Positions 1 through 64,000 of a DNA stretch of 64,000 nucleotides are shown here, one piece after another. The position numbers and the translations under genes were made by a program. The DNA lies in NCBI GenBank assembly GCA_963664405.1, contig OY761158.1:288001-352000 (forward strand), in the 5' to 3' direction. Below the pieces are notes generated by a model that was not told where the DNA came from, did no database searches, and saw only the letters and a program-made list of their open reading frames with translations. Position 1 is the first letter of the stretch. Each line of letters opens with the position of its first letter. Origin of the DNA: Thermoanaerobaculia bacterium. Its GTDB lineage: Bacteria; Acidobacteriota; Thermoanaerobaculia; Multivoradales; Multivoraceae.

Positions 1-612
1 GGAGCGGAAGTACCGGGCAGGGAGTACACGCAGGAGTACGAGGCCGCTTTCCTCACCTTCGAGAAGCGCCACACCGGCGGCTGGTCGCTGTACTCGTCCC
101 TCGCCTGGTCGGAGACGAAGGGATTCCAGGCTCGGCCACTCACCCAGAGCCAAGGGCAAACTTACTTCCACAGTGATGATGGCAAAGATCCGAACCACCA
201 TCTCTTCAATGGAGGCCTCGGATCAGCCGACCGTCCGTGGGTGTTTCGGGTTCAGGGAATGGTCGACCTGCCCTGGCAGCTCAAGGCGACAGCCAACTTC
301 AACTATCAGGACGGCAGACCGTGGAGACATCAGGCGCGCGTGGGACTGAACCAGGGGTTTGTCACGGTTCCACTCGAGCCGATGACCGGCGACCGCCGGT
401 ATCCAACCAACACCAACCTCGACCTCGGTCTTATGCGTCGGTTCCTGCTCGGCGATCGGCTCGGGTTGAGCGTCGACCTCCAGGTGTTGAACGTCTTCAA
501 CGACGACACCCACTATTTCTGGGGGGGCTACGGCTTATACCCCCTTGAGCTCACTCCCTCGCACTACACCTATCCGCGGCGGCTGGCGGTGCGGGTGGGT
601 GTGGACTGGTAG
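1..612 (+). CDS. TonB-dependent receptor, C-terminal part (5' truncated by window edge)
   Basis: Open frame from base 1 (GAEVPGREYTQEYEAAFLTFEKRHTGGWS...) to TAG 612, ending in an outer-membrane-type terminal aromatic residue (VRVGVDW); aligns by eye with the C-terminus of the TBDR at 14109-16925. Confidence 0.85.
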   Translation, partial: GAEVPGREYTQEYEAAFLTFEKRHTGGWSLYSSLAWSETKGFQARPLTQSQGQTYFHSDDGKDPNHHLFNGGLGSADRPWVFRVQGMVDLPWQLKATANFNYQDGRPWRHQARVGLNQGFVTVPLEPMTGDRRYPTNTNLDLGLMRRFLLGDRLGLSVDLQVLNVFNDDTHYFWGGYGLYPLELTPSHYTYPRRLAVRVGVDW

Positions 613-614
613 AC

Positions 615-1121
615 ATGAGAGAGACACCCGAGGCCCGACTCCTCGTCGATCGCCGTCGTCTACTGGCGTCGACCTCGTTGGGAGTCGCTGCGGCGGCTTT
701 CCTGCCGCGGTCGGCGCGCGCCGACCTGACGGCGGACGAGAAGGCGCATTTACAGACCGCTCGCGACTTCACTAAGGCGCTGGAGACGCCCGACTGGGAT
801 CGGGTCGAGAGCCTCCTCGCCGAGGACGCCCGATTCTGGACCCACATGGACGCGGCCACCGGCGGGGACTGGGCCCGCAAAGGGGTGAAGGGCCGAACGG
901 CGATCATGGACACGATGGAGTCGTGCTGCTTTGACAACACGGATCTGAAGCTCATGATCACGCGCGAAGAGGCGCTCGGACACGTGGTCATCCAGGAGCG
1001 TCAAGATAGTTACACCGACGGGGACGGCACTCGAGTCGATGTGGCCATCACCAGTATGTTCCTCGTCCACAAGGGCAAAATCGAGGTTTGGTTCGAGCTT
1101 ATCGGGGAGCTCCCCGCCTAG
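615..1121 (+). CDS. Tat-signal NTF2/SnoaL-like protein (limonene-epoxide-hydrolase-like fold)
   Basis: Twin-arginine leader DRRRLLASTSLGVAAAAFLPRSARA; NTF2-like motifs DWDRVESLLAEDARF, VIQERQD, GKIEVW; paralog at 13559-14077. Confidence 0.7.
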   Translation: MRETPEARLLVDRRRLLASTSLGVAAAAFLPRSARADLTADEKAHLQTARDFTKALETPDWDRVESLLAEDARFWTHMDAATGGDWARKGVKGRTAIMDTMESCCFDNTDLKLMITREEALGHVVIQERQDSYTDGDGTRVDVAITSMFLVHKGKIEVWFELIGELPA

Positions 1122-1176
1122 CGAATCGGCGAACCGGAGAGGGTGCACGACACCAGAGTGATGAGCTGGATCCGGG

Positions 1177-1232
1177 TTGACGTTCCGTAGGGCTTGGCGA
1201 TAGTGTTCTGACAGCTCTATAGACTGTCAGAA
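1177..1232 (+). promoter_or_regulatory. Putative IS promoter with operator-like palindrome
   Basis: TTGACG-N18-TAGTGT, overlapped/followed by the perfect inverted repeat TTCTGACAG-N9-CTGTCAGAA (1206-1232). Confidence 0.5.
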
Positions 1233-1243
1233 TGGAGGCTGCT

Positions 1244-1663
1244 ATGACCGACACTCCGCCCCGCCTTGCCGAGCTAGAGAAGCGACGCCGAGAAGTGCGA
1301 GAGCTGCTGGCCAATATCGGGGAGATGCGCCCCGGATCTTTGGTCGGACGCTACCGCAAGTGTGGCAAGCCGGGCTGCCACTGTGCTCGGCCCTCCGAGC
1401 AGGGGCATGGCCCCAGCTGGTCACTCACCCGCCGAGTCGAGGGCAAGACCGTGACCAAGGTAATCCCCCCAGGCCCAGGCGTCGAGCGCACCAGAGTGCA
1501 GATTGACGAGTGCCGGCGCTTTCGGCGCCTGGCTCGGGAGCTGATCGAGATCAACGAGCAGCTGTGCGACGCGGCACTGCGAAGGGCGGAGGGTCCGGGG
1601 GAGCAAAAAGGGGGCTCCAGACGATCTTCGAGGCCGAGATCGCGACCGAAGTCGAGACGCTGA
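1244..1663 (+). CDS. IS-associated DUF6788-like protein
   Basis: MRPGSL..YRKCGKPGCHC...GHGP..SLT motif typical of ORFs upstream of ISKra4-type transposases; GGAGG RBS before ATG 1244. Confidence 0.8.
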   Translation: MTDTPPRLAELEKRRREVRELLANIGEMRPGSLVGRYRKCGKPGCHCARPSEQGHGPSWSLTRRVEGKTVTKVIPPGPGVERTRVQIDECRRFRRLARELIEINEQLCDAALRRAEGPGEQKGGSRRSSRPRSRPKSRR

Positions 1664-2961
1664 TCAGCCCAGAGGCGGTCGAGGCGCTCGACTTTGAGGC
1701 CTTGGAGACGAGCGTGCGCCGGCGGGCCCTCGAGCTGGCGGCGCGGGCGGTCGAGCAGCGGCTCAATTCGGATCACACCGATCACGTCGGTGCGGCGGCG
1801 CCGTGCGACTGCGGTCAGACGGCTCGCTACGCGGGTCGTCGGGCCAAACGCTTCGAGACCGTGCTCGGAGCGATGCGCCTGGAGCGGGCGTATTACGACT
1901 GTCCCAACTGTAAGACAGGCTTCTGCCCTCGCGACCGGGGGCTGGGTCTGGAAGGGCGCTCGCTGTCGCCGGCCGTCACCCGGATGGTGGGCACCGTTGG
2001 TGCCCTGGTGAGCTTCCAGGAGGGCAGCGAGCTGCTCTCGGAGCTTTCGGGGATCGAGGTCGGCGCGAAACAGGTGGAGCGCACCGCCGAGGCCTTGGGG
2101 CGTGAGATCGCCCAGCATGAGCGACAGGTCGTCGAGTCCGCCAACTCTTCCGAGATCCCGGAGACACTGTACCTGGGAGTGGACGGCACCGGGGTGCCGA
2201 TGCGCCGCTGCGAGCTTACCGGCCGCCCGGGCAAGCAGCCCGACGGATCGGCCAAGACCCGGGAGGTGAAGCTTTGTACGCTCTGGAGCGCCGAAGCCCG
2301 CGACGACGAGGACCGCCCGGTGCGCGATCGGGGCTCGGTGAGCTACTCCGCCGCCATCGAGACGGCGGCTACTCAGGACGTGGACTCAACCGTGGCTCCC
2401 TTCTGGCAGCGAGTCGAGCGCGAAGCGAAGCGTCGAGGCTTCGATCGTGCCCGACGCCAGGTCTTCCTCGGCGATGGGGCACTGTGGATCTGGAATCTCG
2501 CCGACGAGCTCTTTCCTCGGGCGACCCAGATCGTCGACCTCTTCCACGCCATGGAGCACCTCAGCGAGGTGGCGCGGGCGATCTATGGAGCCTCCAGCGA
2601 CCTCGCCACCGCCTGGGCTCGGCAGCGCTATGACGAGCTCGAGGCCGGAGACCTCGACGCCCTTCTCGGAGTCCTCCGTACGCACCAGACCAGCTGTGAG
2701 GAGGCTCGCAAGGCGGCGGCGTACTTCCAACGCAACCAACACCGTATGCGCTACCATCGCTTCCGCGCCAAAGGGCTCTGCACCTCGACCGGCGTCGTTG
2801 AAGCCGGGTGCAAGGTCGTCGTCGGCCACCGCCTCAAGCGCGCTGGGATGCACTGGAGCCTCAACGGCGCTAACGCCATCCTGGCTCTGCGCTGTGCGAG
2901 GCTCAGCGGCCGATTCGAGATGTTCTGGAACTCCACACACCGCTGCCGACACACTGCGTAA
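1510..2961 (+). CDS. ISKra4-family DDE transposase (start uncertain; possibly -1 frameshift fusion)
   Basis: Zn-ribbon CDCG/YYDCPNC, GVDGTGVP, LGDGALWIW, VDLFHAMEHL, STGVVEAGCK, RLKRAGMHW motifs. Confidence 0.9.
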   Translation: MPALSAPGSGADRDQRAAVRRGTAKGGGSGGAKRGLQTIFEAEIATEVETLISPEAVEALDFEALETSVRRRALELAARAVEQRLNSDHTDHVGAAAPCDCGQTARYAGRRAKRFETVLGAMRLERAYYDCPNCKTGFCPRDRGLGLEGRSLSPAVTRMVGTVGALVSFQEGSELLSELSGIEVGAKQVERTAEALGREIAQHERQVVESANSSEIPETLYLGVDGTGVPMRRCELTGRPGKQPDGSAKTREVKLCTLWSAEARDDEDRPVRDRGSVSYSAAIETAATQDVDSTVAPFWQRVEREAKRRGFDRARRQVFLGDGALWIWNLADELFPRATQIVDLFHAMEHLSEVARAIYGASSDLATAWARQRYDELEAGDLDALLGVLRTHQTSCEEARKAAAYFQRNQHRMRYHRFRAKGLCTSTGVVEAGCKVVVGHRLKRAGMHWSLNGANAILALRCARLSGRFEMFWNSTHRCRHTA

Positions 2962-3054
2962 CAGCCGCACCCAACCACCTCATCTCACAAATCTGACGTA
3001 CACCCAACCGGAGAGGGCTCGCCCCGGGCGCCGCATCTCCAGAAGGAGGACGAC

Positions 3055-3534
3055 ATGGGTTCGACACCAGGCCCCGCACAATCTTCCGCGCTGGCGGACC
3101 CGGCCGGCGCCGCCGCGCACTTTCTGCTCGGAGAATGGGAGGTCACCGTCGGCGACGGTACGCCTATTGGCAAAACCCTCTGGGAGCTGGGTCCCGAGGG
3201 CTGTTACCTGGTCCAGAAGTGGACCGGCCTCGCCGAAGGCGTTCCAGATTCTCTCTGCCTGCTCGCCTACAGCAGCGAAGAGAACAACTGGGCGCTCTTT
3301 GCCGGAGAGTCGAAGCCAGGCGGACGGCGCTCGCTATTCGAAGACGGAAACATGGTTGGCAACGAACTTCGCTTCGTCACCAAGGAAAGCGGAGGCTTGG
3401 CAAAGGGCAAGGCGGGCCGCTTCAGCTACTTCAACCTGCCCGACGGCCGGATCCGCGAGCTATCGCTGCTTTCGTCGGACGGGGGCGAGACCTGGGAGAC
3501 CGAGTACGATCTGGTCTGGCAGCGAAAGAAGTGA
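3055..3534 (+). CDS. Hypothetical beta-barrel protein (DUF1579-like)
   Basis: AGGAGG RBS; FLLGEWEV...GCYLVQKW...SSDGGETW motifs; paralog at 29876-30394. Confidence 0.65.
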   Translation: MGSTPGPAQSSALADPAGAAAHFLLGEWEVTVGDGTPIGKTLWELGPEGCYLVQKWTGLAEGVPDSLCLLAYSSEENNWALFAGESKPGGRRSLFEDGNMVGNELRFVTKESGGLAKGKAGRFSYFNLPDGRIRELSLLSSDGGETWETEYDLVWQRKK

Positions 3535-3564
3535 GTCCGGGTAGGGTCGCGCGGGAAAGAAAGC

Positions 3565-4773
3565 ATGAAGAACGATAAGGCGTTGCGGGCTCGGGCCGAG
3601 CGGGTGATTCCCGGAGGCATGTACGGGCACCAGTCGGTGTCCTACAGGATGCCGAAGAACTACCCGCAGTTCTTCGCGCGTGCCGAAGGCTGCCGACTGT
3701 GGGACGTGGACGACAACGAGTACATCGACTTCATGTGCTCGTACGGACCCATGATTGCCGGCTACCGCAATCCGCGCATCTGCGCTGCGGCCGATGCGCA
3801 GCGCGGCGCGCTCGACATCGCGAACGGCCCACCGGCCCTCATCGTGGACTTGGCCGAGCGCCTGGTAGCTCAAGTCGGGCACGCCGACTGGGCGATCTTC
3901 GCGAAGAACGGCAACGATGCGACGACGGTCTGCAACATGGTCGCGCGAGCCAAGAGTGAGAAGCACAAGATCCTGGTTGCGGCCGGCGCTTACCACGGCT
4001 CTCAGCCGTGGGCAAACCACTTGTCGCGTGGAACGCCGGCAGAGGAGCACGCGAACTACCCGACGTTCACGTACAACGACACAGAAAGCCTGCGCGCGGC
4101 CGCCGAGGCTTCCGCCGGCGACCTCGCGGGAATCGCCGTGTCGGCCTTCAAGCACGACGCGGGCTACCCGCAGGAGCTCGTCGACCCGGCCTTCGCCCGC
4201 GCGGTGCGCCAGATCTGCGACTCGGAGGGAGCCGCCCTCATCCTTGACGAGGTGCGGGCCGGGTTGCGTCTGTCGCTGGATGCGAGCTGGGCGACCCTTG
4301 GCGTCGAGCCGGACCTCTCGGCGTGGGGCAAGGCGATAGCAAACGGAGAGCCGCTTGCAGCAGTTCTGGGCAGCGAGGCGTACCGGGACGCCGCGTCGCA
4401 GATCTTTGTCACGGGCTCGTTCTGGTATCAGGCCGCGCCCTTTGCGGCGGCGCTCGCGACGCTCGACGTCGTAGAGGAGCTCGACGCGCCGACCCGGCTC
4501 CTCGAGCTGGGCCAGGCGTTCAGGGCCGGGCTTGCCGAGCAGGCGCAGCGCTACGGCCACGCGATCCAGCAGACCGGTCCGCCGCAGATGCCGACCGTGA
4601 TGTTCGAGGACGACCCCGAGCTATCGAAGGGCCTTGCGTTCTGCGGGCATGCGCTCGCCAACGGAGTTTACTTACACCCCTGGCACAACATGTTCCTGTC
4701 CGTGGCGCACACCGAGCGCGACATCGAGCAAGCCCTGGCCGGCACAGCGCGCGCCTTCCAGGCGCTCGGCTGA
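3565..4773 (+). CDS. Class III PLP aminotransferase (GSA-aminomutase-like)
   Basis: AEGCRLWDVDDNEYID, AYHG, LILDEVRAGLR, PDLSAWGKAIANG (PLP lysine). Confidence 0.9.
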   Translation: MKNDKALRARAERVIPGGMYGHQSVSYRMPKNYPQFFARAEGCRLWDVDDNEYIDFMCSYGPMIAGYRNPRICAAADAQRGALDIANGPPALIVDLAERLVAQVGHADWAIFAKNGNDATTVCNMVARAKSEKHKILVAAGAYHGSQPWANHLSRGTPAEEHANYPTFTYNDTESLRAAAEASAGDLAGIAVSAFKHDAGYPQELVDPAFARAVRQICDSEGAALILDEVRAGLRLSLDASWATLGVEPDLSAWGKAIANGEPLAAVLGSEAYRDAASQIFVTGSFWYQAAPFAAALATLDVVEELDAPTRLLELGQAFRAGLAEQAQRYGHAIQQTGPPQMPTVMFEDDPELSKGLAFCGHALANGVYLHPWHNMFLSVAHTERDIEQALAGTARAFQALG

Positions 4774-4795
4774 GCCGACGGCGCCCGGGATTGGG

Positions 4796-6181
4796 ATGTC
4801 AGAGACGGCCGATCAAGCCTCGCCCGCAGCTGAGCGAGAGTCGCCCTACCCGGCGCCAGCCTACGCCTGGTACTGCGTCTTCATCCTGACGGGGATCTAT
4901 CTGAACTCTTTTCTCGATCGGCAGATCCTCGGCCTCCTGGTCGACCCGATCAAGGCCGACATGAAGATCTCGGACACCCAGATGGGTTTTCTCATGGGCC
5001 CCTCGTTTGCGATCGCCTACATCATCGCCGGGCTGCCGCTCGGTTGGCTGGCGGATCGGATGAGTCGGCGCTGGTTGATCGCCCTCGGCCAGTTCTTCTG
5101 GTCGCTCGCCTCGGTGAGCTTCGGACTCGGACGCACCTACTCTCAGCTTCTTGCGGCACGAATCTGCGTCGGAGTCGGCGAGGCATCGCTTGGGCCATCG
5201 GCCTATTCCCTGATTACCGACCTCTTCCCGCGGCGTCGCCTTTCCACGGCTATGAGCGTCTACGGCCTCGGGATCTTTCTGGGAGGCGGTCTCGCCAATT
5301 TGGTCGGCGGCTACGTCCTCGAACTCGTCGGAACCGGCACGCTTTACGATCTGCCTTTCGTCGGTCCGCGCAAATCCTGGCAGATGGTCTTCTTTATCAT
5401 CGCCACGCCGACCATTCCGCTCACTCTCTTGCTCCTGACAATACGCGAGCCGATTCGCAGAGGAGTGCACAAAATAGTAGGAGAGGACGGCACGGCACGG
5501 GCGGCGAAGCTGCCGCTCTCGGCCTTCTTGCGCTACGCCCGTCGCAACGCCAAGACCGTACTGAGCCACAACATCGGGTTCGCCTGGCTCTCCTTCGCCG
5601 GCTACGGTTCCGGCGCCTGGGTACCGTCGCTCTTTATTCGCATCCACGGCTGGGAGCCCGCTCTGACCGGCAAGGTGCTGGGTGTGATCCTTATCACCGT
5701 CGGCCCCCTCGGGATCCTGACCGCCGGCTGGCTCGCCGACTGGCTCGGGGAGCGCGGCTACCGTGACGCCACGATCCGCGTCGGCCTGTTCTCGGCCTTG
5801 GCCCCCTTGCCGCTCGTCGTGGCCTACCCGCTGGTGCCGAACGCGACCTTGGCCATCGTGCTCTACGCCGTTGCCTCCTTCTTCGGGGCGATGCCGTGGG
5901 GGATTGCAGTGGCGGCCATCCACGAGATGATGCCGAATCAGATGCGCGGGCAGGCGACGGCCGTCTATCTTTTCGTGGGCGGCCTTCTCGGCACGGCCTT
6001 AGGCCCACAAATCGTGGCGATCGTCACCGACTACGTCTTCAAAGACGAGATGATGGTGCACTACTCGCTGGCTTTGACTGCGTTAATCGCGAAGGCGTTC
6101 GCCGTCGTCTGCTTGGCGATCTGTCTACGCCACTATACGAAGAGCTTGGATCGACTCGAGAGCTGGTCCTTCGACGACTAA
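4796..6181 (+). CDS. MFS transporter (spinster-like)
   Basis: SFLDRQIL, GWLADRMSRR motif A, about 12 hydrophobic segments. Confidence 0.9.
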   Translation: MSETADQASPAAERESPYPAPAYAWYCVFILTGIYLNSFLDRQILGLLVDPIKADMKISDTQMGFLMGPSFAIAYIIAGLPLGWLADRMSRRWLIALGQFFWSLASVSFGLGRTYSQLLAARICVGVGEASLGPSAYSLITDLFPRRRLSTAMSVYGLGIFLGGGLANLVGGYVLELVGTGTLYDLPFVGPRKSWQMVFFIIATPTIPLTLLLLTIREPIRRGVHKIVGEDGTARAAKLPLSAFLRYARRNAKTVLSHNIGFAWLSFAGYGSGAWVPSLFIRIHGWEPALTGKVLGVILITVGPLGILTAGWLADWLGERGYRDATIRVGLFSALAPLPLVVAYPLVPNATLAIVLYAVASFFGAMPWGIAVAAIHEMMPNQMRGQATAVYLFVGGLLGTALGPQIVAIVTDYVFKDEMMVHYSLALTALIAKAFAVVCLAICLRHYTKSLDRLESWSFDD

Positions 6182-6192
6182 AGGAGCGCGCC

Positions 6193-7167
6193 ATGGATTT
6201 CTCGCAAACGGAACTGCTCGACGTCTACCGTCTGATGCGAACGATTCGATCGTTCGAAGAGAAGCTCGAGGAGCTGGTCGCGGCCGGCAAGGTCGGGGGG
6301 TTCATGCACATGTACGCCGGCGAGGAAGCCATCGCGGTGGGCGTGTGTGCGCACCTCGATGACGACGATCAGGTCGGCTCGACCCACCGGGGACATGGCC
6401 ACTGCATCGCCAAGGGGGTGGATGTGAAGGCCATGATGGCCGAGCTCTTCGGCCGCACCACTGGGACCAATCGGGGCAAGGGTGGCTCCATGCATATCGC
6501 CGACGTCGACAGGGGAATGCTCGGCGCGAACGGAATCGTCGGCGGCGGCATTCCGCTGGTGACGGGTGCCGCCCTCAGCGCGCAGGTGCAGGGCCGGAGC
6601 AACGTCGCCGTCAGCTTCTTCGGTGATGGCGCTACCAATCAGGGGCAGTTCCACGAATCGCTGACCATGGCATCGAACTGGAAGCTGCCCGCGGTGTACG
6701 TGTGCGAGAACAATGGCTTCGGCGAGTTCACGCCGACCGATTTCGCAGTGCCCGTGAAGGACATCGTCGAGAGAGCGTCTTCCTACGGAATGCGGGCCGT
6801 CATCGCCGACGGCATGGATTTCTTCGACGTCTACGAGAAGGCGGGACAAGCGATCGAGCTGGCACGTCAGGGAGAGGGGCCGACACTCCTCGAATGCAAG
6901 ACCTATCGGTTCTCCGGCCACTACGTGGGCGACACGACTCCGTATCGCGACAAGGAAGAAGCCGAGGACTGGATCCAGAACCGCGATCCGCTCGATCTCT
7001 TCGAAGCCCGGGTTACCGAAGCGAACCTGCTCGAATCCGACGACTGCCGCACGGTCGACGGCGAGGTGGCCGCCTTTCTCAGCGAAGCCTTCGAGCAGGC
7101 CGAGCAGGGGCCGATGCCCACTCCCGATGACGTCCTGACGGACGTCTACGTGAGGTACAGCGAATGA
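6193..7167 (+). CDS. acoA: TPP-dependent dehydrogenase E1 alpha (acetoin dehydrogenase-like)
   Basis: GFMHMYAGEEA, THRGHGH, GKGGSMH, FFGDGATNQGQFHE..CENN; AAGGAG RBS before ATG 6193. Confidence 0.88.
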   Translation: MDFSQTELLDVYRLMRTIRSFEEKLEELVAAGKVGGFMHMYAGEEAIAVGVCAHLDDDDQVGSTHRGHGHCIAKGVDVKAMMAELFGRTTGTNRGKGGSMHIADVDRGMLGANGIVGGGIPLVTGAALSAQVQGRSNVAVSFFGDGATNQGQFHESLTMASNWKLPAVYVCENNGFGEFTPTDFAVPVKDIVERASSYGMRAVIADGMDFFDVYEKAGQAIELARQGEGPTLLECKTYRFSGHYVGDTTPYRDKEEAEDWIQNRDPLDLFEARVTEANLLESDDCRTVDGEVAAFLSEAFEQAEQGPMPTPDDVLTDVYVRYSE

Positions 7168-8171
7168 CGCGTGAACTCAACACCGGCGGTGCCATCAACG
7201 AGGCCATCGCGATCGCGATGCGAAGCGACCCGAAGGTGATCCTGATCGGCGAGGACGTGGCAGGCGGTGGCGATCGATCATCGGAAGGCACCGAAGAGAT
7301 GGGCGGCGTGCTCGGCACTACGCGCGGCCTGGTTGGTGAGTTCGGCATGAACCGCGTGCGCGATACGCCGATCGCCGAGATGGGCCTGATCGGAACGGCC
7401 GTCGGCGCGGCGGTTACGGGGCTGCGTCCGATCGCCGAGCTGATGTTCATCGACTTCCTCGGCACCTGTCTCGACCCGCTGCTCAATCAGGCGGCGAAGC
7501 TCCGCTACATGTTCGGCGGCAAGGTGAAGGTGCCGCTCACCGTTCGCACCGTGAGCGGTGCCGGCATGCAGGCCGCCGCCCAACACTCCCAGTCGCTGTA
7601 TTGGATCACCACAGGAATCCCCGGTCTGAAGACGGTGATCCCGTCGTCGCCGCGGGACGCGAAGGGGCTGCTGCTTGCCGCCATCCGCGACGACGACCCC
7701 GTGATCTTCTGTGAAGCCAAGGGCATCTTGAACGAGGTCGGCGAGGTTCCCGAGGGTGATTACGAAATCCCCCTCGGCGAAGCCAACTTGATCCGCGAGG
7801 GCAGCGACGTCTCCCTGGTCGCTTTCGGGGCAATGGTGAAGGTGGCGGTGGAGGCGGCCGAGGCGCTCGACGGCGCCGGCACCAGTGCGGAGATCCTCGA
7901 TCTACGCTCGCTCTCGCCGCTCGACGAAGGGGCGATCCTGCGCACGCTCGAAAAGACCGGGCGTCTGGTCGTGATCGACGAATCGACACCGCGCTGTTCG
8001 GTGGCCCGCGACGTGGCGGCCTTGTGTGTCGACCGCGGCTTCGACTTCCTGCAGGCACCCGTGAAGTGCGTCACGGCGCCGCACACGCCCGTACCTTTCA
8101 GCGCTGTTCTAGAGCAGGCGTTCGTCCCCTCGGCCCAGGACGTTCTCGACGCTGTCGGCGAAATGGGCTGA
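7164..8171 (+). CDS. acoB: TPP-dependent dehydrogenase E1 beta
   Basis: IGEDV, RVRDTPIAE, RPIAELMFIDF, NQAAK, AAAQHSQ; ATGA overlap with the alpha gene. Confidence 0.88.
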   Translation: MTRELNTGGAINEAIAIAMRSDPKVILIGEDVAGGGDRSSEGTEEMGGVLGTTRGLVGEFGMNRVRDTPIAEMGLIGTAVGAAVTGLRPIAELMFIDFLGTCLDPLLNQAAKLRYMFGGKVKVPLTVRTVSGAGMQAAAQHSQSLYWITTGIPGLKTVIPSSPRDAKGLLLAAIRDDDPVIFCEAKGILNEVGEVPEGDYEIPLGEANLIREGSDVSLVAFGAMVKVAVEAAEALDGAGTSAEILDLRSLSPLDEGAILRTLEKTGRLVVIDESTPRCSVARDVAALCVDRGFDFLQAPVKCVTAPHTPVPFSAVLEQAFVPSAQDVLDAVGEMG

Positions 8172-8177
8172 GCGAAC

Positions 8178-9449
8178 ATGGCCACCGCGATCTCGATGCC
8201 GAAGCTCGGCATGACCATGGAGGAGGGCACGGTCATCGAGTGGCCGCTGTCCATCGGCGAGCCGGTCGAGAAGGGCGAGATCGTCCTGATCATCGAGTCC
8301 GAGAAGGCCGAAGTCGAAATCGAGGCTGCGACCAGTGGCATCCTCCGGCACACCTACATCGAAACGGGGGACACAGTCCCCTGTGGAACCTTGCTTGGCG
8401 CCATCACCGACACGGTCGAAGAGGAGTTCGACGCCGAGTCGTTTCGAGCCACCGAGGATCGCCCAGAGCCCAAGAGCGCGTCGGGGCTCCAGGTGAAGAC
8501 CGCGCCAGCCTCCGTAGCCAGGTCGACCGCGGCGGCCAGCAAGCCGATCGTGCCCGCCGCGCGCGCCTTGGCCAAGAGACTCGGGATCGATCTTCAACGC
8601 GTTGCCGGAACAGGCCCGGGCGGGCGCGTCACGAAGCAGGACGTCGAAGCCCATGCGGCGGCACGCGAAGCGCTGGTCGAGGTGGCCAAGGGCGTGCGGC
8701 TGGAGGTGCTCGACGCCGGTAGCGGGGACGACGTCGTCCTCCTGCCCGGTCTCGGCACCGACGTTTCGGCCTTCGCGCGGCAGGCGCCTCTGTTGGCCGA
8801 GCGATTTCGGGTGCGCGGCGTCAACCCGCGCGGCGTGGGCCTCTCCGACGCGCCCGATTCAGAAACCTACAGCGTCGCCCAGATGGCGTCGGATGCCGCT
8901 GCCGTATACGAAGGGGCTGCGCATGTGATCGGTGCCAGCCTCGGTGCCGCTGTGGCACTGGAGCTCGCGCTGGACCAGCCCGATCGCGTGAAGTCCCTCA
9001 TCCTGATCACACCCTTCGTCGAGACCACGCCGCGCCTGCTGGCGGTGGCAGAGGGCTGGCGCCGCATGGCGGCCGAGACGACTCCCGAGACCTTGGCCGC
9101 GGCGCTGCTGCCCTGGTTCTTCTCATCGGGGCTCCTGGCTGACACCGCGGTGCGCAGTCGCATGTTGCGAGGCCTGTCCCAGACCGTGGCGCGAGTTCCC
9201 GCCGCCACACTCGACCGCATGATCGCCGGAATGGCGAGCTGGTCCGGTACCCGCGTCGACGACCTCGCCAAGCTATCGGTGCCGACGCTCGTCGTCGCCG
9301 CCGGCGAGGACCTGCTCACGCCCGGCTCGGACGCCATCGCCCGGGCCATCCCCGCAGCGCGGCTGCACGTCGAGCCGCGGGCGGGTCACGCGGTCGCACT
9401 GGAAGCTCCCGACGCGGTCAACCGGGCGATCGCGGACCACCTCGGGTGA
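8178..9449 (+). CDS. acoC: Lipoyl domain + subunit-binding domain + alpha/beta hydrolase (AcoC-like)
   Basis: MPKLGMTMEEG...ESEK lipoyl motif, GTGPGGRVTKQDV, hydrolase GASLG and C-terminal AGH. Confidence 0.8.
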   Translation: MATAISMPKLGMTMEEGTVIEWPLSIGEPVEKGEIVLIIESEKAEVEIEAATSGILRHTYIETGDTVPCGTLLGAITDTVEEEFDAESFRATEDRPEPKSASGLQVKTAPASVARSTAAASKPIVPAARALAKRLGIDLQRVAGTGPGGRVTKQDVEAHAAAREALVEVAKGVRLEVLDAGSGDDVVLLPGLGTDVSAFARQAPLLAERFRVRGVNPRGVGLSDAPDSETYSVAQMASDAAAVYEGAAHVIGASLGAAVALELALDQPDRVKSLILITPFVETTPRLLAVAEGWRRMAAETTPETLAAALLPWFFSSGLLADTAVRSRMLRGLSQTVARVPAATLDRMIAGMASWSGTRVDDLAKLSVPTLVVAAGEDLLTPGSDAIARAIPAARLHVEPRAGHAVALEAPDAVNRAIADHLG

Positions 9450-9453
9450 ATCA

Positions 9454-9555
9454 TCACGCCGGACTGGTGACTCGGTTGTAGAGGCCGGTGTTGAAATCCC
9501 TGATGAGATCGATTGCATCGTGTTGTGGCTCATCAAAGCGATCTCTCTCGGACAT
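9454..9555 (-). pseudogene. 33-aa internal-deletion remnant of a glycoside hydrolase paralog
   Basis: Reads MSERDRFDEPQHDAIDLIRDFNTGLYNRVTSPA* = N-terminus fused to C-terminus of the 33849-34958 protein; upstream sequence also conserved. Confidence 0.85.
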
Positions 9556-9639
9556 AGCGGTTCCCTCTACCCTGCAGGCTCGGCGTAGACGGCCGCGACC
9601 GAGTTCCGCGATGAGATGGGCGGGCGGGCTCCAGATTGC

Positions 9640-10413
9640 CTAGCCGAGCGGTCCTGCACTCAGCTCACCGCCGTCCAGAACGTAGGTGGTAGCGGTCGTG
9701 AACCTTCCTGCCTGAGTCGCCAGGGTCAACACCAGGGCCGCGATATCCTCCGGCTCCGCAATGCGGCCCATCGGGTTGATGGCGATGTTGTTTTTCTCCA
9801 CCCACTCGATCAGGCCCGCAGCCAGTTCAGTCCGGACCAGACCGGGAGCGATGGCAGCCGTGCGGATGCCGTCCTTCGCCCACTCCTTGCCGATCATCTG
9901 GCTGAAGTTGATCAACGCCGCCTTGGAGGGCGGGTAGATGCCCAGTCCTGGCGACGCCCGGACGCCCTCGTTCGACGCGATGTTGATGATCATGCCGCCG
10001 CCGCGCTCTTTCATCGTTGTCCGGCACAGCTGCGACAGTCGGATCGGTCCCCACACGTTGATGGCCATCACCCGCTGGAAGTCGTCCTCCTTCAGCTCGG
10101 CGATCGGGGTGCCGCCGCCGCCGGCGGCTGCGTTGTTGACCAGGATGTCAATGCCACCGAGCTCGGCGATCACCTGCTCGTAGAGGTCGTTGACGGCTTC
10201 GGTACTACCGACATCGGCCTGAATCGCTACTGCGCGGCGGCCAAGCTTGCGCAGCTCGCCACCGGTAGCCTCGAGTGCCTCGAGACCTCGAGCAGCGATC
10301 GCGACATCGGCTCCGTTCTCGGCAAACGCCAGGGCGATGGCACGACCGATGCCCTTGGAGCCACCGGTGACCAGCGCTACCTGGCCGTCCATGGAAAAAT
10401 CGACGATTGGCAT
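9640..10413 (-). CDS. SDR family oxidoreductase
   Basis: VTGGSKGIG, DILVNNA, YPPSK catalytic motif, APGLVRT. Confidence 0.92.
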   Translation of the reverse strand: MPIVDFSMDGQVALVTGGSKGIGRAIALAFAENGADVAIAARGLEALEATGGELRKLGRRAVAIQADVGSTEAVNDLYEQVIAELGGIDILVNNAAAGGGGTPIAELKEDDFQRVMAINVWGPIRLSQLCRTTMKERGGGMIINIASNEGVRASPGLGIYPPSKAALINFSQMIGKEWAKDGIRTAAIAPGLVRTELAAGLIEWVEKNNIAINPMGRIAEPEDIAALVLTLATQAGRFTTATTYVLDGGELSAGPLG

Positions 10414-10460
10414 GATGACCTCCGTTCCTGATTTGGTGGGTGGTTGAGCTGGGGCGACTG

Positions 10461-12170
10461 TCAGTTCGGGCCCGGGGTGCCCGCTTCGACCGGCTTGGCG
10501 TCGACGTACTCGAAGTAGGTCAGGCGCCACTCGCCGTCGCGCTCGTCGACCAGCAGGTCGAGTCCGAAATTCAGGGTGCCTCTGATCCATCGCACACCGG
10601 TGACGCTGGCGGTCGCACCCTGCCATTCGATCTTCATCGACTCGGTCTCGGCCGTGGTGCCGGCAGTGGGGCCGAGGTATTCGCGCCAGACCTCCCTCGA
10701 CGCGCCGGTGTCCGATCTGAAATCTTCGGCGACATAGGTCATCATGAGATCGAGATCCCCGGCCGTTATCGCCACCATCATCTGGCGGATCATGACAGCT
10801 ACCGCCTCGGTATCGTCCGAGCCGCGAGCCCTCCCCCCTCGCTGCGCCCCGTCGGCGGTGCGCGTGGCGGAGCTGTCGGTCGCTTTCGTGGACCGCACCG
10901 CGAGGTCGAAGCTTGCAAGATGCCCCTCGTCCTTCACGTATACCCGTGATCCGGAGAGTGCCACGTGGGCCCATGTGGCAGAGCTCGCCACCTCCCAAGA
11001 GGCCAGCTCCCGATAGCCCTCCGGGTCCGCCGCGATCACTTTGAGCTCGGCGGTGTCGGTCAGCGCGAGCAGGCGATCGCCGACGGCGATGACCGACGAG
11101 TACGCCGCCCACCGCCCCGGGCTCTGCCAGACAATCTTGCCGGTCATGGGATCGAGACAGACGAAGGTGCCGGCCCTCTTGTAGGAGCGGAAGTACAGAT
11201 AGTCGCCGACGCGCACCGGCGAATCCATGTAGAGCTCGACCTGCGTCGTCTTCCACACCTCGGTCACCTTCCAATCGCCGTCCCCTTTCGGGGGCTCGAC
11301 CTTGAGCGCCGCGGTCCCCCACTGGTAGCCCGAGAGGATGAACATGCCCTTGTAGAGGATGGTGGTGGGAGTGTTCTGGGAGAAGGCGGTTGCAATCTCC
11401 TTCGACCACAGCAGCTCACCGTCACTCGCCCGGACAGCGAAGAAGGCCACATTGCTCATCGTTACGATCTGGCGAACCCCTCCGTGAGTGAACGCCATCG
11501 GGGAGGCGTAAGCGGGCGGTCCGTCTGACCGCCAGACCTCCCTTCCGGTCGCCTTGTCGAAAGCAATCAGGGCTCCGTGATCGTCCTCATGCGCTGAGCC
11601 GGTGACGCCGACCGGGACGATGATCAGATTTCCCTCCACCAGAGGCGACGCCGCCGTTCCCCATATCGGGTAGGGCGGGTTGTAGACATCCTCGAAGGTC
11701 TTCTCCCAGCGCACCGCGCCGGACTTGGCATCCAAAGCCAGGAGGCGCTCGCGGATGCCGAAACTGTAAACCGAATCGCCTTCGGCCAGCATGGTCGACT
11801 TGGGGCCAGGGCCGTACTGGATGGCCGCGGTCGCCGGTACGTACGGAACCGTGTACGAATGCCGCCACAGCTCCTTGCCGGTGGACTTCGAAAGGGCGAG
11901 GACGACTTCTTCCTCACCCTGTCGCGCGTGGATGAAGACGCGGTCGCCGACGATGATCGGAGCGGACTGCCCAACGCCGACGTGCACCTTCCACAGACCG
12001 TGGAGGGCGGCGGGAAGCTCCGCCGGCAGCTCGCTTTCGGCAGCCACTCCGTCGCGCTGCGGCCCTCGCCACTGCGGCCAATCGGCTGCCCATGCAACCG
12101 GGCCCGAAGTGGTCAGGACGAGGGTCAGGAGCGTCAGCAGCAACACGAGGATCCATCGTCTGCCTTTCAC
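10461..12170 (-). CDS. Secreted PQQ/BamB-like beta-propeller with C-terminal NTF2-like domain
   Basis: Signal peptide, ADWPQWRGP, repeated TGKELW/SGAVRW/TGREVW blades; C-terminal GDLDLMMTYVAEDF domain; paralog at 30706-32421. Confidence 0.85.
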   Translation of the reverse strand: MKGRRWILVLLLTLLTLVLTTSGPVAWAADWPQWRGPQRDGVAAESELPAELPAALHGLWKVHVGVGQSAPIIVGDRVFIHARQGEEEVVLALSKSTGKELWRHSYTVPYVPATAAIQYGPGPKSTMLAEGDSVYSFGIRERLLALDAKSGAVRWEKTFEDVYNPPYPIWGTAASPLVEGNLIIVPVGVTGSAHEDDHGALIAFDKATGREVWRSDGPPAYASPMAFTHGGVRQIVTMSNVAFFAVRASDGELLWSKEIATAFSQNTPTTILYKGMFILSGYQWGTAALKVEPPKGDGDWKVTEVWKTTQVELYMDSPVRVGDYLYFRSYKRAGTFVCLDPMTGKIVWQSPGRWAAYSSVIAVGDRLLALTDTAELKVIAADPEGYRELASWEVASSATWAHVALSGSRVYVKDEGHLASFDLAVRSTKATDSSATRTADGAQRGGRARGSDDTEAVAVMIRQMMVAITAGDLDLMMTYVAEDFRSDTGASREVWREYLGPTAGTTAETESMKIEWQGATASVTGVRWIRGTLNFGLDLLVDERDGEWRLTYFEYVDAKPVEAGTPGPN

Positions 12171-13249
12171 TGTCTAGCCTCCCTCGATTCTCGACCTGTT
12201 GAGGTCACGCTGTGCGCCGGAAACCACGTCACTTCGTTGCGAAACTTGCTCGGTGGCTGCCCGGTCCAACGCTTGAAGGCATGCCGGAAGTTGGCCGCGT
12301 CGCTGTAGCCTAGTCGTTCGGCGATCGCCTCTACGGTCAGCTCCGATTGCGACAAGTAGCGCAGGGCGAGATCCCGGCGTACCTCAGCCACGACCTCACG
12401 GTAGGACGTACCCGCCGCGGCGAGTCGCCGCCGCACCGAGCGTCGAGAAAGGTGGAGATGATGGGCGACGTCGCTCAGCGATGCGCTCGCATCGGCATGC
12501 TCGACGTAGCTTCGCACCCGAGCGATCGGATCGGATGAGGTACGAAGCTCTTCGATCGCCGCCGCACAGAGATCGAGGCAGTGGGAATGGGTGGCGGCGT
12601 CGCGCAGGGGCAGAGCCCTGTGAAAGAGGTCGGCGCTGACGAGCAACTGCGCAGTGCGACCCGAGGGGTCGAGGGCACGGATGAGGCCGGGCCTTTGCAA
12701 GCGTGAGGCCCTCTCCAGGCGTGAGGCTCTCTCGGAATCGCAATCGCGATCGAGGTCGCAACTCCGAGGGCTAGATCCGAGGAGATCGTGCAGGATGCGT
12801 GTCAGCTTCGCAAACTCCAGGGCGAGGAAGAAATCTCGATCGTCGGTGGCGAAGGCGAAGGTGTCCTCGAAAGAGACTGCCGTGCCCTGGCCGGTGGAGC
12901 GGAGGCGAATCGAGAACTTCAGGTTGAAGAGCGGCGCCAGGCTCCCGGCAAAGAGGTCGAGGGCGTCGCTAAGACGCTCGCAGGTGAGAAGCGCGTAGCC
13001 CGCCAGGCCGAACGAGGACAGGCGTAGCTGCGAGCCGGTGGTAACCGCCAGATCGTGTGCTGGAGCGATCTCGCTGGCAGCGCGCGCGATGGCGACCTGC
13101 TCGCGCATCGAGATCTTTCGATGTCGATCTCCCGGCTCGATCCCTCGCCCTCGCAGTAGACGCTCGACGACGGAGGAAGGCGCCCCTAGGCGCACCGCGG
13201 CCGCGGCGAGGATGCAAACCTCAGAGGTGGAGTAGACGGGCTCGTCCAT
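12167..13249 (-). CDS. AraC family transcriptional regulator
   Basis: C-terminal SLSDVAHHLHLSRRSVRRRL...IAERLGYSDAANFRHAFKRWTG; start uncertain. Confidence 0.9.
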   Translation of the reverse strand: MDEPVYSTSEVCILAAAAVRLGAPSSVVERLLRGRGIEPGDRHRKISMREQVAIARAASEIAPAHDLAVTTGSQLRLSSFGLAGYALLTCERLSDALDLFAGSLAPLFNLKFSIRLRSTGQGTAVSFEDTFAFATDDRDFFLALEFAKLTRILHDLLGSSPRSCDLDRDCDSERASRLERASRLQRPGLIRALDPSGRTAQLLVSADLFHRALPLRDAATHSHCLDLCAAAIEELRTSSDPIARVRSYVEHADASASLSDVAHHLHLSRRSVRRRLAAAGTSYREVVAEVRRDLALRYLSQSELTVEAIAERLGYSDAANFRHAFKRWTGQPPSKFRNEVTWFPAHSVTSTGRESREARQ

Positions 13250-13297
13250 GCTCGGCGGCAGCCAGGGCTCGTGGCGCGTGCCGCGGCCGGCAGTCAC

Positions 13298-13466
13298 ACT
13301 AGTACATGCGGCCATAAGTACGGGTACGTTTCGAGGGACGATGCGCCTCGCCAGCAAGGCGCGTGACAGAGGCGTACCTGGCAGTACGCCGCAGGGAGCG
13401 CAACGCTGCTGGAGAGGATGCAGCGTCGCTCAAAACGTGTCCGTATTTGTGGCCGCGTGTACTAGT
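13298..13466 (+). mobile_element. MITE-like rod-shaped inverted-repeat element E1 (CTAG at both ends)
   Basis: ACTAGTACATGCGGCCATAAGTACGGGTACGTTTCGAG pairs with CTCAAAACGTGTCCGTATTTGTGGCCGCGTGTACTAGT; pairing extends to ~60 nt around core AAGGCGC..GACAGAGGCGTAC-loop-GTACGCC..GCGCAACGC. Confidence 0.75.
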
Positions 13467-13558
13467 CACCATGGACACACGAGTCGGCTCCCCACTTGCG
13501 AACACAGATGGCCGAGCGGATCCGGTCCCCGACGTCCGTTGGGGGACCGGCGGCACAG

Positions 13559-14077
13559 TCAGGCGGGCAGCTCCCCAACGAGCTCAAACCACACCTGGAC
13601 CTTGCCTTCGCTGACCAGGAACATCGCGCTGATGTTCCCTCCCGCAGGGCCTTGGGCGGTGGTGAAGGTCTCCTCACGATAGTGAAGGACCAAGTGGCCC
13701 AGCGCTTCTTCGCGCGTGATCTTGAATTCGGGATCTTTCAGGCCGGACATCACGTCCTTCATCCGGTCGACGATCGCCGCCCGGCCCTTTATCTCTGCCC
13801 GTGCCCAATCTCCGCTGGCAGAGTGGCTCATGAACCGGGCGTCCTCGGCGAGGAGGCTCGAGAAGCGATCCCAGTCACTGGCCTCCAGCGCCTTAGCGTA
13901 GTCGTGCGCGGTCTTGACATGCGCCTGCTCGTCGGCCGTTAATGCGGCGCCCGCCGAGCGCGGCAAGAAGGCCGCCGCAGCGAGTCCCATCGAGGTCGAT
14001 GCCAGTACAGTACGACGATCAACGCCGCGTCGCTTCTCGGGTATCGAAGTCATGCGCTTCCCTTTCTTCTCGGTCAT
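13559..14077 (-). CDS. Tat-signal NTF2/SnoaL-like protein
   Basis: DRRTVLASTSMGLAAAAFLPRSAGA leader; paralog of 615-1121 (shared C-terminus WFEL.GELPA). Confidence 0.7.
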   Translation of the reverse strand: MTEKKGKRMTSIPEKRRGVDRRTVLASTSMGLAAAAFLPRSAGAALTADEQAHVKTAHDYAKALEASDWDRFSSLLAEDARFMSHSASGDWARAEIKGRAAIVDRMKDVMSGLKDPEFKITREEALGHLVLHYREETFTTAQGPAGGNISAMFLVSEGKVQVWFELVGELPA

Positions 14078-14108
14078 ACGGTCCCCTTCTCGCTCATTTC
14101 AGGGATAT

Positions 14109-16925
14109 CTAGAGCCCCAAACTCAATCGCAGCCCCATCCGCCGTGGCAGGTAGTACAAGGAGGGTACGGGCTCCCTGGGGTAGCGCCCATAGCTTGCGT
14201 TCGCGAAGTAGTAATACCCCTCCTCGTTCAGGAGGTTCATAACCTGCAGGTCGACACCGAACCTGACGCGATCGCCGAGCTGGAACTGCCGCGACAGACC
14301 GAGGTCGATGAAGGTCTTGGACGGCATGCGGCGGTCGCCGGTGAACGGCTCGAGGGGCACTACCGTTACGCCCTGGTTCAGGCGTACGCGCGCCATCTGC
14401 CGCCACGGGCGGCCGTCCTCATAGTTGACAACGCCGACCCCCTGGATCTTCCAGGGCAGGTCGACCAATCCCTGAGCCCGAAACACCCACGGCCGGTCGC
14501 CCTGTAGGAAACCTCCCTGGTAGAGATGATGATTCGGATCGCGGCCCTCTGAGCCGGTGTAGAAGGCCTGGCCCTGGTTCTGGTTGAGCGGACGTTGGCT
14601 GACTCCCTTCGCCTCCGACCAGCCCAGCGACGCGTTGAGTGACCAGCGGCCGGTGTGGCGCTTGTTGAAGGTGAGAAAAACGCCCTTGTAGTCCTGCTCG
14701 AACTTCGCTAATGGAACGTTGGGGTCTGCGCTAGGGTCGTTGGCCTTGCGCAGGATGGGCTGGTCGATGATGTTCCTGAGCGTGATCGTCTCGCCCGTCA
14801 AGGGGTTGAGGTAAGGAACGTCCTCGAAGACGCCGCCGCCCTGTAGCTGCCAGCCGATGAGGTCGGTCGTTTCGGTGATGACGACCTGAGCGCCGACGGT
14901 GTAGTTCCCCAGCTGCTGCTCGTAGCCGACGGCGAACTCGTCGGTCTGCGGCCGCTCCATGCCCTCGACCGGTAGAGCGAAGTCCTCGTTGCCGACCGTG
15001 CGGAAGTAGGTGAAGGGGCCGTAGCGGTTGGGGCTGTAGCCGAAGTACGCAGACGGCCGGGTGGGGGCCGGCTGGTTCCACATCGAAACGACGTTCATCT
15101 CGTGGTATCGGCCGAGGGACGCCCGCAGCACGCCTTGCCGGCGGCCCTCGCCGACCTGGTATGCGATGCCGATACGCGGATCGACGCTGTCATAGTCGAT
15201 GACGTCGGGGACGCCGTCGCTGAACTCGCCGGTGGTCACGCCGCAGTTGAGCTGATCACAGAGGTAGGACTCGAGGATCGGTTGGGGGGGAAGCTCGCCC
15301 ACGTCGTTGTCGGCTCGCACGCCGATATTCAGCGTCAGCCTGTCGGTTATACGCCACGAATCGTCGACGTAGAGCCCGATAGCCTCTGAGTCGCCGCCGT
15401 AGTAGTGCGCGGCGCGGGAGTAGATGTAGTAGTTGGCTCCGAACTTGTAGTAGTACTTGCCGGTGAAACCGGGATAGACCGCTCCGGCCTGCTCGCCGGT
15501 CTTGCTGTACTGCACACCGAACTTGAACTCGTGGCTGCCGGCGAGGTCGTCGGCGAAGTGGGTCACCTTGGCGTGGCCGCGATTCCACCACACGGGGTAG
15601 AGGTAGGGATAGGTGGGGCCGCCGCTATGAGTCGGAATAGGCGTGTTGTAGTTGATGAGGGGCGGCTCCAAGCTGCCGGTCGCCGAGACGTTGCGGTCCT
15701 CGTTCTTAGTGTCGGAGTAGTAGGCCTCGATGATGGTGTTGGCGCCAAGCACCGACTGGTAGCCGAGACGCCAGTAGGGGACCTCCTCGTACTCGCGGCT
15801 GTAAGCACCCGGGTTGGTCTTGAAGGTTCCAGAGCCGCCGCTGGCGATCTCCAGGTCCTCGTGACGGCCGTGAGCCGTCAGCGTATTCGACGGATTGATC
15901 GACCAGTCGAGCTTGAGGCTGTAGTGCTGGGCTTCGTCGTTGCGGACGAATTCCGCGATCTCTCCCGGCTCGATCAGCAGGTCTTCCTTTTGCGTGAGCG
16001 AGGCGAAGAAGAACAGCTTGTCCTTCTGCAAAGGACCGCCCGCCCACAGGCTGTAGTTCTCGAAGGTGTCTCTCTGGAAGCCCTGCAGGTTTCCCCGGGC
16101 GTCCTCGACTGCGGTCCCCGTGGCGGTGGTGTCGTCGAACTCGCCGCTGTAGGAAAAGCGGCCGTGGAAGATGTTGGTTCCGGACTTGGTGACGACGTTG
16201 ACCGCGGCGCCGGTCATGTTGCCGTACTCCGCCGGGGCGCCGACGCCGAGCACCTGGACTTCGGCGATGGTGTCGGGGTCGGTCCAGCCACCGAAGATGT
16301 TGCCGTTGTCCGGGAAGCTGCCGTCGAGTCCATCGACGTTCCAGGCCACCGAGGCTTGATCACGACCGTAGGCCGAGGGGTGCCCCGCATAGGCTCCGAC
16401 ATTGCCGAGGCGACCGGTCATGTTCATGCCGGGCGCCATCAGGGCGAGCTCCTGGAAGTTCCCCGTGGTCGACGGCTTCGCATCGAGCAGCTCTTCTGCG
16501 AAGCTGACGCTGGCCGAAGAGCTAGTCACATCGAGGATCGCTGCCTCCGAGGTCACCGTGATCGCCTCTTCGACGGCTTCGGGACGCATCGTCAGGTTCA
16601 CGCTGGCCACACCGGAGATGGAGACGCGGACCCCTTCGACGGTCTCGGTCTCCAGCCCTTGGAGACTCGCGGTCACAGTCACCCGTCCCGGAGGGAGGCT
16701 GGGGATCAACCACTCGCCGGTGGCTCCGGTCGTCGAGATACGCTCACCGCGTACGACGTCGCCCGTTACCTGGACCCGCACGCCGGGGAGCGGCTCCCCA
16801 TCTGCCGAAGTGACGGTTCCACGCACAGTGCCGACGTTTTGGGCGTAGACGGCCGCAGCAGGTACCAGCGCAACTGCGAGAAGAACGAGAGGTACTGCCG
16901 GCGAGACAAAGGAACGTAGCCGCAT
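14109..16925 (-). CDS. TonB-dependent receptor with N-terminal carboxypeptidase-regulatory-like domain
   Basis: Signal peptide, GTVRGTVTSADGEPLPGV, plug motif APAEYGNMTGAAVNVVTKSGTN, YVDDSWRITDRLTLNIGVR; GGAGG RBS before ATG 16925. Confidence 0.92.
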   Translation of the reverse strand: MRLRSFVSPAVPLVLLAVALVPAAAVYAQNVGTVRGTVTSADGEPLPGVRVQVTGDVVRGERISTTGATGEWLIPSLPPGRVTVTASLQGLETETVEGVRVSISGVASVNLTMRPEAVEEAITVTSEAAILDVTSSSASVSFAEELLDAKPSTTGNFQELALMAPGMNMTGRLGNVGAYAGHPSAYGRDQASVAWNVDGLDGSFPDNGNIFGGWTDPDTIAEVQVLGVGAPAEYGNMTGAAVNVVTKSGTNIFHGRFSYSGEFDDTTATGTAVEDARGNLQGFQRDTFENYSLWAGGPLQKDKLFFFASLTQKEDLLIEPGEIAEFVRNDEAQHYSLKLDWSINPSNTLTAHGRHEDLEIASGGSGTFKTNPGAYSREYEEVPYWRLGYQSVLGANTIIEAYYSDTKNEDRNVSATGSLEPPLINYNTPIPTHSGGPTYPYLYPVWWNRGHAKVTHFADDLAGSHEFKFGVQYSKTGEQAGAVYPGFTGKYYYKFGANYYIYSRAAHYYGGDSEAIGLYVDDSWRITDRLTLNIGVRADNDVGELPPQPILESYLCDQLNCGVTTGEFSDGVPDVIDYDSVDPRIGIAYQVGEGRRQGVLRASLGRYHEMNVVSMWNQPAPTRPSAYFGYSPNRYGPFTYFRTVGNEDFALPVEGMERPQTDEFAVGYEQQLGNYTVGAQVVITETTDLIGWQLQGGGVFEDVPYLNPLTGETITLRNIIDQPILRKANDPSADPNVPLAKFEQDYKGVFLTFNKRHTGRWSLNASLGWSEAKGVSQRPLNQNQGQAFYTGSEGRDPNHHLYQGGFLQGDRPWVFRAQGLVDLPWKIQGVGVVNYEDGRPWRQMARVRLNQGVTVVPLEPFTGDRRMPSKTFIDLGLSRQFQLGDRVRFGVDLQVMNLLNEEGYYYFANASYGRYPREPVPSLYYLPRRMGLRLSLGL

Positions 16926-16961
16926 CAGCCAATCCTCCGGGAAAGCCCGCCATGTCATTTT

Positions 16962-17003
16962 TAGGTCGACGACCCATTGTTGCATAGTCGAGGACCATGT
17001 CAA
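16962..17003 (-). promoter_or_regulatory. TBDR promoter with two operator-like palindromes
   Basis: Perfect -35 TTGACA (17003-16998); two related imperfect palindromes TGGTCCTCGACTA and GGGTCGTCGACCTA in and just after the spacer; TetR gene adjacent. Confidence 0.5.
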
Positions 17004-17130
17004 GCCCCAGAAATGCGACTTTGCTCCGCGACGCCACGAAGTGGCGCCATGAAGTGGGTCTACGTTGCCGAGCAGAGCATCGCAGTCTCTCTGTCGAGAC
17101 GCGACAGGCGTCACGCCGGATGCAACAGAC

Positions 17131-17814
17131 TCAGCGCTCTGCGATCCACAAGACGGAGGCTACGACTTCGTCCTCATAGGACGGGTGTCTCAGCCCGCGT
17201 ATGCTCTCGAGAGTCTCGGCTGGCATCATCGAAGTACCGTCGATCATCGCCGTGACGAGGACGGCCTTGAGCCGCAGTTGGCTCGCGGTCGCTCCCGGCT
17301 CGAGCTCTCTCAGAATCGGAGTCAACAGCTCGTAGTTGCGCTCCCAGAGCTCGTGCCGGAGAGCCCGGAACCGTGGACTCTGCTGCGCAGAGTCGGCGAG
17401 AGCCCTCCAGATTGGGACGTGGGTCGTCCCAGCGGGGCCATCCTCCCACCGTGCGATGAAGGCGCGGGTGATGGCAGCCAACCGGTCCCTGGGCTTCTCT
17501 TCGCGCGCGCAGAGCAAATCGATCAGCTCGCAGTCGGAATCGGACTCGGCACGAAACAGCGCCGCGAGCAGATCTTCTCGGGTCGGGAAGTAGTATTGGA
17601 GGTTCCCTAACGAGATCTCGAGGTCTTTGGCCACACTGCGCAAGAGACCGGAGCCGTTTTCGGAGTCGCCCAGTTGAGCGCGGGCCGCGTCGAGGATCTC
17701 CTCACGTCGACGAAGGCCCTTCGCCCCGTGGCGATTCCGTCCCTTCTGAGCTCCTGGACTCTGCTCTCCAGATCTCTTCTCGTCGACCTGTGAGCCTTCG
17801 TCAGAAGTTGGCAT
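17131..17814 (-). CDS. TetR family transcriptional regulator
   Basis: RREEILDAA...LRSVAKDLEISLGNLQYYFPTREDLL helix-turn-helix. Confidence 0.9.
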   Translation of the reverse strand: MPTSDEGSQVDEKRSGEQSPGAQKGRNRHGAKGLRRREEILDAARAQLGDSENGSGLLRSVAKDLEISLGNLQYYFPTREDLLAALFRAESDSDCELIDLLCAREEKPRDRLAAITRAFIARWEDGPAGTTHVPIWRALADSAQQSPRFRALRHELWERNYELLTPILRELEPGATASQLRLKAVLVTAMIDGTSMMPAETLESIRGLRHPSYEDEVVASVLWIAER

Positions 17815-17914
17815 GAGCGGCCCGACCGTCGCACGCCGGGCCCTTGGCGCGCCGGGTCGACGGCAGACCAGCCTAACGAGAACTACTCGCCTGTCCGATT
17901 ACTCGGACACCCTC

Positions 17915-18328
17915 CTAGGGCGCCGGAATCAGCTTAGCGGCAACTGCCACGACCGCCTCCGCCTCCACCGACGCCTTCTCCGCGTCGGTGGCGCTGTATC
18001 GCTCAGTCGGTATGAAGTCGACGTCGCCGTAGAACGAGAACTCTCGCTCCTTTCGCAGCCAGGCCGAGGTAAGCGCCAGAGAGTCGAGCGAGGAGCGCAC
18101 CGGCTCCGGGAAGCGATCGGAGAACTCGAGCAGCAGGGGCCCGACGTCGTGCCACTTGGGTGGGTCGATGCCCACCTGTCGCAGCATCCCCTTCAGAGCC
18201 AACTCCACGATCTCCTGCGCCTCGCGCATGACGTCGGAGAACGCGTCCTCTTCCGTCAGCACGGGCAGGATCTTGAGCCGCTTCGTCGCTTTGACGAGAT
18301 AGCTCTGCGCCAGCGTCGAGTTGGTCAT
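17915..18328 (-). CDS. HEPN domain protein (putative toxin)
   Basis: AQEIVELALKG, PPKWHDV, REFSFYGD; ATGA-coupled to the upstream MNT gene. Confidence 0.85.
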   Translation of the reverse strand: MTNSTLAQSYLVKATKRLKILPVLTEEDAFSDVMREAQEIVELALKGMLRQVGIDPPKWHDVGPLLLEFSDRFPEPVRSSLDSLALTSAWLRKEREFSFYGDVDFIPTERYSATDAEKASVEAEAVVAVAAKLIPAP

Positions 18329-18828
18329 AGCTCGAAGATGTCTCCCGGTCGGTAGTCGGGTTTCAAGTCCCAGTACCAGCCGCCGGCTCGACGGACCCGC
18401 CGGGCTCCGAGCGTGGCAAGTCGCTCCGCGAGTCGGGCCAGCTCGTCAGCGAAGAAGCCGTCCCGATCGATCAGGAGGCGAGAGTCCTCAACCATGTCGA
18501 GGAAGAGCGGGCTACCGATGCGCACTTCGTCGGGGGTCTTGAAAATGGGTGAGAGGTAGGTCTCGAGGCCCGAGTCACGAGCCGCGCTCATCACGGGCCG
18601 CAGTCTGCGCTCCACCTCCGCGAACTCCTCGACTCGGGGCATCCTTCCCTCCGGAAGCCGGTTCGCGACCACGAGTAGGTCGACGTCGGAGTCGGGGCGC
18701 GCGCTGCCCCGCCCCACCGAGCCGAAAACAACGAGAGACACCAGCCGATCCCCGTACACCTCGAGGCAGGCCGCCTCCAACTCGCCCAGAAGGCCGTCTA
18801 TCAGAGCCCTATGTCCGTACCGAGCCAT
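18325..18828 (-). CDS. Minimal nucleotidyltransferase (MNT) antitoxin
   Basis: GSX10DXD motif FGSVGRGSARPDSDVD. Confidence 0.88.
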   Translation of the reverse strand: MARYGHRALIDGLLGELEAACLEVYGDRLVSLVVFGSVGRGSARPDSDVDLLVVANRLPEGRMPRVEEFAEVERRLRPVMSAARDSGLETYLSPIFKTPDEVRIGSPLFLDMVEDSRLLIDRDGFFADELARLAERLATLGARRVRRAGGWYWDLKPDYRPGDIFEL

Positions 18829-18884
18829 CGGCTCATTATGCCAGACGGATCCCCCTCAGGGGACAATGCGTACGGCAGGGCAGC

Positions 18885-20534
18885 CTAACGACCACGCGCC
18901 CTCAGGACTTTCTCCAGCTCCAGGCAAGCTGCACGCTCGCCCAGGTCACACCCTCTGGAATAGAGCTCGATGGCCCTGGCCTCGTCCCGGGGAACGCCGC
19001 TCCCGTGAGCGTGGGCATACGCCAGTAAGTAGCAGCTGACGCCGTCGCCGCCGTCACAGCCCTCGGGAAGCTGTGCGATCGCATTGGCGACCCCAGCAGA
19101 CGTGATCGAGACATTGCGGTCGAGAAGGGCCTGAATGGCCACGTTGACGCAGCCTCTGTAGAAGCCGCTGGTGCAGGCCTGATCGAAGTAGGAAATGCCC
19201 TGCAGCGGATCCAGTGGGGTGATCTCTCCCTGGTTGAAGAGCACTCCCATCAGATTGCATTCTTCACCGGACCCTGCGGCGCACTGGGACTCGAGAATGA
19301 CCAGCAGGTTGTCGCAAGCATTACGCCGTCCTTCTTCGCAGGCGGCCTGCCAGAACGTAAACCTGGCGCCTTCGTGCGTACTGCCGACGAAATTCGACGC
19401 CAACATCCAACCGAAGAGGCCGATCCACACCGCCATGAAAACGAGATTGACCCGCTGCGACCTCGTCGCTCCGCCGAGGAGGGGCACTTTCAGGCTGTCC
19501 ACGCGTCGCGATCTCCCCACTCTGTCGAGCATGCGGACGCTTAGGTTCAGAAGAGGTACGGCCAGGAGCTTGTCGTAGAACAGTGGCGCGTCGACGTAGG
19601 CCAGGAGCTCCCAGAAGGCCATCACACTTGCTCCGTAGAGGCCGCCGAAAATGGCGCTGCCAACTCTGCTCCGGGGCGAGGTCGAAGGGTCTGTCACCAA
19701 CAGGTGAAGACCGAGGAAAACCGCGATGGGGATGCTTGCATCGACGAAGAAATAGACTCCCGTGAGGCTGGAATAGAGGAGGTTCAACCCCACCAATGTC
19801 GCCACCGCCGACACCGTCACGATCGTCACCGAGAAGAAGTACTGCACCACCAGCCCCGCCAGGAAGATCGCCACATACATGTGGGGGGCGTCGAGGAGTG
19901 TGGTCGCGATCTCCAGTCCCCAGGTGAGCTCTGTTCTGTCGGTCAGGATCAAAGCGATCGAGAAGACCGACAGAGCGAAGCCCGAGGGATTGAAGATGTG
20001 CCTCGCTTGGCCGTCTCTCTGCCATTTGAAGAGCTCCTTACCGAGGCTGCCTACTGCGATCATCGCAAACTGCAGGTAGAACCAGTCGTCTCTGAAGCAC
20101 AAGAAGAAGTTGGTGCTGAGGATGATCGGAAACTGGCCGAAGCCGAGGAACCAGGTCTTCCGCCTCGACCAGACGAGGAGCATGTCGAAGGCGTAGGCAA
20201 AGACGATCTGCGCCAGGATGAGCCAAGCCTGGTGCCGCATCTGCTCCCAGTGCCAGGCCCAGTAGATATAGACGCAGATCTGGACGGAGGCCTGGACGTA
20301 ATGCGACGGGAAGAGAGCGACTTTGAATTCCAGCCTGCGGCCTTGACGGATGGAGTTGGTCAGCAACCAGGCTTGAAAGAGAAGCAGGGCGGCGCAGGCC
20401 CCCCACAACGAACGGCTCAGCTCCGCGCTGGTGCGGAAAGCGGGAACCAAAGAGAGGACGAAGAGGAGGAGCGTCAGCGAAGCAGGCAGCCAAAAAGCCG
20501 GTTGTTGGCTCAGCGCCTTCTTGACGTCGGTCAT
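18885..20534 (-). CDS. Polytopic membrane protein (RnfD/NqrB-like) with C-terminal Sel1-like repeats
   Basis: HIFNPS and VTDPSTSP motifs resemble RnfD; Cys-containing repeats FWQAACEEG, YFDQACTSG, YSRGCDLG. Confidence 0.65.
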   Translation of the reverse strand: MTDVKKALSQQPAFWLPASLTLLLFVLSLVPAFRTSAELSRSLWGACAALLLFQAWLLTNSIRQGRRLEFKVALFPSHYVQASVQICVYIYWAWHWEQMRHQAWLILAQIVFAYAFDMLLVWSRRKTWFLGFGQFPIILSTNFFLCFRDDWFYLQFAMIAVGSLGKELFKWQRDGQARHIFNPSGFALSVFSIALILTDRTELTWGLEIATTLLDAPHMYVAIFLAGLVVQYFFSVTIVTVSAVATLVGLNLLYSSLTGVYFFVDASIPIAVFLGLHLLVTDPSTSPRSRVGSAIFGGLYGASVMAFWELLAYVDAPLFYDKLLAVPLLNLSVRMLDRVGRSRRVDSLKVPLLGGATRSQRVNLVFMAVWIGLFGWMLASNFVGSTHEGARFTFWQAACEEGRRNACDNLLVILESQCAAGSGEECNLMGVLFNQGEITPLDPLQGISYFDQACTSGFYRGCVNVAIQALLDRNVSITSAGVANAIAQLPEGCDGGDGVSCYLLAYAHAHGSGVPRDEARAIELYSRGCDLGERAACLELEKVLRARGR

Positions 20535-20587
20535 GCCGGAGTCCTCGGGCTCAGCTTATCCCAGGCAACACCGTTGCCCCGCGACGA

Positions 20588-20768
20588 CCTAGAGCAGCGT
20601 TTCCAAAGTTCGCGACACTTATCTCGGCCCCTTCTGCCCGCTGGCGGCGTTGGCTGGGCGCCCCCGCGCTCCTCGACAGATTCCCAATATGCCTGCGTCG
20701 GCGCGCCTGGCCAGCGAACAGAATGACCTCGAGCTATGCGACTCGAACTTCGGAAACGCTGGTCTAGG
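20588..20768 (-). mobile_element. MITE-like rod-shaped inverted-repeat element E2 (CTAG at both ends)
   Basis: CCTAGAGCAGCGTTTCCAAAGTTCG pairs with CGAACTTCGGAAACGCTGGTCTAGG; minus-strand core CAGGCGCGCCGACGCAGGCATAT-loop-ATCTGTCGAGGAGCGCG..CAACGC. Confidence 0.75.
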
Positions 20769-20844
20769 ACCTGACGGATGGACGCGATGGAGTCCGCTAT
20801 GACCCTGGCATAGAGCCAACAATATGATAGTGTCTCGACCCAAC

Positions 20845-21087
20845 ATGGCCGCCAAGGCAGTGCAGATCTCGATAGACGAACAGCTGCTCCAGCGAATCGA
20901 CTTGGATCCGGAAGTCGTCGCCGCCGGGAGGTCGGCGTTCATCCGCAATGCTGTGGAGCACTACTTGCGCGAGCGCGCAAGGCGGATGCGCGACGAGCAG
21001 ATCACTAGCGCCTACCGTGCCCAGGGCGACGCGATGCAGAGCGAGATCGCCGAGCTCCTCGAGGATCAGCTGTGGCCGAACGAGTGA
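20845..21087 (+). CDS. Ribbon-helix-helix antitoxin (MazE/CopG-like)
   Basis: AVQISIDEQLLQRID...RSAFIRNAV; overlaps the toxin gene; CTATG-N7-CATAG palindrome at 20797-20813. Confidence 0.85.
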   Translation: MAAKAVQISIDEQLLQRIDLDPEVVAAGRSAFIRNAVEHYLRERARRMRDEQITSAYRAQGDAMQSEIAELLEDQLWPNE

Positions 21088-21398
21088 GCCGCGGGCAAAT
21101 CTGGCTCCTCGACCTGCCAAAGCCCGACAAGCGCCGTCCAGTGCTGGTGCTGAGCCGACAGTCATTGATTGACGTATTGGGCACGGTCACGGTGGTCGCG
21201 ATCACCAGCACCCTTCGCGGCTCACCGACCGAGGTTGAGCTCGGTGTGGGCGAGGGCCTCAAACACACCTCCTGCGCCAATCTTTGCAATCTGTTGACGG
21301 TTCCGCAGCGCCAGCTGCGCACATTCGTGGGCGGTGTGAGCTCCGACAAACTCAAGCACGTCTGCGCTGCTCTGGTCGTCGCCTGCGGCTGCGACTGA
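21072..21398 (+). CDS. mazF: MazF/PemK family toxin
   Basis: RGQIW..DL...KRRPVLVLS, VVAITST motifs. Confidence 0.9.
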   Translation: MAERVSRGQIWLLDLPKPDKRRPVLVLSRQSLIDVLGTVTVVAITSTLRGSPTEVELGVGEGLKHTSCANLCNLLTVPQRQLRTFVGGVSSDKLKHVCAALVVACGCD

Positions 21399-21440
21399 GC
21401 TCGACGCGCCGGCGTGGGAGTTTTGACGGCGACGAATATA

Positions 21441-21456
21441 TATGTAATTCTACATA
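21441..21456. promoter_or_regulatory. Operator-like palindrome upstream of vapBC
   Basis: TATGTA-ATTC-TACATA in an AT-rich patch after TTGACG, 2 nt before the ATG. Confidence 0.6.
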
Positions 21457-21458
21457 CA

Positions 21459-21710
21459 ATGAGCACGAAGACAGTCGCTCTCGATTCGAGGGTCTACGAA
21501 CGGCTGGCCTCGGCCAAAAAGGAGGGCGAGTCGTTCTCGAAAGCGATCGACCGACTTCTCACCAAGGTCGAGTCGGCGCACACCGGGAGCGACATCTTGC
21601 TTGGGCTCGACGGGTTTTCGGCGCTCTCGCCGGAGGATTCGCCGAAGTTCCTCGAGGTCGTTCGGGAGAACCGGGCTGGAGAGGCATGGCAGCGCCGTGA
21701 TCTGCGTTGA
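21459..21710 (+). CDS. vapB: VapB-type antitoxin (DUF217-like)
   Basis: MSTKTVALDSRVYERLASAKKEGESFSKAIDRL. Confidence 0.85.
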   Translation: MSTKTVALDSRVYERLASAKKEGESFSKAIDRLLTKVESAHTGSDILLGLDGFSALSPEDSPKFLEVVRENRAGEAWQRRDLR

Positions 21711-22098
21711 CACCACCTTTCTCGTAGATCTGTGGCGGGAGAAGGGGCTGCAGAGCTCGGCGCCGGGGACATTACTTGCCGCCCATCGCGCTGAGGACTT
21801 CGCGGTTCCTGCCCATGCGGCAGGAGAGTTCCTCGAGGGTGGAGCCTCGGTCTCCCGGGAGAGAATGGCGGAATCTCTCCGTTTCCTGAGGCTCTTCCGA
21901 ATCGGCGGAGTCGGGATCGAGACCGCTCTCCACTACGCGCAAATCGTCGCGTACCTCCGTCGTGACAACAGCCTCAGCGGCAGGTCGGAGCCAGATCTTT
22001 GGATCGCCGCCTGGGCAATCGAGCACGCTGCGCCGCTCGCCACCCGGAACACGAGGCATTTTCAGCAAGTGCCGGATTTGGACCTTCTCGACTACTAG
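21697..22098 (+). CDS. vapC: VapC PIN-domain toxin
   Basis: CVDTTFLVD, GEFLEG, DLWIAA, LATRNTRHF; GTG start overlaps the antitoxin gene. Confidence 0.9.
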   Translation: MICVDTTFLVDLWREKGLQSSAPGTLLAAHRAEDFAVPAHAAGEFLEGGASVSRERMAESLRFLRLFRIGGVGIETALHYAQIVAYLRRDNSLSGRSEPDLWIAAWAIEHAAPLATRNTRHFQQVPDLDLLDY

Positions 22099-22125
22099 GT
22101 GCCTTTAATCGCTCAACCCGTGACG

Positions 22126-22392
22126 TATGGCTCAAGTTTTCCTCGAAGCGAACTCGTGCCGCCGGCCGTTCAGGGTGCCCCAGATCGCCGCAGCGCAGGA
22201 GCGAGGCGACAGAGGCGTACTTAGGCCCAGGAGCCTGCGTAGCAGGAGAGTGGTTCTCAGGCGGGGATGGGCCGGAGAAAGGGCCGAAGGGCCGTTCTCC
22301 GGGGCTACCTCGGAGGAGCCGAGCGACGAGCACGCGGTGAGGTGGGGCGCCCTGGACGGCCGGCGATGAGACCACGTCTGACTTGGGCCGTG
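22126..22392 (+). repeat. Rod-shaped inverted-repeat element E3 with enlarged apical insert
   Basis: CGCCGGCCGTTCAGGGTGCCCCA (22160-22182) pairs with TGGGGCGCCCTGGACGGCCGGCG (22343-22365); outer TATGGCTCAAGT/ACTTGGGCCGTG; core GACAGAGGCGTAC identical to E1. Confidence 0.7.
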
Positions 22393-22968
22393 ACCGTGGC
22401 GCTGGCGGCGCTCGCCGTCGTCGCCGTGCTCGCTCTGCGCTCGGCACGGGAGAGCCGCGCGCAGGCGGCTCTCGCCGACATTCTGGTCGCCTTCGAGCCG
22501 CCCTTCGACCCCGCCTCGCCGGAGCCTTCGGATCTCGAGGCGCCGTCGTTCGCCACCGGGAGCGAACGCAGCGCGCCGGCCCGGCAGCGCTTCGCGCGAC
22601 TGATCGAGGAGCATGAGGGCAGCGCGGCAGCCGAGGTCGCGCGGGTCTACCTCGCCGACCTGGAGGCGAGGGCCGGCAGATTCGTCCAGGCCCGCGAGAT
22701 CTGGCAAGGTCTGGCCGAGGGTGGCGACGACGAGCTGGCGGCGATCGCGGAGCTCAACCTCATTCGCCTCGACCGCAAGGAAGGTCGGCTGGAAGAGCTG
22801 GTGTCGACGCTCGAAAGTCGCCTCGAGAGCCAGGAGAGCAGCCTGCCGACGGATGTGCTCCTCTTCGAGCTCGCCAGCACTCTCGAGCAGCTCGGACGGC
22901 ACGAGGAGGTCGGGAGGATCAAACGCTTCGAGGAGGTGGTCCCGGAAGGGGGTCGAGTACGAAGGTGA
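22366..22968 (+). CDS. Membrane-anchored TPR protein (YfgM-like)
   Basis: N-terminal TM helix followed by TPR-like helices (ARVYLADLEARAG..AREIW; LFELASTLEQLG). Confidence 0.65.
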   Translation: MRPRLTWAVTVALAALAVVAVLALRSARESRAQAALADILVAFEPPFDPASPEPSDLEAPSFATGSERSAPARQRFARLIEEHEGSAAAEVARVYLADLEARAGRFVQAREIWQGLAEGGDDELAAIAELNLIRLDRKEGRLEELVSTLESRLESQESSLPTDVLLFELASTLEQLGRHEEVGRIKRFEEVVPEGGRVRR

Positions 22969-23031
22969 CGGGAGCACCTCGACGGACCCTGTGGCACATT
23001 GAGATGAGAAGGCGAAGAAAGGATCTTGCCC

Positions 23032-23361
23032 ATGACCTATCTGTACTTGTTTCTGGCCATCGCGGCTGAAGTCGTTGCCACCAGTGCCCTGAAGACGTCG
23101 GAGGGGTTCACAAAGCTGGGGCCCAGCCTGGTGGTGGTTGTCGGTTACGGATGTGCTTTCTATCTCTTGAGCGTGGTCCTGGAGAAGTTGACGGTGGGGA
23201 TCACCTATGCCATCTGGTCAGGAGTCGGCATCGTTCTCGTGACCTTGGTGGGAGCCGTTGCCTTTCGCGAGATCCCGGATACCCCCGCCGTTATCGGCAT
23301 GGGGTTGATAATCGCGGGAGTCGTGGTCATCAATGCTTTTTCCACAGCAGTGCGCGTTTGA
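23032..23361 (+). CDS. SMR family efflux transporter (EmrE/QacE-like)
   Basis: LAIAAEVVATSALKTSEGFT, YAIWSGVG. Confidence 0.92.
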   Translation: MTYLYLFLAIAAEVVATSALKTSEGFTKLGPSLVVVVGYGCAFYLLSVVLEKLTVGITYAIWSGVGIVLVTLVGAVAFREIPDTPAVIGMGLIIAGVVVINAFSTAVRV

Positions 23362-23406
23362 TGAGCGCCGAGAACGTCCATTCAGACCCAAGGAGTTAGA
23401 ACACCG

Positions 23407-23841
23407 ATGAGCAACACCATGTCCCGAGACGAGAGAGAGGCCTACCTCGCAGACGCGCACGTAGCCGTGCTTAGCATCCCTGCCAAGGGGCGCGGTCCTC
23501 TCTCCGCCCCCGTCTGGTACGGCTATGAGCCGGGCGGTGAGGTCTGGTTCTGTACCGGACGCGATTCGCGCAAGGGCAAGCTGCTGCGGGAGGGCGTTCA
23601 GGTGAGCCTGTGCGTCCAGACCGAGACGCCTCCCTACCAGTACGTCAGTGTGGAGGGTCCGGTCACTTCGATCGTGCCGTCGGACACCGAAGCGCACATA
23701 CGCCCTCTCGCCCGTCGCTATCTCGGTAACGAGGCCGGCGACCGCTATGTCGAAAGCACCGCCGCCACGCAGGGCAGCGGCATCCTTGTGGCCATGCGCC
23801 CGAGTCGCTGGCTCAGCGTCGACTACGGCAAAGGCCCTTAA
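23407..23841 (+). CDS. Pyridoxamine 5'-phosphate oxidase-like (PPOX) protein
   Basis: GPLSAPVWY, SRKGKLL, VSLCVQ, YVSVEG. Confidence 0.85.
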   Translation: MSNTMSRDEREAYLADAHVAVLSIPAKGRGPLSAPVWYGYEPGGEVWFCTGRDSRKGKLLREGVQVSLCVQTETPPYQYVSVEGPVTSIVPSDTEAHIRPLARRYLGNEAGDRYVESTAATQGSGILVAMRPSRWLSVDYGKGP

Positions 23842-23860
23842 CCAGGCTCGCGCACCCAGG

Positions 23861-23960
23861 TCACTTCTTCAACGCCTCGAGAAAGCTCACGATCTCTTTT
23901 CCCTGAGCGGTGTTCGGCCATACCAGCTCTCGATTACCATCGGCGTATTCGGAACGAGCA
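23861..23960 (-). pseudogene. Frameshifted 3' remnant of a cytochrome c gene
   Basis: LVPNTPMVIE/LVWPNTAQGKEIVSFLEALKK* matches the end of the 26183 cytochrome (LVPNTTMVIDTMPWPEAAELEEIVGFLEALE). Confidence 0.75.
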
Positions 23961-24001
23961 ATCGCTGCCTACCGGCTAGCGGAAAGCCCGCCGCGTCGTT
24001 T

Positions 24002-24030
24002 TTGATGCATAACGATAAACGTTATAAAGT
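24002..24030 (+). promoter_or_regulatory. higBA promoter/operator
   Basis: TTGATG-N17-TAAAGT with palindrome ATAACG-N5-CGTTAT in the spacer. Confidence 0.65.
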
Positions 24031-24056
24031 CAAGGAGGCGGGGCGGAACGGGTGCG

Positions 24057-24341
24057 GTGCCGATCAAGAGCTTCAAAGACAAAGAGACGGAGAAGGTCTT
24101 CGGCACCCGCTTCTCAAAGCGGTTCCCGCCTGATATCCAAAGACGAGCAGTCAAGAGATTAAAGGCGCTCGACGCCGCAGAGGAGTTGAGCGACCTGGCC
24201 GCACTCCCTGGAAACCGCTTAGAAGTGCTCAAGGGCGACCGAAAAGGACAACACAGCATCAGAATCAACGACCAGTGGCGAGTCTGTTTCCTCTGGAAGG
24301 ATGGGGAGCCGCGCAACGTCGAGATCACCGACTACCACTAA
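24057..24341 (+). CDS. higB: HigB (RelE/ParE-family) toxin
   Basis: IKSFKDKETE, PGNRLEVLKGDRKGQHSIRINDQWRVCF, EITDYH. Confidence 0.93.
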   Translation: MPIKSFKDKETEKVFGTRFSKRFPPDIQRRAVKRLKALDAAEELSDLAALPGNRLEVLKGDRKGQHSIRINDQWRVCFLWKDGEPRNVEITDYH

Positions 24342-24353
24342 AGGGGTGAAGAG

Positions 24354-24668
24354 ATGACGGAATGGATCAAGCCAATCCACCCCGGGGAGATCCTACTCGA
24401 GGACTTCCTCGAGCCTACTGGAATGAGCCGCAGCGCACTCGCGAAGGCGATTGGAGTTCCCGCCCCGCGCGTCAACGACATCGTCCTCTGCCGCCGTGGC
24501 ATCACCGCCGACACGGCGATGCGCCTGGCGGCCTTCATCGGAACCACGCCCGAGTTCTGGATCAATCTGCAAGCGAGCTATGAGCTCGATGTCGCACGAC
24601 AGAAGACAGACTTGATCGAGATCGTCGAGAAGATCGAACCGTACCAACCGGAGACAGCTGCCGGATGA
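24354..24668 (+). CDS. higA: HigA antitoxin
   Basis: PIHPGEILLEDFL, RGITADTAMRL, FWINLQASYEL. Confidence 0.93.
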   Translation: MTEWIKPIHPGEILLEDFLEPTGMSRSALAKAIGVPAPRVNDIVLCRRGITADTAMRLAAFIGTTPEFWINLQASYELDVARQKTDLIEIVEKIEPYQPETAAG

Positions 24669-24769
24669 GGGTGGCGCCCCGAGGTCGATGCGTTCCGGCG
24701 CGACCCCCAACTGAAGGATCTCGTCGACCTCTCGCGCATCCATCAGGTTTGGTCAGGGGCGGGCATCGT

Positions 24770-25186
24770 CCTCGTGACCAAAGAGAGTCCTTCTTAGCAG
24801 GCGTGCACGTAGCCGTGCGGAGCATTCCCACGGAGGGGCGCGGCCCGCTCTCCGCCCCGGTCTGGTACGGCTACGAGTCGGGGGGTGAGGTCTGGTTCTG
24901 TACCGGAGGCGATTCGCGCAAAGGCAAGCTGCTACGAGAAGGAGTTCGGATCAGCCTGTGCGTCCAGACCGAGACTCCTCCCTACGAGTATGTGACCGTG
25001 GAGGGTCCGGTCACCTCGATCGCTCGATCGGACATCGAAGCGGATATACGCCCTCTCGCCCATCGCTACCTCGGTGAAGAGGGGGGCGACAATTACGTCG
25101 AGAGCACTGCCGACCTGGACGACAGTGGCATTCGTGTGGCGATGCGTCCCAGTCGGTGGCTCAGCGTCGATTACGGCAAAGGCTAG
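24770..25186 (+). CDS. PPOX-like protein, second copy; native start codon apparently lost
   Basis: Close paralog of 23407-23841 from RDQRESFLA onward; position equivalent to Met reads CGT; only upstream TTG/ATG alternatives. Confidence 0.65.
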   Translation, partial: PRDQRESFLAGVHVAVRSIPTEGRGPLSAPVWYGYESGGEVWFCTGGDSRKGKLLREGVRISLCVQTETPPYEYVTVEGPVTSIARSDIEADIRPLAHRYLGEEGGDNYVESTADLDDSGIRVAMRPSRWLSVDYGKG

Positions 25187-25342
25187 CGGCGATGGCATTA
25201 GCGATCGACCGCGAGGGAGCGCGGACCCACCTCGACGCTGTTCGCACGACGCTTGGTGGTCGCCAAGACGAGAGTGCCGAGCATCTGGTGCGGGGCCTGC
25301 GAGATAGCCGCGCCCAACAGCTCTCTTGGTGATTCGGGGAGT

Positions 25343-25561
25343 TTAGGCCGCGCCCGCGAAGACTTTGGCAGCCTCTTTGGGAACCTTGATGGGGACAAAC
25401 AGGCTCGTTGGAAAGAGGTAGTCCTCGCCGGATTCGTCCACGACTCGAAGCATGCCGAGGGACTCGGCTTCGGCGTCGGTTACCCCTCGATAGATGGTGC
25501 GAACCTGAAGCGACGCAGCGTAGCCCTCGTTGCTCACGCAAACAAAGTACTGTTCCTTCAT
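25343..25561 (-). CDS. Small conserved hypothetical protein (putative antitoxin)
   Basis: 72 aa, CVSNEGYAASL..RTIY...LRVVDESGEDYLFP; downstream member of a two-gene unit. Confidence 0.7.
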   Translation of the reverse strand: MKEQYFVCVSNEGYAASLQVRTIYRGVTDAEAESLGMLRVVDESGEDYLFPTSLFVPIKVPKEAAKVFAGAA

Positions 25562-25571
25562 TCGTTCTTGC

Positions 25572-25814
25572 TCATTCGCTCAGCAAGCGCTTGATCTTGA
25601 CATCGATTCGCCCTCTGCCGTGTGCCTCGTACCAGTGTACCTCCGCCCGCCCAACGAAGCCATCGGGAAGGCGAACCGTAGCCACTCCTTTGAGCTTTCG
25701 CCAACGACCGGGACCGTACACTTTGGCAAGCAGTGGACGAAGTCGCACTGACGAGCCCGAGGCGATGGTCTCAATCGACTCGATCTCGCCGATTATCTTG
25801 ACCTGATCTTCCAC
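25572..25814 (-). CDS. Small basic hypothetical protein (putative toxin)
   Basis: 80 aa, IETIASG...YGPGRWRKLKG...AEVHWYEAHG.G. Confidence 0.7.
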   Translation of the reverse strand: MEDQVKIIGEIESIETIASGSSVRLRPLLAKVYGPGRWRKLKGVATVRLPDGFVGRAEVHWYEAHGRGRIDVKIKRLLSE

Positions 25815-25863
25815 GCAGCGACGATCCTACGAAGGGGAGGCAGTGCGTCCTTGACAGGACATG

Positions 25864-25935
25864 ACCTTGCCGGCCTCCAGGTAATCGAACAGATTCTTGA
25901 CCGGGACGCGCGCCCGCGGAAAACCGGTGCGCCAT
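25864..25935 (-). pseudogene. DUF433 antitoxin fragment
   Basis: GAPVF/AGARVPVKNLFDYLEAGK with a frameshift; typical DUF433 core. Confidence 0.7.
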
Positions 25936-26182
25936 GAACGCCAAGAGTCAGACTGGGCAACCGGAGTGGAGCAGAGCCGACGACTCATACCCTTCTAGGG
26001 TGCGGAGGCTTGGGAATTGATGGTGCGGAGGTCAACCTCTTTCGGCTGGCACCATCATCGCTCGGCGCGATGGGTCGCCGCCGCGTCATCGGCGCCACTC
26101 GAACCGCCACACACGAGGCCGAGCGCGATCACTGCCGCGGCGATTGGAACGGACACTACGGGACGACCCGAGCGCACCTCGG

Positions 26183-26977
26183 TTATTCCAACGCCTCGAG
26201 GAAGCCCACGATCTCTTCGAGCTCGGCGGCCTCCGGCCACGGCATGGTGTCGATTACCATCGTCGTGTTGGGAACGAGGGCCGATGGATCCTCGACATAT
26301 GCCAGCAAGTTTTCGCGCGACCACGGCAGCCCATATCTCTTCATCGCGGCCGAGTACGAAAACCCGGGCGCAGAGCCCGCTACTCGCCCGAGCGCGCCGT
26401 GCAGGTTCGGGCCCTTCCCGTGGCCACCGGCCGCGCCGGCCGGGTGACACACTGCGCAGAAGTCATCGTAGGCATCCCGTCCCGCCGGTGCTGCAGCGGC
26501 AGACACCGCGGTCCCGGGGAGGTTGGCGATGATCCGCTCTCGCTCGAAGCTCGGCCGAGACATCGGCTCACGGCGCAGCCGCGCCACCTCGGCGCCATCG
26601 TAGGGCCGGAAGTCGGCCGGGATGTTATCGGCATCGAAGCGCCGGAGCATCCAGTTCAAAACTCTCGCGACCGCTTCGTCGTCGAGCAGTGCCTGGGCTA
26701 CTCCTGGCACGCGGACGAGATACTCCCGCCCTTCCTGAGTGGCGAGGAACTTCCCCATCTCGCCGCCAACCGAGGGGACTGTGCCCTCCAGCCCCGAGCC
26801 ATCGGCCTTATGACAGCCCTCGCAGTGCGACATGTAGTCGATCTTGGTGCGGCGATCCGCTGCGTCATCGGCGGCGGCCGGACCAGCCCAAGCCAGCCCG
26901 AGCGCGATCAGGCCCGCGGCGCAGCCCACTCCCCCGCCCGCGCGCCGAGGCGTTTTACTCGGCGATCGCGAGAACAC
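26183..26977 (-). CDS. Secreted di-heme cytochrome c (start uncertain)
   Basis: Two CXXCH motifs (CEGCH, CAVCH); second domain is cytochrome c2-like (GPNLHG..GRVAGS..GFSYS). Confidence 0.85.
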   Translation of the reverse strand: MFSRSPSKTPRRAGGGVGCAAGLIALGLAWAGPAAADDAADRRTKIDYMSHCEGCHKADGSGLEGTVPSVGGEMGKFLATQEGREYLVRVPGVAQALLDDEAVARVLNWMLRRFDADNIPADFRPYDGAEVARLRREPMSRPSFERERIIANLPGTAVSAAAAPAGRDAYDDFCAVCHPAGAAGGHGKGPNLHGALGRVAGSAPGFSYSAAMKRYGLPWSRENLLAYVEDPSALVPNTTMVIDTMPWPEAAELEEIVGFLEALE

Positions 26978-27464
26978 GGGAGGTCGTGCAATGGTACGAG
27001 GCCGGGGCGCCGCCGTTACCACACCAGCTGACGGAGTTTGCGCGCTGCGGCTGATACCTCGCCGTGTCCCCCTCGTTGGTGTTGCAATAGCAGCGCTTGC
27101 AGGGGATGGCTCCACAGCAATCGTGGTAGGCAACGACGTAGCTCTTGCCGTCGCTCGGATTCAGGCAGGTTCCGGTCCAGGCGATCGGAGCCGCAACGGA
27201 TCCGGGCGGGCATTGGCTCGTCGTGCCGCCGCAGCAGGTGCACAGCCAACCGTCGACCGAGCAGTACGCCCAGTAGTCGCAGGTCTTCGAATCCATCGGG
27301 GTCTTCTCTGCTGCCTCCTGCGCGAAGGTGCGGTCTACAGGTAGAAGCGGCAGCAGAGCGCCACCGGCGATAACGCCACCGAGTGAGGCGAGGAGAGACC
27401 GCCGGGAGGTCTTTCCGGCGAGGTCGGCGGCCGCGTGAGCCGAGATCTTGTCGAACCAATTCAT
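26955..27464 (-). CDS. mauA: TTQ amine dehydrogenase light chain
   Basis: Tat leader TSRRSLL; CDYWAYCSVDG.LC.CCGG, AWTGTC (quinone Trp position), YHDCCG, VSWCG (cross-link Trp position), YHCT. Confidence 0.92.
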   Translation of the reverse strand: MNWFDKISAHAAADLAGKTSRRSLLASLGGVIAGGALLPLLPVDRTFAQEAAEKTPMDSKTCDYWAYCSVDGWLCTCCGGTTSQCPPGSVAAPIAWTGTCLNPSDGKSYVVAYHDCCGAIPCKRCYCNTNEGDTARYQPQRANSVSWCGNGGAPASYHCTTSRVLAIAE

Positions 27465-27471
27465 GAAAACC

Positions 27472-28110
27472 TCACGATCGTTGTTGTGAGCTCCCTGCGA
27501 GCCGCGCCGGGCCTTCGGCCTCGCGCTCGAGAAACTCTTGAATCGAGCTGACACCCAGTCGCTTCGCCTCGAACAGGCTCTCGACGTGCTCCCTACTGTT
27601 GGCGAGCCCTTGCGCGGCGATGACACCATCCTCGTCGAGCAGCACCGCGTAGGGGAGCTTTCCGATCTCGTAGGTCATGCCGAGCTCCGCTGAGAGCACG
27701 TATTCGAAGTCCTCCAACTGCTTTTCCCGGCGGAACTCGGCGTGCTTTGCGGGATCACCGTCACTTGCAAAAACGAGCCGGAGCCAGCTCGACTCCGCAC
27801 GCGCGATCGAGCGGAGTGCGGGAAGCAGCTGGGCGCATACCGGGCAATTGGGCGTTAGAAACGTAATCAGTGTGCTCTTTCCGCTCGGGTCGGGCGCACC
27901 GATTGAGACCGCCTCGCCGTCGAGGTTGGCAAGATGAAACTCCGGCGACTTCTCGCCCACTTGTACGTGTTTGCTGAGCATCAGAGCGCCGACCGGGCCC
28001 AGTCGCTGATGCAGCACGCCGACCTGTCGCGCCAGCGCGAAGCACACCAAGGCGAGGCACAGGATCGCGAAGCCTTGGATCGCGAGCAGGACCGCAACGG
28101 TGGTGGTCAA
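27472..28110 (-). CDS. mauD: Amine dehydrogenase accessory protein MauD
   Basis: ALARQVGVLHQRLGPVGAL, CPVC, GKLPYAVLLD, GLANSREHVESL. Confidence 0.92.
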   Translation of the reverse strand: MTTTVAVLLAIQGFAILCLALVCFALARQVGVLHQRLGPVGALMLSKHVQVGEKSPEFHLANLDGEAVSIGAPDPSGKSTLITFLTPNCPVCAQLLPALRSIARAESSWLRLVFASDGDPAKHAEFRREKQLEDFEYVLSAELGMTYEIGKLPYAVLLDEDGVIAAQGLANSREHVESLFEAKRLGVSSIQEFLEREAEGPARLAGSSQQRS

Positions 28111-28667
28111 GAGGCTCGCCCCCACAGCAGGCCGGAGTTCGCGATCAGCACGTCGGCGGTGGCGTAGATGGCGATGCCGAAGACCCCGAGCATGAAGGCA
28201 CCCGCGTAGTCCGCGAGCGCGAGCGAGCGCGGCACCGCACTCGGCACCAACAAGAGAGCCGCGGCCACGAGCACGAGATTGCGCCACACCAAGGGCCACC
28301 CGGCAGGCTGCTCGGCGTTGCCTGCCCAGGAGCATCCGCAGTCCTCGGGAGCGTTACCGCGCACCAGGCTCACGCCCATGCCGAGGGCGTAAACGGTGAG
28401 CAGCGTTGCCACCAGAGCGGCCGCCGCCAGGCCCGACGGATGGGCGGCGCACAGGCCTGCCGCAGCAAGCTCGGCAGCGACCAGCGCCGCGGTCACCGGG
28501 CCGGCGAGCGCAGACGAAAACGGTATGCCGAAGCCCTTCAAATAGTGCGAGGTGATGCCCGAAGTGGTGCGGAATTCTCGGAGCTTGTGCACGGCGGTGC
28601 CGAGAAAGAGGAGAGTGAGCGAGAGTCTCACGCCGAGCTGCACAACCGGGTCGATTGCAATGTTCAT
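28107..28667 (-). CDS. mauE: MauE membrane protein
   Basis: IDPV, AVHKL, DCGC, LVWRN motifs. Confidence 0.88.
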   Translation of the reverse strand: MNIAIDPVVQLGVRLSLTLLFLGTAVHKLREFRTTSGITSHYLKGFGIPFSSALAGPVTAALVAAELAAAGLCAAHPSGLAAAALVATLLTVYALGMGVSLVRGNAPEDCGCSWAGNAEQPAGWPLVWRNLVLVAAALLLVPSAVPRSLALADYAGAFMLGVFGIAIYATADVLIANSGLLWGRAS

Positions 28668-28674
28668 CGTACGC

Positions 28675-29856
28675 TCATGGCACCGGCAGAATCATGATCT
28701 GCGTGCCCGACAGCTCCTTATTGTCGGACAGCTCGCGAGACCGCACTCCGGTGCGCGCATCGTAGATATCCGCGAACTTGTACGCCGTTACGTACAGCAG
28801 CGGCGCGCGGTCTTGGCTCACTGCGATCGCGGCGGCGTAGCCGCGCTCCAGCTTGAAGCGATCGACCCGCTCGTGGCTCTGTTCGTCGAATACCCAGACC
28901 TCGCTGCCCAGGCCGCGATGGAAGTCGTAGCCCCCCGGCTTCGGCTCGAGATCTGGCACGGCGCCCATCAACACGAAGATTCGGCCTGATGCTGTATGGA
29001 CCGCGAGGTGCTGCGAGGGCGCGGCGGGGACCCAGACCCCGGCTTCATCGCTCTCTCCGAAGTTCCAGGGCTCCAGGAAGCGAATCTGTCCGCCGCTGGT
29101 GTCGACGGCATGCATCACGCCACGGACCGACGCGAAGTACCAGACATCTCCTGAGCGCGCCCCGGTGCCATGCAGGGGATCTCCTTCGGCGTCGAAGAAG
29201 CCTCGGTGCCGCTGCCTTGCCTTCTCGGTCCCAGAGTTGTCCAGGTCTACCGTAAGCAGCGACCCGTCTCCGCACAGCGAGAAGAATCGCCGCGATCCCG
29301 CCGCCATCACGTGAGCGCAGCCTGCGGTCTCGATCTCCCCCACGTACTCTCGCAACGCGAGATCGACGACCCCGAAGGTCAAGGCGGGGGTGAAGAAGGA
29401 CTGCAGTAGGAAGCGATCATCGTCCGTCAGAGTGGTGAGATTCGTGCTCGGCAAGCCCCGCATCGACTTCGGGGCGATCTCGATCTCGCCCTGCTTGGCG
29501 AGCGTCTTGGGATCGAAGATCTCCACTACATCGGTGCGCTCGCCGTGGAAGCCGCGCGAGAAGTACATACCGACGTTGTAGATGGCGTCCCCGGAGCGGG
29601 AAAGCTGGGGCAGAATGCCTTGGTACCCGAGCTCCAAGGTGCCGAGAACTACACCCGAGTCGGCGTCGACGAGGGTCCCGTGGCCGTAGTCGACAAACGA
29701 GCAGAACCAGACCCAATGCGCACCCGCCGGTTTGTCCGGGAGCACTAGGACTCCGAGCGGCTCCGGCAGCGAAGCCGGGTCGATGGTCTGAGCAGAGGAC
29801 GCGGCGACACCGGCCCCCATCGAAGCAACAAGAACGAGCCCGAGCCCTCTTCTCAT
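28675..29856 (-). CDS. mauB: TTQ amine dehydrogenase heavy chain
   Basis: YFSRGFHGERTDVVEIFDPKTL, FFTPA, TAGC, SLCGDGSL. Confidence 0.9.
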   Translation of the reverse strand: MRRGLGLVLVASMGAGVAASSAQTIDPASLPEPLGVLVLPDKPAGAHWVWFCSFVDYGHGTLVDADSGVVLGTLELGYQGILPQLSRSGDAIYNVGMYFSRGFHGERTDVVEIFDPKTLAKQGEIEIAPKSMRGLPSTNLTTLTDDDRFLLQSFFTPALTFGVVDLALREYVGEIETAGCAHVMAAGSRRFFSLCGDGSLLTVDLDNSGTEKARQRHRGFFDAEGDPLHGTGARSGDVWYFASVRGVMHAVDTSGGQIRFLEPWNFGESDEAGVWVPAAPSQHLAVHTASGRIFVLMGAVPDLEPKPGGYDFHRGLGSEVWVFDEQSHERVDRFKLERGYAAAIAVSQDRAPLLYVTAYKFADIYDARTGVRSRELSDNKELSGTQIMILPVP

Positions 29857-29875
29857 CGCGACCGTGGCGGCAGGG

Positions 29876-30394
29876 CTACTTCTTTCGCTGCCAAAAAAAC
29901 TCATACTCGGTCTCCCAGGTCTTTCCGTTGTCGGTCGAGAGCACCGAGACCTCGCGCAGACGTCCATCGGGCAGCTTGAAGTAGCTGAAGCGGCCCGACT
30001 TACCCTCGTCCAGCTCCCGCGTAGTGAAGCGGAACTCGTTGCCGATGATGGCTCCGTCTTCGAAGCGCTGGCGCAGCCCACCCGGGTTCGCCGACGCGGA
30101 AAAGTACCCCCAGTCACCCTTCTTTGGGTTGTAGGCCATCATGCAGAAGAAGTCCGGCATGCCTTCGGATATGCCCTTCCAGGTCTCGACCAGGTAGCAG
30201 CCGTCGTCTCCTTTCTCGAAGACCACGCTGGAGATAGGCGAGCCATCGCCGGCTGTGACGTCCCATTCTCCCACCAGGAAGTGGGCGTCGGCACAGGCGG
30301 GGTCCGCAGACGGTTGCGCGCCGGCACTCGGCCCACCGAAGAGCGTGACGGCGGCTGCCAGTGCCGTCAACCCAAGAACTCCCGTAAAACTCAT
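29876..30394 (-). CDS. Secreted hypothetical protein (DUF1579-like), first gene of the mau operon
   Basis: Signal peptide; paralog of 3055-3534 (both end WQRKK). Confidence 0.7.
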   Translation of the reverse strand: MSFTGVLGLTALAAAVTLFGGPSAGAQPSADPACADAHFLVGEWDVTAGDGSPISSVVFEKGDDGCYLVETWKGISEGMPDFFCMMAYNPKKGDWGYFSASANPGGLRQRFEDGAIIGNEFRFTTRELDEGKSGRFSYFKLPDGRLREVSVLSTDNGKTWETEYEFFWQRKK

Positions 30395-30484
30395 GTCACA
30401 TTCCTCCTCGAAATGTCAGCGCCACTTCGGCGGAAACCCTCTAAGTATTCATCCCCACACGCATGCCCGTCCGGACAGCGCGGC

Positions 30485-30574
30485 TCGACCATTGTAGTCC
30501 AAGAGGTTGAATTTTGCCTCGCCCCCGAGGCTCGAGGAAGGTGCGATGCGGACGAGACCCGGTGAAGTGAGGAC
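30485..30574 (-). repeat. ~90-bp upstream element, copy 1
   Basis: Homologous to 38351-38441; includes TGCGGAC.A.ACCCGGTGAAGTGAGGAC (26/28 identical); minus-strand TGGACTACAAT. Confidence 0.75.
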
Positions 30575-30705
30575 GGAGACTTGGCGCCGTTGACCGTTCG
30601 GAGTTGGCGATGTAGCGTGATCCCCTGCTGACCAAGAATGGAAGTCGTTTTCACCGAGCCGTGACGATCGGTGCCCCTGAGGTGTCTACAGCGGAGGACT
30701 CAGCC

Positions 30706-32421
30706 ATGGACTGCTTATCAGAACCGGGACAGCTCCAGATCAACCGTAGGCTCGGCGGAAGGTGGGCGGCCTTGCTCATTCTCGGAGCGCTGACCCTCAC
30801 CTTCTCTGCGCAAGGAGCCGATTGGCCGCAGTGGCGGGGGCTCCAGCGCGACGGAGTAGCCGCCGAAAGCGAGCTGCCGGCGGAGCTTCCGGCCGCTCTC
30901 CACGGTCTCTGGAAGGTCCACGTCGGCCAGGGCCAGTCCTCTCCGATCGTCGTCGGCGACCGCGTTTTCATCCACACCCGTCAGGGTGAGGAAGAAGTCG
31001 TGCTCGCCCTTTCGGCGTCCACCGGCAAGGAGCTGTGGCGGCATGCTTACTCGGTTCCGTACGTACCGGCAAACGCGGCCATCCAGTATGGTCCCGGGCC
31101 CAAGTCGACGATGTTGGCCGATGGCGATTCGGTCTACAGCTTCGGCATCCGCGAGCGCCTCCTGGCATTGGATGCCAGCTCAGGGGCGGTGCGGTGGGAG
31201 AAGACCTACGAAGACACCTTCGACCCGCCCTACCCGACCTGGGGGACCGCAGCGTCGCCTCTGGTCGAGGGAAGCTTGCTCATCGTCCCGGTCGGCAACA
31301 CCGTTGCAGGGAAAGAAGCTGGAGCTCTGGTCGCCTACGACAAGACGACCGGAAAGGAGGTGTGGCGGGCGGACGGAGCTCCCGCCTATGCCTCGCCCAT
31401 GGCCTTCACTCACGGGGGGGTGCGCCAGATCGTGACCATGGACGACCTCGCCTTCTTCGGTGTTCGGGCAAGTGACGGCGAGCTACTGTGGTCGACCGAG
31501 TTCGAGACCTCCTTCGACCAGAACACGCCCACCACCATCCTCCACAACGGCATGTTCATCCTTTCGGGCTACCAGTGGGGAACCGCTGCGCTCAGGGTCG
31601 AGCCGCCGAAGGGGCCACACGACGGAGCTTGGAAGGTGAGCGAGGTGTGGAAGACAACGAAGGCGGAGCTCTACATGGACTCTCCGGTGCGCGTCGGTGA
31701 CCATCTGTACTTCCGCTCGAACAAGAGGGCCGGCACCTTCGTCTGTCTCGATCCCGCTACCGGGGAGATTGTCTGGCAAAGCCCCGGGCGGTGGGCAGCC
31801 TACGCGTCGGTGATCGCCGTGGGGGATCGCCTGCTCGTGCTCACCGATGGCGCCGAGCTCAAAGTCATCGCGGCCGACCCCGAGGCCTACCGCGAGCTGG
31901 CCTCCTGGGAAGTGGCGACTTCCACCACCTGGGCGCACTTGGCGCTCTCCGGATCGAGGCTGTACGTAAAGGACGAGGAGCACCTGACGAGCTTCGACCT
32001 GGCGGCGCGCCATACCGAGGCGACCGACAGCTCGGCGACGCGCACCGCCGCCCAGGAGCAGCGGCGTGGGAAGGCCGGCGGCGCGCACGACACCGCGGCG
32101 GTGCAGACCACGATCCGTCAAATGCTGGACGCGATGGCGGCCGGAGAGATGGATCGGATGTTCGACTATCTCGCGGAGGATTTCAGATCCTACAGCGGCG
32201 CTTCGAAAGAGATCTTCAGCAAGTACCTCGGCGATACCACCGGCACCAAGGTCGAGAGCGAGGCGATGAAGATCGAGTGGGAAGGTGCGACCGCCAACGT
32301 CACCGGTGTTCGTTGGATTACCGGCTCGTTGAACTTTGGACTCGAGATGCTCGTCGACGAGTACGACGGAGAGTGGCGCGTCACCTTTATGGACTTCGAC
32401 AGCAGGGACATCAACAGGTAG
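30706..32421 (+). CDS. Secreted PQQ/BamB-like beta-propeller with C-terminal NTF2-like domain
   Basis: Close paralog of 10461-12170; GGAGG RBS before ATG 30706. Confidence 0.85.
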   Translation: MDCLSEPGQLQINRRLGGRWAALLILGALTLTFSAQGADWPQWRGLQRDGVAAESELPAELPAALHGLWKVHVGQGQSSPIVVGDRVFIHTRQGEEEVVLALSASTGKELWRHAYSVPYVPANAAIQYGPGPKSTMLADGDSVYSFGIRERLLALDASSGAVRWEKTYEDTFDPPYPTWGTAASPLVEGSLLIVPVGNTVAGKEAGALVAYDKTTGKEVWRADGAPAYASPMAFTHGGVRQIVTMDDLAFFGVRASDGELLWSTEFETSFDQNTPTTILHNGMFILSGYQWGTAALRVEPPKGPHDGAWKVSEVWKTTKAELYMDSPVRVGDHLYFRSNKRAGTFVCLDPATGEIVWQSPGRWAAYASVIAVGDRLLVLTDGAELKVIAADPEAYRELASWEVATSTTWAHLALSGSRLYVKDEEHLTSFDLAARHTEATDSSATRTAAQEQRRGKAGGAHDTAAVQTTIRQMLDAMAAGEMDRMFDYLAEDFRSYSGASKEIFSKYLGDTTGTKVESEAMKIEWEGATANVTGVRWITGSLNFGLEMLVDEYDGEWRVTFMDFDSRDINR

Positions 32422-33091
32422 GCCGCCGTCGCACCACCATCGCCACCTCGGCCAGGGCATCGAGGCCGATGCCGCGGTCACGGAGCTCTTGTAGGGCCTC
32501 GCCCAGAGCATCGCCAAGCTCGCCGGCGAGGAGGGCCGGGAGGCGGGCCCTCAGGTCGCGGTCGCACCAGCGGGCGACTGTGGTGAAGCCGTGCTCTTCG
32601 TAGACCGAGGCCGGGTGGCCGCCCATGAACATCGCCAGCGGCCGGAACGGCGGCACCGCCTTGGCTACGATCGCCTCCACGCCGGCGTCATCGGCCCAGC
32701 GGACGAGCTCCCTCAAGAGATCAACGCCGATGCCGCGCCCGTGATAGCGCGGATCACGCTCCTCGCCGCTAGCGAGTTGGCCCACGTGGTAGCAGAAGAG
32801 GTTGATCGTGCGCGCGGGCAGAGGTGGGCGCTCGGCCTCGTGAAAGTCGCCCCAGTAGAGCGGGTCCATGATGCCCCTGGGAGAGCGTAGCTCGGGATCG
32901 TAGCGGCGAAACTGGAGCTGCCCCACGTGCTGGTCGCCATCGAAGACGAGCATAGCGCTCGACCCCAGGTCTGCGATGCGCCCGCGCACCTCGTCAGCCG
33001 TGCCCTGGCAATCGATGGGGGCACGGCCGACGTCGGCGGTGGTCATCAGTCGGTAGTGCATCCCGGTCGGAAGAGTGATGGTCTTTTCCAT
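32411..33091 (-). CDS. GNAT family N-acetyltransferase
   Basis: PRYHGRGIGVDLL motif A; YEEHGF. Confidence 0.75.
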   Translation of the reverse strand: MEKTITLPTGMHYRLMTTADVGRAPIDCQGTADEVRGRIADLGSSAMLVFDGDQHVGQLQFRRYDPELRSPRGIMDPLYWGDFHEAERPPLPARTINLFCYHVGQLASGEERDPRYHGRGIGVDLLRELVRWADDAGVEAIVAKAVPPFRPLAMFMGGHPASVYEEHGFTTVARWCDRDLRARLPALLAGELGDALGEALQELRDRGIGLDALAEVAMVVRRRPTC

Positions 33092-33193
33092 CGAGCATCG
33101 CCGATCTTAGCTCGTCTTCAACGAAGCGCCTGAAGACGGATCCGGGGTGGGATAAACTGCCGCGAATTCCTGATTCTCAGAGAGGGGCAAGGC

Positions 33194-33829
33194 ATGGAAA
33201 TCATCCAGGCAACCGAGGCACACACGGAGCGATATGCCGATGAGTTCGCCGACCTGTTGTATGCCACCGGACCGGTGACCTACGAATACCAATTCGACGG
33301 CCGCGACTTATGCGATGAGATCGTCAAGGCCTCGTGGCGCGTGCCGGGGACTTTGTTCGGCTACGACGGCACCAGGCTCGCGCTCGACGGTGACGAACTG
33401 CTCGGCATCGAAGTCGGCTTTCACGCCCCCGAGTTTCAACATCGGAAAAAGGCTCTGGCACCGCTGTGGTCACCGCTGATCGAAGCAGGCGGGGTCTCCT
33501 CGGAGAGGCTCGGACGGATTGCCGAACGCACCTATCAGTGCGGCTATCTGAATGTCGCCATCCCTTCGAGCGTGTACTACATCCACGCGCTCGCGGTGAA
33601 GGAAGACCACCGCAGAGAGGGCATTGGCGCGGAACTGATGCGCAACGCAATCGACCTAGGTTTGGGCGCGGGTCTACGCGCGCTGCACCTCGATGTCCTG
33701 TCGGACAATCCGGCGGTCGAGTTCTACCGTTCCCTGGGAATGGAATGCCTGGTCGAGACCGTCGCTCCCGTGCCCCGCCAGAACGGCATCCCGATGGAGA
33801 TGCGCATGGCGATGAACCTCACCCAGTAG
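33194..33829 (+). CDS. GNAT family N-acetyltransferase
   Basis: YIHALAV..DHRREGIGAELM, LDVLSDNPAVEFYRSLG. Confidence 0.88.
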   Translation: MEIIQATEAHTERYADEFADLLYATGPVTYEYQFDGRDLCDEIVKASWRVPGTLFGYDGTRLALDGDELLGIEVGFHAPEFQHRKKALAPLWSPLIEAGGVSSERLGRIAERTYQCGYLNVAIPSSVYYIHALAVKEDHRREGIGAELMRNAIDLGLGAGLRALHLDVLSDNPAVEFYRSLGMECLVETVAPVPRQNGIPMEMRMAMNLTQ

Positions 33830-33848
33830 AGGAGCGGCGTTCCCGATC

Positions 33849-34958
33849 TCAAGCCGGACTAGTGACTCGGTGGTAGAGCCGGGTGTTGAAATCCCTGATG
33901 AGATCGACTGCATCGGTTTGCGGCTCATCAAAGCGATCTTTCAGACCGGCCTCTCTGCACCTGTTCTCTATGTAGCCGCACCAATGCCAACCAATCATGA
34001 AGGATTGCGCAAAGCACTCGCCGGCCCACCTGACGTAGTTCTCTCCACGCTCCCGTTGGGTCTTGATGCCATGGGGGTTTTCTCGCCCAAAAGCTCTGAC
34101 GTGAAACGCGACATCCGCATTGACCACCGGTTTGTTCGTCAGCCGATGCCACGCCTCTGAGAGGGGTATGAAATCGTCAAGAGGTGGAAAGTGCTGAATC
34201 GATAGTACGTCCACAGTCGGAATCATGACTTCGAGGACGACCTCCGGCAGAGGAGCTTGACCGTCGTAGCGATCACCCAGAATGAGGTGGTTGGTGTCGT
34301 ATTTTCTAACCGCATCGTGGGTGACCTGGTAGTAGCGAGTAGCCATCTTGTGGAATTCGGCTCTCCCGGATGCAGATTCCAAGTCAAACATCCCAGACCA
34401 GCCTTTGTCATTTCGGTATCTACTTGTACTCCATGAAGGGATGTCCGAATAGAAATAGCCGATGAGCATAGGATCGTTGGCCATGTCCGCGCAGCAGTGT
34501 CGGGCCTGAAAATCGCACCAGTGCTCGAACTCTCTGCTGAACACGTCAGGAAATCGCGGATACTTGTTCCACATCTCCATTTCGGTGAAAGGAATGGCAT
34601 GGCAATAGGGCATGCCGACCCACCGATACTGGTCATGGCGCCATGGGAAAGTGTGGGTCCGTTTTGCGACATGAACCTCCTGTGACCATCCGACCGTGTT
34701 GAAGCCCCAATCCTCCAGATCCTGGTGGACACCACGTTCACAGAAGGACCTCTCATCCCCATACTTTTCCTTCCAGACATGGACGTTGTCGGGGTATTTC
34801 AGACACGATGAATCAATATGATTGACCCCCAGCGACAGGAAACCATGCCCATCCGGGGTGATGAACCACCACCGACCCTCGACTTCTTCTACTCGAAAAA
34901 AACCGGTCGCCTCGGAACGGATCTCCGCACAGCCACCAAAGCGATCTTTCTCAGACAT
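33849..34958 (-). CDS. Agarase-like glycoside hydrolase (GH50-like), no signal peptide
   Basis: TGFFRVE...RWWFITPDG..FLSLGVNH, WGFNTVGW, DPMLIGYF, DTNHLILGDR, IGWHWC; visibly lower GC than its flanks. Confidence 0.7.
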   Translation of the reverse strand: MSEKDRFGGCAEIRSEATGFFRVEEVEGRWWFITPDGHGFLSLGVNHIDSSCLKYPDNVHVWKEKYGDERSFCERGVHQDLEDWGFNTVGWSQEVHVAKRTHTFPWRHDQYRWVGMPYCHAIPFTEMEMWNKYPRFPDVFSREFEHWCDFQARHCCADMANDPMLIGYFYSDIPSWSTSRYRNDKGWSGMFDLESASGRAEFHKMATRYYQVTHDAVRKYDTNHLILGDRYDGQAPLPEVVLEVMIPTVDVLSIQHFPPLDDFIPLSEAWHRLTNKPVVNADVAFHVRAFGRENPHGIKTQRERGENYVRWAGECFAQSFMIGWHWCGYIENRCREAGLKDRFDEPQTDAVDLIRDFNTRLYHRVTSPA

Positions 34959-34983
34959 AGCGATTCCCTCTACAGTGCAGCGA

Positions 34984-36081
34984 CTACAAAACTCTCAACT
35001 CGCTTTGCTCATTGGCAAGCGTAATGTCGGTGAAGCTTGCGCGTGCGACGCGGTGATGAAAGGTGCTTAGCGCGATCAGCCAGATCCCGGTGACACGCGC
35101 CGGCGGTGGTCCCATCGCTTCGGCGACATCCTCGTACACGTTGCGCGTCTCCGCGTACCAGTGGCCGAGGCTGTCGCCGCGCGAACGGATCACGAAGTGC
35201 GTTTCGCGCTCCCTCCACACTTTGACCGGGCACGGAAAGTGCTCGCCCGGCTCGAGGCAGCTGCTCCAGATCCAGGTCAGGTCACGCCCATTGTCGAGCT
35301 CGGCGGCGACTGAAATATAGTCGTGTGAAATCACCTGGTCTTCCGGATCGCGGCTGGGGTGTTCGTCTACCCGCCACCGCCAGTGGATCGTCGTCGTCGG
35401 CGTCAGTGGAAAATCGATCGCGCGGCGCAGGATCCCTTGATCGTCGTCGGCATGGGCGTGGATTACGAGACCAGCGGACGAGTCCTCCTCGCGATACAGA
35501 TCCGCGTACCCGGTCTCGTGAAGATAGCCCCAACCCGACGGCGGCGCCAGAGGATGCCGAAGTCGCTCAGCCTCGGCGCTGATGAGCGCCGGCACCGGGC
35601 CCTCACGCTGCATGCTTTCGAGAACGAGCAGCGGGTCGCCGTCGAAAACCGCGACCGCGGCCCCGAGGGTACCCTCGAGGTTCTGGTAGAGAGCGGTCGA
35701 GGAGCGCAGGGTCCCGAACTCGTCGGCCCACATGCCCATATAGATGCCAAGCTCCAAGGTGCCGTCGGCATCCGCGACGAAGGTTCCGGTGTCGGCACGC
35801 AGGTTCACCGCGCGACCGCCCGGTTTGATGCGCGCCCATAGATGGAATCGCGGTCCCCCGTGCAAATGCGGATAGCGCTCCGACCACTGAATGCGACCCT
35901 CGGCAAACACGCTATAGGCCTGCCCCCGCTGCAGCTGCAACCCGGTCGATTGCCACGGCGACTGATTGCCCGGCAACGCCATGCGGGTCGCTGCGGCAAT
36001 CTGACCACGACCGGTAAAGCGGCGAAAGAATTCGGCGATGTCGAGGGTTTGCGCAAGGCTAGGAAGGCTCGTTGGAGTCAT
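34984..36081 (-). CDS. DUF3047-like domain protein
   Basis: WRWRVD..P, LTWIWSS, W..ETRNVYED motifs in the C-terminal half. Confidence 0.7.
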   Translation of the reverse strand: MTPTSLPSLAQTLDIAEFFRRFTGRGQIAAATRMALPGNQSPWQSTGLQLQRGQAYSVFAEGRIQWSERYPHLHGGPRFHLWARIKPGGRAVNLRADTGTFVADADGTLELGIYMGMWADEFGTLRSSTALYQNLEGTLGAAVAVFDGDPLLVLESMQREGPVPALISAEAERLRHPLAPPSGWGYLHETGYADLYREEDSSAGLVIHAHADDDQGILRRAIDFPLTPTTTIHWRWRVDEHPSRDPEDQVISHDYISVAAELDNGRDLTWIWSSCLEPGEHFPCPVKVWRERETHFVIRSRGDSLGHWYAETRNVYEDVAEAMGPPPARVTGIWLIALSTFHHRVARASFTDITLANEQSELRVL

Positions 36082-36111
36082 TCGATGTACCACAGCCGGA
36101 GCCGAAGCGGC

Positions 36112-38358
36112 TCAGCGCTGCCAGAGATAGGTGACCTTGAGAATCAGCTGTCGGGCCTGGGTGTGTCGTTCTTTGAGCGAAGGGGCCGTCCAGTTCTCGT
36201 TGTAGACCAGAAAGATGTCGGCGCCGGGTCGGTAGATCCAGTGGAAGCGGATGTTGACGCCGAGATCCTCGGCGGCCTCGTTGTACTGGGCGATCATGTT
36301 GAGTCGCAGATCGGGGGTGAACGACAGGTCGACTCCCTGACTCCAGAGGTCGATCTCGAAGGCACCCTGCGGCAGCTCGACGTCGTTGTGGGTCCAGGAT
36401 GTGGAGGTGCTAACGAGGCGTGACAGACGGAGATTGACCGTGTTGCTCAAAGAAAGCCAGTCGCCTTCGTAGAACTCGCCCCATTTCTGCCAGCCCGTCC
36501 AGCTCACAGAGCGTGAATCGTCGCTCACCATCAATAGCTCCCAGCCGTCGAACTCGAACAGGCCCGGAGGGATCACCACGCCGGGGAAGATCTCGAACGG
36601 AGCAAACAGCTGCTCCTTGGTACGGACGACTGCCATCTGCCAGAAGTCGTTGGTTTTGAGGATCATACCGATGGGAGAAAGCCAAGTCTCCTCGCTCTCC
36701 AGACGTCCGTCACTGGAGCGGTCGAAGCGGCTGTACGTGCCCTCGGACCACCAGGAGCGGATACCCGCGCGCTCGATCCGCGGTTGCCAGATAAAGCGAG
36801 GGTTGAGGAGGCGAAAGTCGTCGCGCAACAGAAAGCCCACGCCCGGATCGAAGTTCTGCTGCGACTCGAGGAAGTCCACGGACGTCGTGAGTGTCGGGCC
36901 CTGGTACTCGATGCCGGCCCCGAAGGATGCATCGTCGTCCTCGATGCCCGGCACCTCGCTGCGGCTGAAAAAACCGTTGGCCTGGAGGCTCTGGGTCGGC
37001 TTGATCTCGACATCGAAGCCGTAGAGGTTTTCAGCCCCGCCGTCGTCCGGATCGCGCTGAGTGAAGATGGCGCCTACGCTGGAGCGCTCACCGAGGTTGC
37101 GCTTTACCCTCGCGACGGCAAAGCCGGTCTGCGGCACCCTCCCGCCCGCGACCTCCGCCGCCTCGGTGCCGACGCCGAGAAAGCCGAGGTTCCATTCGCC
37201 GAGCCGGCCGGTGAGGCGAGCCCCCGCCTCGATCGGCACCGCCTCGCCACCCTCGAGCCCGATGCGCCGCGAGAAGAAGGCCTTCATCAGGGCGGGCTTC
37301 CACGGCACTCTCTGAATGGGGCCGAACTCGAAGATACCCGCGTTCTCGAGAAAGAAGTCGCGCTTCTCGGGAAAGAACAGAGAAAATCGAGTGAGGTTGA
37401 CTCGCAGATCGTCGACCTCGACCTCGGCAAAGTCGGTGTTGTAGGTGAGATCGAGGGTCAGAGACTTGCTCAGCCCCCATTTGACGTCCAGACCGCCCTC
37501 GATGTCGGTCGTCGAAGTACCGCTCGGAGGTTCTTCGGAGCCTGTGGCGAGGAGGTACGGCTTGATGTCGAGGCTACGCGATCGCCGCAGGCCGGCGAGC
37601 CCGGTCAGTGTACCGGCCAGGGAAACTCGGTAGGCCGCGACCTGGGTGACGGTCTCGGAGGTAATGGCTGCGGCGGAGCGCGGCAGATTCGCCCAGTTCA
37701 CCTCTTCGCCTTTGCGGCGGATGATCCGCTGCACATTCAGGCCCCAGCGATCGAGTGTCGGATCGAAGCGCAAGGTCGAGAAAGGGATGGCGATCTCCGC
37801 CGTCCAACCTTCGGTCGTTCGCCGGGCCTTTACCGACCACACACCGTCCCACTCGGTGTTGATGTCGCGGCCCTCGTCGGTGATCAGTGCATCGTGACGA
37901 GCCCCGTTCGGGTTGGTGGAGAAGGCGAAGGAGTTGCGGCCGTCGAGAAAGGTGTCGAAGACCAGCAGAAAAGAGTCGTCGGCGATGAGAGTGCCGTCAC
38001 GCTCCATCTCCTTGGCGATGATCTTCGCGGGCTCGCGATCGAAGGCGCGCAACGCCACGTAGAGTGTCGAGGGGGTGTAGACGATCGAGAACTCCGTCCG
38101 TTCGGTAGCCGGCTCTCCTTCGCGGGGCTCCCGTTGCCAGAAACCCGTACCGACCTCGGCACGTCCCCAGGCGGGCTCATCGAGCCGAGCGTCGACGAGG
38201 ATCGGCCGGTCGATCGCGAGTGCCTCGATCGAGGGGCGCGTGGCGAGAGCGGCATCGACCTGAGCCACCGCCGGGGCACAGAGCGTTAGCGGGAGGACGA
38301 CGAGAGTCAGGACTCGCAGACAGAGCCAGGAACTGACTGCGCGGCTGATGTCGGCCAT
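36112..38358 (-). CDS. CBM9-like + DUF5916 outer-membrane protein (start uncertain)
   Basis: VDARLDEPAW, GWTAEIAIPFSTLRF, LTYNTDFAEVEVD...NLTRFSLFFPEKRDFFLE. Confidence 0.8.
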   Translation of the reverse strand: MADISRAVSSWLCLRVLTLVVLPLTLCAPAVAQVDAALATRPSIEALAIDRPILVDARLDEPAWGRAEVGTGFWQREPREGEPATERTEFSIVYTPSTLYVALRAFDREPAKIIAKEMERDGTLIADDSFLLVFDTFLDGRNSFAFSTNPNGARHDALITDEGRDINTEWDGVWSVKARRTTEGWTAEIAIPFSTLRFDPTLDRWGLNVQRIIRRKGEEVNWANLPRSAAAITSETVTQVAAYRVSLAGTLTGLAGLRRSRSLDIKPYLLATGSEEPPSGTSTTDIEGGLDVKWGLSKSLTLDLTYNTDFAEVEVDDLRVNLTRFSLFFPEKRDFFLENAGIFEFGPIQRVPWKPALMKAFFSRRIGLEGGEAVPIEAGARLTGRLGEWNLGFLGVGTEAAEVAGGRVPQTGFAVARVKRNLGERSSVGAIFTQRDPDDGGAENLYGFDVEIKPTQSLQANGFFSRSEVPGIEDDDASFGAGIEYQGPTLTTSVDFLESQQNFDPGVGFLLRDDFRLLNPRFIWQPRIERAGIRSWWSEGTYSRFDRSSDGRLESEETWLSPIGMILKTNDFWQMAVVRTKEQLFAPFEIFPGVVIPPGLFEFDGWELLMVSDDSRSVSWTGWQKWGEFYEGDWLSLSNTVNLRLSRLVSTSTSWTHNDVELPQGAFEIDLWSQGVDLSFTPDLRLNMIAQYNEAAEDLGVNIRFHWIYRPGADIFLVYNENWTAPSLKERHTQARQLILKVTYLWQR

Positions 38359-38441
38359 CTTAGTCCAAGTGTTCGACAGTCTGCCGCGCGCCCAAGGCCC
38401 GAAGAAGGTGCGCTGCGGACAACACCCGGTGAAGTGAGGAC
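38351..38441 (-). repeat. ~90-bp upstream element, copy 2
   Basis: Homologous to 30485-30574; minus-strand TGGACTAAGAT. Confidence 0.75.
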
Positions 38442-38461
38442 ACCGCAACCGTAGGTGAGCT

Positions 38462-39943
38462 TCACCTTCCTGAACTTCGCGGAGCTTGCGGAAAGAAGCG
38501 AGCCAGTCGCGCCTCTTCTGGAGGGGCCGTGACCAGCGAGACGCCGATCAGCACCACCGTCGAGACCAGAAACATCACAGCTACCGGCATCACACCGCTA
38601 TCGGCGACCGTATAGCCGGGAGATCCCCAGCCCCGCGAAAAGAAGAAGATCCAAAGTGCAACCACAGTGAAGACCGCACTGAGCGCTCCCGCCGCGCTCG
38701 CTCGACGCCAGTACAGGGCGGCGACGACGATCGGAAAAAGAGCGGCGAAGCCGGTAAAGGACCATACTGCGAGACCGAAGATACTGCTCCGCGCCACCAG
38801 TGAGAGAAGGAAGGTCGCAGCGATCACGGCAGCGATGAAGATGCGCCCAGCGCGTACTTTCGCCACCTCCTCCATCTTTCCACCATAGACATAGCGCTGC
38901 AGGATGTCCTGCGTGAACATCGCACCCAGGGCTAGAGACTGCGAATCTAGAGAAGACATGATCGCCGCCAACACCCCCGCCGCCAGCAGACCAGAAAGAA
39001 GTTCAGGTGCGTGCAGATCGATCATGCGTACCAGAATGGAGTTGGCGGCCGGTCCTTGGAGACCGGGGAAATCCAGATTGCCGAGGGCGCCAAGCAGTAC
39101 GCTCGGCACCCACACCACCGCGATGCACAGGGGGTAGAAGATGATCGGGGCTCGGAAGGTCCCGGCACTCTTTGCCGACAACCAATGGGAGAAGATGTGG
39201 GGGAACATCCCCACCGACAAGGGTATGAAGGTATAGGTGAAGAGCTCGATGCGCCCGAAGACTTCACCCCGGATCAGCAGCTCAGGCTGCTCGGTCGCCA
39301 GCCGGGCCATGGCGACTCCCAGTCCTCCCATCCGATCAAGAACGACGGCAACGGTCACTCCGCCGAGAATCATGAAAACCAGGGTCTGAAATGTGTTCAC
39401 CCAGGCGGTTCCACGCATCCCTCCGTAGCTGACGTAGGCCACCACTACCACCGACACCACCAGCGCACCGACCCACTGGGGGATGTCGCCACCGGTGATC
39501 TCGTTCAAGGTGATGCCGCCGCCGAGGATTCCAATCAGGAGGTAGGGCACCAACAGCGTCACCAAGACCACAAAGAGGACGATGCCGAGAGCCTCCGACT
39601 GGAATCGCTCGCGAAAGTACTCCACCTGGGTGAGAAAGCCATGCTCTTTGCCCAGCGCCCATACTCGTGTGCCGACGAAAAAGAAGACAACGGGCACCAC
39701 CAGCGCCGAGGAGGAAGCCATCAGCGAAAAGACGCCGATACCGACCCGATAAGACTCGGCCGAGGCACCGAGAAGCGCGAACGAGGTCATATGGGTGCCG
39801 AAGAGGGTCATCAGCAGAACGAAGGGTCCGATACTGCGATCGGCAACGAAGTACCCCTCTCCCGTACTGCGCAGAAAGCGATGGCTCTGCGCCCCTACCA
39901 GGAGCACTAGGACCAGATACAGGGCGAGGATCGCAAGAGTCAC
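38462..39943 (-). CDS. Sodium:solute symporter family protein
   Basis: YFVADRSIG, GGMRGTAWVNTFQ, LAAIMSSLDSQ. Confidence 0.92.
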   Translation of the reverse strand: MTLAILALYLVLVLLVGAQSHRFLRSTGEGYFVADRSIGPFVLLMTLFGTHMTSFALLGASAESYRVGIGVFSLMASSSALVVPVVFFFVGTRVWALGKEHGFLTQVEYFRERFQSEALGIVLFVVLVTLLVPYLLIGILGGGITLNEITGGDIPQWVGALVVSVVVVAYVSYGGMRGTAWVNTFQTLVFMILGGVTVAVVLDRMGGLGVAMARLATEQPELLIRGEVFGRIELFTYTFIPLSVGMFPHIFSHWLSAKSAGTFRAPIIFYPLCIAVVWVPSVLLGALGNLDFPGLQGPAANSILVRMIDLHAPELLSGLLAAGVLAAIMSSLDSQSLALGAMFTQDILQRYVYGGKMEEVAKVRAGRIFIAAVIAATFLLSLVARSSIFGLAVWSFTGFAALFPIVVAALYWRRASAAGALSAVFTVVALWIFFFSRGWGSPGYTVADSGVMPVAVMFLVSTVVLIGVSLVTAPPEEARLARFFPQAPRSSGR

Positions 39944-40194
39944 GGTGAGCCTCCCCCATCACTCACGCCCTCCGACCGCGGCGCGCCCGCTCCGCCCGAC
40001 TCGGCCGCCGAGAATTGGGCGGGCCAGGCAAAGCGCACCAGCAGCGCCATCGCACCGATGACTACGAAGCAGTAGAGCAGGTGGTAGGTCAAGCCGACCG
40101 GCAGACCGAGCAGCAGGCGCGCGTCCTGCCACAGCCACCAGTCGTTGTGGGCGAGATAGAGAACGAAAAGGCCCAGGTAGAGGAGGCGGCGCAT
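39940..40194 (-). CDS. Small membrane protein (DUF3311-like symporter accessory)
   Basis: Two TM segments, HNDWWLW, LGLPVGL; coupled to the SSS gene. Confidence 0.8.
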   Translation of the reverse strand: MRRLLYLGLFVLYLAHNDWWLWQDARLLLGLPVGLTYHLLYCFVVIGAMALLVRFAWPAQFSAAESGGAGAPRSEGVSDGGGSP

Positions 40195-40228
40195 ACCGTC
40201 GCTCGAGACCAACCCTCGCCTGGCGAAG

Positions 40229-41494
40229 CTAGACCGTTTTCTCCATCGCCGCGGGGTAGGCGTCGGCGGGGAGCTTGCACATCGTAGCCAGATGCGCGAA
40301 CAGATCTTCGAAATCGCGGTCGAAGACCTTCCCGGTGAGGATGTGGATGATGTCCTTCTGATGCTGCGGGTACTTCCGCAGAAAGTCTCCGAAGCTGAAA
40401 TCCTCGGAGTAGAAAGCATGTACCAGAGAGCGCACCGACGCTATGCCCTGCGCCAGCGTCGGGCCGAAAGTACCCAACCTTTCAGCGCTCCAGTCCTCGC
40501 ACGCAAAGGCCTCGATGATCGCGTCCGCGGCCATCTCGCCCGACTTCAGAGCGAGCAGGACCCCCGAAGAATAGACCGGGTCGATGAAGCTGTAGGCATC
40601 CCCCACCAACACCCAGCCGGGACCCGAGATACTCGAAGAGCGATAGGAAAAGTCGCGCAGGACCGAGATCTCGCGAGCCAGGCTGGCCCCCTCGAGGCGC
40701 TCTTGTACCGGCGCACATTTGCGCACCTCATCGAAGAAGGTCTCCTTGGGGCTGTTGCTACGCCCTCCTATCAGATAGTCGACGGCGCCGACGACACCGA
40801 CACTGACGCGGTCGCCGGGCATCGGGATATACCAGAACCACGACTTCGCATCTTCGGTGTGGAGGATCAATGTAGCGCCTTCATCGATGCCCTCGTCGCG
40901 CCTGCCTCCCTCGAAGTGGGTGAAGATCGAAGCATGCCTCAAATAGGGGTCGGTCTTTCTCAGGCCCAGCTTGCGGGCAAGGAGCGAGCTCTGACCGGTG
41001 GCGTCGACCACCACCTTGGCGCTGAGCTCGAGTGGCGCCTCACCCTCTACTTCAACCACCGCACCACGGGCGCGCTCACCCTCGAAGAGCACGTCTCGGA
41101 CCCTGGCGTTGCGAACCACTTCGGCCCCACGCTTCTGCGCCACCCCGAGAAGGAGGTCGTCGAACTCGTGACGGAGCACCTGCCAAGTAGCGGAGCTCTC
41201 GTGGTCGTTCTCTTCGAAGAAGTAGAAAGGTCGCGAGGCTCGCCCGCTCTTGCTAAAGAACTGGACCGAGTGCTTGCGTGGAAAGTGGCTCGCCTCCAAG
41301 GCTTCGACGACGCCGAGACGCTTCAGCGTCCAGTAGGTCTCCGGCATCAAAGACTCGCCGATCTTGAAGCTCGACGGCTGAAGCTTCTCCACCACCAGCA
41401 CAGACAGATCGCCCTCGGCGCAGAGGGCAGCGGTGGTCGCCCCGGCGGGGCCGCCGCCGATCACGATGACGTCGTAGTCGCGAGCTCTGATCAT
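40229..41494 (-). CDS. Flavin-dependent halogenase-like FAD oxidoreductase
   Basis: GGGPAG, IGESL, FPRK, WFWYIP (WxWxIP), GDAYSFIDPVYSSGV. Confidence 0.85.
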   Translation of the reverse strand: MIRARDYDVIVIGGGPAGATTAALCAEGDLSVLVVEKLQPSSFKIGESLMPETYWTLKRLGVVEALEASHFPRKHSVQFFSKSGRASRPFYFFEENDHESSATWQVLRHEFDDLLLGVAQKRGAEVVRNARVRDVLFEGERARGAVVEVEGEAPLELSAKVVVDATGQSSLLARKLGLRKTDPYLRHASIFTHFEGGRRDEGIDEGATLILHTEDAKSWFWYIPMPGDRVSVGVVGAVDYLIGGRSNSPKETFFDEVRKCAPVQERLEGASLAREISVLRDFSYRSSSISGPGWVLVGDAYSFIDPVYSSGVLLALKSGEMAADAIIEAFACEDWSAERLGTFGPTLAQGIASVRSLVHAFYSEDFSFGDFLRKYPQHQKDIIHILTGKVFDRDFEDLFAHLATMCKLPADAYPAAMEKTV

Positions 41495-41496
41495 GT

Positions 41497-43584
41497 CTAT
41501 TGGCGGAAGTCGAGCGAGACGAAAACCGAGGTTCCCGCCGCCGGGATCACCGAAGTAGAACCGAAGCCTCGGGTGTCGTATTCCTCGTCGGTGATGTTCT
41601 TGAGGTTCAAGGCCAGCCGCCACTGATCGCGATCCCAGAACACCGAAGCGTCGAAGCTCAGGGCGTCCTCGACTTTGAACACGTTGTCCTCAGCGATGAA
41701 ATGAGAGCCAACGTAGCGCCCACCGCCACCGACACCGATTCCATTGGCGAAAGTCTTGGCGATCCAGAAATTCCAGGTGTCGCGCGGCGCAAAGGCCGGG
41801 TCATTGCCGGAGCGATCGAGCAGCAGCGGCGTAAAGAAGGGGGGAATAAGGAGGAGCTCGTTGAACTCGACGAGCTCCGAGTCGTTGTAGGAACAGGCGA
41901 GCTGATAGTGCAATCCGCCGATCGCGCCGGCCAGCTCCGCTTCGACGCCCTGCGATCGCTGGGTGCCGATCTGAGCGGTGAAGCCGTTATCGTCGAAGAT
42001 CGCCATGTTCTGGCGCTCGAGATGGTAAAGGGAGAGCGATCCCTGCATCCGGCGAGTAATGTCGCCTTTGAGACCGATCTCGATCTGCTCGCTCTCCTCG
42101 GGCTCCAGCTCTCCGGAAGCCCTCGTCGACGGCGGGGAGAAGCTTCTGCCCAGGTTGAGGTAGGTCGCGACGCGGGGCGAGGGAGAGTAGACCAGCCCGA
42201 GCAGCGGGCTCACCTCGTCGTCATCGCGAACCACACCGGCGAACCTGTCCTCGAACTCCATCATGTCTAGCCTGGCGCCCCAGAAGACCTGGAACTGGTC
42301 GGAGACCTGGACCCGATCGAGGAAGTAGGGAGCAATCACCTGGCGCCTCGAATCGCCGAACTGACTGAATCCCGGAATCGGCGGCCCAGGAGACGTCGCC
42401 GTCTCCACCGGATCGAAGAGCGAGATCGGCGGCAGCCCCGTGACGTCGATCTGAAACTCGTCCCGGCGCTCGGTGATCTCGAGCCCAAACAGCCAGCTGT
42501 GCTTCATGGTGGTGAGCTCGGCCTCGAATTGATCTCCTATAAAAAGCTGTCTGTCGTCGAGCGGAATCAAGATGCGAAACAAGAACAGATCGCCGGTCTG
42601 AATCGGGAACACTCCATTGAAAATGGTGCCGTCACTGCGCCAATCGAGCTCACTGGAGTACACCTTGTTGTGGAGACTCAGCGAGCCGCCGATCATCGAC
42701 TCCCAATCGACCCTCAGGCGTGTCACATCCTGAACCGAGAAGTCGAAGGGAGACTGGTAGGACCGCTTGCGGGGAAGATCGAAGCTCATCGCGCCCGAGA
42801 TCGGCAGACCCACATCCGGGGAATACTCGTTCTCCATCACTTCCACGTCGAAACGGAGCTCACCGCTCCTGCCCAAGGAGAGATCCAGCACGGGGTTCAA
42901 GGCGAAGCTGTTGTTGTCTTTGTCGTCACGGTAGCCCTCCGAATCGTGCGCCATCCCGTTGAGGCGAAAGCGCGCCCGGCCGTCGTTGTCGGCGAAGTTG
43001 ACATCGAAGCGGCCGCGCACAGTGTCATAACTGCCCGCGCCGACACCGGCCCTCCAGAACTTCCGGCTGGCCGGCTTGACGCGCAGCAGGTTGACCGTAC
43101 CGGCGAGCGGGTTGCCACCGTAGAGAAAGCCTCCTGGCCCTTTGAGCACTTCGACGCGTTCAACGTTGTAGAGCTGGTAAAAAGTAGCCTCGGGCTCAGC
43201 CACACCATCGGTCAGAACGAGGCCACCCGACAAAGAGTCGAAGCCACGAATGAGGAAGAAGTCGTTCACTCCCGCATTAGTGTGAACATTCACGCCACTG
43301 ACGTTGCGAAGTGCATCGGTCAGCGTCACGCTGTTCTGTTCGGTCGATAGCGCTCGAGTGACCACACTGACCGAAGCCGGAGTCAGCCGGAGAGGAACGT
43401 CTACCTTCGCGGCAATGCTCGCCGAGCGAGCCGCCGTTCCGGCACTTCCCTCGACAAAGATCTCTTCACTGAAGCGCTCCTCGCTGTCGGAGGTGGCCTC
43501 GGCCTTGTCCTGGGATAGAGCTGGAGTGACGACCAGAGCGAGGCACACGACCAGACCGATCAGGGCCCCTCTGTCGCGGGTCAC
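41497..43584 (-). CDS. TonB-dependent siderophore-type receptor
   Basis: TPASVSVV, LRNVSGV, IRGF, VERVEVLKGP, LNLKNITDEEY. Confidence 0.9.
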   Translation of the reverse strand: MTRDRGALIGLVVCLALVVTPALSQDKAEATSDSEERFSEEIFVEGSAGTAARSASIAAKVDVPLRLTPASVSVVTRALSTEQNSVTLTDALRNVSGVNVHTNAGVNDFFLIRGFDSLSGGLVLTDGVAEPEATFYQLYNVERVEVLKGPGGFLYGGNPLAGTVNLLRVKPASRKFWRAGVGAGSYDTVRGRFDVNFADNDGRARFRLNGMAHDSEGYRDDKDNNSFALNPVLDLSLGRSGELRFDVEVMENEYSPDVGLPISGAMSFDLPRKRSYQSPFDFSVQDVTRLRVDWESMIGGSLSLHNKVYSSELDWRSDGTIFNGVFPIQTGDLFLFRILIPLDDRQLFIGDQFEAELTTMKHSWLFGLEITERRDEFQIDVTGLPPISLFDPVETATSPGPPIPGFSQFGDSRRQVIAPYFLDRVQVSDQFQVFWGARLDMMEFEDRFAGVVRDDDEVSPLLGLVYSPSPRVATYLNLGRSFSPPSTRASGELEPEESEQIEIGLKGDITRRMQGSLSLYHLERQNMAIFDDNGFTAQIGTQRSQGVEAELAGAIGGLHYQLACSYNDSELVEFNELLLIPPFFTPLLLDRSGNDPAFAPRDTWNFWIAKTFANGIGVGGGGRYVGSHFIAEDNVFKVEDALSFDASVFWDRDQWRLALNLKNITDEEYDTRGFGSTSVIPAAGTSVFVSLDFRQ

Positions 43585-43678
43585 TAGACCGGATTTTCTT
43601 TGATAGGACATAAGAACCACTTTCTTGGATTACAAGCAGACGATCGGCACAAGGTCTGATGGGCTGATCCGGTTGGGC

Positions 43679-45016
43679 TCAAGTATAGCGGGAGTCGCGG
43701 TACTGAGGATCGTAAAACTCGGGCAGGAGTTGGTCCACGCGCAAAAGCCCCGCGCGACTCAGGCGAATCTCGTTGTCCTCGACTTTCAGCATTCCTTGCT
43801 CGCAGAGCTTCTTCAGGGGGCCGTCGAAGACGTCTAGGGGGTCGACACCAAACTTGTCGAGAAAGTAGGCGCGGTCCGCACGGCCTGTTTTCAGCGACAG
43901 GATGAGCTCTCGAGTCAGCCGTTCTTCGGGCGTGGTGACGAAGGCTCGGGCTATGGGCAAGCCATCTCCGCCCGCCGCTTCGAGGTAGTCGCTCCAACGG
44001 TCGAAGTTCTGATAGTGAACGCCACTCATTTGCGAGAAGGAGGAGACACCCGCCCCGATCATGTCGCTGCCATGCCAAACCGCGTCGGCATAGACAAAGC
44101 GGGGTCGAGGCTTGCGGTCCGTCTTCAACACCGTATAGGCGCTCCACGCTTCGTACCCCGCCTCTTCGAACTTCTCGAACGCGTAGGCGTGCCATTCTCT
44201 CTTGAGACTCCATGAGGCGAATTCCTGCCCGTCGCCGCCTTCGAGCACTCCCTTCGAGTAGACCGTATTGAAGGGAAGCTCCATCTGATAGAGAGTGACA
44301 CTGTCGGGCTCGTAGGCGATGGTGCGATCGACGGTCTCACGCCAGGTGTCCCAGGTCTCCCCCACCATCCCTGCGATGAGATCGATATTCAGCTGGCGAA
44401 AGTCCAGCTCCGCAATCCAAGGACGAACGCGATCTATCTCAACGGATTCGTGAGCGCGACCGTTCTCGCGCAAAATCTCGTCGTTGAAATTCTCGACGCC
44501 GAGGCTGAGGCGGGTGACTCCGATCTCCCGGATCACTTCGAGCTTGGTCCTGGTCAGGGTGCCTGGCTCGCACTCGAAAGCGACCTCCTCCGCCTGATCC
44601 CATGGCAGTGCAGCTTTGAGCCTTGTAACCAGCGATCCGAGCTGTTTGGCCGAAATGTAGGAGGGAGTCCCCCCACCGAAGTAGATGAAGCGAAGCGGGC
44701 GCCCGGCAACGGCAGGCATCTGGCTGTAACGCTCCACCTCGGCCGCCATGCTGTCGAGGTAGTCGCGAACCTCATCACTGTTCTTGTCGATGAAGACTCT
44801 GAAGTAACAGAACTTGCAGCGGCGTCGGCAGAAGGGGATATGGAGGTAGAGACCCAGCGTCGCGTCGGGTCGAGGAGGCTGCCCCAGGGCCTCCTTTGCC
44901 TTGGGCACCGATTCGGCGTTCCAGAACGAGTAGGGAGGGTAGTTGGAGACGAAGACACTACCGACCTGGGTCGCCTCCTGGTCGAGTCTGGCTGTCGCTG
45001 GTTCTGCTATGGACAT
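43679..45016 (-). CDS. HemN-like radical SAM protein
   Basis: LYLHIPFCRRRCKFCYF (CX3CX2C), YFGGGTPS, RLSLGVE, NIDLIAG. Confidence 0.92.
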   Translation of the reverse strand: MSIAEPATARLDQEATQVGSVFVSNYPPYSFWNAESVPKAKEALGQPPRPDATLGLYLHIPFCRRRCKFCYFRVFIDKNSDEVRDYLDSMAAEVERYSQMPAVAGRPLRFIYFGGGTPSYISAKQLGSLVTRLKAALPWDQAEEVAFECEPGTLTRTKLEVIREIGVTRLSLGVENFNDEILRENGRAHESVEIDRVRPWIAELDFRQLNIDLIAGMVGETWDTWRETVDRTIAYEPDSVTLYQMELPFNTVYSKGVLEGGDGQEFASWSLKREWHAYAFEKFEEAGYEAWSAYTVLKTDRKPRPRFVYADAVWHGSDMIGAGVSSFSQMSGVHYQNFDRWSDYLEAAGGDGLPIARAFVTTPEERLTRELILSLKTGRADRAYFLDKFGVDPLDVFDGPLKKLCEQGMLKVEDNEIRLSRAGLLRVDQLLPEFYDPQYRDSRYT

Positions 45017-45031
45017 GTTCCTGATGCGCGC

Positions 45032-46192
45032 TCAACCGAAGCAGTAGATCACTCCGTCGAGGCTAGAGATTACCAGTCGGCTCTGTGCGACACTGGGAGA
45101 CGCCGCAAAGGCGGAGCCAGTCTCATACGACCACACCTTCTCGCCGGTGACGATATCCAAGGCGAGAACCTCACCTCGTGTGGTGGCGAGAAACGCTCTC
45201 GAGCCGACGATCACCGCCGAAGAATCTACCCGAGAACCGGCAGGGTACGTCCACAGGGCCTCTCCCGTATTCGCGTCGAGCGCATGAACGATCTTGTCGC
45301 GACCGCCAATGATGACGAGCTCCTCGGTAGCCGCCGCGGACGCGTAATAGGGGAACTTGCGCTCGGGGTGCTCGTAGCTCCAAGACAACTCACGGGTCTC
45401 CAGGTCCAGACCCAGAACCTGGTTGCTGTAGGTGCCCACATAAGCGCGATTACCCACCACCGCCGGGCTTGCCCCGGTCTGGCCCTGGAGATCGATCTTG
45501 GTCTCGACCGAGCCATCCTCGAGGTTCACCAGCCAGAGATAGCCGTCACACCCCGAAACGGTCGTGAAGTCACCGAAAATCGCCGGTGTGCCATGAACGT
45601 AGCCATCGGTCTCCACCTGCCAGGCGAGCGAGCCGTCATCCGACTTCAGACAGTAGAGCGAGTTGTCGTAAGAACCGAAAACGAGATGGTCGCCGTGAAA
45701 ATTCGCTCCCGAAACGATGCCTGCAAGGGTCTCGAAGCTCCACTTCTCAACCCCCGAGGCGGTGTCGACGGCATGAAAGAAGCCCATCTCGTCGCCGAAA
45801 TAGACCACTCCGTCGCGGACCGAGGGCGACGACTTGATCTCTTCGCCAATCTCGAGCTTCCAGCGAATCTCGCCCACTTCGAGGTCGATGGCATAGAAAG
45901 AGCCGTCATACGCACCCACGTAGACAGTCCCGTCGACAATAGCGGCCGTAGACTCGATGTCACTGCCGACGTCAAGACTCCACAGCAGCTCAGGCTGATC
46001 GACCAGGGAAGTCCTGGCCACCCCGTCCAGGGTCGGTCCGCCTCGGAAGAGGGGCCATTGCGAGTTGTCGACCCCGGCGCCACGTTCCGAGGGCGCCGCG
46101 GAGTCGGCCACCTCTTCGGTGCGATCTGCACATGCGGTCATGAGGATCGGGAGGCAACAAGCGGCCAAGGTCCGGGCGGAAGCACGTCTCAT
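45032..46192 (-). CDS. PQQ/BamB-like beta-propeller lipoprotein
   Basis: Lipobox-like ILMTAC, WPLFRG, eight SSP..DG.VY.G repeats. Confidence 0.88.
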   Translation of the reverse strand: MRRASARTLAACCLPILMTACADRTEEVADSAAPSERGAGVDNSQWPLFRGGPTLDGVARTSLVDQPELLWSLDVGSDIESTAAIVDGTVYVGAYDGSFYAIDLEVGEIRWKLEIGEEIKSSPSVRDGVVYFGDEMGFFHAVDTASGVEKWSFETLAGIVSGANFHGDHLVFGSYDNSLYCLKSDDGSLAWQVETDGYVHGTPAIFGDFTTVSGCDGYLWLVNLEDGSVETKIDLQGQTGASPAVVGNRAYVGTYSNQVLGLDLETRELSWSYEHPERKFPYYASAAATEELVIIGGRDKIVHALDANTGEALWTYPAGSRVDSSAVIVGSRAFLATTRGEVLALDIVTGEKVWSYETGSAFAASPSVAQSRLVISSLDGVIYCFG

Positions 46193-47373
46193 CGCACCGC
46201 CTCGTACAGAGCCTGCACCTCTGCTATCGGCAGAGGTCGAGGATTGTGGCCCAGAGTCCACTGCTCCATCGCCTGCTCCGAGAGCCCGCCGATCTCATCG
46301 CCGTCAACGTCCACCTCGTGCAAGTGGCCGGGCAGAGCGCCGAGCGTGCGCAGCTCTTCCAGGCGCGCCGCGAGCTCTTCGCCGCCGCCTCGCTCGCCCA
46401 CCGCCTCCAGCAGCTCGCCATAGAGACGGTCGACCGCGCAAGCGTTGGCGCGCACCACGGAAGGCAGCATCAGCGCGACCGCCACTCCGTGGGTGACGCC
46501 GAAGCTCGCCGTCAGGGGATTGGCGCAGGCATGGGCGGCGCCGAGCATCGAAGTCTCGATCGCTTCCCCGGCGAGATGAGCGCCGAGCAGCATGGAGCCC
46601 CAGATCTCTTCGCTGGCCTCGCCGTCGACGACTCTGCGATAGCCGCTGTCGAGAATTCGCCAGGCCTCACGTGCGTAGAGGCGAGAGAGCGGGTTTCCGG
46701 TCTTGGTCACGTAGCTCTCGACCGCATGCGCCAGGGCGTCGTAACCGGCGACCCGAACGACCTCGAGGGGAGCGGTCGCGGCTAGAAGAGGATCCATGAT
46801 CACCGCACTGAACCGGACTTTCTCGTCGCCGCAGGCCATCTTGATGTGCGACTTCTGCTGTGCGATGAGGGCAAAGGACTGGGCCTCGCTTCCGGTTCCG
46901 GCAGTGGAGGGCACGCCCACCGACGAGAGCATCGGCCGAGAAGCGCGATTGAACCCTCGATAGTCCTCCATACAACCGCCGTTGGTGGCGAGGAAGTTGA
47001 TCCCCTTGGCACAGTCCATGGAGCTGCCGCCACCAAGACCCACCAGGAAATCAACGGCCTCGGCGCGGGCGAGCGCAGCACCTCTTTCGACATGAGCCGT
47101 CGTAGGGTTCTCTTCCACACCGTCAAAGACCATAGCCTTGACCCCTGCGGCTCGGAGCGATTCGAGTGCGGTATCGACATGCCCCGCCTCTCGTATCCCG
47201 GGGTCGGTAACGATCAGCGCACGAGTCCCACCGATCTCTCGAACCAGGTCGCCAAGCTCGCGCAGCCGTCCACTTCCGAACAGCAGTCGTTCCCGGCGCT
47301 GGATTACGTTCCAGCCGGCCTGAGCTCCGGGCCTTCTGCCGCTGACCTCGTCCACAGACACTCTCTCTTCCAC
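46189..47373 (-). CDS. Iron-containing alcohol dehydrogenase
   Basis: GLGGGSSMDCAK, PSTAGTGSE, DALAHAVES, AHACA, THG. Confidence 0.92.
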   Translation of the reverse strand: MEERVSVDEVSGRRPGAQAGWNVIQRRERLLFGSGRLRELGDLVREIGGTRALIVTDPGIREAGHVDTALESLRAAGVKAMVFDGVEENPTTAHVERGAALARAEAVDFLVGLGGGSSMDCAKGINFLATNGGCMEDYRGFNRASRPMLSSVGVPSTAGTGSEAQSFALIAQQKSHIKMACGDEKVRFSAVIMDPLLAATAPLEVVRVAGYDALAHAVESYVTKTGNPLSRLYAREAWRILDSGYRRVVDGEASEEIWGSMLLGAHLAGEAIETSMLGAAHACANPLTASFGVTHGVAVALMLPSVVRANACAVDRLYGELLEAVGERGGGEELAARLEELRTLGALPGHLHEVDVDGDEIGGLSEQAMEQWTLGHNPRPLPIAEVQALYEAVR

Positions 47374-47406
47374 ACACTGATACGGGTCGACTGCCCGCCC
47401 GGTTCT

Positions 47407-48837
47407 CTACTCCCCACCACCGATGGCGAAAAGCTCGGAACGGGTAGCGACGTAGATGATTCCATCCTTGGCGATCGGGGTGGTGTATACCGCGCTGCCC
47501 ATGTTGTTCTCGGCGATGAGCTTCATCTCTCTACCGGTGGCGAGAACTGCGATGTCCCCGTCCTCATCGCCGATGTAGACCTTCCCATCGGCGACGAAAG
47601 CGGAGCCCCAGACGGCGGCAAAGGTGTCGTAGGTCCAGATATGCTCGCCGGTTTTCTGATCCAGGCAGTAGAGAAAGCCGCTGAGATCGGAGATGTAGAT
47701 CAGGCCGTCGTGGATCGCAGCCGTCGAAATGGTGCGAGAGAAGTCTTCGCCGCCGAAGTGCCACAGCGCCGCACTCTCGGTGACATCACCCGTCTTCGAC
47801 GCGTCGAGGGCGTAGAAGTGCCCCGGACCCTCGCCATGCTCCGGATCCTGCCCGACACCGATGTAGACCATGCCATCGAGGAAAACGGGAGTGGAGATGA
47901 TGTTATTGCGGGTGCCGGAGCCACCGAGCTCCCAGATCGAGTCTTTCGGGTTGGTGTCGAACTTCCAAATCACGTCGCCGGTTTTCGGCTCGAAGGAGTA
48001 AACCCATCCGTCGCCACCGGGGATCACGACCTGCTCTCGGCCCCCGGCGACACCGTAGGCGGCATTCGACCAGGTGCCGTGGAGGATGTTCTCTCCCGGC
48101 AAGGCGCTCTCCCAGACCAGCTCGCCGGTGTTCTTGTCGACCGCAACGAAGCTCGGGCCCAGCGGCGAAGGAACATTGACGTGCCCCTCGTCGACGCCGT
48201 TGCCGGTGGTGGCATAGATGAGATCACCCACGATCAGCGGCGATCCGGCAGCGAGATTATGGGGAAAGACATCGAGCTCCCCGATCATGTCGTAGGTCCA
48301 GATGATGTCCGCGTCATCCTCGCCTCTGTACAGCTCCTCGCTCCAGCCGTCGTTGTTGCCGTCGGCGAAGCCATCGAGGTCGGCCGCGACTACCTGCGCC
48401 CTATTCGAGATGTAGTAGACCCGGTCTCCCTCGATCGCGGGTGTCGAGCAAACGCCCTGCATTGGCCAATCATTGACCCTGCCCGCCGGCAGCTTGTCGT
48501 GGGTCGCCTGCCACAAAAACTCTCCATCGCTGGCGCTGAAGGCCATGACCACGCCCTTGTCGCCCTGGATCTCAGGCCGCAGCTCGCTCTCGTTGTTGGT
48601 GCCGACAAAGACACGACCCTCGAAGAAAACAGGACCGGCATAGGTCTGTGAGCCGACCTTCTTGCGCCATTTGATGTTCTTGCCGCTCCCCACATCCCAT
48701 TCACTGGGAAGTCCGGTCTCCGACGAGACCATGTTGCGGCTCGGCCCACCCCCGAACGTCGCCCGAGGCGAGTCCTCGGCACCGACCGCGGTCATGCTGG
48801 CAACCGATAAGAGTGCGATGGGAATCAGTGTCTTCAT
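47407..48837 (-). CDS. Secreted PQQ-like beta-propeller with acidic insert
   Basis: Signal peptide; NIKW, VFVGTNN, GVCSTP, DLDGFADGNNDG..DADIIW. Confidence 0.85.
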   Translation of the reverse strand: MKTLIPIALLSVASMTAVGAEDSPRATFGGGPSRNMVSSETGLPSEWDVGSGKNIKWRKKVGSQTYAGPVFFEGRVFVGTNNESELRPEIQGDKGVVMAFSASDGEFLWQATHDKLPAGRVNDWPMQGVCSTPAIEGDRVYYISNRAQVVAADLDGFADGNNDGWSEELYRGEDDADIIWTYDMIGELDVFPHNLAAGSPLIVGDLIYATTGNGVDEGHVNVPSPLGPSFVAVDKNTGELVWESALPGENILHGTWSNAAYGVAGGREQVVIPGGDGWVYSFEPKTGDVIWKFDTNPKDSIWELGGSGTRNNIISTPVFLDGMVYIGVGQDPEHGEGPGHFYALDASKTGDVTESAALWHFGGEDFSRTISTAAIHDGLIYISDLSGFLYCLDQKTGEHIWTYDTFAAVWGSAFVADGKVYIGDEDGDIAVLATGREMKLIAENNMGSAVYTTPIAKDGIIYVATRSELFAIGGGE

Positions 48838-48839
48838 AT

Positions 48840-51023
48840 TCAATTCACCGTAACCTTGAAGTTGTCGAAAGAGACCTCGGCGGCAGAATAGCCGGTCAGA
48901 CCGACCGAGCCCCGGGGTATCGGGTACGGATCCTCGACCGAGAGCGTCCATGTCGCCGGCTCGGGCGTTCCCCGGGGCCAGACCTTACCCTGTACAAGGG
49001 CTCGGTTCTCGTCGCTCTCGACTCGCAGTAACACGGTGTACCACTGGTCCATCTCCAGGGTGTAGTCGGCGGTCTCGTCGATCCGTAGCGTCGCCGTCCA
49101 GGAGCGTATCTGCACCCGTTGGTGGATCCCGAGCAAGTCGAAAATGTACCCGCTGTTGATCACTCCCCCATCGGAGCGTCTCCGGCCTTTTTGCTCGAGC
49201 TTGACGTCGACCTGGACACTGTAGCCGCTCAACGAGGGCGGCCCCATCAGCAAATGCGAGCGTAGGAGCCCGGCTTCGGCGACAGGCTTGACCAACACAG
49301 AGGCGTCCTCGGCACTTCGCTGCTCATAGCGCCCCGAGCCGATCCAGCCGCCGTGCTTGGGCCCCGAGAAGTCTTCGCTCCACGGCAGCGAGGGAAACAC
49401 ACGCACTCGCGCCGCGGCGGAGAGCTCGCCAACGCGAGCCGTCACGGTACCCGCCTCGAACCCGGCGTCGGCCTTGATCGACAGAGTGTTCCCCACCGGG
49501 GCGCCTCCCACGCCCTTGCTCTCCCATACCGCTCCACCGGCATTCCCCAGCGGACGGCCCTTGGCGTCAAACGTGGCGATCTCGAACTCAACAGACTCTC
49601 CCGGGCTCAGGGTCGTTTCGGCAGGGATGACGAGCAGCGTCGCGGGCTTACCCGAGGCCGCGCCTTCATCGCCGAGCTCGGGAGCCGGCGACTTGGTGAT
49701 GCCGAATGGGGCGTCTTTACTGCCGAGGCAGTAGACACCCTCCTCGGTGGTGAAGTAGATCCGTCCGTAGGCCACCGCCGGCGAGCCGTAGAGCTCGGCG
49801 TAGCGACCGCTGGCGACCGTCACCTCGTTTCGGCTAAGCACCTCCGCACCCTCAGCACGGGGTCGAAGGATAGTGAAACGGCCGTTGGTCTCGGGCGCGT
49901 AGATCTTGCCGTCGGCCCACACCGGCGAGCTCTTACCGACCGTGCCAATGCTCTCTTCCCAGTAGACCTGCCCGGTCTCGAGGTCGAGTGCGGCGAGATT
50001 CCCCGAGTTGTCGACGACATAGACGCGTCCATCGTGCACCATAGGGGAGGGGAAGCCGATCTGCTGCTCATTCCAACGCCACCGTTCATGAGTCTCTGTG
50101 ACATCTCCACTGCCGGTCGCATCAATTGCAACCACCCGCCCCAGGGTGCCTTCGTCGATGTTCTCCTCCGAATGCGAGATATACACCGTCGTTCCGTGGA
50201 TTACTGGAGAGACATTGATGCCCCGCTTCGACAGGTTGAAGCTCCACACCTTCTTCCCGGTCCTCGACTGGAGCGCATAGACGTGACCATCCGCGTTGCC
50301 GCCAATCATCAGCCGCTGGCCCCCGATCACGGCAATCACCGGAACCGACTGGGTATTGCGGTCGAAGACCATGACGCCGGGGGTCGACATCCACGCCACC
50401 GCCCCCGTCCTCTTGTCAAAGGCGAAATAGCGATGTCGAGGCGGTCCCTGCGGGCCCCAGCTACCGTTGATCATGTTGACGATGACCCGGTCCTCGTCGA
50501 TAACCGCGGAGGCGGTGCGCCCACCATAGCCCTCGAAGCGGCCGAACTCTTCTTTCAACGAGCGAGACCATACGATCTCGCCTTCGTTGTCGAGACAGAG
50601 AAAAGTACCGTTGACCAGCTGAGCGTAGATGTACCCGGTGTCGGGATCACCGACGAGCGAGGCCCAGCCCACCCGGTTGAAGGGCACAGTGGTGAGATAG
50701 AGGCTGAAGCTCTTCTCCCAGACCTTGCTGCCATCTTCTGCATCGAAGGCGGCGATGACCGCCTGCCGGTGCACACCGTCGCCGGTGCGCCCATTGACGA
50801 ACACTCTCCCGCCCATGACCACCGGCGTCGAGCGGCTGATGAAATCTTGCCGCCACAGCAAATTCTCGCCTTCGGGACTCCAGGTCGAGATCAACCCGGT
50901 CTCGCCTGAGACTCCATTCTGACGCGCCCCCCGCCACGACGGCCACTCCTCCGCCAACGACGCAGCAGCTACCAAGCCGCTGAGTCCGATCAAAAAGGCC
51001 ACATGATGCCTTCTCGTCTTCAT
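48840..51023 (-). CDS. Secreted PQQ-like beta-propeller with C-terminal Ig/lectin-like domains
   Basis: EEWPSWRG, propeller repeats, C-terminal GKVWPRG..EP..W...FDNFKV. Confidence 0.85.
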   Translation of the reverse strand: MKTRRHHVAFLIGLSGLVAAASLAEEWPSWRGARQNGVSGETGLISTWSPEGENLLWRQDFISRSTPVVMGGRVFVNGRTGDGVHRQAVIAAFDAEDGSKVWEKSFSLYLTTVPFNRVGWASLVGDPDTGYIYAQLVNGTFLCLDNEGEIVWSRSLKEEFGRFEGYGGRTASAVIDEDRVIVNMINGSWGPQGPPRHRYFAFDKRTGAVAWMSTPGVMVFDRNTQSVPVIAVIGGQRLMIGGNADGHVYALQSRTGKKVWSFNLSKRGINVSPVIHGTTVYISHSEENIDEGTLGRVVAIDATGSGDVTETHERWRWNEQQIGFPSPMVHDGRVYVVDNSGNLAALDLETGQVYWEESIGTVGKSSPVWADGKIYAPETNGRFTILRPRAEGAEVLSRNEVTVASGRYAELYGSPAVAYGRIYFTTEEGVYCLGSKDAPFGITKSPAPELGDEGAASGKPATLLVIPAETTLSPGESVEFEIATFDAKGRPLGNAGGAVWESKGVGGAPVGNTLSIKADAGFEAGTVTARVGELSAAARVRVFPSLPWSEDFSGPKHGGWIGSGRYEQRSAEDASVLVKPVAEAGLLRSHLLMGPPSLSGYSVQVDVKLEQKGRRRSDGGVINSGYIFDLLGIHQRVQIRSWTATLRIDETADYTLEMDQWYTVLLRVESDENRALVQGKVWPRGTPEPATWTLSVEDPYPIPRGSVGLTGYSAAEVSFDNFKVTVN

Positions 51024-51137
51024 CTCGCCTCTTTCTGCATTTTGTGCCTATGAACCGCCTCGAAGATCACTGAGCTCACGGAGAGCGGGCAAACCTCCAC
51101 CCTTCAGGGTCAAGACGCCGCCGAGCGCATTGTCGTT

Positions 51138-52586
51138 TCAGTCTCCCACAAGGGAGATCAACTGAGGAGGCGAATCTCGGCCAGATTCCGGCATTGCGAG
51201 AGCGTATAGCACCTCCGAGGTCAAGAGATACAGAGACTCGCCGTCAGCCACGAGAGAGCGAAAGATGGGCGCACCCATAACGATCTCGGAGAGCACTTCG
51301 AGCGTGCGCCCCGCCCGCAGCACTGTCACCTCTCCATCGGTATCGGCAACATAGACCTTGTCCTCGACAACCAGCGGCGAAGCCCAGATCGAAGCGAGGG
51401 CGTCGTAGCGCCAGTAGAGCTCCCCCGAAGCGGCATCGAGGGCGACAACGAACCCGTCGAGGTCCGCGGCGTAGACCAACCCCTCTTCCACCGCCACCGT
51501 CGCAATAGCTCGACCAAAGCTCTCCCCACCGAAGTGCCAGGCGACTTCCGGCCCGATCTCCGGCCCGGAGGGAGCTTCTCCGCTCGGCAGATCGAGACTC
51601 CACAGACTTCCCGGCGCCGAGCCCTGCTCCGGGTCGCGCCCCATCGGGAAGTAGGCACGCCCCTCACTCACCACCGCCGAGGCAACCAGCGCATGTCGAT
51701 CTCGACCTACGGGAGCCTCTCTATCGGGGGCCGCATTGCCGTCGAATTTCCACAGCAGCATTCCACTCGGGTCGAACGAGTAAAGCCATCCGTCACCGCC
51801 GGGAAAGAGAACTTGGGACCGCAGGGCGCCGCCGCCGATTGCGGTCGGGCTCGCCCACTGCCCGTCTACTAAGCCCATCCCAGGGGAGGCGTCCTTCCAC
51901 CGCAGCTCGCCACTCTCTCGATCCACAGCGATGAAGCTCGCTGCCTCCGGCGCCGGCACCCGTCCACTATCGTCGATCCCGTTGCTGGTGACGACAAAGA
52001 CGAGATCGCCGACGACCGCCGGGGTGGACGCCGACATGAAATGCGGCACCACGCCCAGCTCCTCCCTCATGTCCAAGCGCCAGACAACGTCGGCATCCTC
52101 TTCTCCTTGGCGAGACTCCCCAACAAACGGACCGTCGTTCTCGTCGTCGATAAAGCCCTCGCTGTCGACGCACATCAGCTCTCCGCGATTCGACACGTAG
52201 TAGACGCGATCGTCAACGACGGTGGGGGTCGAGCAGAGCCCCTCCATCGGAAAATCGAGCTCCTCCGAGAGTTTCTGGTGCGTCGCCTGCCACAAGAACA
52301 TCCCGTCGGCGGCCTGAAACACCATCAGCACACCCAGGTCCGCGGACTTTGTCGGGTCGCGGGGCCGAGCATTGTTGGTACCGACGAAGACCTTGCCTCC
52401 AGCAACGACCGGGCCGGCGTACGACACCGAACCGACAGCGGCGCTCCACCGCACGTTCTCGCCCGTCTCAGCGCTCCAGCGAAGTGGCAGCTCGCCAGCC
52501 ACCGCGCCGGCGACGAGGGGATGACTTACAACGACGACGACGATCCTTCCCCCGAAACGCCGCAGCTTCGGTCTCATCTCTCTCAT
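51138..52586 (-). CDS. PQQ-like beta-propeller, paralog of 47407-48837
   Basis: NVRW, VFVGTNN, GLCSTP, EGFIDDENDG..DADVVW. Confidence 0.85.
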   Translation of the reverse strand: MREMRPKLRRFGGRIVVVVVSHPLVAGAVAGELPLRWSAETGENVRWSAAVGSVSYAGPVVAGGKVFVGTNNARPRDPTKSADLGVLMVFQAADGMFLWQATHQKLSEELDFPMEGLCSTPTVVDDRVYYVSNRGELMCVDSEGFIDDENDGPFVGESRQGEEDADVVWRLDMREELGVVPHFMSASTPAVVGDLVFVVTSNGIDDSGRVPAPEAASFIAVDRESGELRWKDASPGMGLVDGQWASPTAIGGGALRSQVLFPGGDGWLYSFDPSGMLLWKFDGNAAPDREAPVGRDRHALVASAVVSEGRAYFPMGRDPEQGSAPGSLWSLDLPSGEAPSGPEIGPEVAWHFGGESFGRAIATVAVEEGLVYAADLDGFVVALDAASGELYWRYDALASIWASPLVVEDKVYVADTDGEVTVLRAGRTLEVLSEIVMGAPIFRSLVADGESLYLLTSEVLYALAMPESGRDSPPQLISLVGD

Positions 52587-52620
52587 CGATCCGCAGTCTA
52601 CCGAGATGCCGGGTCACGCC

Positions 52621-52657
52621 AAAAAGGAAACGCCCCGGCATTGCCAGCCGGGGCGTT
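52621..52657 (-). terminator. Intrinsic terminator after the VWA gene
   Basis: Stem AACGCCCCGGC/GCCGGGGCGTT followed on the minus strand by TCCTTTTT. Confidence 0.7.
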
Positions 52658-52685
52658 GACGCAACCCACAGGAGGAGGGAGTGGG

Positions 52686-54308
52686 TCAGCGAAGAAAGCT
52701 CGCGTTCGAGGCGAAGGTCTCACCGCTCGCCTTGTCGTAGAGCGCAAAGAGCATGTCGTGGTCTCGACTTCTCATCTTGAGCGTGGTCTGAAAGGTCCAA
52801 AGATCGTCGCCCTGAGGCTCGTCAATCCGCGCGACCGAGATCGGGATGACCGGAACGGCGGCTCGGTTCCCATTCTCATCCTGCACCGCCACTCGAAGCT
52901 CCAGCGAGCCGACCCAGTTTTCACCAGTCGGGATCAGGGTGAGGTCACTGAGCGGAAGTCGGACGGTGATCGGCAATTCGATTTTGCCCCAACCGGCGCG
53001 AACCGCCTCGCCAATCTCGACCTCGAGAGCCATTGCGCCCGCCGGGTTACCGAAGATCAGTGCGCTCTCGGTCGCCATCGCCAGCTCCTGTGAGCGAGAG
53101 AGATCAGAGTAGCCCTGCCGGGTACGAACCCGCAGCGCCTTCGGCAGCGCTTGTACGCGAATGTCGTGAGGGCGATCGTCACCCACCCGGGTGGGAGTAA
53201 AGCCCAGCCAGTAGTAGGACCGAGTGTCGGCGGCTACCTCACCGAGCGGAGCGTCGCGCTGACCGTTGATGAGGGCGATTCCCCCGGTGTCGCGGGCAAT
53301 CCTCTCCAGCCCGTAGTGAACCTCCTGTTCGCGATAGAAATCGCGGTCGCTGAAGATTCCCAGGAAGGCGCCTGACGCCGTGTTGGTGATGCCACTGGCT
53401 TCGAGGCCGGCGACATCGACGGGATACAAGGTGTATCCGAGCAGATTCGCGGTCTCGGTCATCGGAGAGTAGAGCTCGAAGCGGTACTCGCGCTCGAAGA
53501 GTAAGCGATAGGGGTCGGCAACCGCATACTCCGCCGGTTGATCGGCCCAGCCGCCGGTGAGAAGCAACATGACTTTGCGTCCCGGTGGGTTCCCGAATCC
53601 GCGCAGCGAGGCCGAGGCCGAAGCCACACCGTTCTCGAGCTGCGAGCGCAACAGGTCGATATAGGCGCGCTCTTCAGGATCGAGATAGTTGCTCGAGCCG
53701 CTCCTCGACACCCATCGATTGAAGAGCAGGCCTCGGCCGTGCTCGAAGTTGCGCAGCTCGGCGAGGCGTCGCGTTCCGTAACTCGGTCGCTGGGCTGCCG
53801 CCCGCAGGGCTTGAGTGAGATCGCGCTGGGACTGACTCCAAGTCGACAGCATCTCTACTTTGCTGCCGTCCCAAGCCACCACCGCCATGCGATCCTCGGG
53901 GCCGAGAAAACCGAGCTCGTCTTCCAACGCGCTCAACACCCGTCGACGATCGCCGGGAATGGTGAAGAACTCATCGACGAAGACCAGATAGCTGGTACCC
54001 ACCGGCCGGCCTGGGACCACGGAGGGCAAGGCCCCCGCCTCTCCTTGTTTGGAGATGACATCACCACCACGGATCTCGGAGAAGAACTCGATGGGCGTCA
54101 ATTGCCCATCTACGAAAAGTTGGAAGTCATCCGCGGAGAGGTCGGGGACCCGCACTCCATGTCGATCGGTAACGACTGTTTCTACATTGACGACGTTGAC
54201 GTCGACGCTCTCGAAAAAGGTGGGTCCACCTTCGTCGATCGCGATCACCGGCGCGCCGACTGCGACACCGATGAGGAACGTTGCGAAAAGTGATCTTGCT
54301 GATTTCAT
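52686..54308 (-). CDS. Acidobacterial-type VWA domain protein
   Basis: FFESVDVNVVNVETVVTD..G..V.DL..DF, PGRKVMLLLTGG, IARDTGG, SYYWLGF. Confidence 0.85.
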   Translation of the reverse strand: MKSARSLFATFLIGVAVGAPVIAIDEGGPTFFESVDVNVVNVETVVTDRHGVRVPDLSADDFQLFVDGQLTPIEFFSEIRGGDVISKQGEAGALPSVVPGRPVGTSYLVFVDEFFTIPGDRRRVLSALEDELGFLGPEDRMAVVAWDGSKVEMLSTWSQSQRDLTQALRAAAQRPSYGTRRLAELRNFEHGRGLLFNRWVSRSGSSNYLDPEERAYIDLLRSQLENGVASASASLRGFGNPPGRKVMLLLTGGWADQPAEYAVADPYRLLFEREYRFELYSPMTETANLLGYTLYPVDVAGLEASGITNTASGAFLGIFSDRDFYREQEVHYGLERIARDTGGIALINGQRDAPLGEVAADTRSYYWLGFTPTRVGDDRPHDIRVQALPKALRVRTRQGYSDLSRSQELAMATESALIFGNPAGAMALEVEIGEAVRAGWGKIELPITVRLPLSDLTLIPTGENWVGSLELRVAVQDENGNRAAVPVIPISVARIDEPQGDDLWTFQTTLKMRSRDHDMLFALYDKASGETFASNASFLR

Positions 54309-54527
54309 GATCCAGGTAGCCTCCATTTGTTTTGCTCTTAACATCTCTGTCCGGCGCTCACCTCTACCGCAAGAGCCATGCCCGCTTGTTGCTACCGACC
54401 TAAGCCACTGCTACAGCTCTACTTGCGCTGCGCCCCGAATCCGCGACGGATTTCATGGCATCCGGCAGGGAATCAAACTGTCACCCCCAGAGGACACCCA
54501 ATGGGGACTGCAAATCAGGCTCTGAAG

Positions 54528-55891
54528 GGATGTGTCCCGTTTTTTGTGGAAATGGGTTCAGGCGTAGTCCTCCGAGTCGTCTTTTGCTAAATCCTACCGT
54601 TTACGCGGCCCTCTCAACCTCGAGCAGGAGCTGAAGCGCCCGGTAGCCGTTAATCCTTCGCAGGTGTATCTGCCCGAAGGCGACGAGCCCCCAGAGGAGC
54701 GTGACGCCGGCAGCCTCGGTGGCAAAGGAGCCCTGGGTTTTAGTGCGGCGACGAAACTCGCGGTTCAGGTTCTCCAGAGCGTTGGTCGTGCGCACCGAAC
54801 TCCACAGCGATTTGGGGAGCTCGTAGAAGGTCAGTAGCTGGAACCCTGCCTCCTCAAGGCTGCGAGCCACCGCCGGGACTAGTCGCGACCACTTGGTGAC
54901 GAACGCCGCGTAGGCCTTGCGGGCCTGTGCCGCGTCCTCGGCTCGTACGATCGAGTGCCAGTCACGCCGCAGCTCGTCGTGTGCGTGCACCGGGCAGTGT
55001 TTCTTCAGATTCTCCCACTTGTGTTGGACGCAGCGCTGGACTTTGACCTCAGGCCAAGCCTTCAGCGCCGCGGCCAGCCCTTTGTGGCCATCCGTGACCA
55101 GGTAGCGCGGAGCCTGAAGACCTCGGGCCTTCAGATCCTCGATCAGCCACTTCCAGTGCTCGGCGGCCTCGCTCGCGGCTAAACGTAAGGTCACCAGCAC
55201 CTTGGTGCCGTCCGGAGTCACACCCAGCACCACCAGCACCGGTACCGAGACCACTCGACGGGCCAAGCGGACCTTCAGGTGAAAGCCATCGAGAAACAGA
55301 AGCACGTAGGACTCCTCCGACAGATCGCGCTCACTCCAGCGAGCAAAAAGCTCCTTCAGCCGAGACACCACACGCGAAACTGCGCTCTTGGACAGGTGCT
55401 CCTCACCCAGCAGCGGAGCCAATGCCTTCTTGATCCGGCGGCTGTTAGCGCCAGCCAGATACGCACCCAGGATCGCGTCATCGACCTCCTGCGTACGACG
55501 AGCGTAACGCGGCACGATCGCACTGCGAAACTCTACGCTGGCCCCATCCTCGCCGACTAGCCGTCCTCGTGGAATGTCCAGTTCCTTCGACCCACACGCC
55601 GTCGTGATCAGACGACGCTGCTTGCCGTTGCGATAGCCCGCACGCTCGCCTGAACGCTCGTAGGCGCTGCAGCCCAGCGCCTCGGACAGCTCTTCCTCGA
55701 GTGTGATCTCGATCGCCGCACGAACACGCTCGCGTAACAACGAACGAATGTCCTGACGGAAGCGTGCAGCTTCCCCTTCCTCGTTGATATTCTCCACCAT
55801 GGCGTAATCCTCCGTTCGCCCTAACCGGCGATGTGTTTGACCACTAGGAGGTTACGCCATTCTCAATTTCCACAGCATTCGGGACGGATCC
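54528..55891 (-). mobile_element. IS256-family insertion sequence, 1364 bp
   Basis: Imperfect TIRs GGATGTGTCCCGTTTTTGTGGAAAT / ATTTCCACAGCATTCGGGACGGATCC; 8-bp target duplication CTCTGAAG at 54520-54527 and 55892-55899. Confidence 0.92.
54601..55800 (-). CDS. IS256 family transposase
   Basis: GYRNG, LFLDG, VTDGHKGL, QRCVQH, TTNALENLNREFRRRTK. Confidence 0.95.
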   Translation of the reverse strand: MVENINEEGEAARFRQDIRSLLRERVRAAIEITLEEELSEALGCSAYERSGERAGYRNGKQRRLITTACGSKELDIPRGRLVGEDGASVEFRSAIVPRYARRTQEVDDAILGAYLAGANSRRIKKALAPLLGEEHLSKSAVSRVVSRLKELFARWSERDLSEESYVLLFLDGFHLKVRLARRVVSVPVLVVLGVTPDGTKVLVTLRLAASEAAEHWKWLIEDLKARGLQAPRYLVTDGHKGLAAALKAWPEVKVQRCVQHKWENLKKHCPVHAHDELRRDWHSIVRAEDAAQARKAYAAFVTKWSRLVPAVARSLEEAGFQLLTFYELPKSLWSSVRTTNALENLNREFRRRTKTQGSFATEAAGVTLLWGLVAFGQIHLRRINGYRALQLLLEVERAA

Positions 55892-55937
55892 CTCTGAAGC
55901 GAGGAAGCTACTCGGGTTGCGACACAATAGCTCCGCC

Positions 55938-56654
55938 ATGTCGAGCTCTCGAGCTTGGGCGCTTGCCGCCACCGCGATCAGCATCGTCGCGATCCTCACC
56001 CTCGCGGGCTATCTCGCCCTGCGGGCCTTGACTCGTGCGCCGGCCGAGGTGGTTAGGAGTGGCGGCGATGCTCTCGCCGAGATTGCGCGAGCGTTTCGAG
56101 AAGGCAATATCGAGACCCGCTTTCGCAGCTACGCGACCACTGTCTCCGGCGTCAGCTATCTGCAATTCGCCAGTCTGGAGGCGGTCGAGATCTTCGAGAG
56201 GAAGGATTCGGCGACGATACTCTGGGGACAGCTCCCGCTTCCCGATATCGTCGTGGAGGCGAGAGTCCCGGTCACCTATACCTACTACCTGGATCTCGAA
56301 GACGCCTGGAGAATCTCGATGGAGGGCAGTCGAGTCGTAGTCGAAGCTCCAGGGATCGGCTTCAATCCCCCGGCGGCCAACCCCTCTAGACTGGAGCTGA
56401 GAGTGACGGAAGACAGTCTCTTCCGCGACAGCGAAGCGGCGAAGAGTGGGTTGCAAACCGCTCTCAAGGGCCTACTCGAGGATCGCGCCGTGGAGAAGGT
56501 CGAGTTGGTGCGCGAAGTCGGACGCCAGAGAGTAGAAGCTTTCGTGCGCGACTGGATCTTGCACGACTTCCCCAGTGCAGGCGACATCCGCATCATAGTC
56601 CTCTTCGAAGGTGAGGACGGTCCTGCCATCACTGTCCCTGAGATTGTCGAATGA
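55938..56654 (+). CDS. Membrane-anchored hypothetical protein (DUF4230-like)
   Basis: N-terminal TM helix; VEARVPVTYTYYLDL; ATGA-coupled to the next gene. Confidence 0.6.
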   Translation: MSSSRAWALAATAISIVAILTLAGYLALRALTRAPAEVVRSGGDALAEIARAFREGNIETRFRSYATTVSGVSYLQFASLEAVEIFERKDSATILWGQLPLPDIVVEARVPVTYTYYLDLEDAWRISMEGSRVVVEAPGIGFNPPAANPSRLELRVTEDSLFRDSEAAKSGLQTALKGLLEDRAVEKVELVREVGRQRVEAFVRDWILHDFPSAGDIRIIVLFEGEDGPAITVPEIVE

Positions 56655-57943
56655 ACCCTGAGCGCGGAGACCTCGAGGCCAAGCAACAAACGGCCCTGCA
56701 GCATCTGCTGGCTGTCGTTCTGGCCAAGAACGAGTTCTACCGACACAAGCTCCAGGGTCTCGATCTACCGCCTCCTGAGCACTTTCGTCTCGCCGATCTC
56801 GGCACCTTGCCGCTGACACGCAAAGAAGAGCTGGTTGCCGACCAGAGCGAAAACCCACCCTACGGCACCAACCTCTCGGCCCCACTCGAAAGCTACGTGC
56901 GGCTGCATCAGACTTCCGGCACGACCGGCAGGCCCCTTTTCCTGCTCGACACCGCACAGACCTGGGCCTGGTGGCTTCACTGCTGGGAAGAGATCTACCG
57001 CCATGCCGGAGTGCATGCCGGTGACCGCGTCTTCGTCGCCTTCTCCTTCGGACCCTTCATCGGCTTCTGGGCCGCTTTCGAAGCCGCGCAGCGACTCGGA
57101 GCCCTGGTATTGAGTGGCGGTGCTCTCTCTACCGAAGAGCGTCTTCGTGCCATCGTCGCACGAGAGGCGACGGTCCTGCTCTGTACCCCAACCTATGCGC
57201 TGCGCCTGGCGGAGGTCGCGCGCCACCAGAAGATCAACATAAGAGAGTCAGCAGTGCGCCTCAGCATTCATGCCGGCGAGTCCGGCGCCAGCGTCGCCAA
57301 TGTGAAGGCACGCATCGAGGGCGCCTGGGGCGCCCGCTGCGTCGATCATGCCGGCGCCACCGAGGTTGGGGCGTGGGGTGTATGCCCCGGCATCGACAAT
57401 CGGATGCTGATCCTCGAGAACGAGTTCATCGTCGAGGTTGTCGAGCCCGATTCGGACCAAATTCCCGCGGCCGCCGAAGACGGGAGCCGTCTGGGAGAGC
57501 TGGTGCTCACCAATCTGGGCCGCGACGCCAGCCCTGTCATCCGTTACCGCACCGGAGATCTGGTCAAGCTTCAACCCGCCGCCGCCGAAGGGCCTCCGCT
57601 GGCGACCCTCGAAGGCGGCGTCTTGTCGCGAGTCGACGGCATGTTCGTGGTCCGTGGAATCAACGTCTACCCGAGTGCGGTCGAGAACATTGTTCGCGAG
57701 CTCGACGAGATCGATGAATTCCGCGTCACCGTGCACCGCACGGGCGACCTTCCGCGTCTCGCTCTGGAGGTCGAGGTCGCGGGCGGCGAGACCGCCGGCG
57801 TAGTCGAGCGGCTCGGCCACCTCCTCCACAGCCGGCTTCAGCTCCGTGCCGAGATCGAGCCCGTGGCGCCGGGCTCCCTGCCACGCTTCGAGCTGAAAGC
57901 GCGTAGGTTCCACACCGCCGACACCAAAGAGCCCGGCTCTTGA
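56651..57943 (+). CDS. Phenylacetate-CoA ligase family protein
   Basis: LPLTRKEEL, HQTSGTTGRP, LCTPTYAL, GATE, IRYRTGD, VRGINVYP. Confidence 0.9.
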   Translation: MNPERGDLEAKQQTALQHLLAVVLAKNEFYRHKLQGLDLPPPEHFRLADLGTLPLTRKEELVADQSENPPYGTNLSAPLESYVRLHQTSGTTGRPLFLLDTAQTWAWWLHCWEEIYRHAGVHAGDRVFVAFSFGPFIGFWAAFEAAQRLGALVLSGGALSTEERLRAIVAREATVLLCTPTYALRLAEVARHQKINIRESAVRLSIHAGESGASVANVKARIEGAWGARCVDHAGATEVGAWGVCPGIDNRMLILENEFIVEVVEPDSDQIPAAAEDGSRLGELVLTNLGRDASPVIRYRTGDLVKLQPAAAEGPPLATLEGGVLSRVDGMFVVRGINVYPSAVENIVRELDEIDEFRVTVHRTGDLPRLALEVEVAGGETAGVVERLGHLLHSRLQLRAEIEPVAPGSLPRFELKARRFHTADTKEPGS

Positions 57944-57963
57944 CCTGCTATCATCTGCGCCGC

Positions 57964-58971
57964 ATGAAGACACCCACAGTGAGACGACTGGCCTACCTCG
58001 CTCTCTTCTCGACCCTGGCTCTCGCCTGCGGCGGCGGCAGCTCCGAAGAAGGGGCCTCAGACGCGCCTCAGCCAGGGCGTCGACAGTTCATAAGCATCGG
58101 CACCGCGCCCGTTGTTGGCGGGTTTTACCTCATGGGCGGAGCGCTGGCCGAGGTTCTCAACGGAAATGTCACGTCGGTCAACTGGGAGGTGACGGCGGAG
58201 GCCACCAAGGGCTCGCAAGAGAACATTCGGCGGCTGGTCGCCGGCGAGATCGAGCTCGCGATCTCGAATTCCGCCATCACCTACAACGCGGTGCGCGGAG
58301 AGTCCGGCTGGCAGGGGCCCCACGACGTCAAGGTGCTGATGACTTTGGCCCCCAACGTCGCCCAATTCATCACCAGCTCGAGCTCAGACATCAAAAAGTT
58401 GGCCGACCTCCGCGGCAAGCGAGTCGTCGTCGGACCCGCCGGCGCCGGCTTCGAACAGTTTGTCGGCCCCCTATTGCAGGCGCACGGATTGAGCTTCGAC
58501 GACTTCTCGCCGGTGAATGCTACTCAAAGTGCCTCGGTCGACATGCTCAAGGACCGCGCCATTGCCGCGGCCTTTCTCGGCGGTGCGGTCCCCCATCCGG
58601 CTATCACCCAGGCCTCCGCCAGCCTCGACGTCTACTTCATTCCCTACGAGCCGGCGGCCCGCGAGAAGTTAGTCACGGACTACCCCTTCTTCTGGGATGT
58701 GAACGTGCCCAGCGGCACCTATAAGGGCCAGGACGAGGATTTCCCTGGCCTCAACGTCGGCTCGATGCACTTCATCGCCGCCGCCGCTCTCGACGAAGAG
58801 CTGGCCTATCTGGTCACCAAAACGATCTACGACAAACGTGAGCTGGTAGTAGAGAGAGCGGCGCCGGGTCGGGCCATCAACCCAACCAACGTCGTCCGCG
58901 ATACCGGTACCGAGTTCCACCCAGGCGCCATCCGTTATTACCGAGAGATAGGCATCTGGCCGGAGCCGTAG
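57964..58971 (+). CDS. TAXI family TRAP solute-binding lipoprotein
   Basis: Lipobox LALAC, IGTAP..GGFY, ATKGSQENI, FHPGAIRYY. Confidence 0.92.
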   Translation: MKTPTVRRLAYLALFSTLALACGGGSSEEGASDAPQPGRRQFISIGTAPVVGGFYLMGGALAEVLNGNVTSVNWEVTAEATKGSQENIRRLVAGEIELAISNSAITYNAVRGESGWQGPHDVKVLMTLAPNVAQFITSSSSDIKKLADLRGKRVVVGPAGAGFEQFVGPLLQAHGLSFDDFSPVNATQSASVDMLKDRAIAAAFLGGAVPHPAITQASASLDVYFIPYEPAAREKLVTDYPFFWDVNVPSGTYKGQDEDFPGLNVGSMHFIAAAALDEELAYLVTKTIYDKRELVVERAAPGRAINPTNVVRDTGTEFHPGAIRYYREIGIWPEP

Positions 58972-58982
58972 GGGAAAGCCCG

Positions 58983-60908
58983 GTGCGTAGCAGTGTAATG
59001 GCGGCTATTGGAGTCGCCCTCTCGCTCTACACTCTCGTTCAGGTCAACTATCCGCTACTGCAACCGCACGCCGAGCTGGCGCTCTTCGCCATGCTCGGGC
59101 TGATCCTCTGCTTCCTCCACTTTCCGCTTCACCCGCGGCTCCAGGAGAACCGGTTGAGCGGAGCCCTGGACTGGGCATTCGCGGCACTGACAGCGTTGGT
59201 CTGTGGCTACGTCGTCGTCCAAAGTGAGCCGGTCTTCAGCGGGTTCTGGATCGACGGCCTTTCGCTGGGTGACCGAGCGGGCCAAGAAGCGCCCGTCGAC
59301 TTCCTCGTCGGCGCGATCGGGTTAGTTCTCGTCCTCGAAGCGACCCGACGATCGATTGGCTGGGTCCTCCCGATCCTCAGCGTCCTCTTTCTTATCTACG
59401 CCTTCGCCGGGCCGTACCTTCCCGACGCCTTCTTTCCCCATCGCGGCTATGGTCTCGAGCGCGTGGTGGGCCAGACCTTCCTCCAGAGTCAAGGCGTCTT
59501 CTCTACCGCGCTCAAGGTGATGTTCTCTTACGTCTATCTCTTCGTCATCTTCGGCTCTTTCCTCAAGTTCACTGGAGCCACCCAATACATCATCGATTTC
59601 GCCGAACGGGCCTTCGGCGGTCGAACCGGAGGCTCAGCCAAAGTCTCGGTGCTCGCCAGTGGGCTGATGGGCTCGCTTTCAGGCAGTGCGGTCGCCAACA
59701 CCGCGACCACGGGCACTTTCACCATCCCGATGATGCGCAATTCGGGCTTTCGCCCTCACATCGCGGGCGGAATCGTCGCTGCGGCCAGCTCCGGGGGTGC
59801 GTTGGTACCTCCGGTGATGGGCGCGGGCGCCTACATGATGCTGGAAATCATCGATCCTCCGGTGACCTTCATCCAGATCATGCGAGCGGCGATCGTTCCG
59901 GCGCTCCTCTACTACTTTTCGCTGCTCTTGATCGTCGACTTCTTCGCCCGGCGGGAGGGGGCCACAGCTCCTCCGAAGAAAGAGGATGCAGGCTCCTTCT
60001 GGCAGTTCGAAGGACTCGTTTTCTTCGCCGCCCTCGGCTCCCTGATCGGTTTTCTGATCGTGGGCTATTCACCTTTCCGTTCGGTGACACTCTCTCTTGT
60101 GGTCAGCCTGGTGTTAGCCGCCTTCAACGCCAGGACCCGAGTCTCGCTGAAGAAGGGGTTCCAGGCTCTAGCCGAGTCGGCGCTCAACGGCATATCCCTG
60201 GTCGCGGCAGCGGCCAGCGTCGGCATCATTCTGGGTGTAGTGACGCTGACCGGGCTCGGCACCAAGTTCCCTTCGATGATCCTCGACCTTGCGCAGCAGA
60301 ACCTCTTTCTCGCGCTGGTACTGATCATGGTCTCTTCGATCGTGCTCGGCATGGGCCTGCCGTCGGCGGTGTGTTACCTCTTGCTCGCCACCCTCATCGG
60401 CCCGGTGCTCAGTCAGCTCGGCGTCATCCCTCTCGCGGCGCATCTCTTCATCTTCTACTTCGGCATGATGTCGATGGTGACTCCCCCGGTCGCACTTGCG
60501 GCCTATACGGCGAGCTCGATCGCGGGATCGGGGATCATGGAGACCGGCTTCGCCTCTTTTCGCTTCGCCCTGGTCGGTTTCACGCTCCCCTTCATGTTCG
60601 TCTTCCGTCCGGCGTTGCTGCTGATGACGCCCGACGGCCAGCCTGCATCTTTGCTGGAGGTGCTGCCGGCAGTCACCATGGCCATTCTCGGCGTCGTACC
60701 CTTAGCCGCCGGCATCGCCGGTTATCTCTTCTCCGATCTCAGTTCTCTGTGGCGCGGAGCCTCGCTCGCTGCCGCGGCCCTCCTTCTGTACCCCGGGACC
60801 AATGTCTCCTTGACCGGCTTCGCCTTGTCGCCGGCGAATGCCACAGGCCTCGTTCTACTCGCGGTCGTCGCAGCCGCGAGTTGGCGCAGCCGCTCCGCGG
60901 CGGCCTAG
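58983..60908 (+). CDS. TRAP transporter fused 4TM/12TM permease
   Basis: LEATRR, SGSAVANTATTGTFTIPMM, PPVMGAGA, AHLFIFYFG, TPPVALAAY. Confidence 0.93.
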   Translation: MRSSVMAAIGVALSLYTLVQVNYPLLQPHAELALFAMLGLILCFLHFPLHPRLQENRLSGALDWAFAALTALVCGYVVVQSEPVFSGFWIDGLSLGDRAGQEAPVDFLVGAIGLVLVLEATRRSIGWVLPILSVLFLIYAFAGPYLPDAFFPHRGYGLERVVGQTFLQSQGVFSTALKVMFSYVYLFVIFGSFLKFTGATQYIIDFAERAFGGRTGGSAKVSVLASGLMGSLSGSAVANTATTGTFTIPMMRNSGFRPHIAGGIVAAASSGGALVPPVMGAGAYMMLEIIDPPVTFIQIMRAAIVPALLYYFSLLLIVDFFARREGATAPPKKEDAGSFWQFEGLVFFAALGSLIGFLIVGYSPFRSVTLSLVVSLVLAAFNARTRVSLKKGFQALAESALNGISLVAAAASVGIILGVVTLTGLGTKFPSMILDLAQQNLFLALVLIMVSSIVLGMGLPSAVCYLLLATLIGPVLSQLGVIPLAAHLFIFYFGMMSMVTPPVALAAYTASSIAGSGIMETGFASFRFALVGFTLPFMFVFRPALLLMTPDGQPASLLEVLPAVTMAILGVVPLAAGIAGYLFSDLSSLWRGASLAAAALLLYPGTNVSLTGFALSPANATGLVLLAVVAAASWRSRSAAA

Positions 60909-60923
60909 GCCGGAGGATCTACT

Positions 60924-61436
60924 TCACTTAGCTCTACGACGCGCATCCGGCAGCCCATCGTGCGATCCGAGGGTTCGTTCCGGCCACTCAGTCCAGAGGT
61001 CATCACCGATCTCTCTATTTCGCTCGGGGTGGAGAGGATAGGTGATCTTGTTTTCTGGTTTAGATGTCTCTCCCCCTACTAGAAGGCGAACGTCTTCGTC
61101 AGAGTTGTTGATGAATGTGTGCGCGATGCCGGTACCGGCCGGAAAGCCGACGAAGTCTCCGGGCTCCAAATCGTAGACGCTCCCATCGATCCAGGCCTGC
61201 GGGCTTCCTTCAATCACGAAGACGAATTCCTCCTCCGCGCTCTCAGCATGAGGCCAAGACGTTCGACGCCCCGGCGTCAAGACTTCGTGGTGAATTCCGA
61301 GCTTCACGAGCCCGGTGGCTGCCCCTAGGCGGGAGCCGATGCTCAGTAGCTCATCGCTCCCCCGGTAATGAGCCTCGTCCTTATCTTGGATCTGGAGCCA
61401 GTGCTTTATGAATGTCGGCCGATTCGTACTTTTCAT
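60924..61436 (-). CDS. Cupin domain protein
   Basis: HAESAEEEFVFVIEG, GFPAGTGIAHTFIN. Confidence 0.88.
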   Translation of the reverse strand: MKSTNRPTFIKHWLQIQDKDEAHYRGSDELLSIGSRLGAATGLVKLGIHHEVLTPGRRTSWPHAESAEEEFVFVIEGSPQAWIDGSVYDLEPGDFVGFPAGTGIAHTFINNSDEDVRLLVGGETSKPENKITYPLHPERNREIGDDLWTEWPERTLGSHDGLPDARRRAK

Positions 61437-61461
61437 GAGATTCCCCCTTTGCAAGATTCCA

Positions 61462-61674
61462 TCACAGCACCCCTTGCTCGGCCCAACGGGTCGTGCCTTC
61501 ACCTTTGAGCGCATCGTAGTCCTTGACCCAAGCGGGTTCGGCCCGACGTTCCCTCAGATAGACCGAAGCAGGATCATCCCCTTCGACTTCGAAGAAGCTC
61601 GCGACTTCAAACCGAATCGGGATCTCGGCGTGCTCAGCAAGCCGATCTAGCGGTTCTTCGACGACGCTGAACAC
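61462..61674 (-). pseudogene. Truncated N-terminal part of a GNAT (streptothricin-acetyltransferase-like) gene
   Basis: IPIRFEV...WVKDYDA..GEG..RW resembles that family's N-terminus; ORF stops at 70 aa before any acetyl-CoA motif. Confidence 0.5.
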
Positions 61675-61692
61675 TTAGAGCGCCCCCCGAGC

Positions 61693-62262
61693 TCAATCTC
61701 TCGGGGCTTCAATGGATGGCTGCCCGTAGCGCAACATTACACTCTGGACGCCTCTCCCGACCTGAACGGTAACTACATAGAGCCGATCAAACTCGCGTGC
61801 CTCGTCGATCTCCGAGCTCGGATCCCCTCCCAACAACTCCACCATCCGCGGGGTAGTCCCGCTGTGACCAACGATGAGGTGACGCCCGCCTCGAGCCCGT
61901 ATCTTTTCAACTAGAGATGGCAGGTCAGCGGGATCGTAGAGCTCCACGCTCACTTCGTGATCGCGGGCAGTGGGCGAAGCGGTGCTCCTCGTCCTGAGAA
62001 AGTCCGAGGAGTGCACGTGCTCAACTCTTGCATCTTGCAGGGTCCTGGCGAGCTCCTCTGCCCGCTCGTGGCCAGCGGTGGTCAACTCTGGGTCTGATGA
62101 GGAGTCGGCTTTCTCTCCGTGCCTGACCAGGAAGACCAATAGCGTCTCGCTATCCGGATCTGAGGATTGCGCACCCTGCAAAGCCGAGCACCCGATGAAA
62201 GCGCTCACCAGGACTAGAGTGAGATGTGCAAGGCGCAGCCCAACAGGCTGAGTGCGTCTCAC
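61693..62262 (-). CDS. Histidine phosphatase family protein
   Basis: FLVRHGEK, SSDFLRTRST, LIVGHS; N-terminal signal-like segment. Confidence 0.88.
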   Translation of the reverse strand: MRRTQPVGLRLAHLTLVLVSAFIGCSALQGAQSSDPDSETLLVFLVRHGEKADSSSDPELTTAGHERAEELARTLQDARVEHVHSSDFLRTRSTASPTARDHEVSVELYDPADLPSLVEKIRARGGRHLIVGHSGTTPRMVELLGGDPSSEIDEAREFDRLYVVTVQVGRGVQSVMLRYGQPSIEAPRD

Positions 62263-62621
62263 CCTCGTTCACCCTTGGGCGCTGTTAAATCCGGGTGTTC
62301 GACGTTGCCGGTATTGAGCAGGTCAGCCGGCTCGAAGAGAAGGAGCTCGACCTCCTCTTCCGCTACTGGACGGTGATCTACACCTCTGGGCACTACCACC
62401 AGTTCTCCAGGGCCGAGCTCGACGCTGCCATCTCGAAAGTCGATTCGCAAAACGCCAGCGAGGACGAGGAACATCTCGTCCTCGTTCTCGTGCTGATGCC
62501 ACACGAACTCACCTTTCACCTTGACCACTTTGACTTCTTGGCCGTTGAGCTCGGCGACGATCTTGGGCCGCCAGTGCTCGTCAACGGCGGCGAGCTTCTC
62601 CTCGAGGTTGATCTTCTTCAT
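62259..62621 (-). CDS. Cupin domain protein
   Basis: GEFVWHQHENEDEMF, VVPRGVDHRP. Confidence 0.9.
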   Translation of the reverse strand: MKKINLEEKLAAVDEHWRPKIVAELNGQEVKVVKVKGEFVWHQHENEDEMFLVLAGVLRIDFRDGSVELGPGELVVVPRGVDHRPVAEEEVELLLFEPADLLNTGNVEHPDLTAPKGERG

Positions 62622-62687
62622 CGGCCCAGGGCTCTGCCACCGCAAGTCGCGAGCAAGCCCAGCGTCAAAATTCCGATCGCGGGCGAC

Positions 62688-63339
62688 TCAACGTCCGTAA
62701 ACCGAAACATGTGCCTCGCTGCTCGAGTTGAAGGGTCTTTCTTCCCAATCCGCCCAGCGTTCCCTCAGCCGAAGACCTGCGATTCGACCCATGAGGTCGA
62801 GCTCGCTCGGCCAGGCGTAGCGTTGGACAACGGGATTGAGGCTCACGCCGTCCGATGACAGGGATATGTGACTCTGCTCGAGAGTCTGCGTAGACGGGTC
62901 GTGGCGAAGCACTCCAATCCGCACCTCGACGACGAAGCAGCCGTCATCGGTGAGATGGGCAGCGACGTTCTCGAAGCAACGTAGCTGATCCTCCTGGGTT
63001 AGTAGATTGAAGAGCGAGTTCCAGGCAACGAAGATCAGGCGGTAGCGATCGGGGACCGCTACCGCCGCTAAGTCCCCCGATTTCGACGGCCAGCTGATCG
63101 CCTCCAGGCTTGCCACGCAAGCGATCGACCATTGCCGGCGAGATGTCGATGCCATCGACACGAAGACCCCGAGCTGCGAGCGGTAGGGCCAGGCGGCCGG
63201 TGCCGATGGCAAGCTCGAGGACGGGTCCCGATCCGGCCAGCCTCAGCAAGAGCTCGACAGCAGCGGACTCGTCACCGCGCTCGTCGTGTCTCTTGGCAGC
63301 CTCTTCATCGAAGCTGGTGATCGGTTTGTAACCCTCCAT
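62688..63339 (-). pseudogene. Class I SAM-dependent methyltransferase, frameshifted
   Basis: VLELAIGTGR...GIDIS in one frame, GDLA..YRLIF...CFENVAAHL..DG in another; shift at a G5 run (63074-63078). Confidence 0.8.
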
Positions 63340-63604
63340 CTAACTACCTAGCCCGATCCGACGCTCTCATTATCACCCATCGCCAGCCCTCTATTCCCTT
63401 CTCTCCTGATCGTCCAATGTGCTGGCGATGACCGCCAGGAATTCGCCTTGCGCTGACGATCGTTGACGACTGGTGGCCTCGACGCCGGGTCGAGCCGACT
63501 CGGTGACGGGGTGCAAGCGCCAGAAGCGATGACGAGTACGACCCCTACCTGGCCAACGGAGGAACTAAGCCGACGAAGGATGAGACCTCTCCGCTCCGTC
63601 GCGT

Positions 63605-64000
63605 CTACAGAGCCCGATTGATCAGGCAGTAGAGGTACTTATCAGTCCGCAAGAAGATCCTTCCTTCCGATACCGCAATCGAAGACAAGGTATATCCATC
63701 GAGCTCGTTCTCGGCGAGGATCTCGAACTCCGGTCCCGCCTTCACTACCGTCGTCACGCCCTCTTCGTTGGTCGCGTAAACCTTGCCATCCGCCAATACC
63801 GGCGAGGCAGAGTAGGTGCCTGGAGCGACTCGCTGTTCAGCCCAAACGGCGTCCCCGGTCTGGGTGTCGTAGTTGGAGAGAGTTCCGCGGTCTCGCAAGA
63901 TGTAAAGGTAGCGTCCGTCTGTAGCAGGAGTCGGAACGTCGGGCCCCTTGTCCAGCGACCAGGCCAGATGCGTGCTGGTGATGTCGCCCTCGCCCCCAGG
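63605..64000 (-). CDS. PQQ-like beta-propeller, C-terminal part (5' truncated by window edge)
   Basis: GPDVPTP, YSASPVLADGKVY, FEILAENEL, RIFLRT..YLYC. Confidence 0.85.
   Translation of the reverse strand, partial: PGGEGDITSTHLAWSLDKGPDVPTPATDGRYLYILRDRGTLSNYDTQTGDAVWAEQRVAPGTYSASPVLADGKVYATNEEGVTTVVKAGPEFEILAENELDGYTLSSIAVSEGRIFLRTDKYLYCLINRAL

What the first reader, a model, noticed from the sequence alone, without database searches (positions are those of the whole stretch)
13298..22392. Family of rod-shaped repeat elements: unrelated termini around one conserved structured core
Seen: three non-coding elements (13298-13466 +, 20588-20768 -, 22126-22392 +) each fold into a long imperfect rod. 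Their arms are unrelated in sequence, but the centre is shared: (A/C)AGG-stem-GAC.(G/C)AGGCRTAY-loop-...-G(A/C)(A/G)GGA-stem-(A)ACG. GACAGAGGCGTAC is identical in two copies. Transition mismatches in the arms are mostly G-U/G-T compatible on the strand carrying the core (+, -, + respectively; 5 of 6 in the outer stem of E1), which points to selection on a single-stranded fold and not just on DNA symmetry. Inference: a structured RNA or ssDNA module carried between different IS-derived ends, i.e. a passenger-bearing MITE family, or an undescribed ncRNA, protein-binding site or ribozyme-like motif. I cannot assign it to a named RNA family.
Basis: partly seen in the sequence, partly recalled or inferred. 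Interest (0 to 1): 0.85.

Follow-up and report, generated by a model that had tools for sequence, protein, structure and literature searches.

The report
Hairpin mini-transposons sharing one folded core
The three elements are copies of small gene-less jumping elements (MITEs) that insert at CTAG, and they all carry one conserved, strand-specific folded core that also occurs in several other bacterial phyla and whose job is still unknown.

Summary
E1 (13299-13465, +) and E2 (20589-20767, -) are complete CTAG-bounded hairpin MITEs of two families (about 15 and 130 full copies). E3 is a third family (22095-22364) whose core is split by a nested 79-nt repeat (22227-22305).

The genome holds 295 copies of one shared core, in at least 9 arm families, mostly 165-168 nt long. 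A model built without families A and C still finds E1 (E 3e-10) and C copies. Between families the arms are 33-48% identical and the core 74-82%.

The core fold (P1-P2-P3, tandem G.A, conserved G.U) shows compensatory changes within the genome, across Acidobacteriota (42 of 151 sampled genomes) and in multicopy form in Geobacteraceae, Bdellovibrio, Gemmatimonadota, Brocadiaceae and Omnitrophota.

Family consensuses carry 51 G.T wobbles against 3 A.C mismatches on the core strand. Orientation is biased by replichore (180:115) but not by neighbouring genes.

The ends of family A, and less clearly B, fam8 and fam10, resemble a resident IS630-type element.

There is no Rfam match, and five full-text searches found no description. 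Earlier AI notes of this scan report similar CTAG-bounded, conserved-core MITEs on other DNA.

The role of the core is unresolved. My best guess is a cis-acting propagation module read in a single-stranded fold.

The parts
13299..13465 (+). E1: complete family-A hairpin MITE (167 nt), bounded by CTAG at 13299-13302 and 13462-13465
   Evidence: 15 full copies at 80-97% identity, all CTAG...CTAG. RNA fold -113.1 kcal/mol sense against -94.5 antisense. DNA fold -58.9 against -52.0. Ends match IS630a at 19/30 after CTAG, reached by 0 of 3000 shuffles.
13339..13423 (+). Core of E1 (P1-P2-P3). The apical hairpin pairs GGCGTAC 13371-13377 with GTACGCC 13384-13390.
   Evidence: R1 77.3 bits. R2, the leave-family-out model, 45.1 bits, E 3.4e-10.
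20589..20767 (-). E2: complete family-B hairpin MITE, long-core variant (179 nt; modal B length 166), bounded by CTAG at 20589-20592 and 20764-20767
   Evidence: 232 B loci, 130 of them full length. Length classes 164-167 and 177-180. RNA fold -97.0 sense against -81.8 antisense. DNA fold -54.0 against -47.0.
20630..20726 (-). Core of E2, with a 13-nt insert between the GAGGA loop and P2'
   Evidence: R1 67.6 bits. R2 59.1 bits, E 4e-14, with the alignment shown.
22095..22226 (+). E3, left part of a family-C element: CTAG (its TAG is the stop of the PIN gene), a non-palindromic 5' tail, the left arm and the 5' half of the core
   Evidence: Intact C copies elsewhere, e.g. genome 728960-729135. 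C cores are found by R2. PIN domain in 21601-22098.
22227..22305 (+). Nested family-D repeat (hairpin-rich) that interrupts the C core
   Evidence: 74 D loci in the genome, also nested in B copies. DNA-run contigs of other C copies skip 22226->22306.
22306..22364 (+). E3, right part of the family-C element: 3' half of the core and the right arm. The terminal CCTAG of other copies is missing here, and ATG 22366 of the next gene follows.
   Evidence: BLAST of E3 positions 181-240 against intact C copies. C consensus ends ...GGCCGGCCCTAG. TPR_21 protein from 22366.

Best explanation
SHOWN. The elements belong to a superfamily of hairpin MITEs of about 165 nt. They are non-coding and multicopy, they are bounded by CTAG, and they have terminal inverted repeats. 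Their outer arms differ between families. In this genome the arms of at least family A resemble the ends of a resident IS630-type (DDE_3) insertion sequence. All families carry the same apical core of about 85 nt. The core consists of helix P1, an AAGG/AACG internal loop, helix P2, a tandem G.A/A.G step, an isolated C-G pair that can swap to G-C, a purine loop, and hairpin P3 with a conserved G.U(T) wobble. The core is far better conserved than the arms, it keeps its pairing through compensatory changes, and it occurs in multicopy rods in several phyla.

INFERRED. A DDE transposase supplied in trans (IS630-type here, possibly other families elsewhere) cuts and pastes the element at TA within CTAG. 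The core is a cis-acting module selected in the source copies, and it is read as a single-stranded fold of one defined strand. That fold could be a sense transcript or an extruded or replicative ssDNA hairpin. I think it most likely is bound by a protein (the transposase or a host factor) in a way that raises the chance of being mobilised.

My odds: about 0.9 that this is a MITE superfamily with a conserved strand-specific folded core, and about 0.35 for the propagation-module role. The confidence given for this entry (0.7) is for the shown part together with DDE mobilisation, not for the role of the core.
For: Copies. 295 core hits in the genome, 147 on + and 148 on -, in at least 9 arm clusters. 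181 of the 295 have clean CTAG...CTAG bounds, and lengths are 165-168 nt in 7 clusters.

Ends. After CTAG, the IS630a ends match family A at 19/30 (reached by 0 of 3000 shuffles), fam10 at 18/30 (0 of 3000) and B at 16/30 (p 3e-4), out of 128 comparisons. IS630a is a CTAG-bounded 1245-bp element carrying an HTH ORF and a DDE_3 ORF.

Core against arms. Mean identity between 7 family consensuses is 0.33-0.48 in the arms and 0.74-0.82 in the core.

Structure. On the MAFFT alignment A1, 86.6% of cells are paired against 26-49% for slid partners, and 18 of 24 pairs have changes on both sides. On 30 hits from 29 relatives the figures are 90.9% and 23 of 24. On 79 hits from the collection-wide scan they are 90.9% against 25-46% slid. 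The last two alignments are fitted to the model.

Leave-family-out detection of A and C.

Strand specificity. There are 51 G.T against 3 A.C over 8 family consensuses, and the sense fold is 5-37 kcal/mol more stable. Rare variants in the large B family are symmetric (11 G.T against 10 A.C), which points to selection or bias acting before insertion rather than on resident copies.

Replichore bias. 180:115, p 1.8e-4, in the same direction in 8 of the 10 multi-copy arm clusters, with only 52% of ORF calls co-oriented with replication.

Spread. 32 of 41 genomes of the order at E<=1e-3. 42 of 151 sampled genomes of the phylum at E<=1e-5 (the tally includes G088, an unpublished genome). Multicopy outside the phylum: 53, 6, 5, 5 and 3 matches in a Geobacteraceae MAG, a Brocadiaceae MAG, a Gemmatimonadota MAG, Ca. 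Velamenicoccus and Bdellovibrio bacteriovorus Bd5.
Against: No transposition event, empty site or RNA end was observed. The duplication length (TA or CTAG) cannot be told from the sequence. No known DDE mechanism of the IS630 or IS5 type needs a single-stranded or hairpin form of the whole element, so the proposed role of the core has no precedent that I know of (recalled knowledge).

Partner assignment is firm only for family A. For B it is borderline after correction for 128 tests. For fam2 against the IS5-type IS1730 it is not significant (p 0.003-0.017), despite a 13-nt identical start.

The wobble excess could come from a strand-biased C>T or A>G mutation process in transcribed source copies rather than from selection on the fold. 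The family consensuses share some wobble positions (about 42/127, 50-51 and 76/93), so 51:3 overstates the number of independent events.

Orientation relative to flanking ORF calls is unbiased (58 sense against 67 antisense in tandem contexts). That speaks against a cis effect of resident copies on host mRNAs, but not against an RNA role in source copies.

Copy divergence does not differ between the two replichore orientations (B: median 0.039 in both, p 0.69). The replichore bias is therefore not explained by slow loss of one orientation.
Confidence: 0.7

Rival explanations
1. The core acts at the RNA level in cis on the transcripts that contain it, for example as a processing site, a 3'-end protector, a terminator or an insulator. 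This would make insertions tolerable or useful to the host. The MITE is only its vehicle.
For: The conserved G.U wobble, the tandem G.A steps and the compensatory changes are typical of RNA motifs. The sense RNA fold is much more stable than the antisense fold. Copies are enriched between convergent genes (86 of 254 intergenic copies, against 902 of 4241 intergenic gaps genome-wide). 68 of 181 clean copies sit on a TAG stop of an abutting ORF call.
Against: There is no orientation bias relative to flanking ORF calls (58:67), although the two orientations give different RNAs. Rare variants in the B family show no wobble preference (11:10). Enrichment at stop codons and convergent gaps is also what purifying selection on random CTAG insertions would leave behind.
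Confidence: 0.2
2. The core is a double-stranded DNA site for an architectural protein (IHF/HU-like, as reported for the centre of Neisseria Correia elements) that bends the short element so that its two ends can meet in the transpososome.
For: It sits exactly at the centre of elements of about 165 bp, roughly one persistence length of DNA. Length is conserved across families. It is conserved irrespective of end type.
Against: Helices P2 and P3 change sequence while keeping complementarity, which a sequence-reading dsDNA binder would not require. The wobble excess (51:3) and the conserved G.T are meaningless in duplex DNA. I saw no IHF-like consensus by eye (recalled motif, not scanned).
Confidence: 0.15
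3. The core has no function. It is a passive stuffer that looks conserved because the superfamily is young, spreads horizontally, and swaps only its outer arms by recombination with IS ends.
For: Nearly identical ends occur in different phyla: CTAGTGTCCCGTGCGG in Geobacteraceae and delta-proteobacterial MAGs against fam8 here. This points to horizontal spread. The arms do show IS-like ends.
Against: The arms between the terminal repeat and the core are also diverged to near saturation (0.39-0.48) yet stay complementary. The core shows many independent compensatory pair types (64-68 further pair types) with invariant unpaired purines. The wobble and replichore asymmetries need a strand-specific process.
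Confidence: 0.12
4. The elements are single-strand transposons of the REPIN/RAYT or IS200/IS605 kind, moved as ssDNA hairpins by a Y1 (HUH) transposase. CTAG would then be the cleavage word rather than a duplication.
For: There is strand-specific hairpin stability and a replication-linked orientation bias. The genome has 13 weak Y1_Tnp-like ORFs (22-39 bits). A CTAG target followed by an element ending in CTAG would look the same as a duplication.
Against: Only 1 of the 13 Y1-like ORFs lies within 1 kb of a core. The more stable strand lies on the leading-strand template in 61% of copies, opposite to what is described for IS200/IS605 (recalled). The ends match an IS630-type DDE element. One relative has TTAA on both sides and another CTCAG, like DDE duplications.
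Confidence: 0.05
5. The three loci are genes for a free-standing structured RNA or ribozyme that serves the host, not mobile DNA.
For: Covariation and no coding potential.
Against: There are 295 copies in both orientations in unrelated contexts, with terminal inverted repeats and CTAG bounds and IS-like ends. Other elements are nested in them. I saw no shared promoter-like motif by eye (not scanned). No Rfam ribozyme or RNA family matches.
Confidence: 0.04

Closest known systems
MITEs attributed to IS630/Tc1-mariner transposases (e.g. RUP of Streptococcus pneumoniae, MITEEc1; names recalled, and MITEEc1_IS630 is listed in PMC11602168, passages seen)
   Same: Small non-coding multicopy elements with terminal inverted repeats like those of an IS630-type element, and insertion at TA within CTAG-like words. 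Here family A matches IS630a at 19/30 after CTAG.
   Different: Here many families with diverged ends share one internal, strand-specific folded core that is conserved across phyla. No such conserved passenger is reported for those elements in what I read.
Correia elements (CREE/NEMIS) of Neisseria and ERIC/YPAL of enterobacteria: hairpin-forming MITEs (table and text of PMC3184786, passages seen; details recalled)
   Same: Imperfect palindromes of 100-200 bp that fold into long rods when transcribed, lie in intergenic regions and have a TA-type target. Correia has a functional central site (IHF), which I recall rather than read.
   Different: No sequence relation was tested, because no reference copies were on hand. 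Those families are genus- or family-restricted with one set of ends. A wobble excess on one strand and a replichore bias are not among the features I know of for them.
REPIN/RAYT systems and GTAG/CGTC-tagged REPs (PMC3733652 and bioRxiv 10.1101/2021.07.10.451892, abstracts seen in listings)
   Same: Hairpin-forming dispersed repeats that persist over long evolutionary times, with a presumed single-strand form.
   Different: REPs are 20-40 nt with the conserved tag at the foot and a RAYT gene flanked by them. Here the conserved part is at the apex, the feet vary, and the Y1-like ORFs are not linked.
Chunjie MITE of Geobacter uraniireducens (description in PMC3184786 and PMC10969869, passages seen; the original paper is not held)
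   Same: A hairpin MITE in a Geobacter genome with very stable RNA folds.
   Different: Chunjie is A+T-rich, 178-235 bp, with 21-bp repeats and 9-bp duplications. The Geobacteraceae copies found here are about 165 nt and CTAG-bounded. It is not the same family.

Membership tests
Prokaryotic MITE (non-autonomous DDE transposon) | Short, non-coding, many dispersed copies | tested here: met
   A has 16 loci, B 232, C 56 and D 74 by blastn. nhmmer finds 295 core hits. Neighbouring genes are unrelated to each other.
Prokaryotic MITE (non-autonomous DDE transposon) | Terminal inverted repeats | tested here: met
   The left end and the reverse-complemented right end of 8 families agree over 20-30 nt. 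Family C is an exception: its left side is a non-palindromic tail.
Prokaryotic MITE (non-autonomous DDE transposon) | Target-site duplication | tested here: inconclusive
   CTAG lies on both sides in 181 of 295 copies by a strict rule. Relatives show TTAA/TTAA, GTAG/GTAG and CTCAG/CTCAG. TA, TNA or 4-bp duplications cannot be told apart, and no empty site was seen.
Prokaryotic MITE (non-autonomous DDE transposon) | Ends shared with an autonomous IS in the same genome | tested here: met
   Met for family A and fam10 against IS630a (19/30 and 18/30, reached by 0 of 3000 shuffles). Borderline for B (16/30, p 3e-4 over 128 tests). Not significant for fam2 against the IS5-type IS1730. blastn found no full-length IS with ends identical to a MITE family.
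Prokaryotic MITE (non-autonomous DDE transposon) | Evidence of movement (filled against empty sites) | tested here: inconclusive
   Only indirect evidence: within-family identity of 85-98%, nested insertions, and adjacent elements sharing one CTAG. The one run set laid showed no presence/absence polymorphism of E1 or E2.
REPIN/RAYT | Y1 (RAYT) gene flanked by the repeats; conserved tag at the hairpin foot | tested here: not met
   1 of 13 Y1_Tnp-like ORFs lies within 1 kb of a core. The feet vary between families.
IS200/IS605-derived palindromic elements | Active strand on the lagging-strand template; no inverted ends of DDE type | tested here: not met
   The stable strand lies on the leading-strand template in 180 of 295 copies. 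The ends resemble those of IS630. The expected direction is recalled knowledge.
Any Rfam 15 family | Match at the gathering score | tested here: not met
   0 matches in the whole window at gathering. No match at E<=5 overlaps the three elements in 13000-22700.

The most novel reading that the evidence does not exclude
The conserved core is a previously undescribed functional nucleic-acid motif that works in a single-stranded fold of one defined strand, as RNA or ssDNA. It gives otherwise unrelated DDE-type MITEs their ability to multiply, for instance by recruiting a transposase or host factor to a hairpin intermediate. MITE amplification in many bacterial phyla would then depend on a structured cis element rather than on the terminal repeats alone.
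Probability: 0.25. Interest if true: 0.85.

Novelty: new variant of a known kind. Interest (0 to 1): 0.6.

Why it matters
MITEs are usually thought to need only their terminal repeats, with the interior free to drift. Here the interior is the best conserved part. It keeps one fold through compensatory changes across families with diverged ends and across several phyla. It also carries two independent strand asymmetries: a wobble excess and a replichore bias.

If the core promotes mobilisation, it would point to a single-stranded step or cofactor in the spread of DDE-type MITEs. It would also make a long-standing puzzle, why some MITE families amplify to hundreds of copies, testable with simple mutants.

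In practice the covariance model gives a marker for annotating a large class of repeats that break assemblies of soil Acidobacteriota and other MAGs. Many matches lie at contig ends.

Tried and rejected
(1) Expression. One search for runs found two metatranscriptome runs holding 8-13% of the words of 13000-22700. Their Logan contigs cover neighbouring genes and only 37-84-nt pieces of B-type arms that run on into other loci. They give no strand, ends or level, so there is no verdict on transcription.

(2) A RAYT link was rejected.

(3) Chunjie is a different element. The original paper could not be read.

(4) A search for a full-length IS with the same 24-36-nt ends as any MITE family found only solo ends and copies interrupted by other ISs.

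(5) The third DUF772 locus (2345809-2346018) has no recognisable inverted ends.

(6) A weak model hit at window 57568-57630 (17.5-19 bits) is not a rod (z +0.27), so I treat it as chance.

(7) Three of the 80 loci from the collection scan that I searched have no rod and no model match, so I treat them as chance pattern hits: L096 Sphingomicrobium, L114, and L135 Roseomonas.

(8) The exact core pattern has 0 matches in the viral contig collection, and E2 has no blastn match in PLSDB plasmids. This holds at those sensitivities only.

(9) I tested age against replichore orientation and found no difference.

(10) A coding reading of the core was set aside by eye: there is no start codon, and the insertions are 13 nt or otherwise of non-triplet length. 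No tool test was run.

(11) Literature. Five full-text searches and passages of PMC10969869, PMC3184786 and PMC11602168 gave no description of this core. Supplementary MITE catalogues of PMC11602168 were not opened and may contain members.
Full report
WHAT IS THERE

The window is G000:C1:288001-352000 of a 6.78-Mb, 62.6% G+C single-contig genome. Earlier notes of this scan call it an uncultured Acidobacteriota genome.

All three flagged stretches fold much better than shuffles. blastn against the genome shows that they are dispersed repeats.
- E1 is family A: 16 loci, 15 of them full length, at 80-97% identity.
- E2 is family B: 232 loci, 130 of them full length.
- E3 is composite. Its positions 1-101 and 181-240 are family C, with intact copies such as genome 728960-729135. 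Positions 104-180 are a separate repeat of about 77 nt, family D, with 74 loci. D also sits inside B copies.
- Contigs of a DNA run that come from other C copies skip 22226->22306.

The real limits are the CTAG words:
- E1: 13299-13465.
- E2: 20589-20767.
- E3: the C element starts at the CTAG 22095-22098, whose TAG is the stop codon of a PIN-domain gene. It ends at 22364, and ATG 22366 of a TPR_21 gene follows.

The neighbouring genes have nothing in common: an AraC regulator, a SnoaL-like protein, a TonB-dependent receptor, a Sel1 protein, a MazF-like protein and a PIN protein.

THE SHARED CORE IS REAL, BUT THE 13-MER IS NOT THE EVIDENCE

The identical GACAGAGGCGTAC results from private changes. 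14 of 15 A copies read GACTG..., and C copies read GACG[C/T]A.... A harsh local alignment of the E1 and E2 cores is not significant.

Profile methods settle the question.
- An HMM of the core finds 295 copies, 147 on + and 148 on -.
- Clustering their left arms gives at least 9 arm families, of sizes 134, 35, 27, 22, 18+7, 15, 14, 10 and 8, plus singletons.
- 181 of the 295 have clean CTAG...CTAG bounds. Lengths are 165-168 nt in seven families, 183 nt in one, and 177-180 nt in a B variant to which E2 belongs.
- Covariance model R2 was built from 16 sequences of families B, 1, 2, 3, 7, 8 and 10 only. It finds E1 at 45.1 bits (E 3.4e-10 in the window), two more A copies, and two C copies at 29.7 and 25.4 bits.
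- In the window only E1 and E2 have an intact core, because E3's core is interrupted by D.
- Between seven family consensuses, mean identity is 0.33-0.48 along the arms and 0.74-0.82 in the core.

ANATOMY OF THE CORE

Read on the core strand, the order is:
1. helix P1, which is the inner end of the rod;
2. CAAGG opposite CAACG;
3. helix P2 of 4-5 bp, for example CGCC/GGCG, GCGAC/GUCGU, GCUCC/GGAGC;
4. a tandem G.A/A.G step;
5. one isolated C-G pair that becomes G-C in fam2, in one fam8 copy and in a whole genus of relatives;
6. a 3x2 purine loop;
7. hairpin P3 of 7-8 bp, with a G.U(T) wobble next to its closing G-C.

The counts on the alignments are as follows.
- MAFFT alignment A1 (22 sequences): 86.6% of cells pair, against 26-49% when the partners are slid, and 18 of 24 pairs show changes on both sides. 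The wobble is present in 18 of 22 sequences.
- 30 hits from 29 genomes of the same order: 90.9% paired, 23 of 24 pairs.
- 79 hits from the collection-wide pattern scan: 90.9% paired against 25-46% slid.

The last two alignments are fitted to the model. In the last one some columns are fixed by the search pattern, so only P1, P2 and the outer P3 pairs are informative there.

Rfam has no match.

TWO STRAND ASYMMETRIES

(a) In the MFE folds of eight family consensuses there are 51 G.T pairs and 3 A.C 1x1 mismatches on the core strand. The other 1x1 mismatches are mostly purine-purine. The sense fold is 5-37 kcal/mol more stable than the antisense fold. The same holds for E1 and E2 under RNA and DNA parameters. 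Some wobble positions are shared between related families, so the events are fewer than 54.

Rare variants (2 copies or fewer) give 42 G.T against 16 A.C overall, but 11 against 10 in the 90 B copies analysed, where rare variants are most likely to have arisen after insertion. The bias therefore seems to arise in the lineages that give rise to copies, not in resident copies.

(b) Orientation is unrelated to flanking ORF calls: 58 sense against 67 antisense in tandem contexts. These are crude ORF-based gene calls. Orientation is related to replication: the stable strand is the leading-strand template in 180 of 295 copies (p 1.8e-4), in the same direction in 8 of the 10 multi-copy arm clusters, while only 52% of ORF calls are co-oriented with replication. 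Divergence from the family consensus does not differ between the two orientations.

WHO MOVES THEM

The genome is full of insertion sequences. I compared the first 30 nt after CTAG of 16 MITE ends with 8 IS ends, 128 comparisons in all.
- The IS630-type element IS630a stands out. It is 1245 bp, CTAG-bounded, and carries an HTH ORF and a DDE_3 ORF.
- Family A matches it at 19/30 on both ends, and fam10 at 18/30. No shuffle out of 3000 reached either value.
- B matches at 16/30 (p 3e-4) and fam8 at 15/30 (p 0.001-0.005).
- The IS5-type IS1730 (DUF772 + DDE_Tnp_1) shares its first 13 nt with fam2, but the 30-nt comparison is not significant after correction.
- In a Gemmatimonadetes MAG (L110) the core lies between CTAAG-flanked ends that resemble the ISAzo13-type IS2024 of this genome (p 0.002-0.004). 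This is suggestive only.

The arms are thus IS-derived, and at least partly diverged versions of one IS family's ends. They are not wholly unrelated sequences. I cannot tell a TA duplication from a 4-bp one.

Thirteen weak Y1_Tnp-like ORFs are not linked to the rods.

SPREAD

- Model R1 matches 32 of 41 genomes of the same order at E<=1e-3.
- It matches 42 of 151 genomes drawn evenly from the phylum at E<=1e-5. This tally includes the unpublished genome G088.
Most are Acidobacteriota, Thermoanaerobaculia, Terriglobia or Vicinamibacterales MAGs. Others are Geobacteraceae, Bdellovibrionaceae and Bdellovibrio bacteriovorus Bd5, Myxococcota, Gemmatimonadota, Brocadiaceae, Planctomycetia and Ca. 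Velamenicoccus.
- I searched 80 of those loci with R2, and 77 contain a model match.
- Folds show the same rod with the core at its apex, often CTAG-bounded. There are also shorter versions, about 104 nt in Bdellovibrio.
- Five non-Acidobacteriota genomes hold 53, 6, 5, 5 and 3 matches.
- There was no exact-pattern match in viral contigs and no blastn match in plasmids.

HOW IT MOST LIKELY WORKS

Shown: these are hairpin MITEs with IS-like ends, and they carry a conserved, strand-specific, folded apical core.

Inferred: mobilisation is by a DDE transposase in trans, at TA within CTAG. The core is under purifying selection in the copies that found new families and bursts, and it is read as a fold of one strand. 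Either a sense transcript or an ssDNA hairpin would fit the wobble excess. The replichore bias favours a DNA-level, replication-linked step. The conserved G.U and tandem G.A look more like an RNA or protein-binding motif.

I put about 0.35 on a cis-acting propagation module bound by a protein, 0.2 on an RNA-level cis effect on host transcripts, 0.15 on a duplex bending site, 0.12 on no function, and less on ssDNA transposons or a host RNA gene.

No expression verdict was possible from the contigs available.

COMPARISON AND NOVELTY

The elements work like the hairpin MITEs attributed to IS630-type transposases, and like Correia or ERIC elements. They meet the MITE criteria that can be tested by sequence. 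They do not meet the criteria for REPIN/RAYT or IS200/IS605 derivatives.

What differs from described MITEs is the internal core. It is conserved across many end families and several phyla, with structure-preserving changes and strand asymmetries.

Five full-text searches and three papers read in passages gave no description. I did not check the supplementary catalogues.

Earlier AI notes of this scan describe CTAG-bounded MITEs with a conserved core in other genomes, and attribute them variously to IS630 or to IS5/IS1182. Whether that is the same core as here I did not check by sequence: a look-up with the E1 core found no look-alike stretch in the scan's index. Those notes prompted my IS630 check, which I tested here.

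I rate this a new variant of a known kind, of moderate to high interest because the role of the core is open and directly testable.

Noticed in passing
window 22227-22305; genome e.g. 5542671-5542747, 2209173-2209249: Family D is a repeat of about 77 nt (a 63-nt short form is common), with a strong internal hairpin (CCGGAGAAC...GTTCTCCGG) and 74 loci. It is nested in the core region of C (E3) and, in at least 12 B copies, at a CTAG-containing variant of the P1/P2 junction. It may be the hairpin repeat on TAG stops noted earlier in this genome.
   Followed up: partly
L001 (genome 6758500-6762000) and L002 (6272000-6275500): Two B copies are interrupted at the same position in the core by a 2.6-kb element that encodes a tyrosine integrase-like ORF (299 aa) and a 398-aa ORF that looks like an IS91-type transposase by eye (not scanned against Pfam). 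This is either a duplicated composite or a target preference for the core.
   Followed up: partly
genome 3899107-3900717, 3365430-3367041, 5335102-5336760: IS110-family elements (DEDD_Tnp_IS110 + Transposase_20) abut MITE or D-repeat ends directly at CTAG.
   Followed up: partly
genome 5242308-5242871 and 5447648-5448060: Family-C rods occur as tandem arrays, with periods of about 219 nt and 109 nt, unlike the other families.
   Followed up: no
whole genome: CTAG is strongly under-represented: 7502 observed against about 23,230 expected from base composition. 68 of 181 clean MITE copies have a flanking CTAG that is the TAG stop of an abutting ORF call, against 831 of all 7502 CTAG words.
   Followed up: partly
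window 1138-12091 and 54505-55892: The window also holds an IS copy of 1.87 kb (window 1138-3005), a 9.1-kb segment duplicated at genome 2613877-2622954, and a copy of a 1.39-kb IS present 11 times.
   Followed up: no
whole genome: Cumulative GC skew puts the origin near 2.74 Mb and the terminus near 6.76 Mb, giving unequal replichores of about 4.0 and 2.8 Mb.
   Followed up: no
genome, 13 loci (e.g. 6395045-6395956, 2207920-2208825): Thirteen ORFs of 300-440 aa have weak Y1_Tnp (IS200-like/RAYT-like) matches of 22-39 bits, and they are not linked to the rods.
   Followed up: partly
window 20824-21398: An 87-aa ORF without a Pfam match overlaps the start of a MazF/PemK-like toxin ORF. This is probably a type II toxin-antitoxin pair, and it lies directly beside E2.
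   Followed up: no
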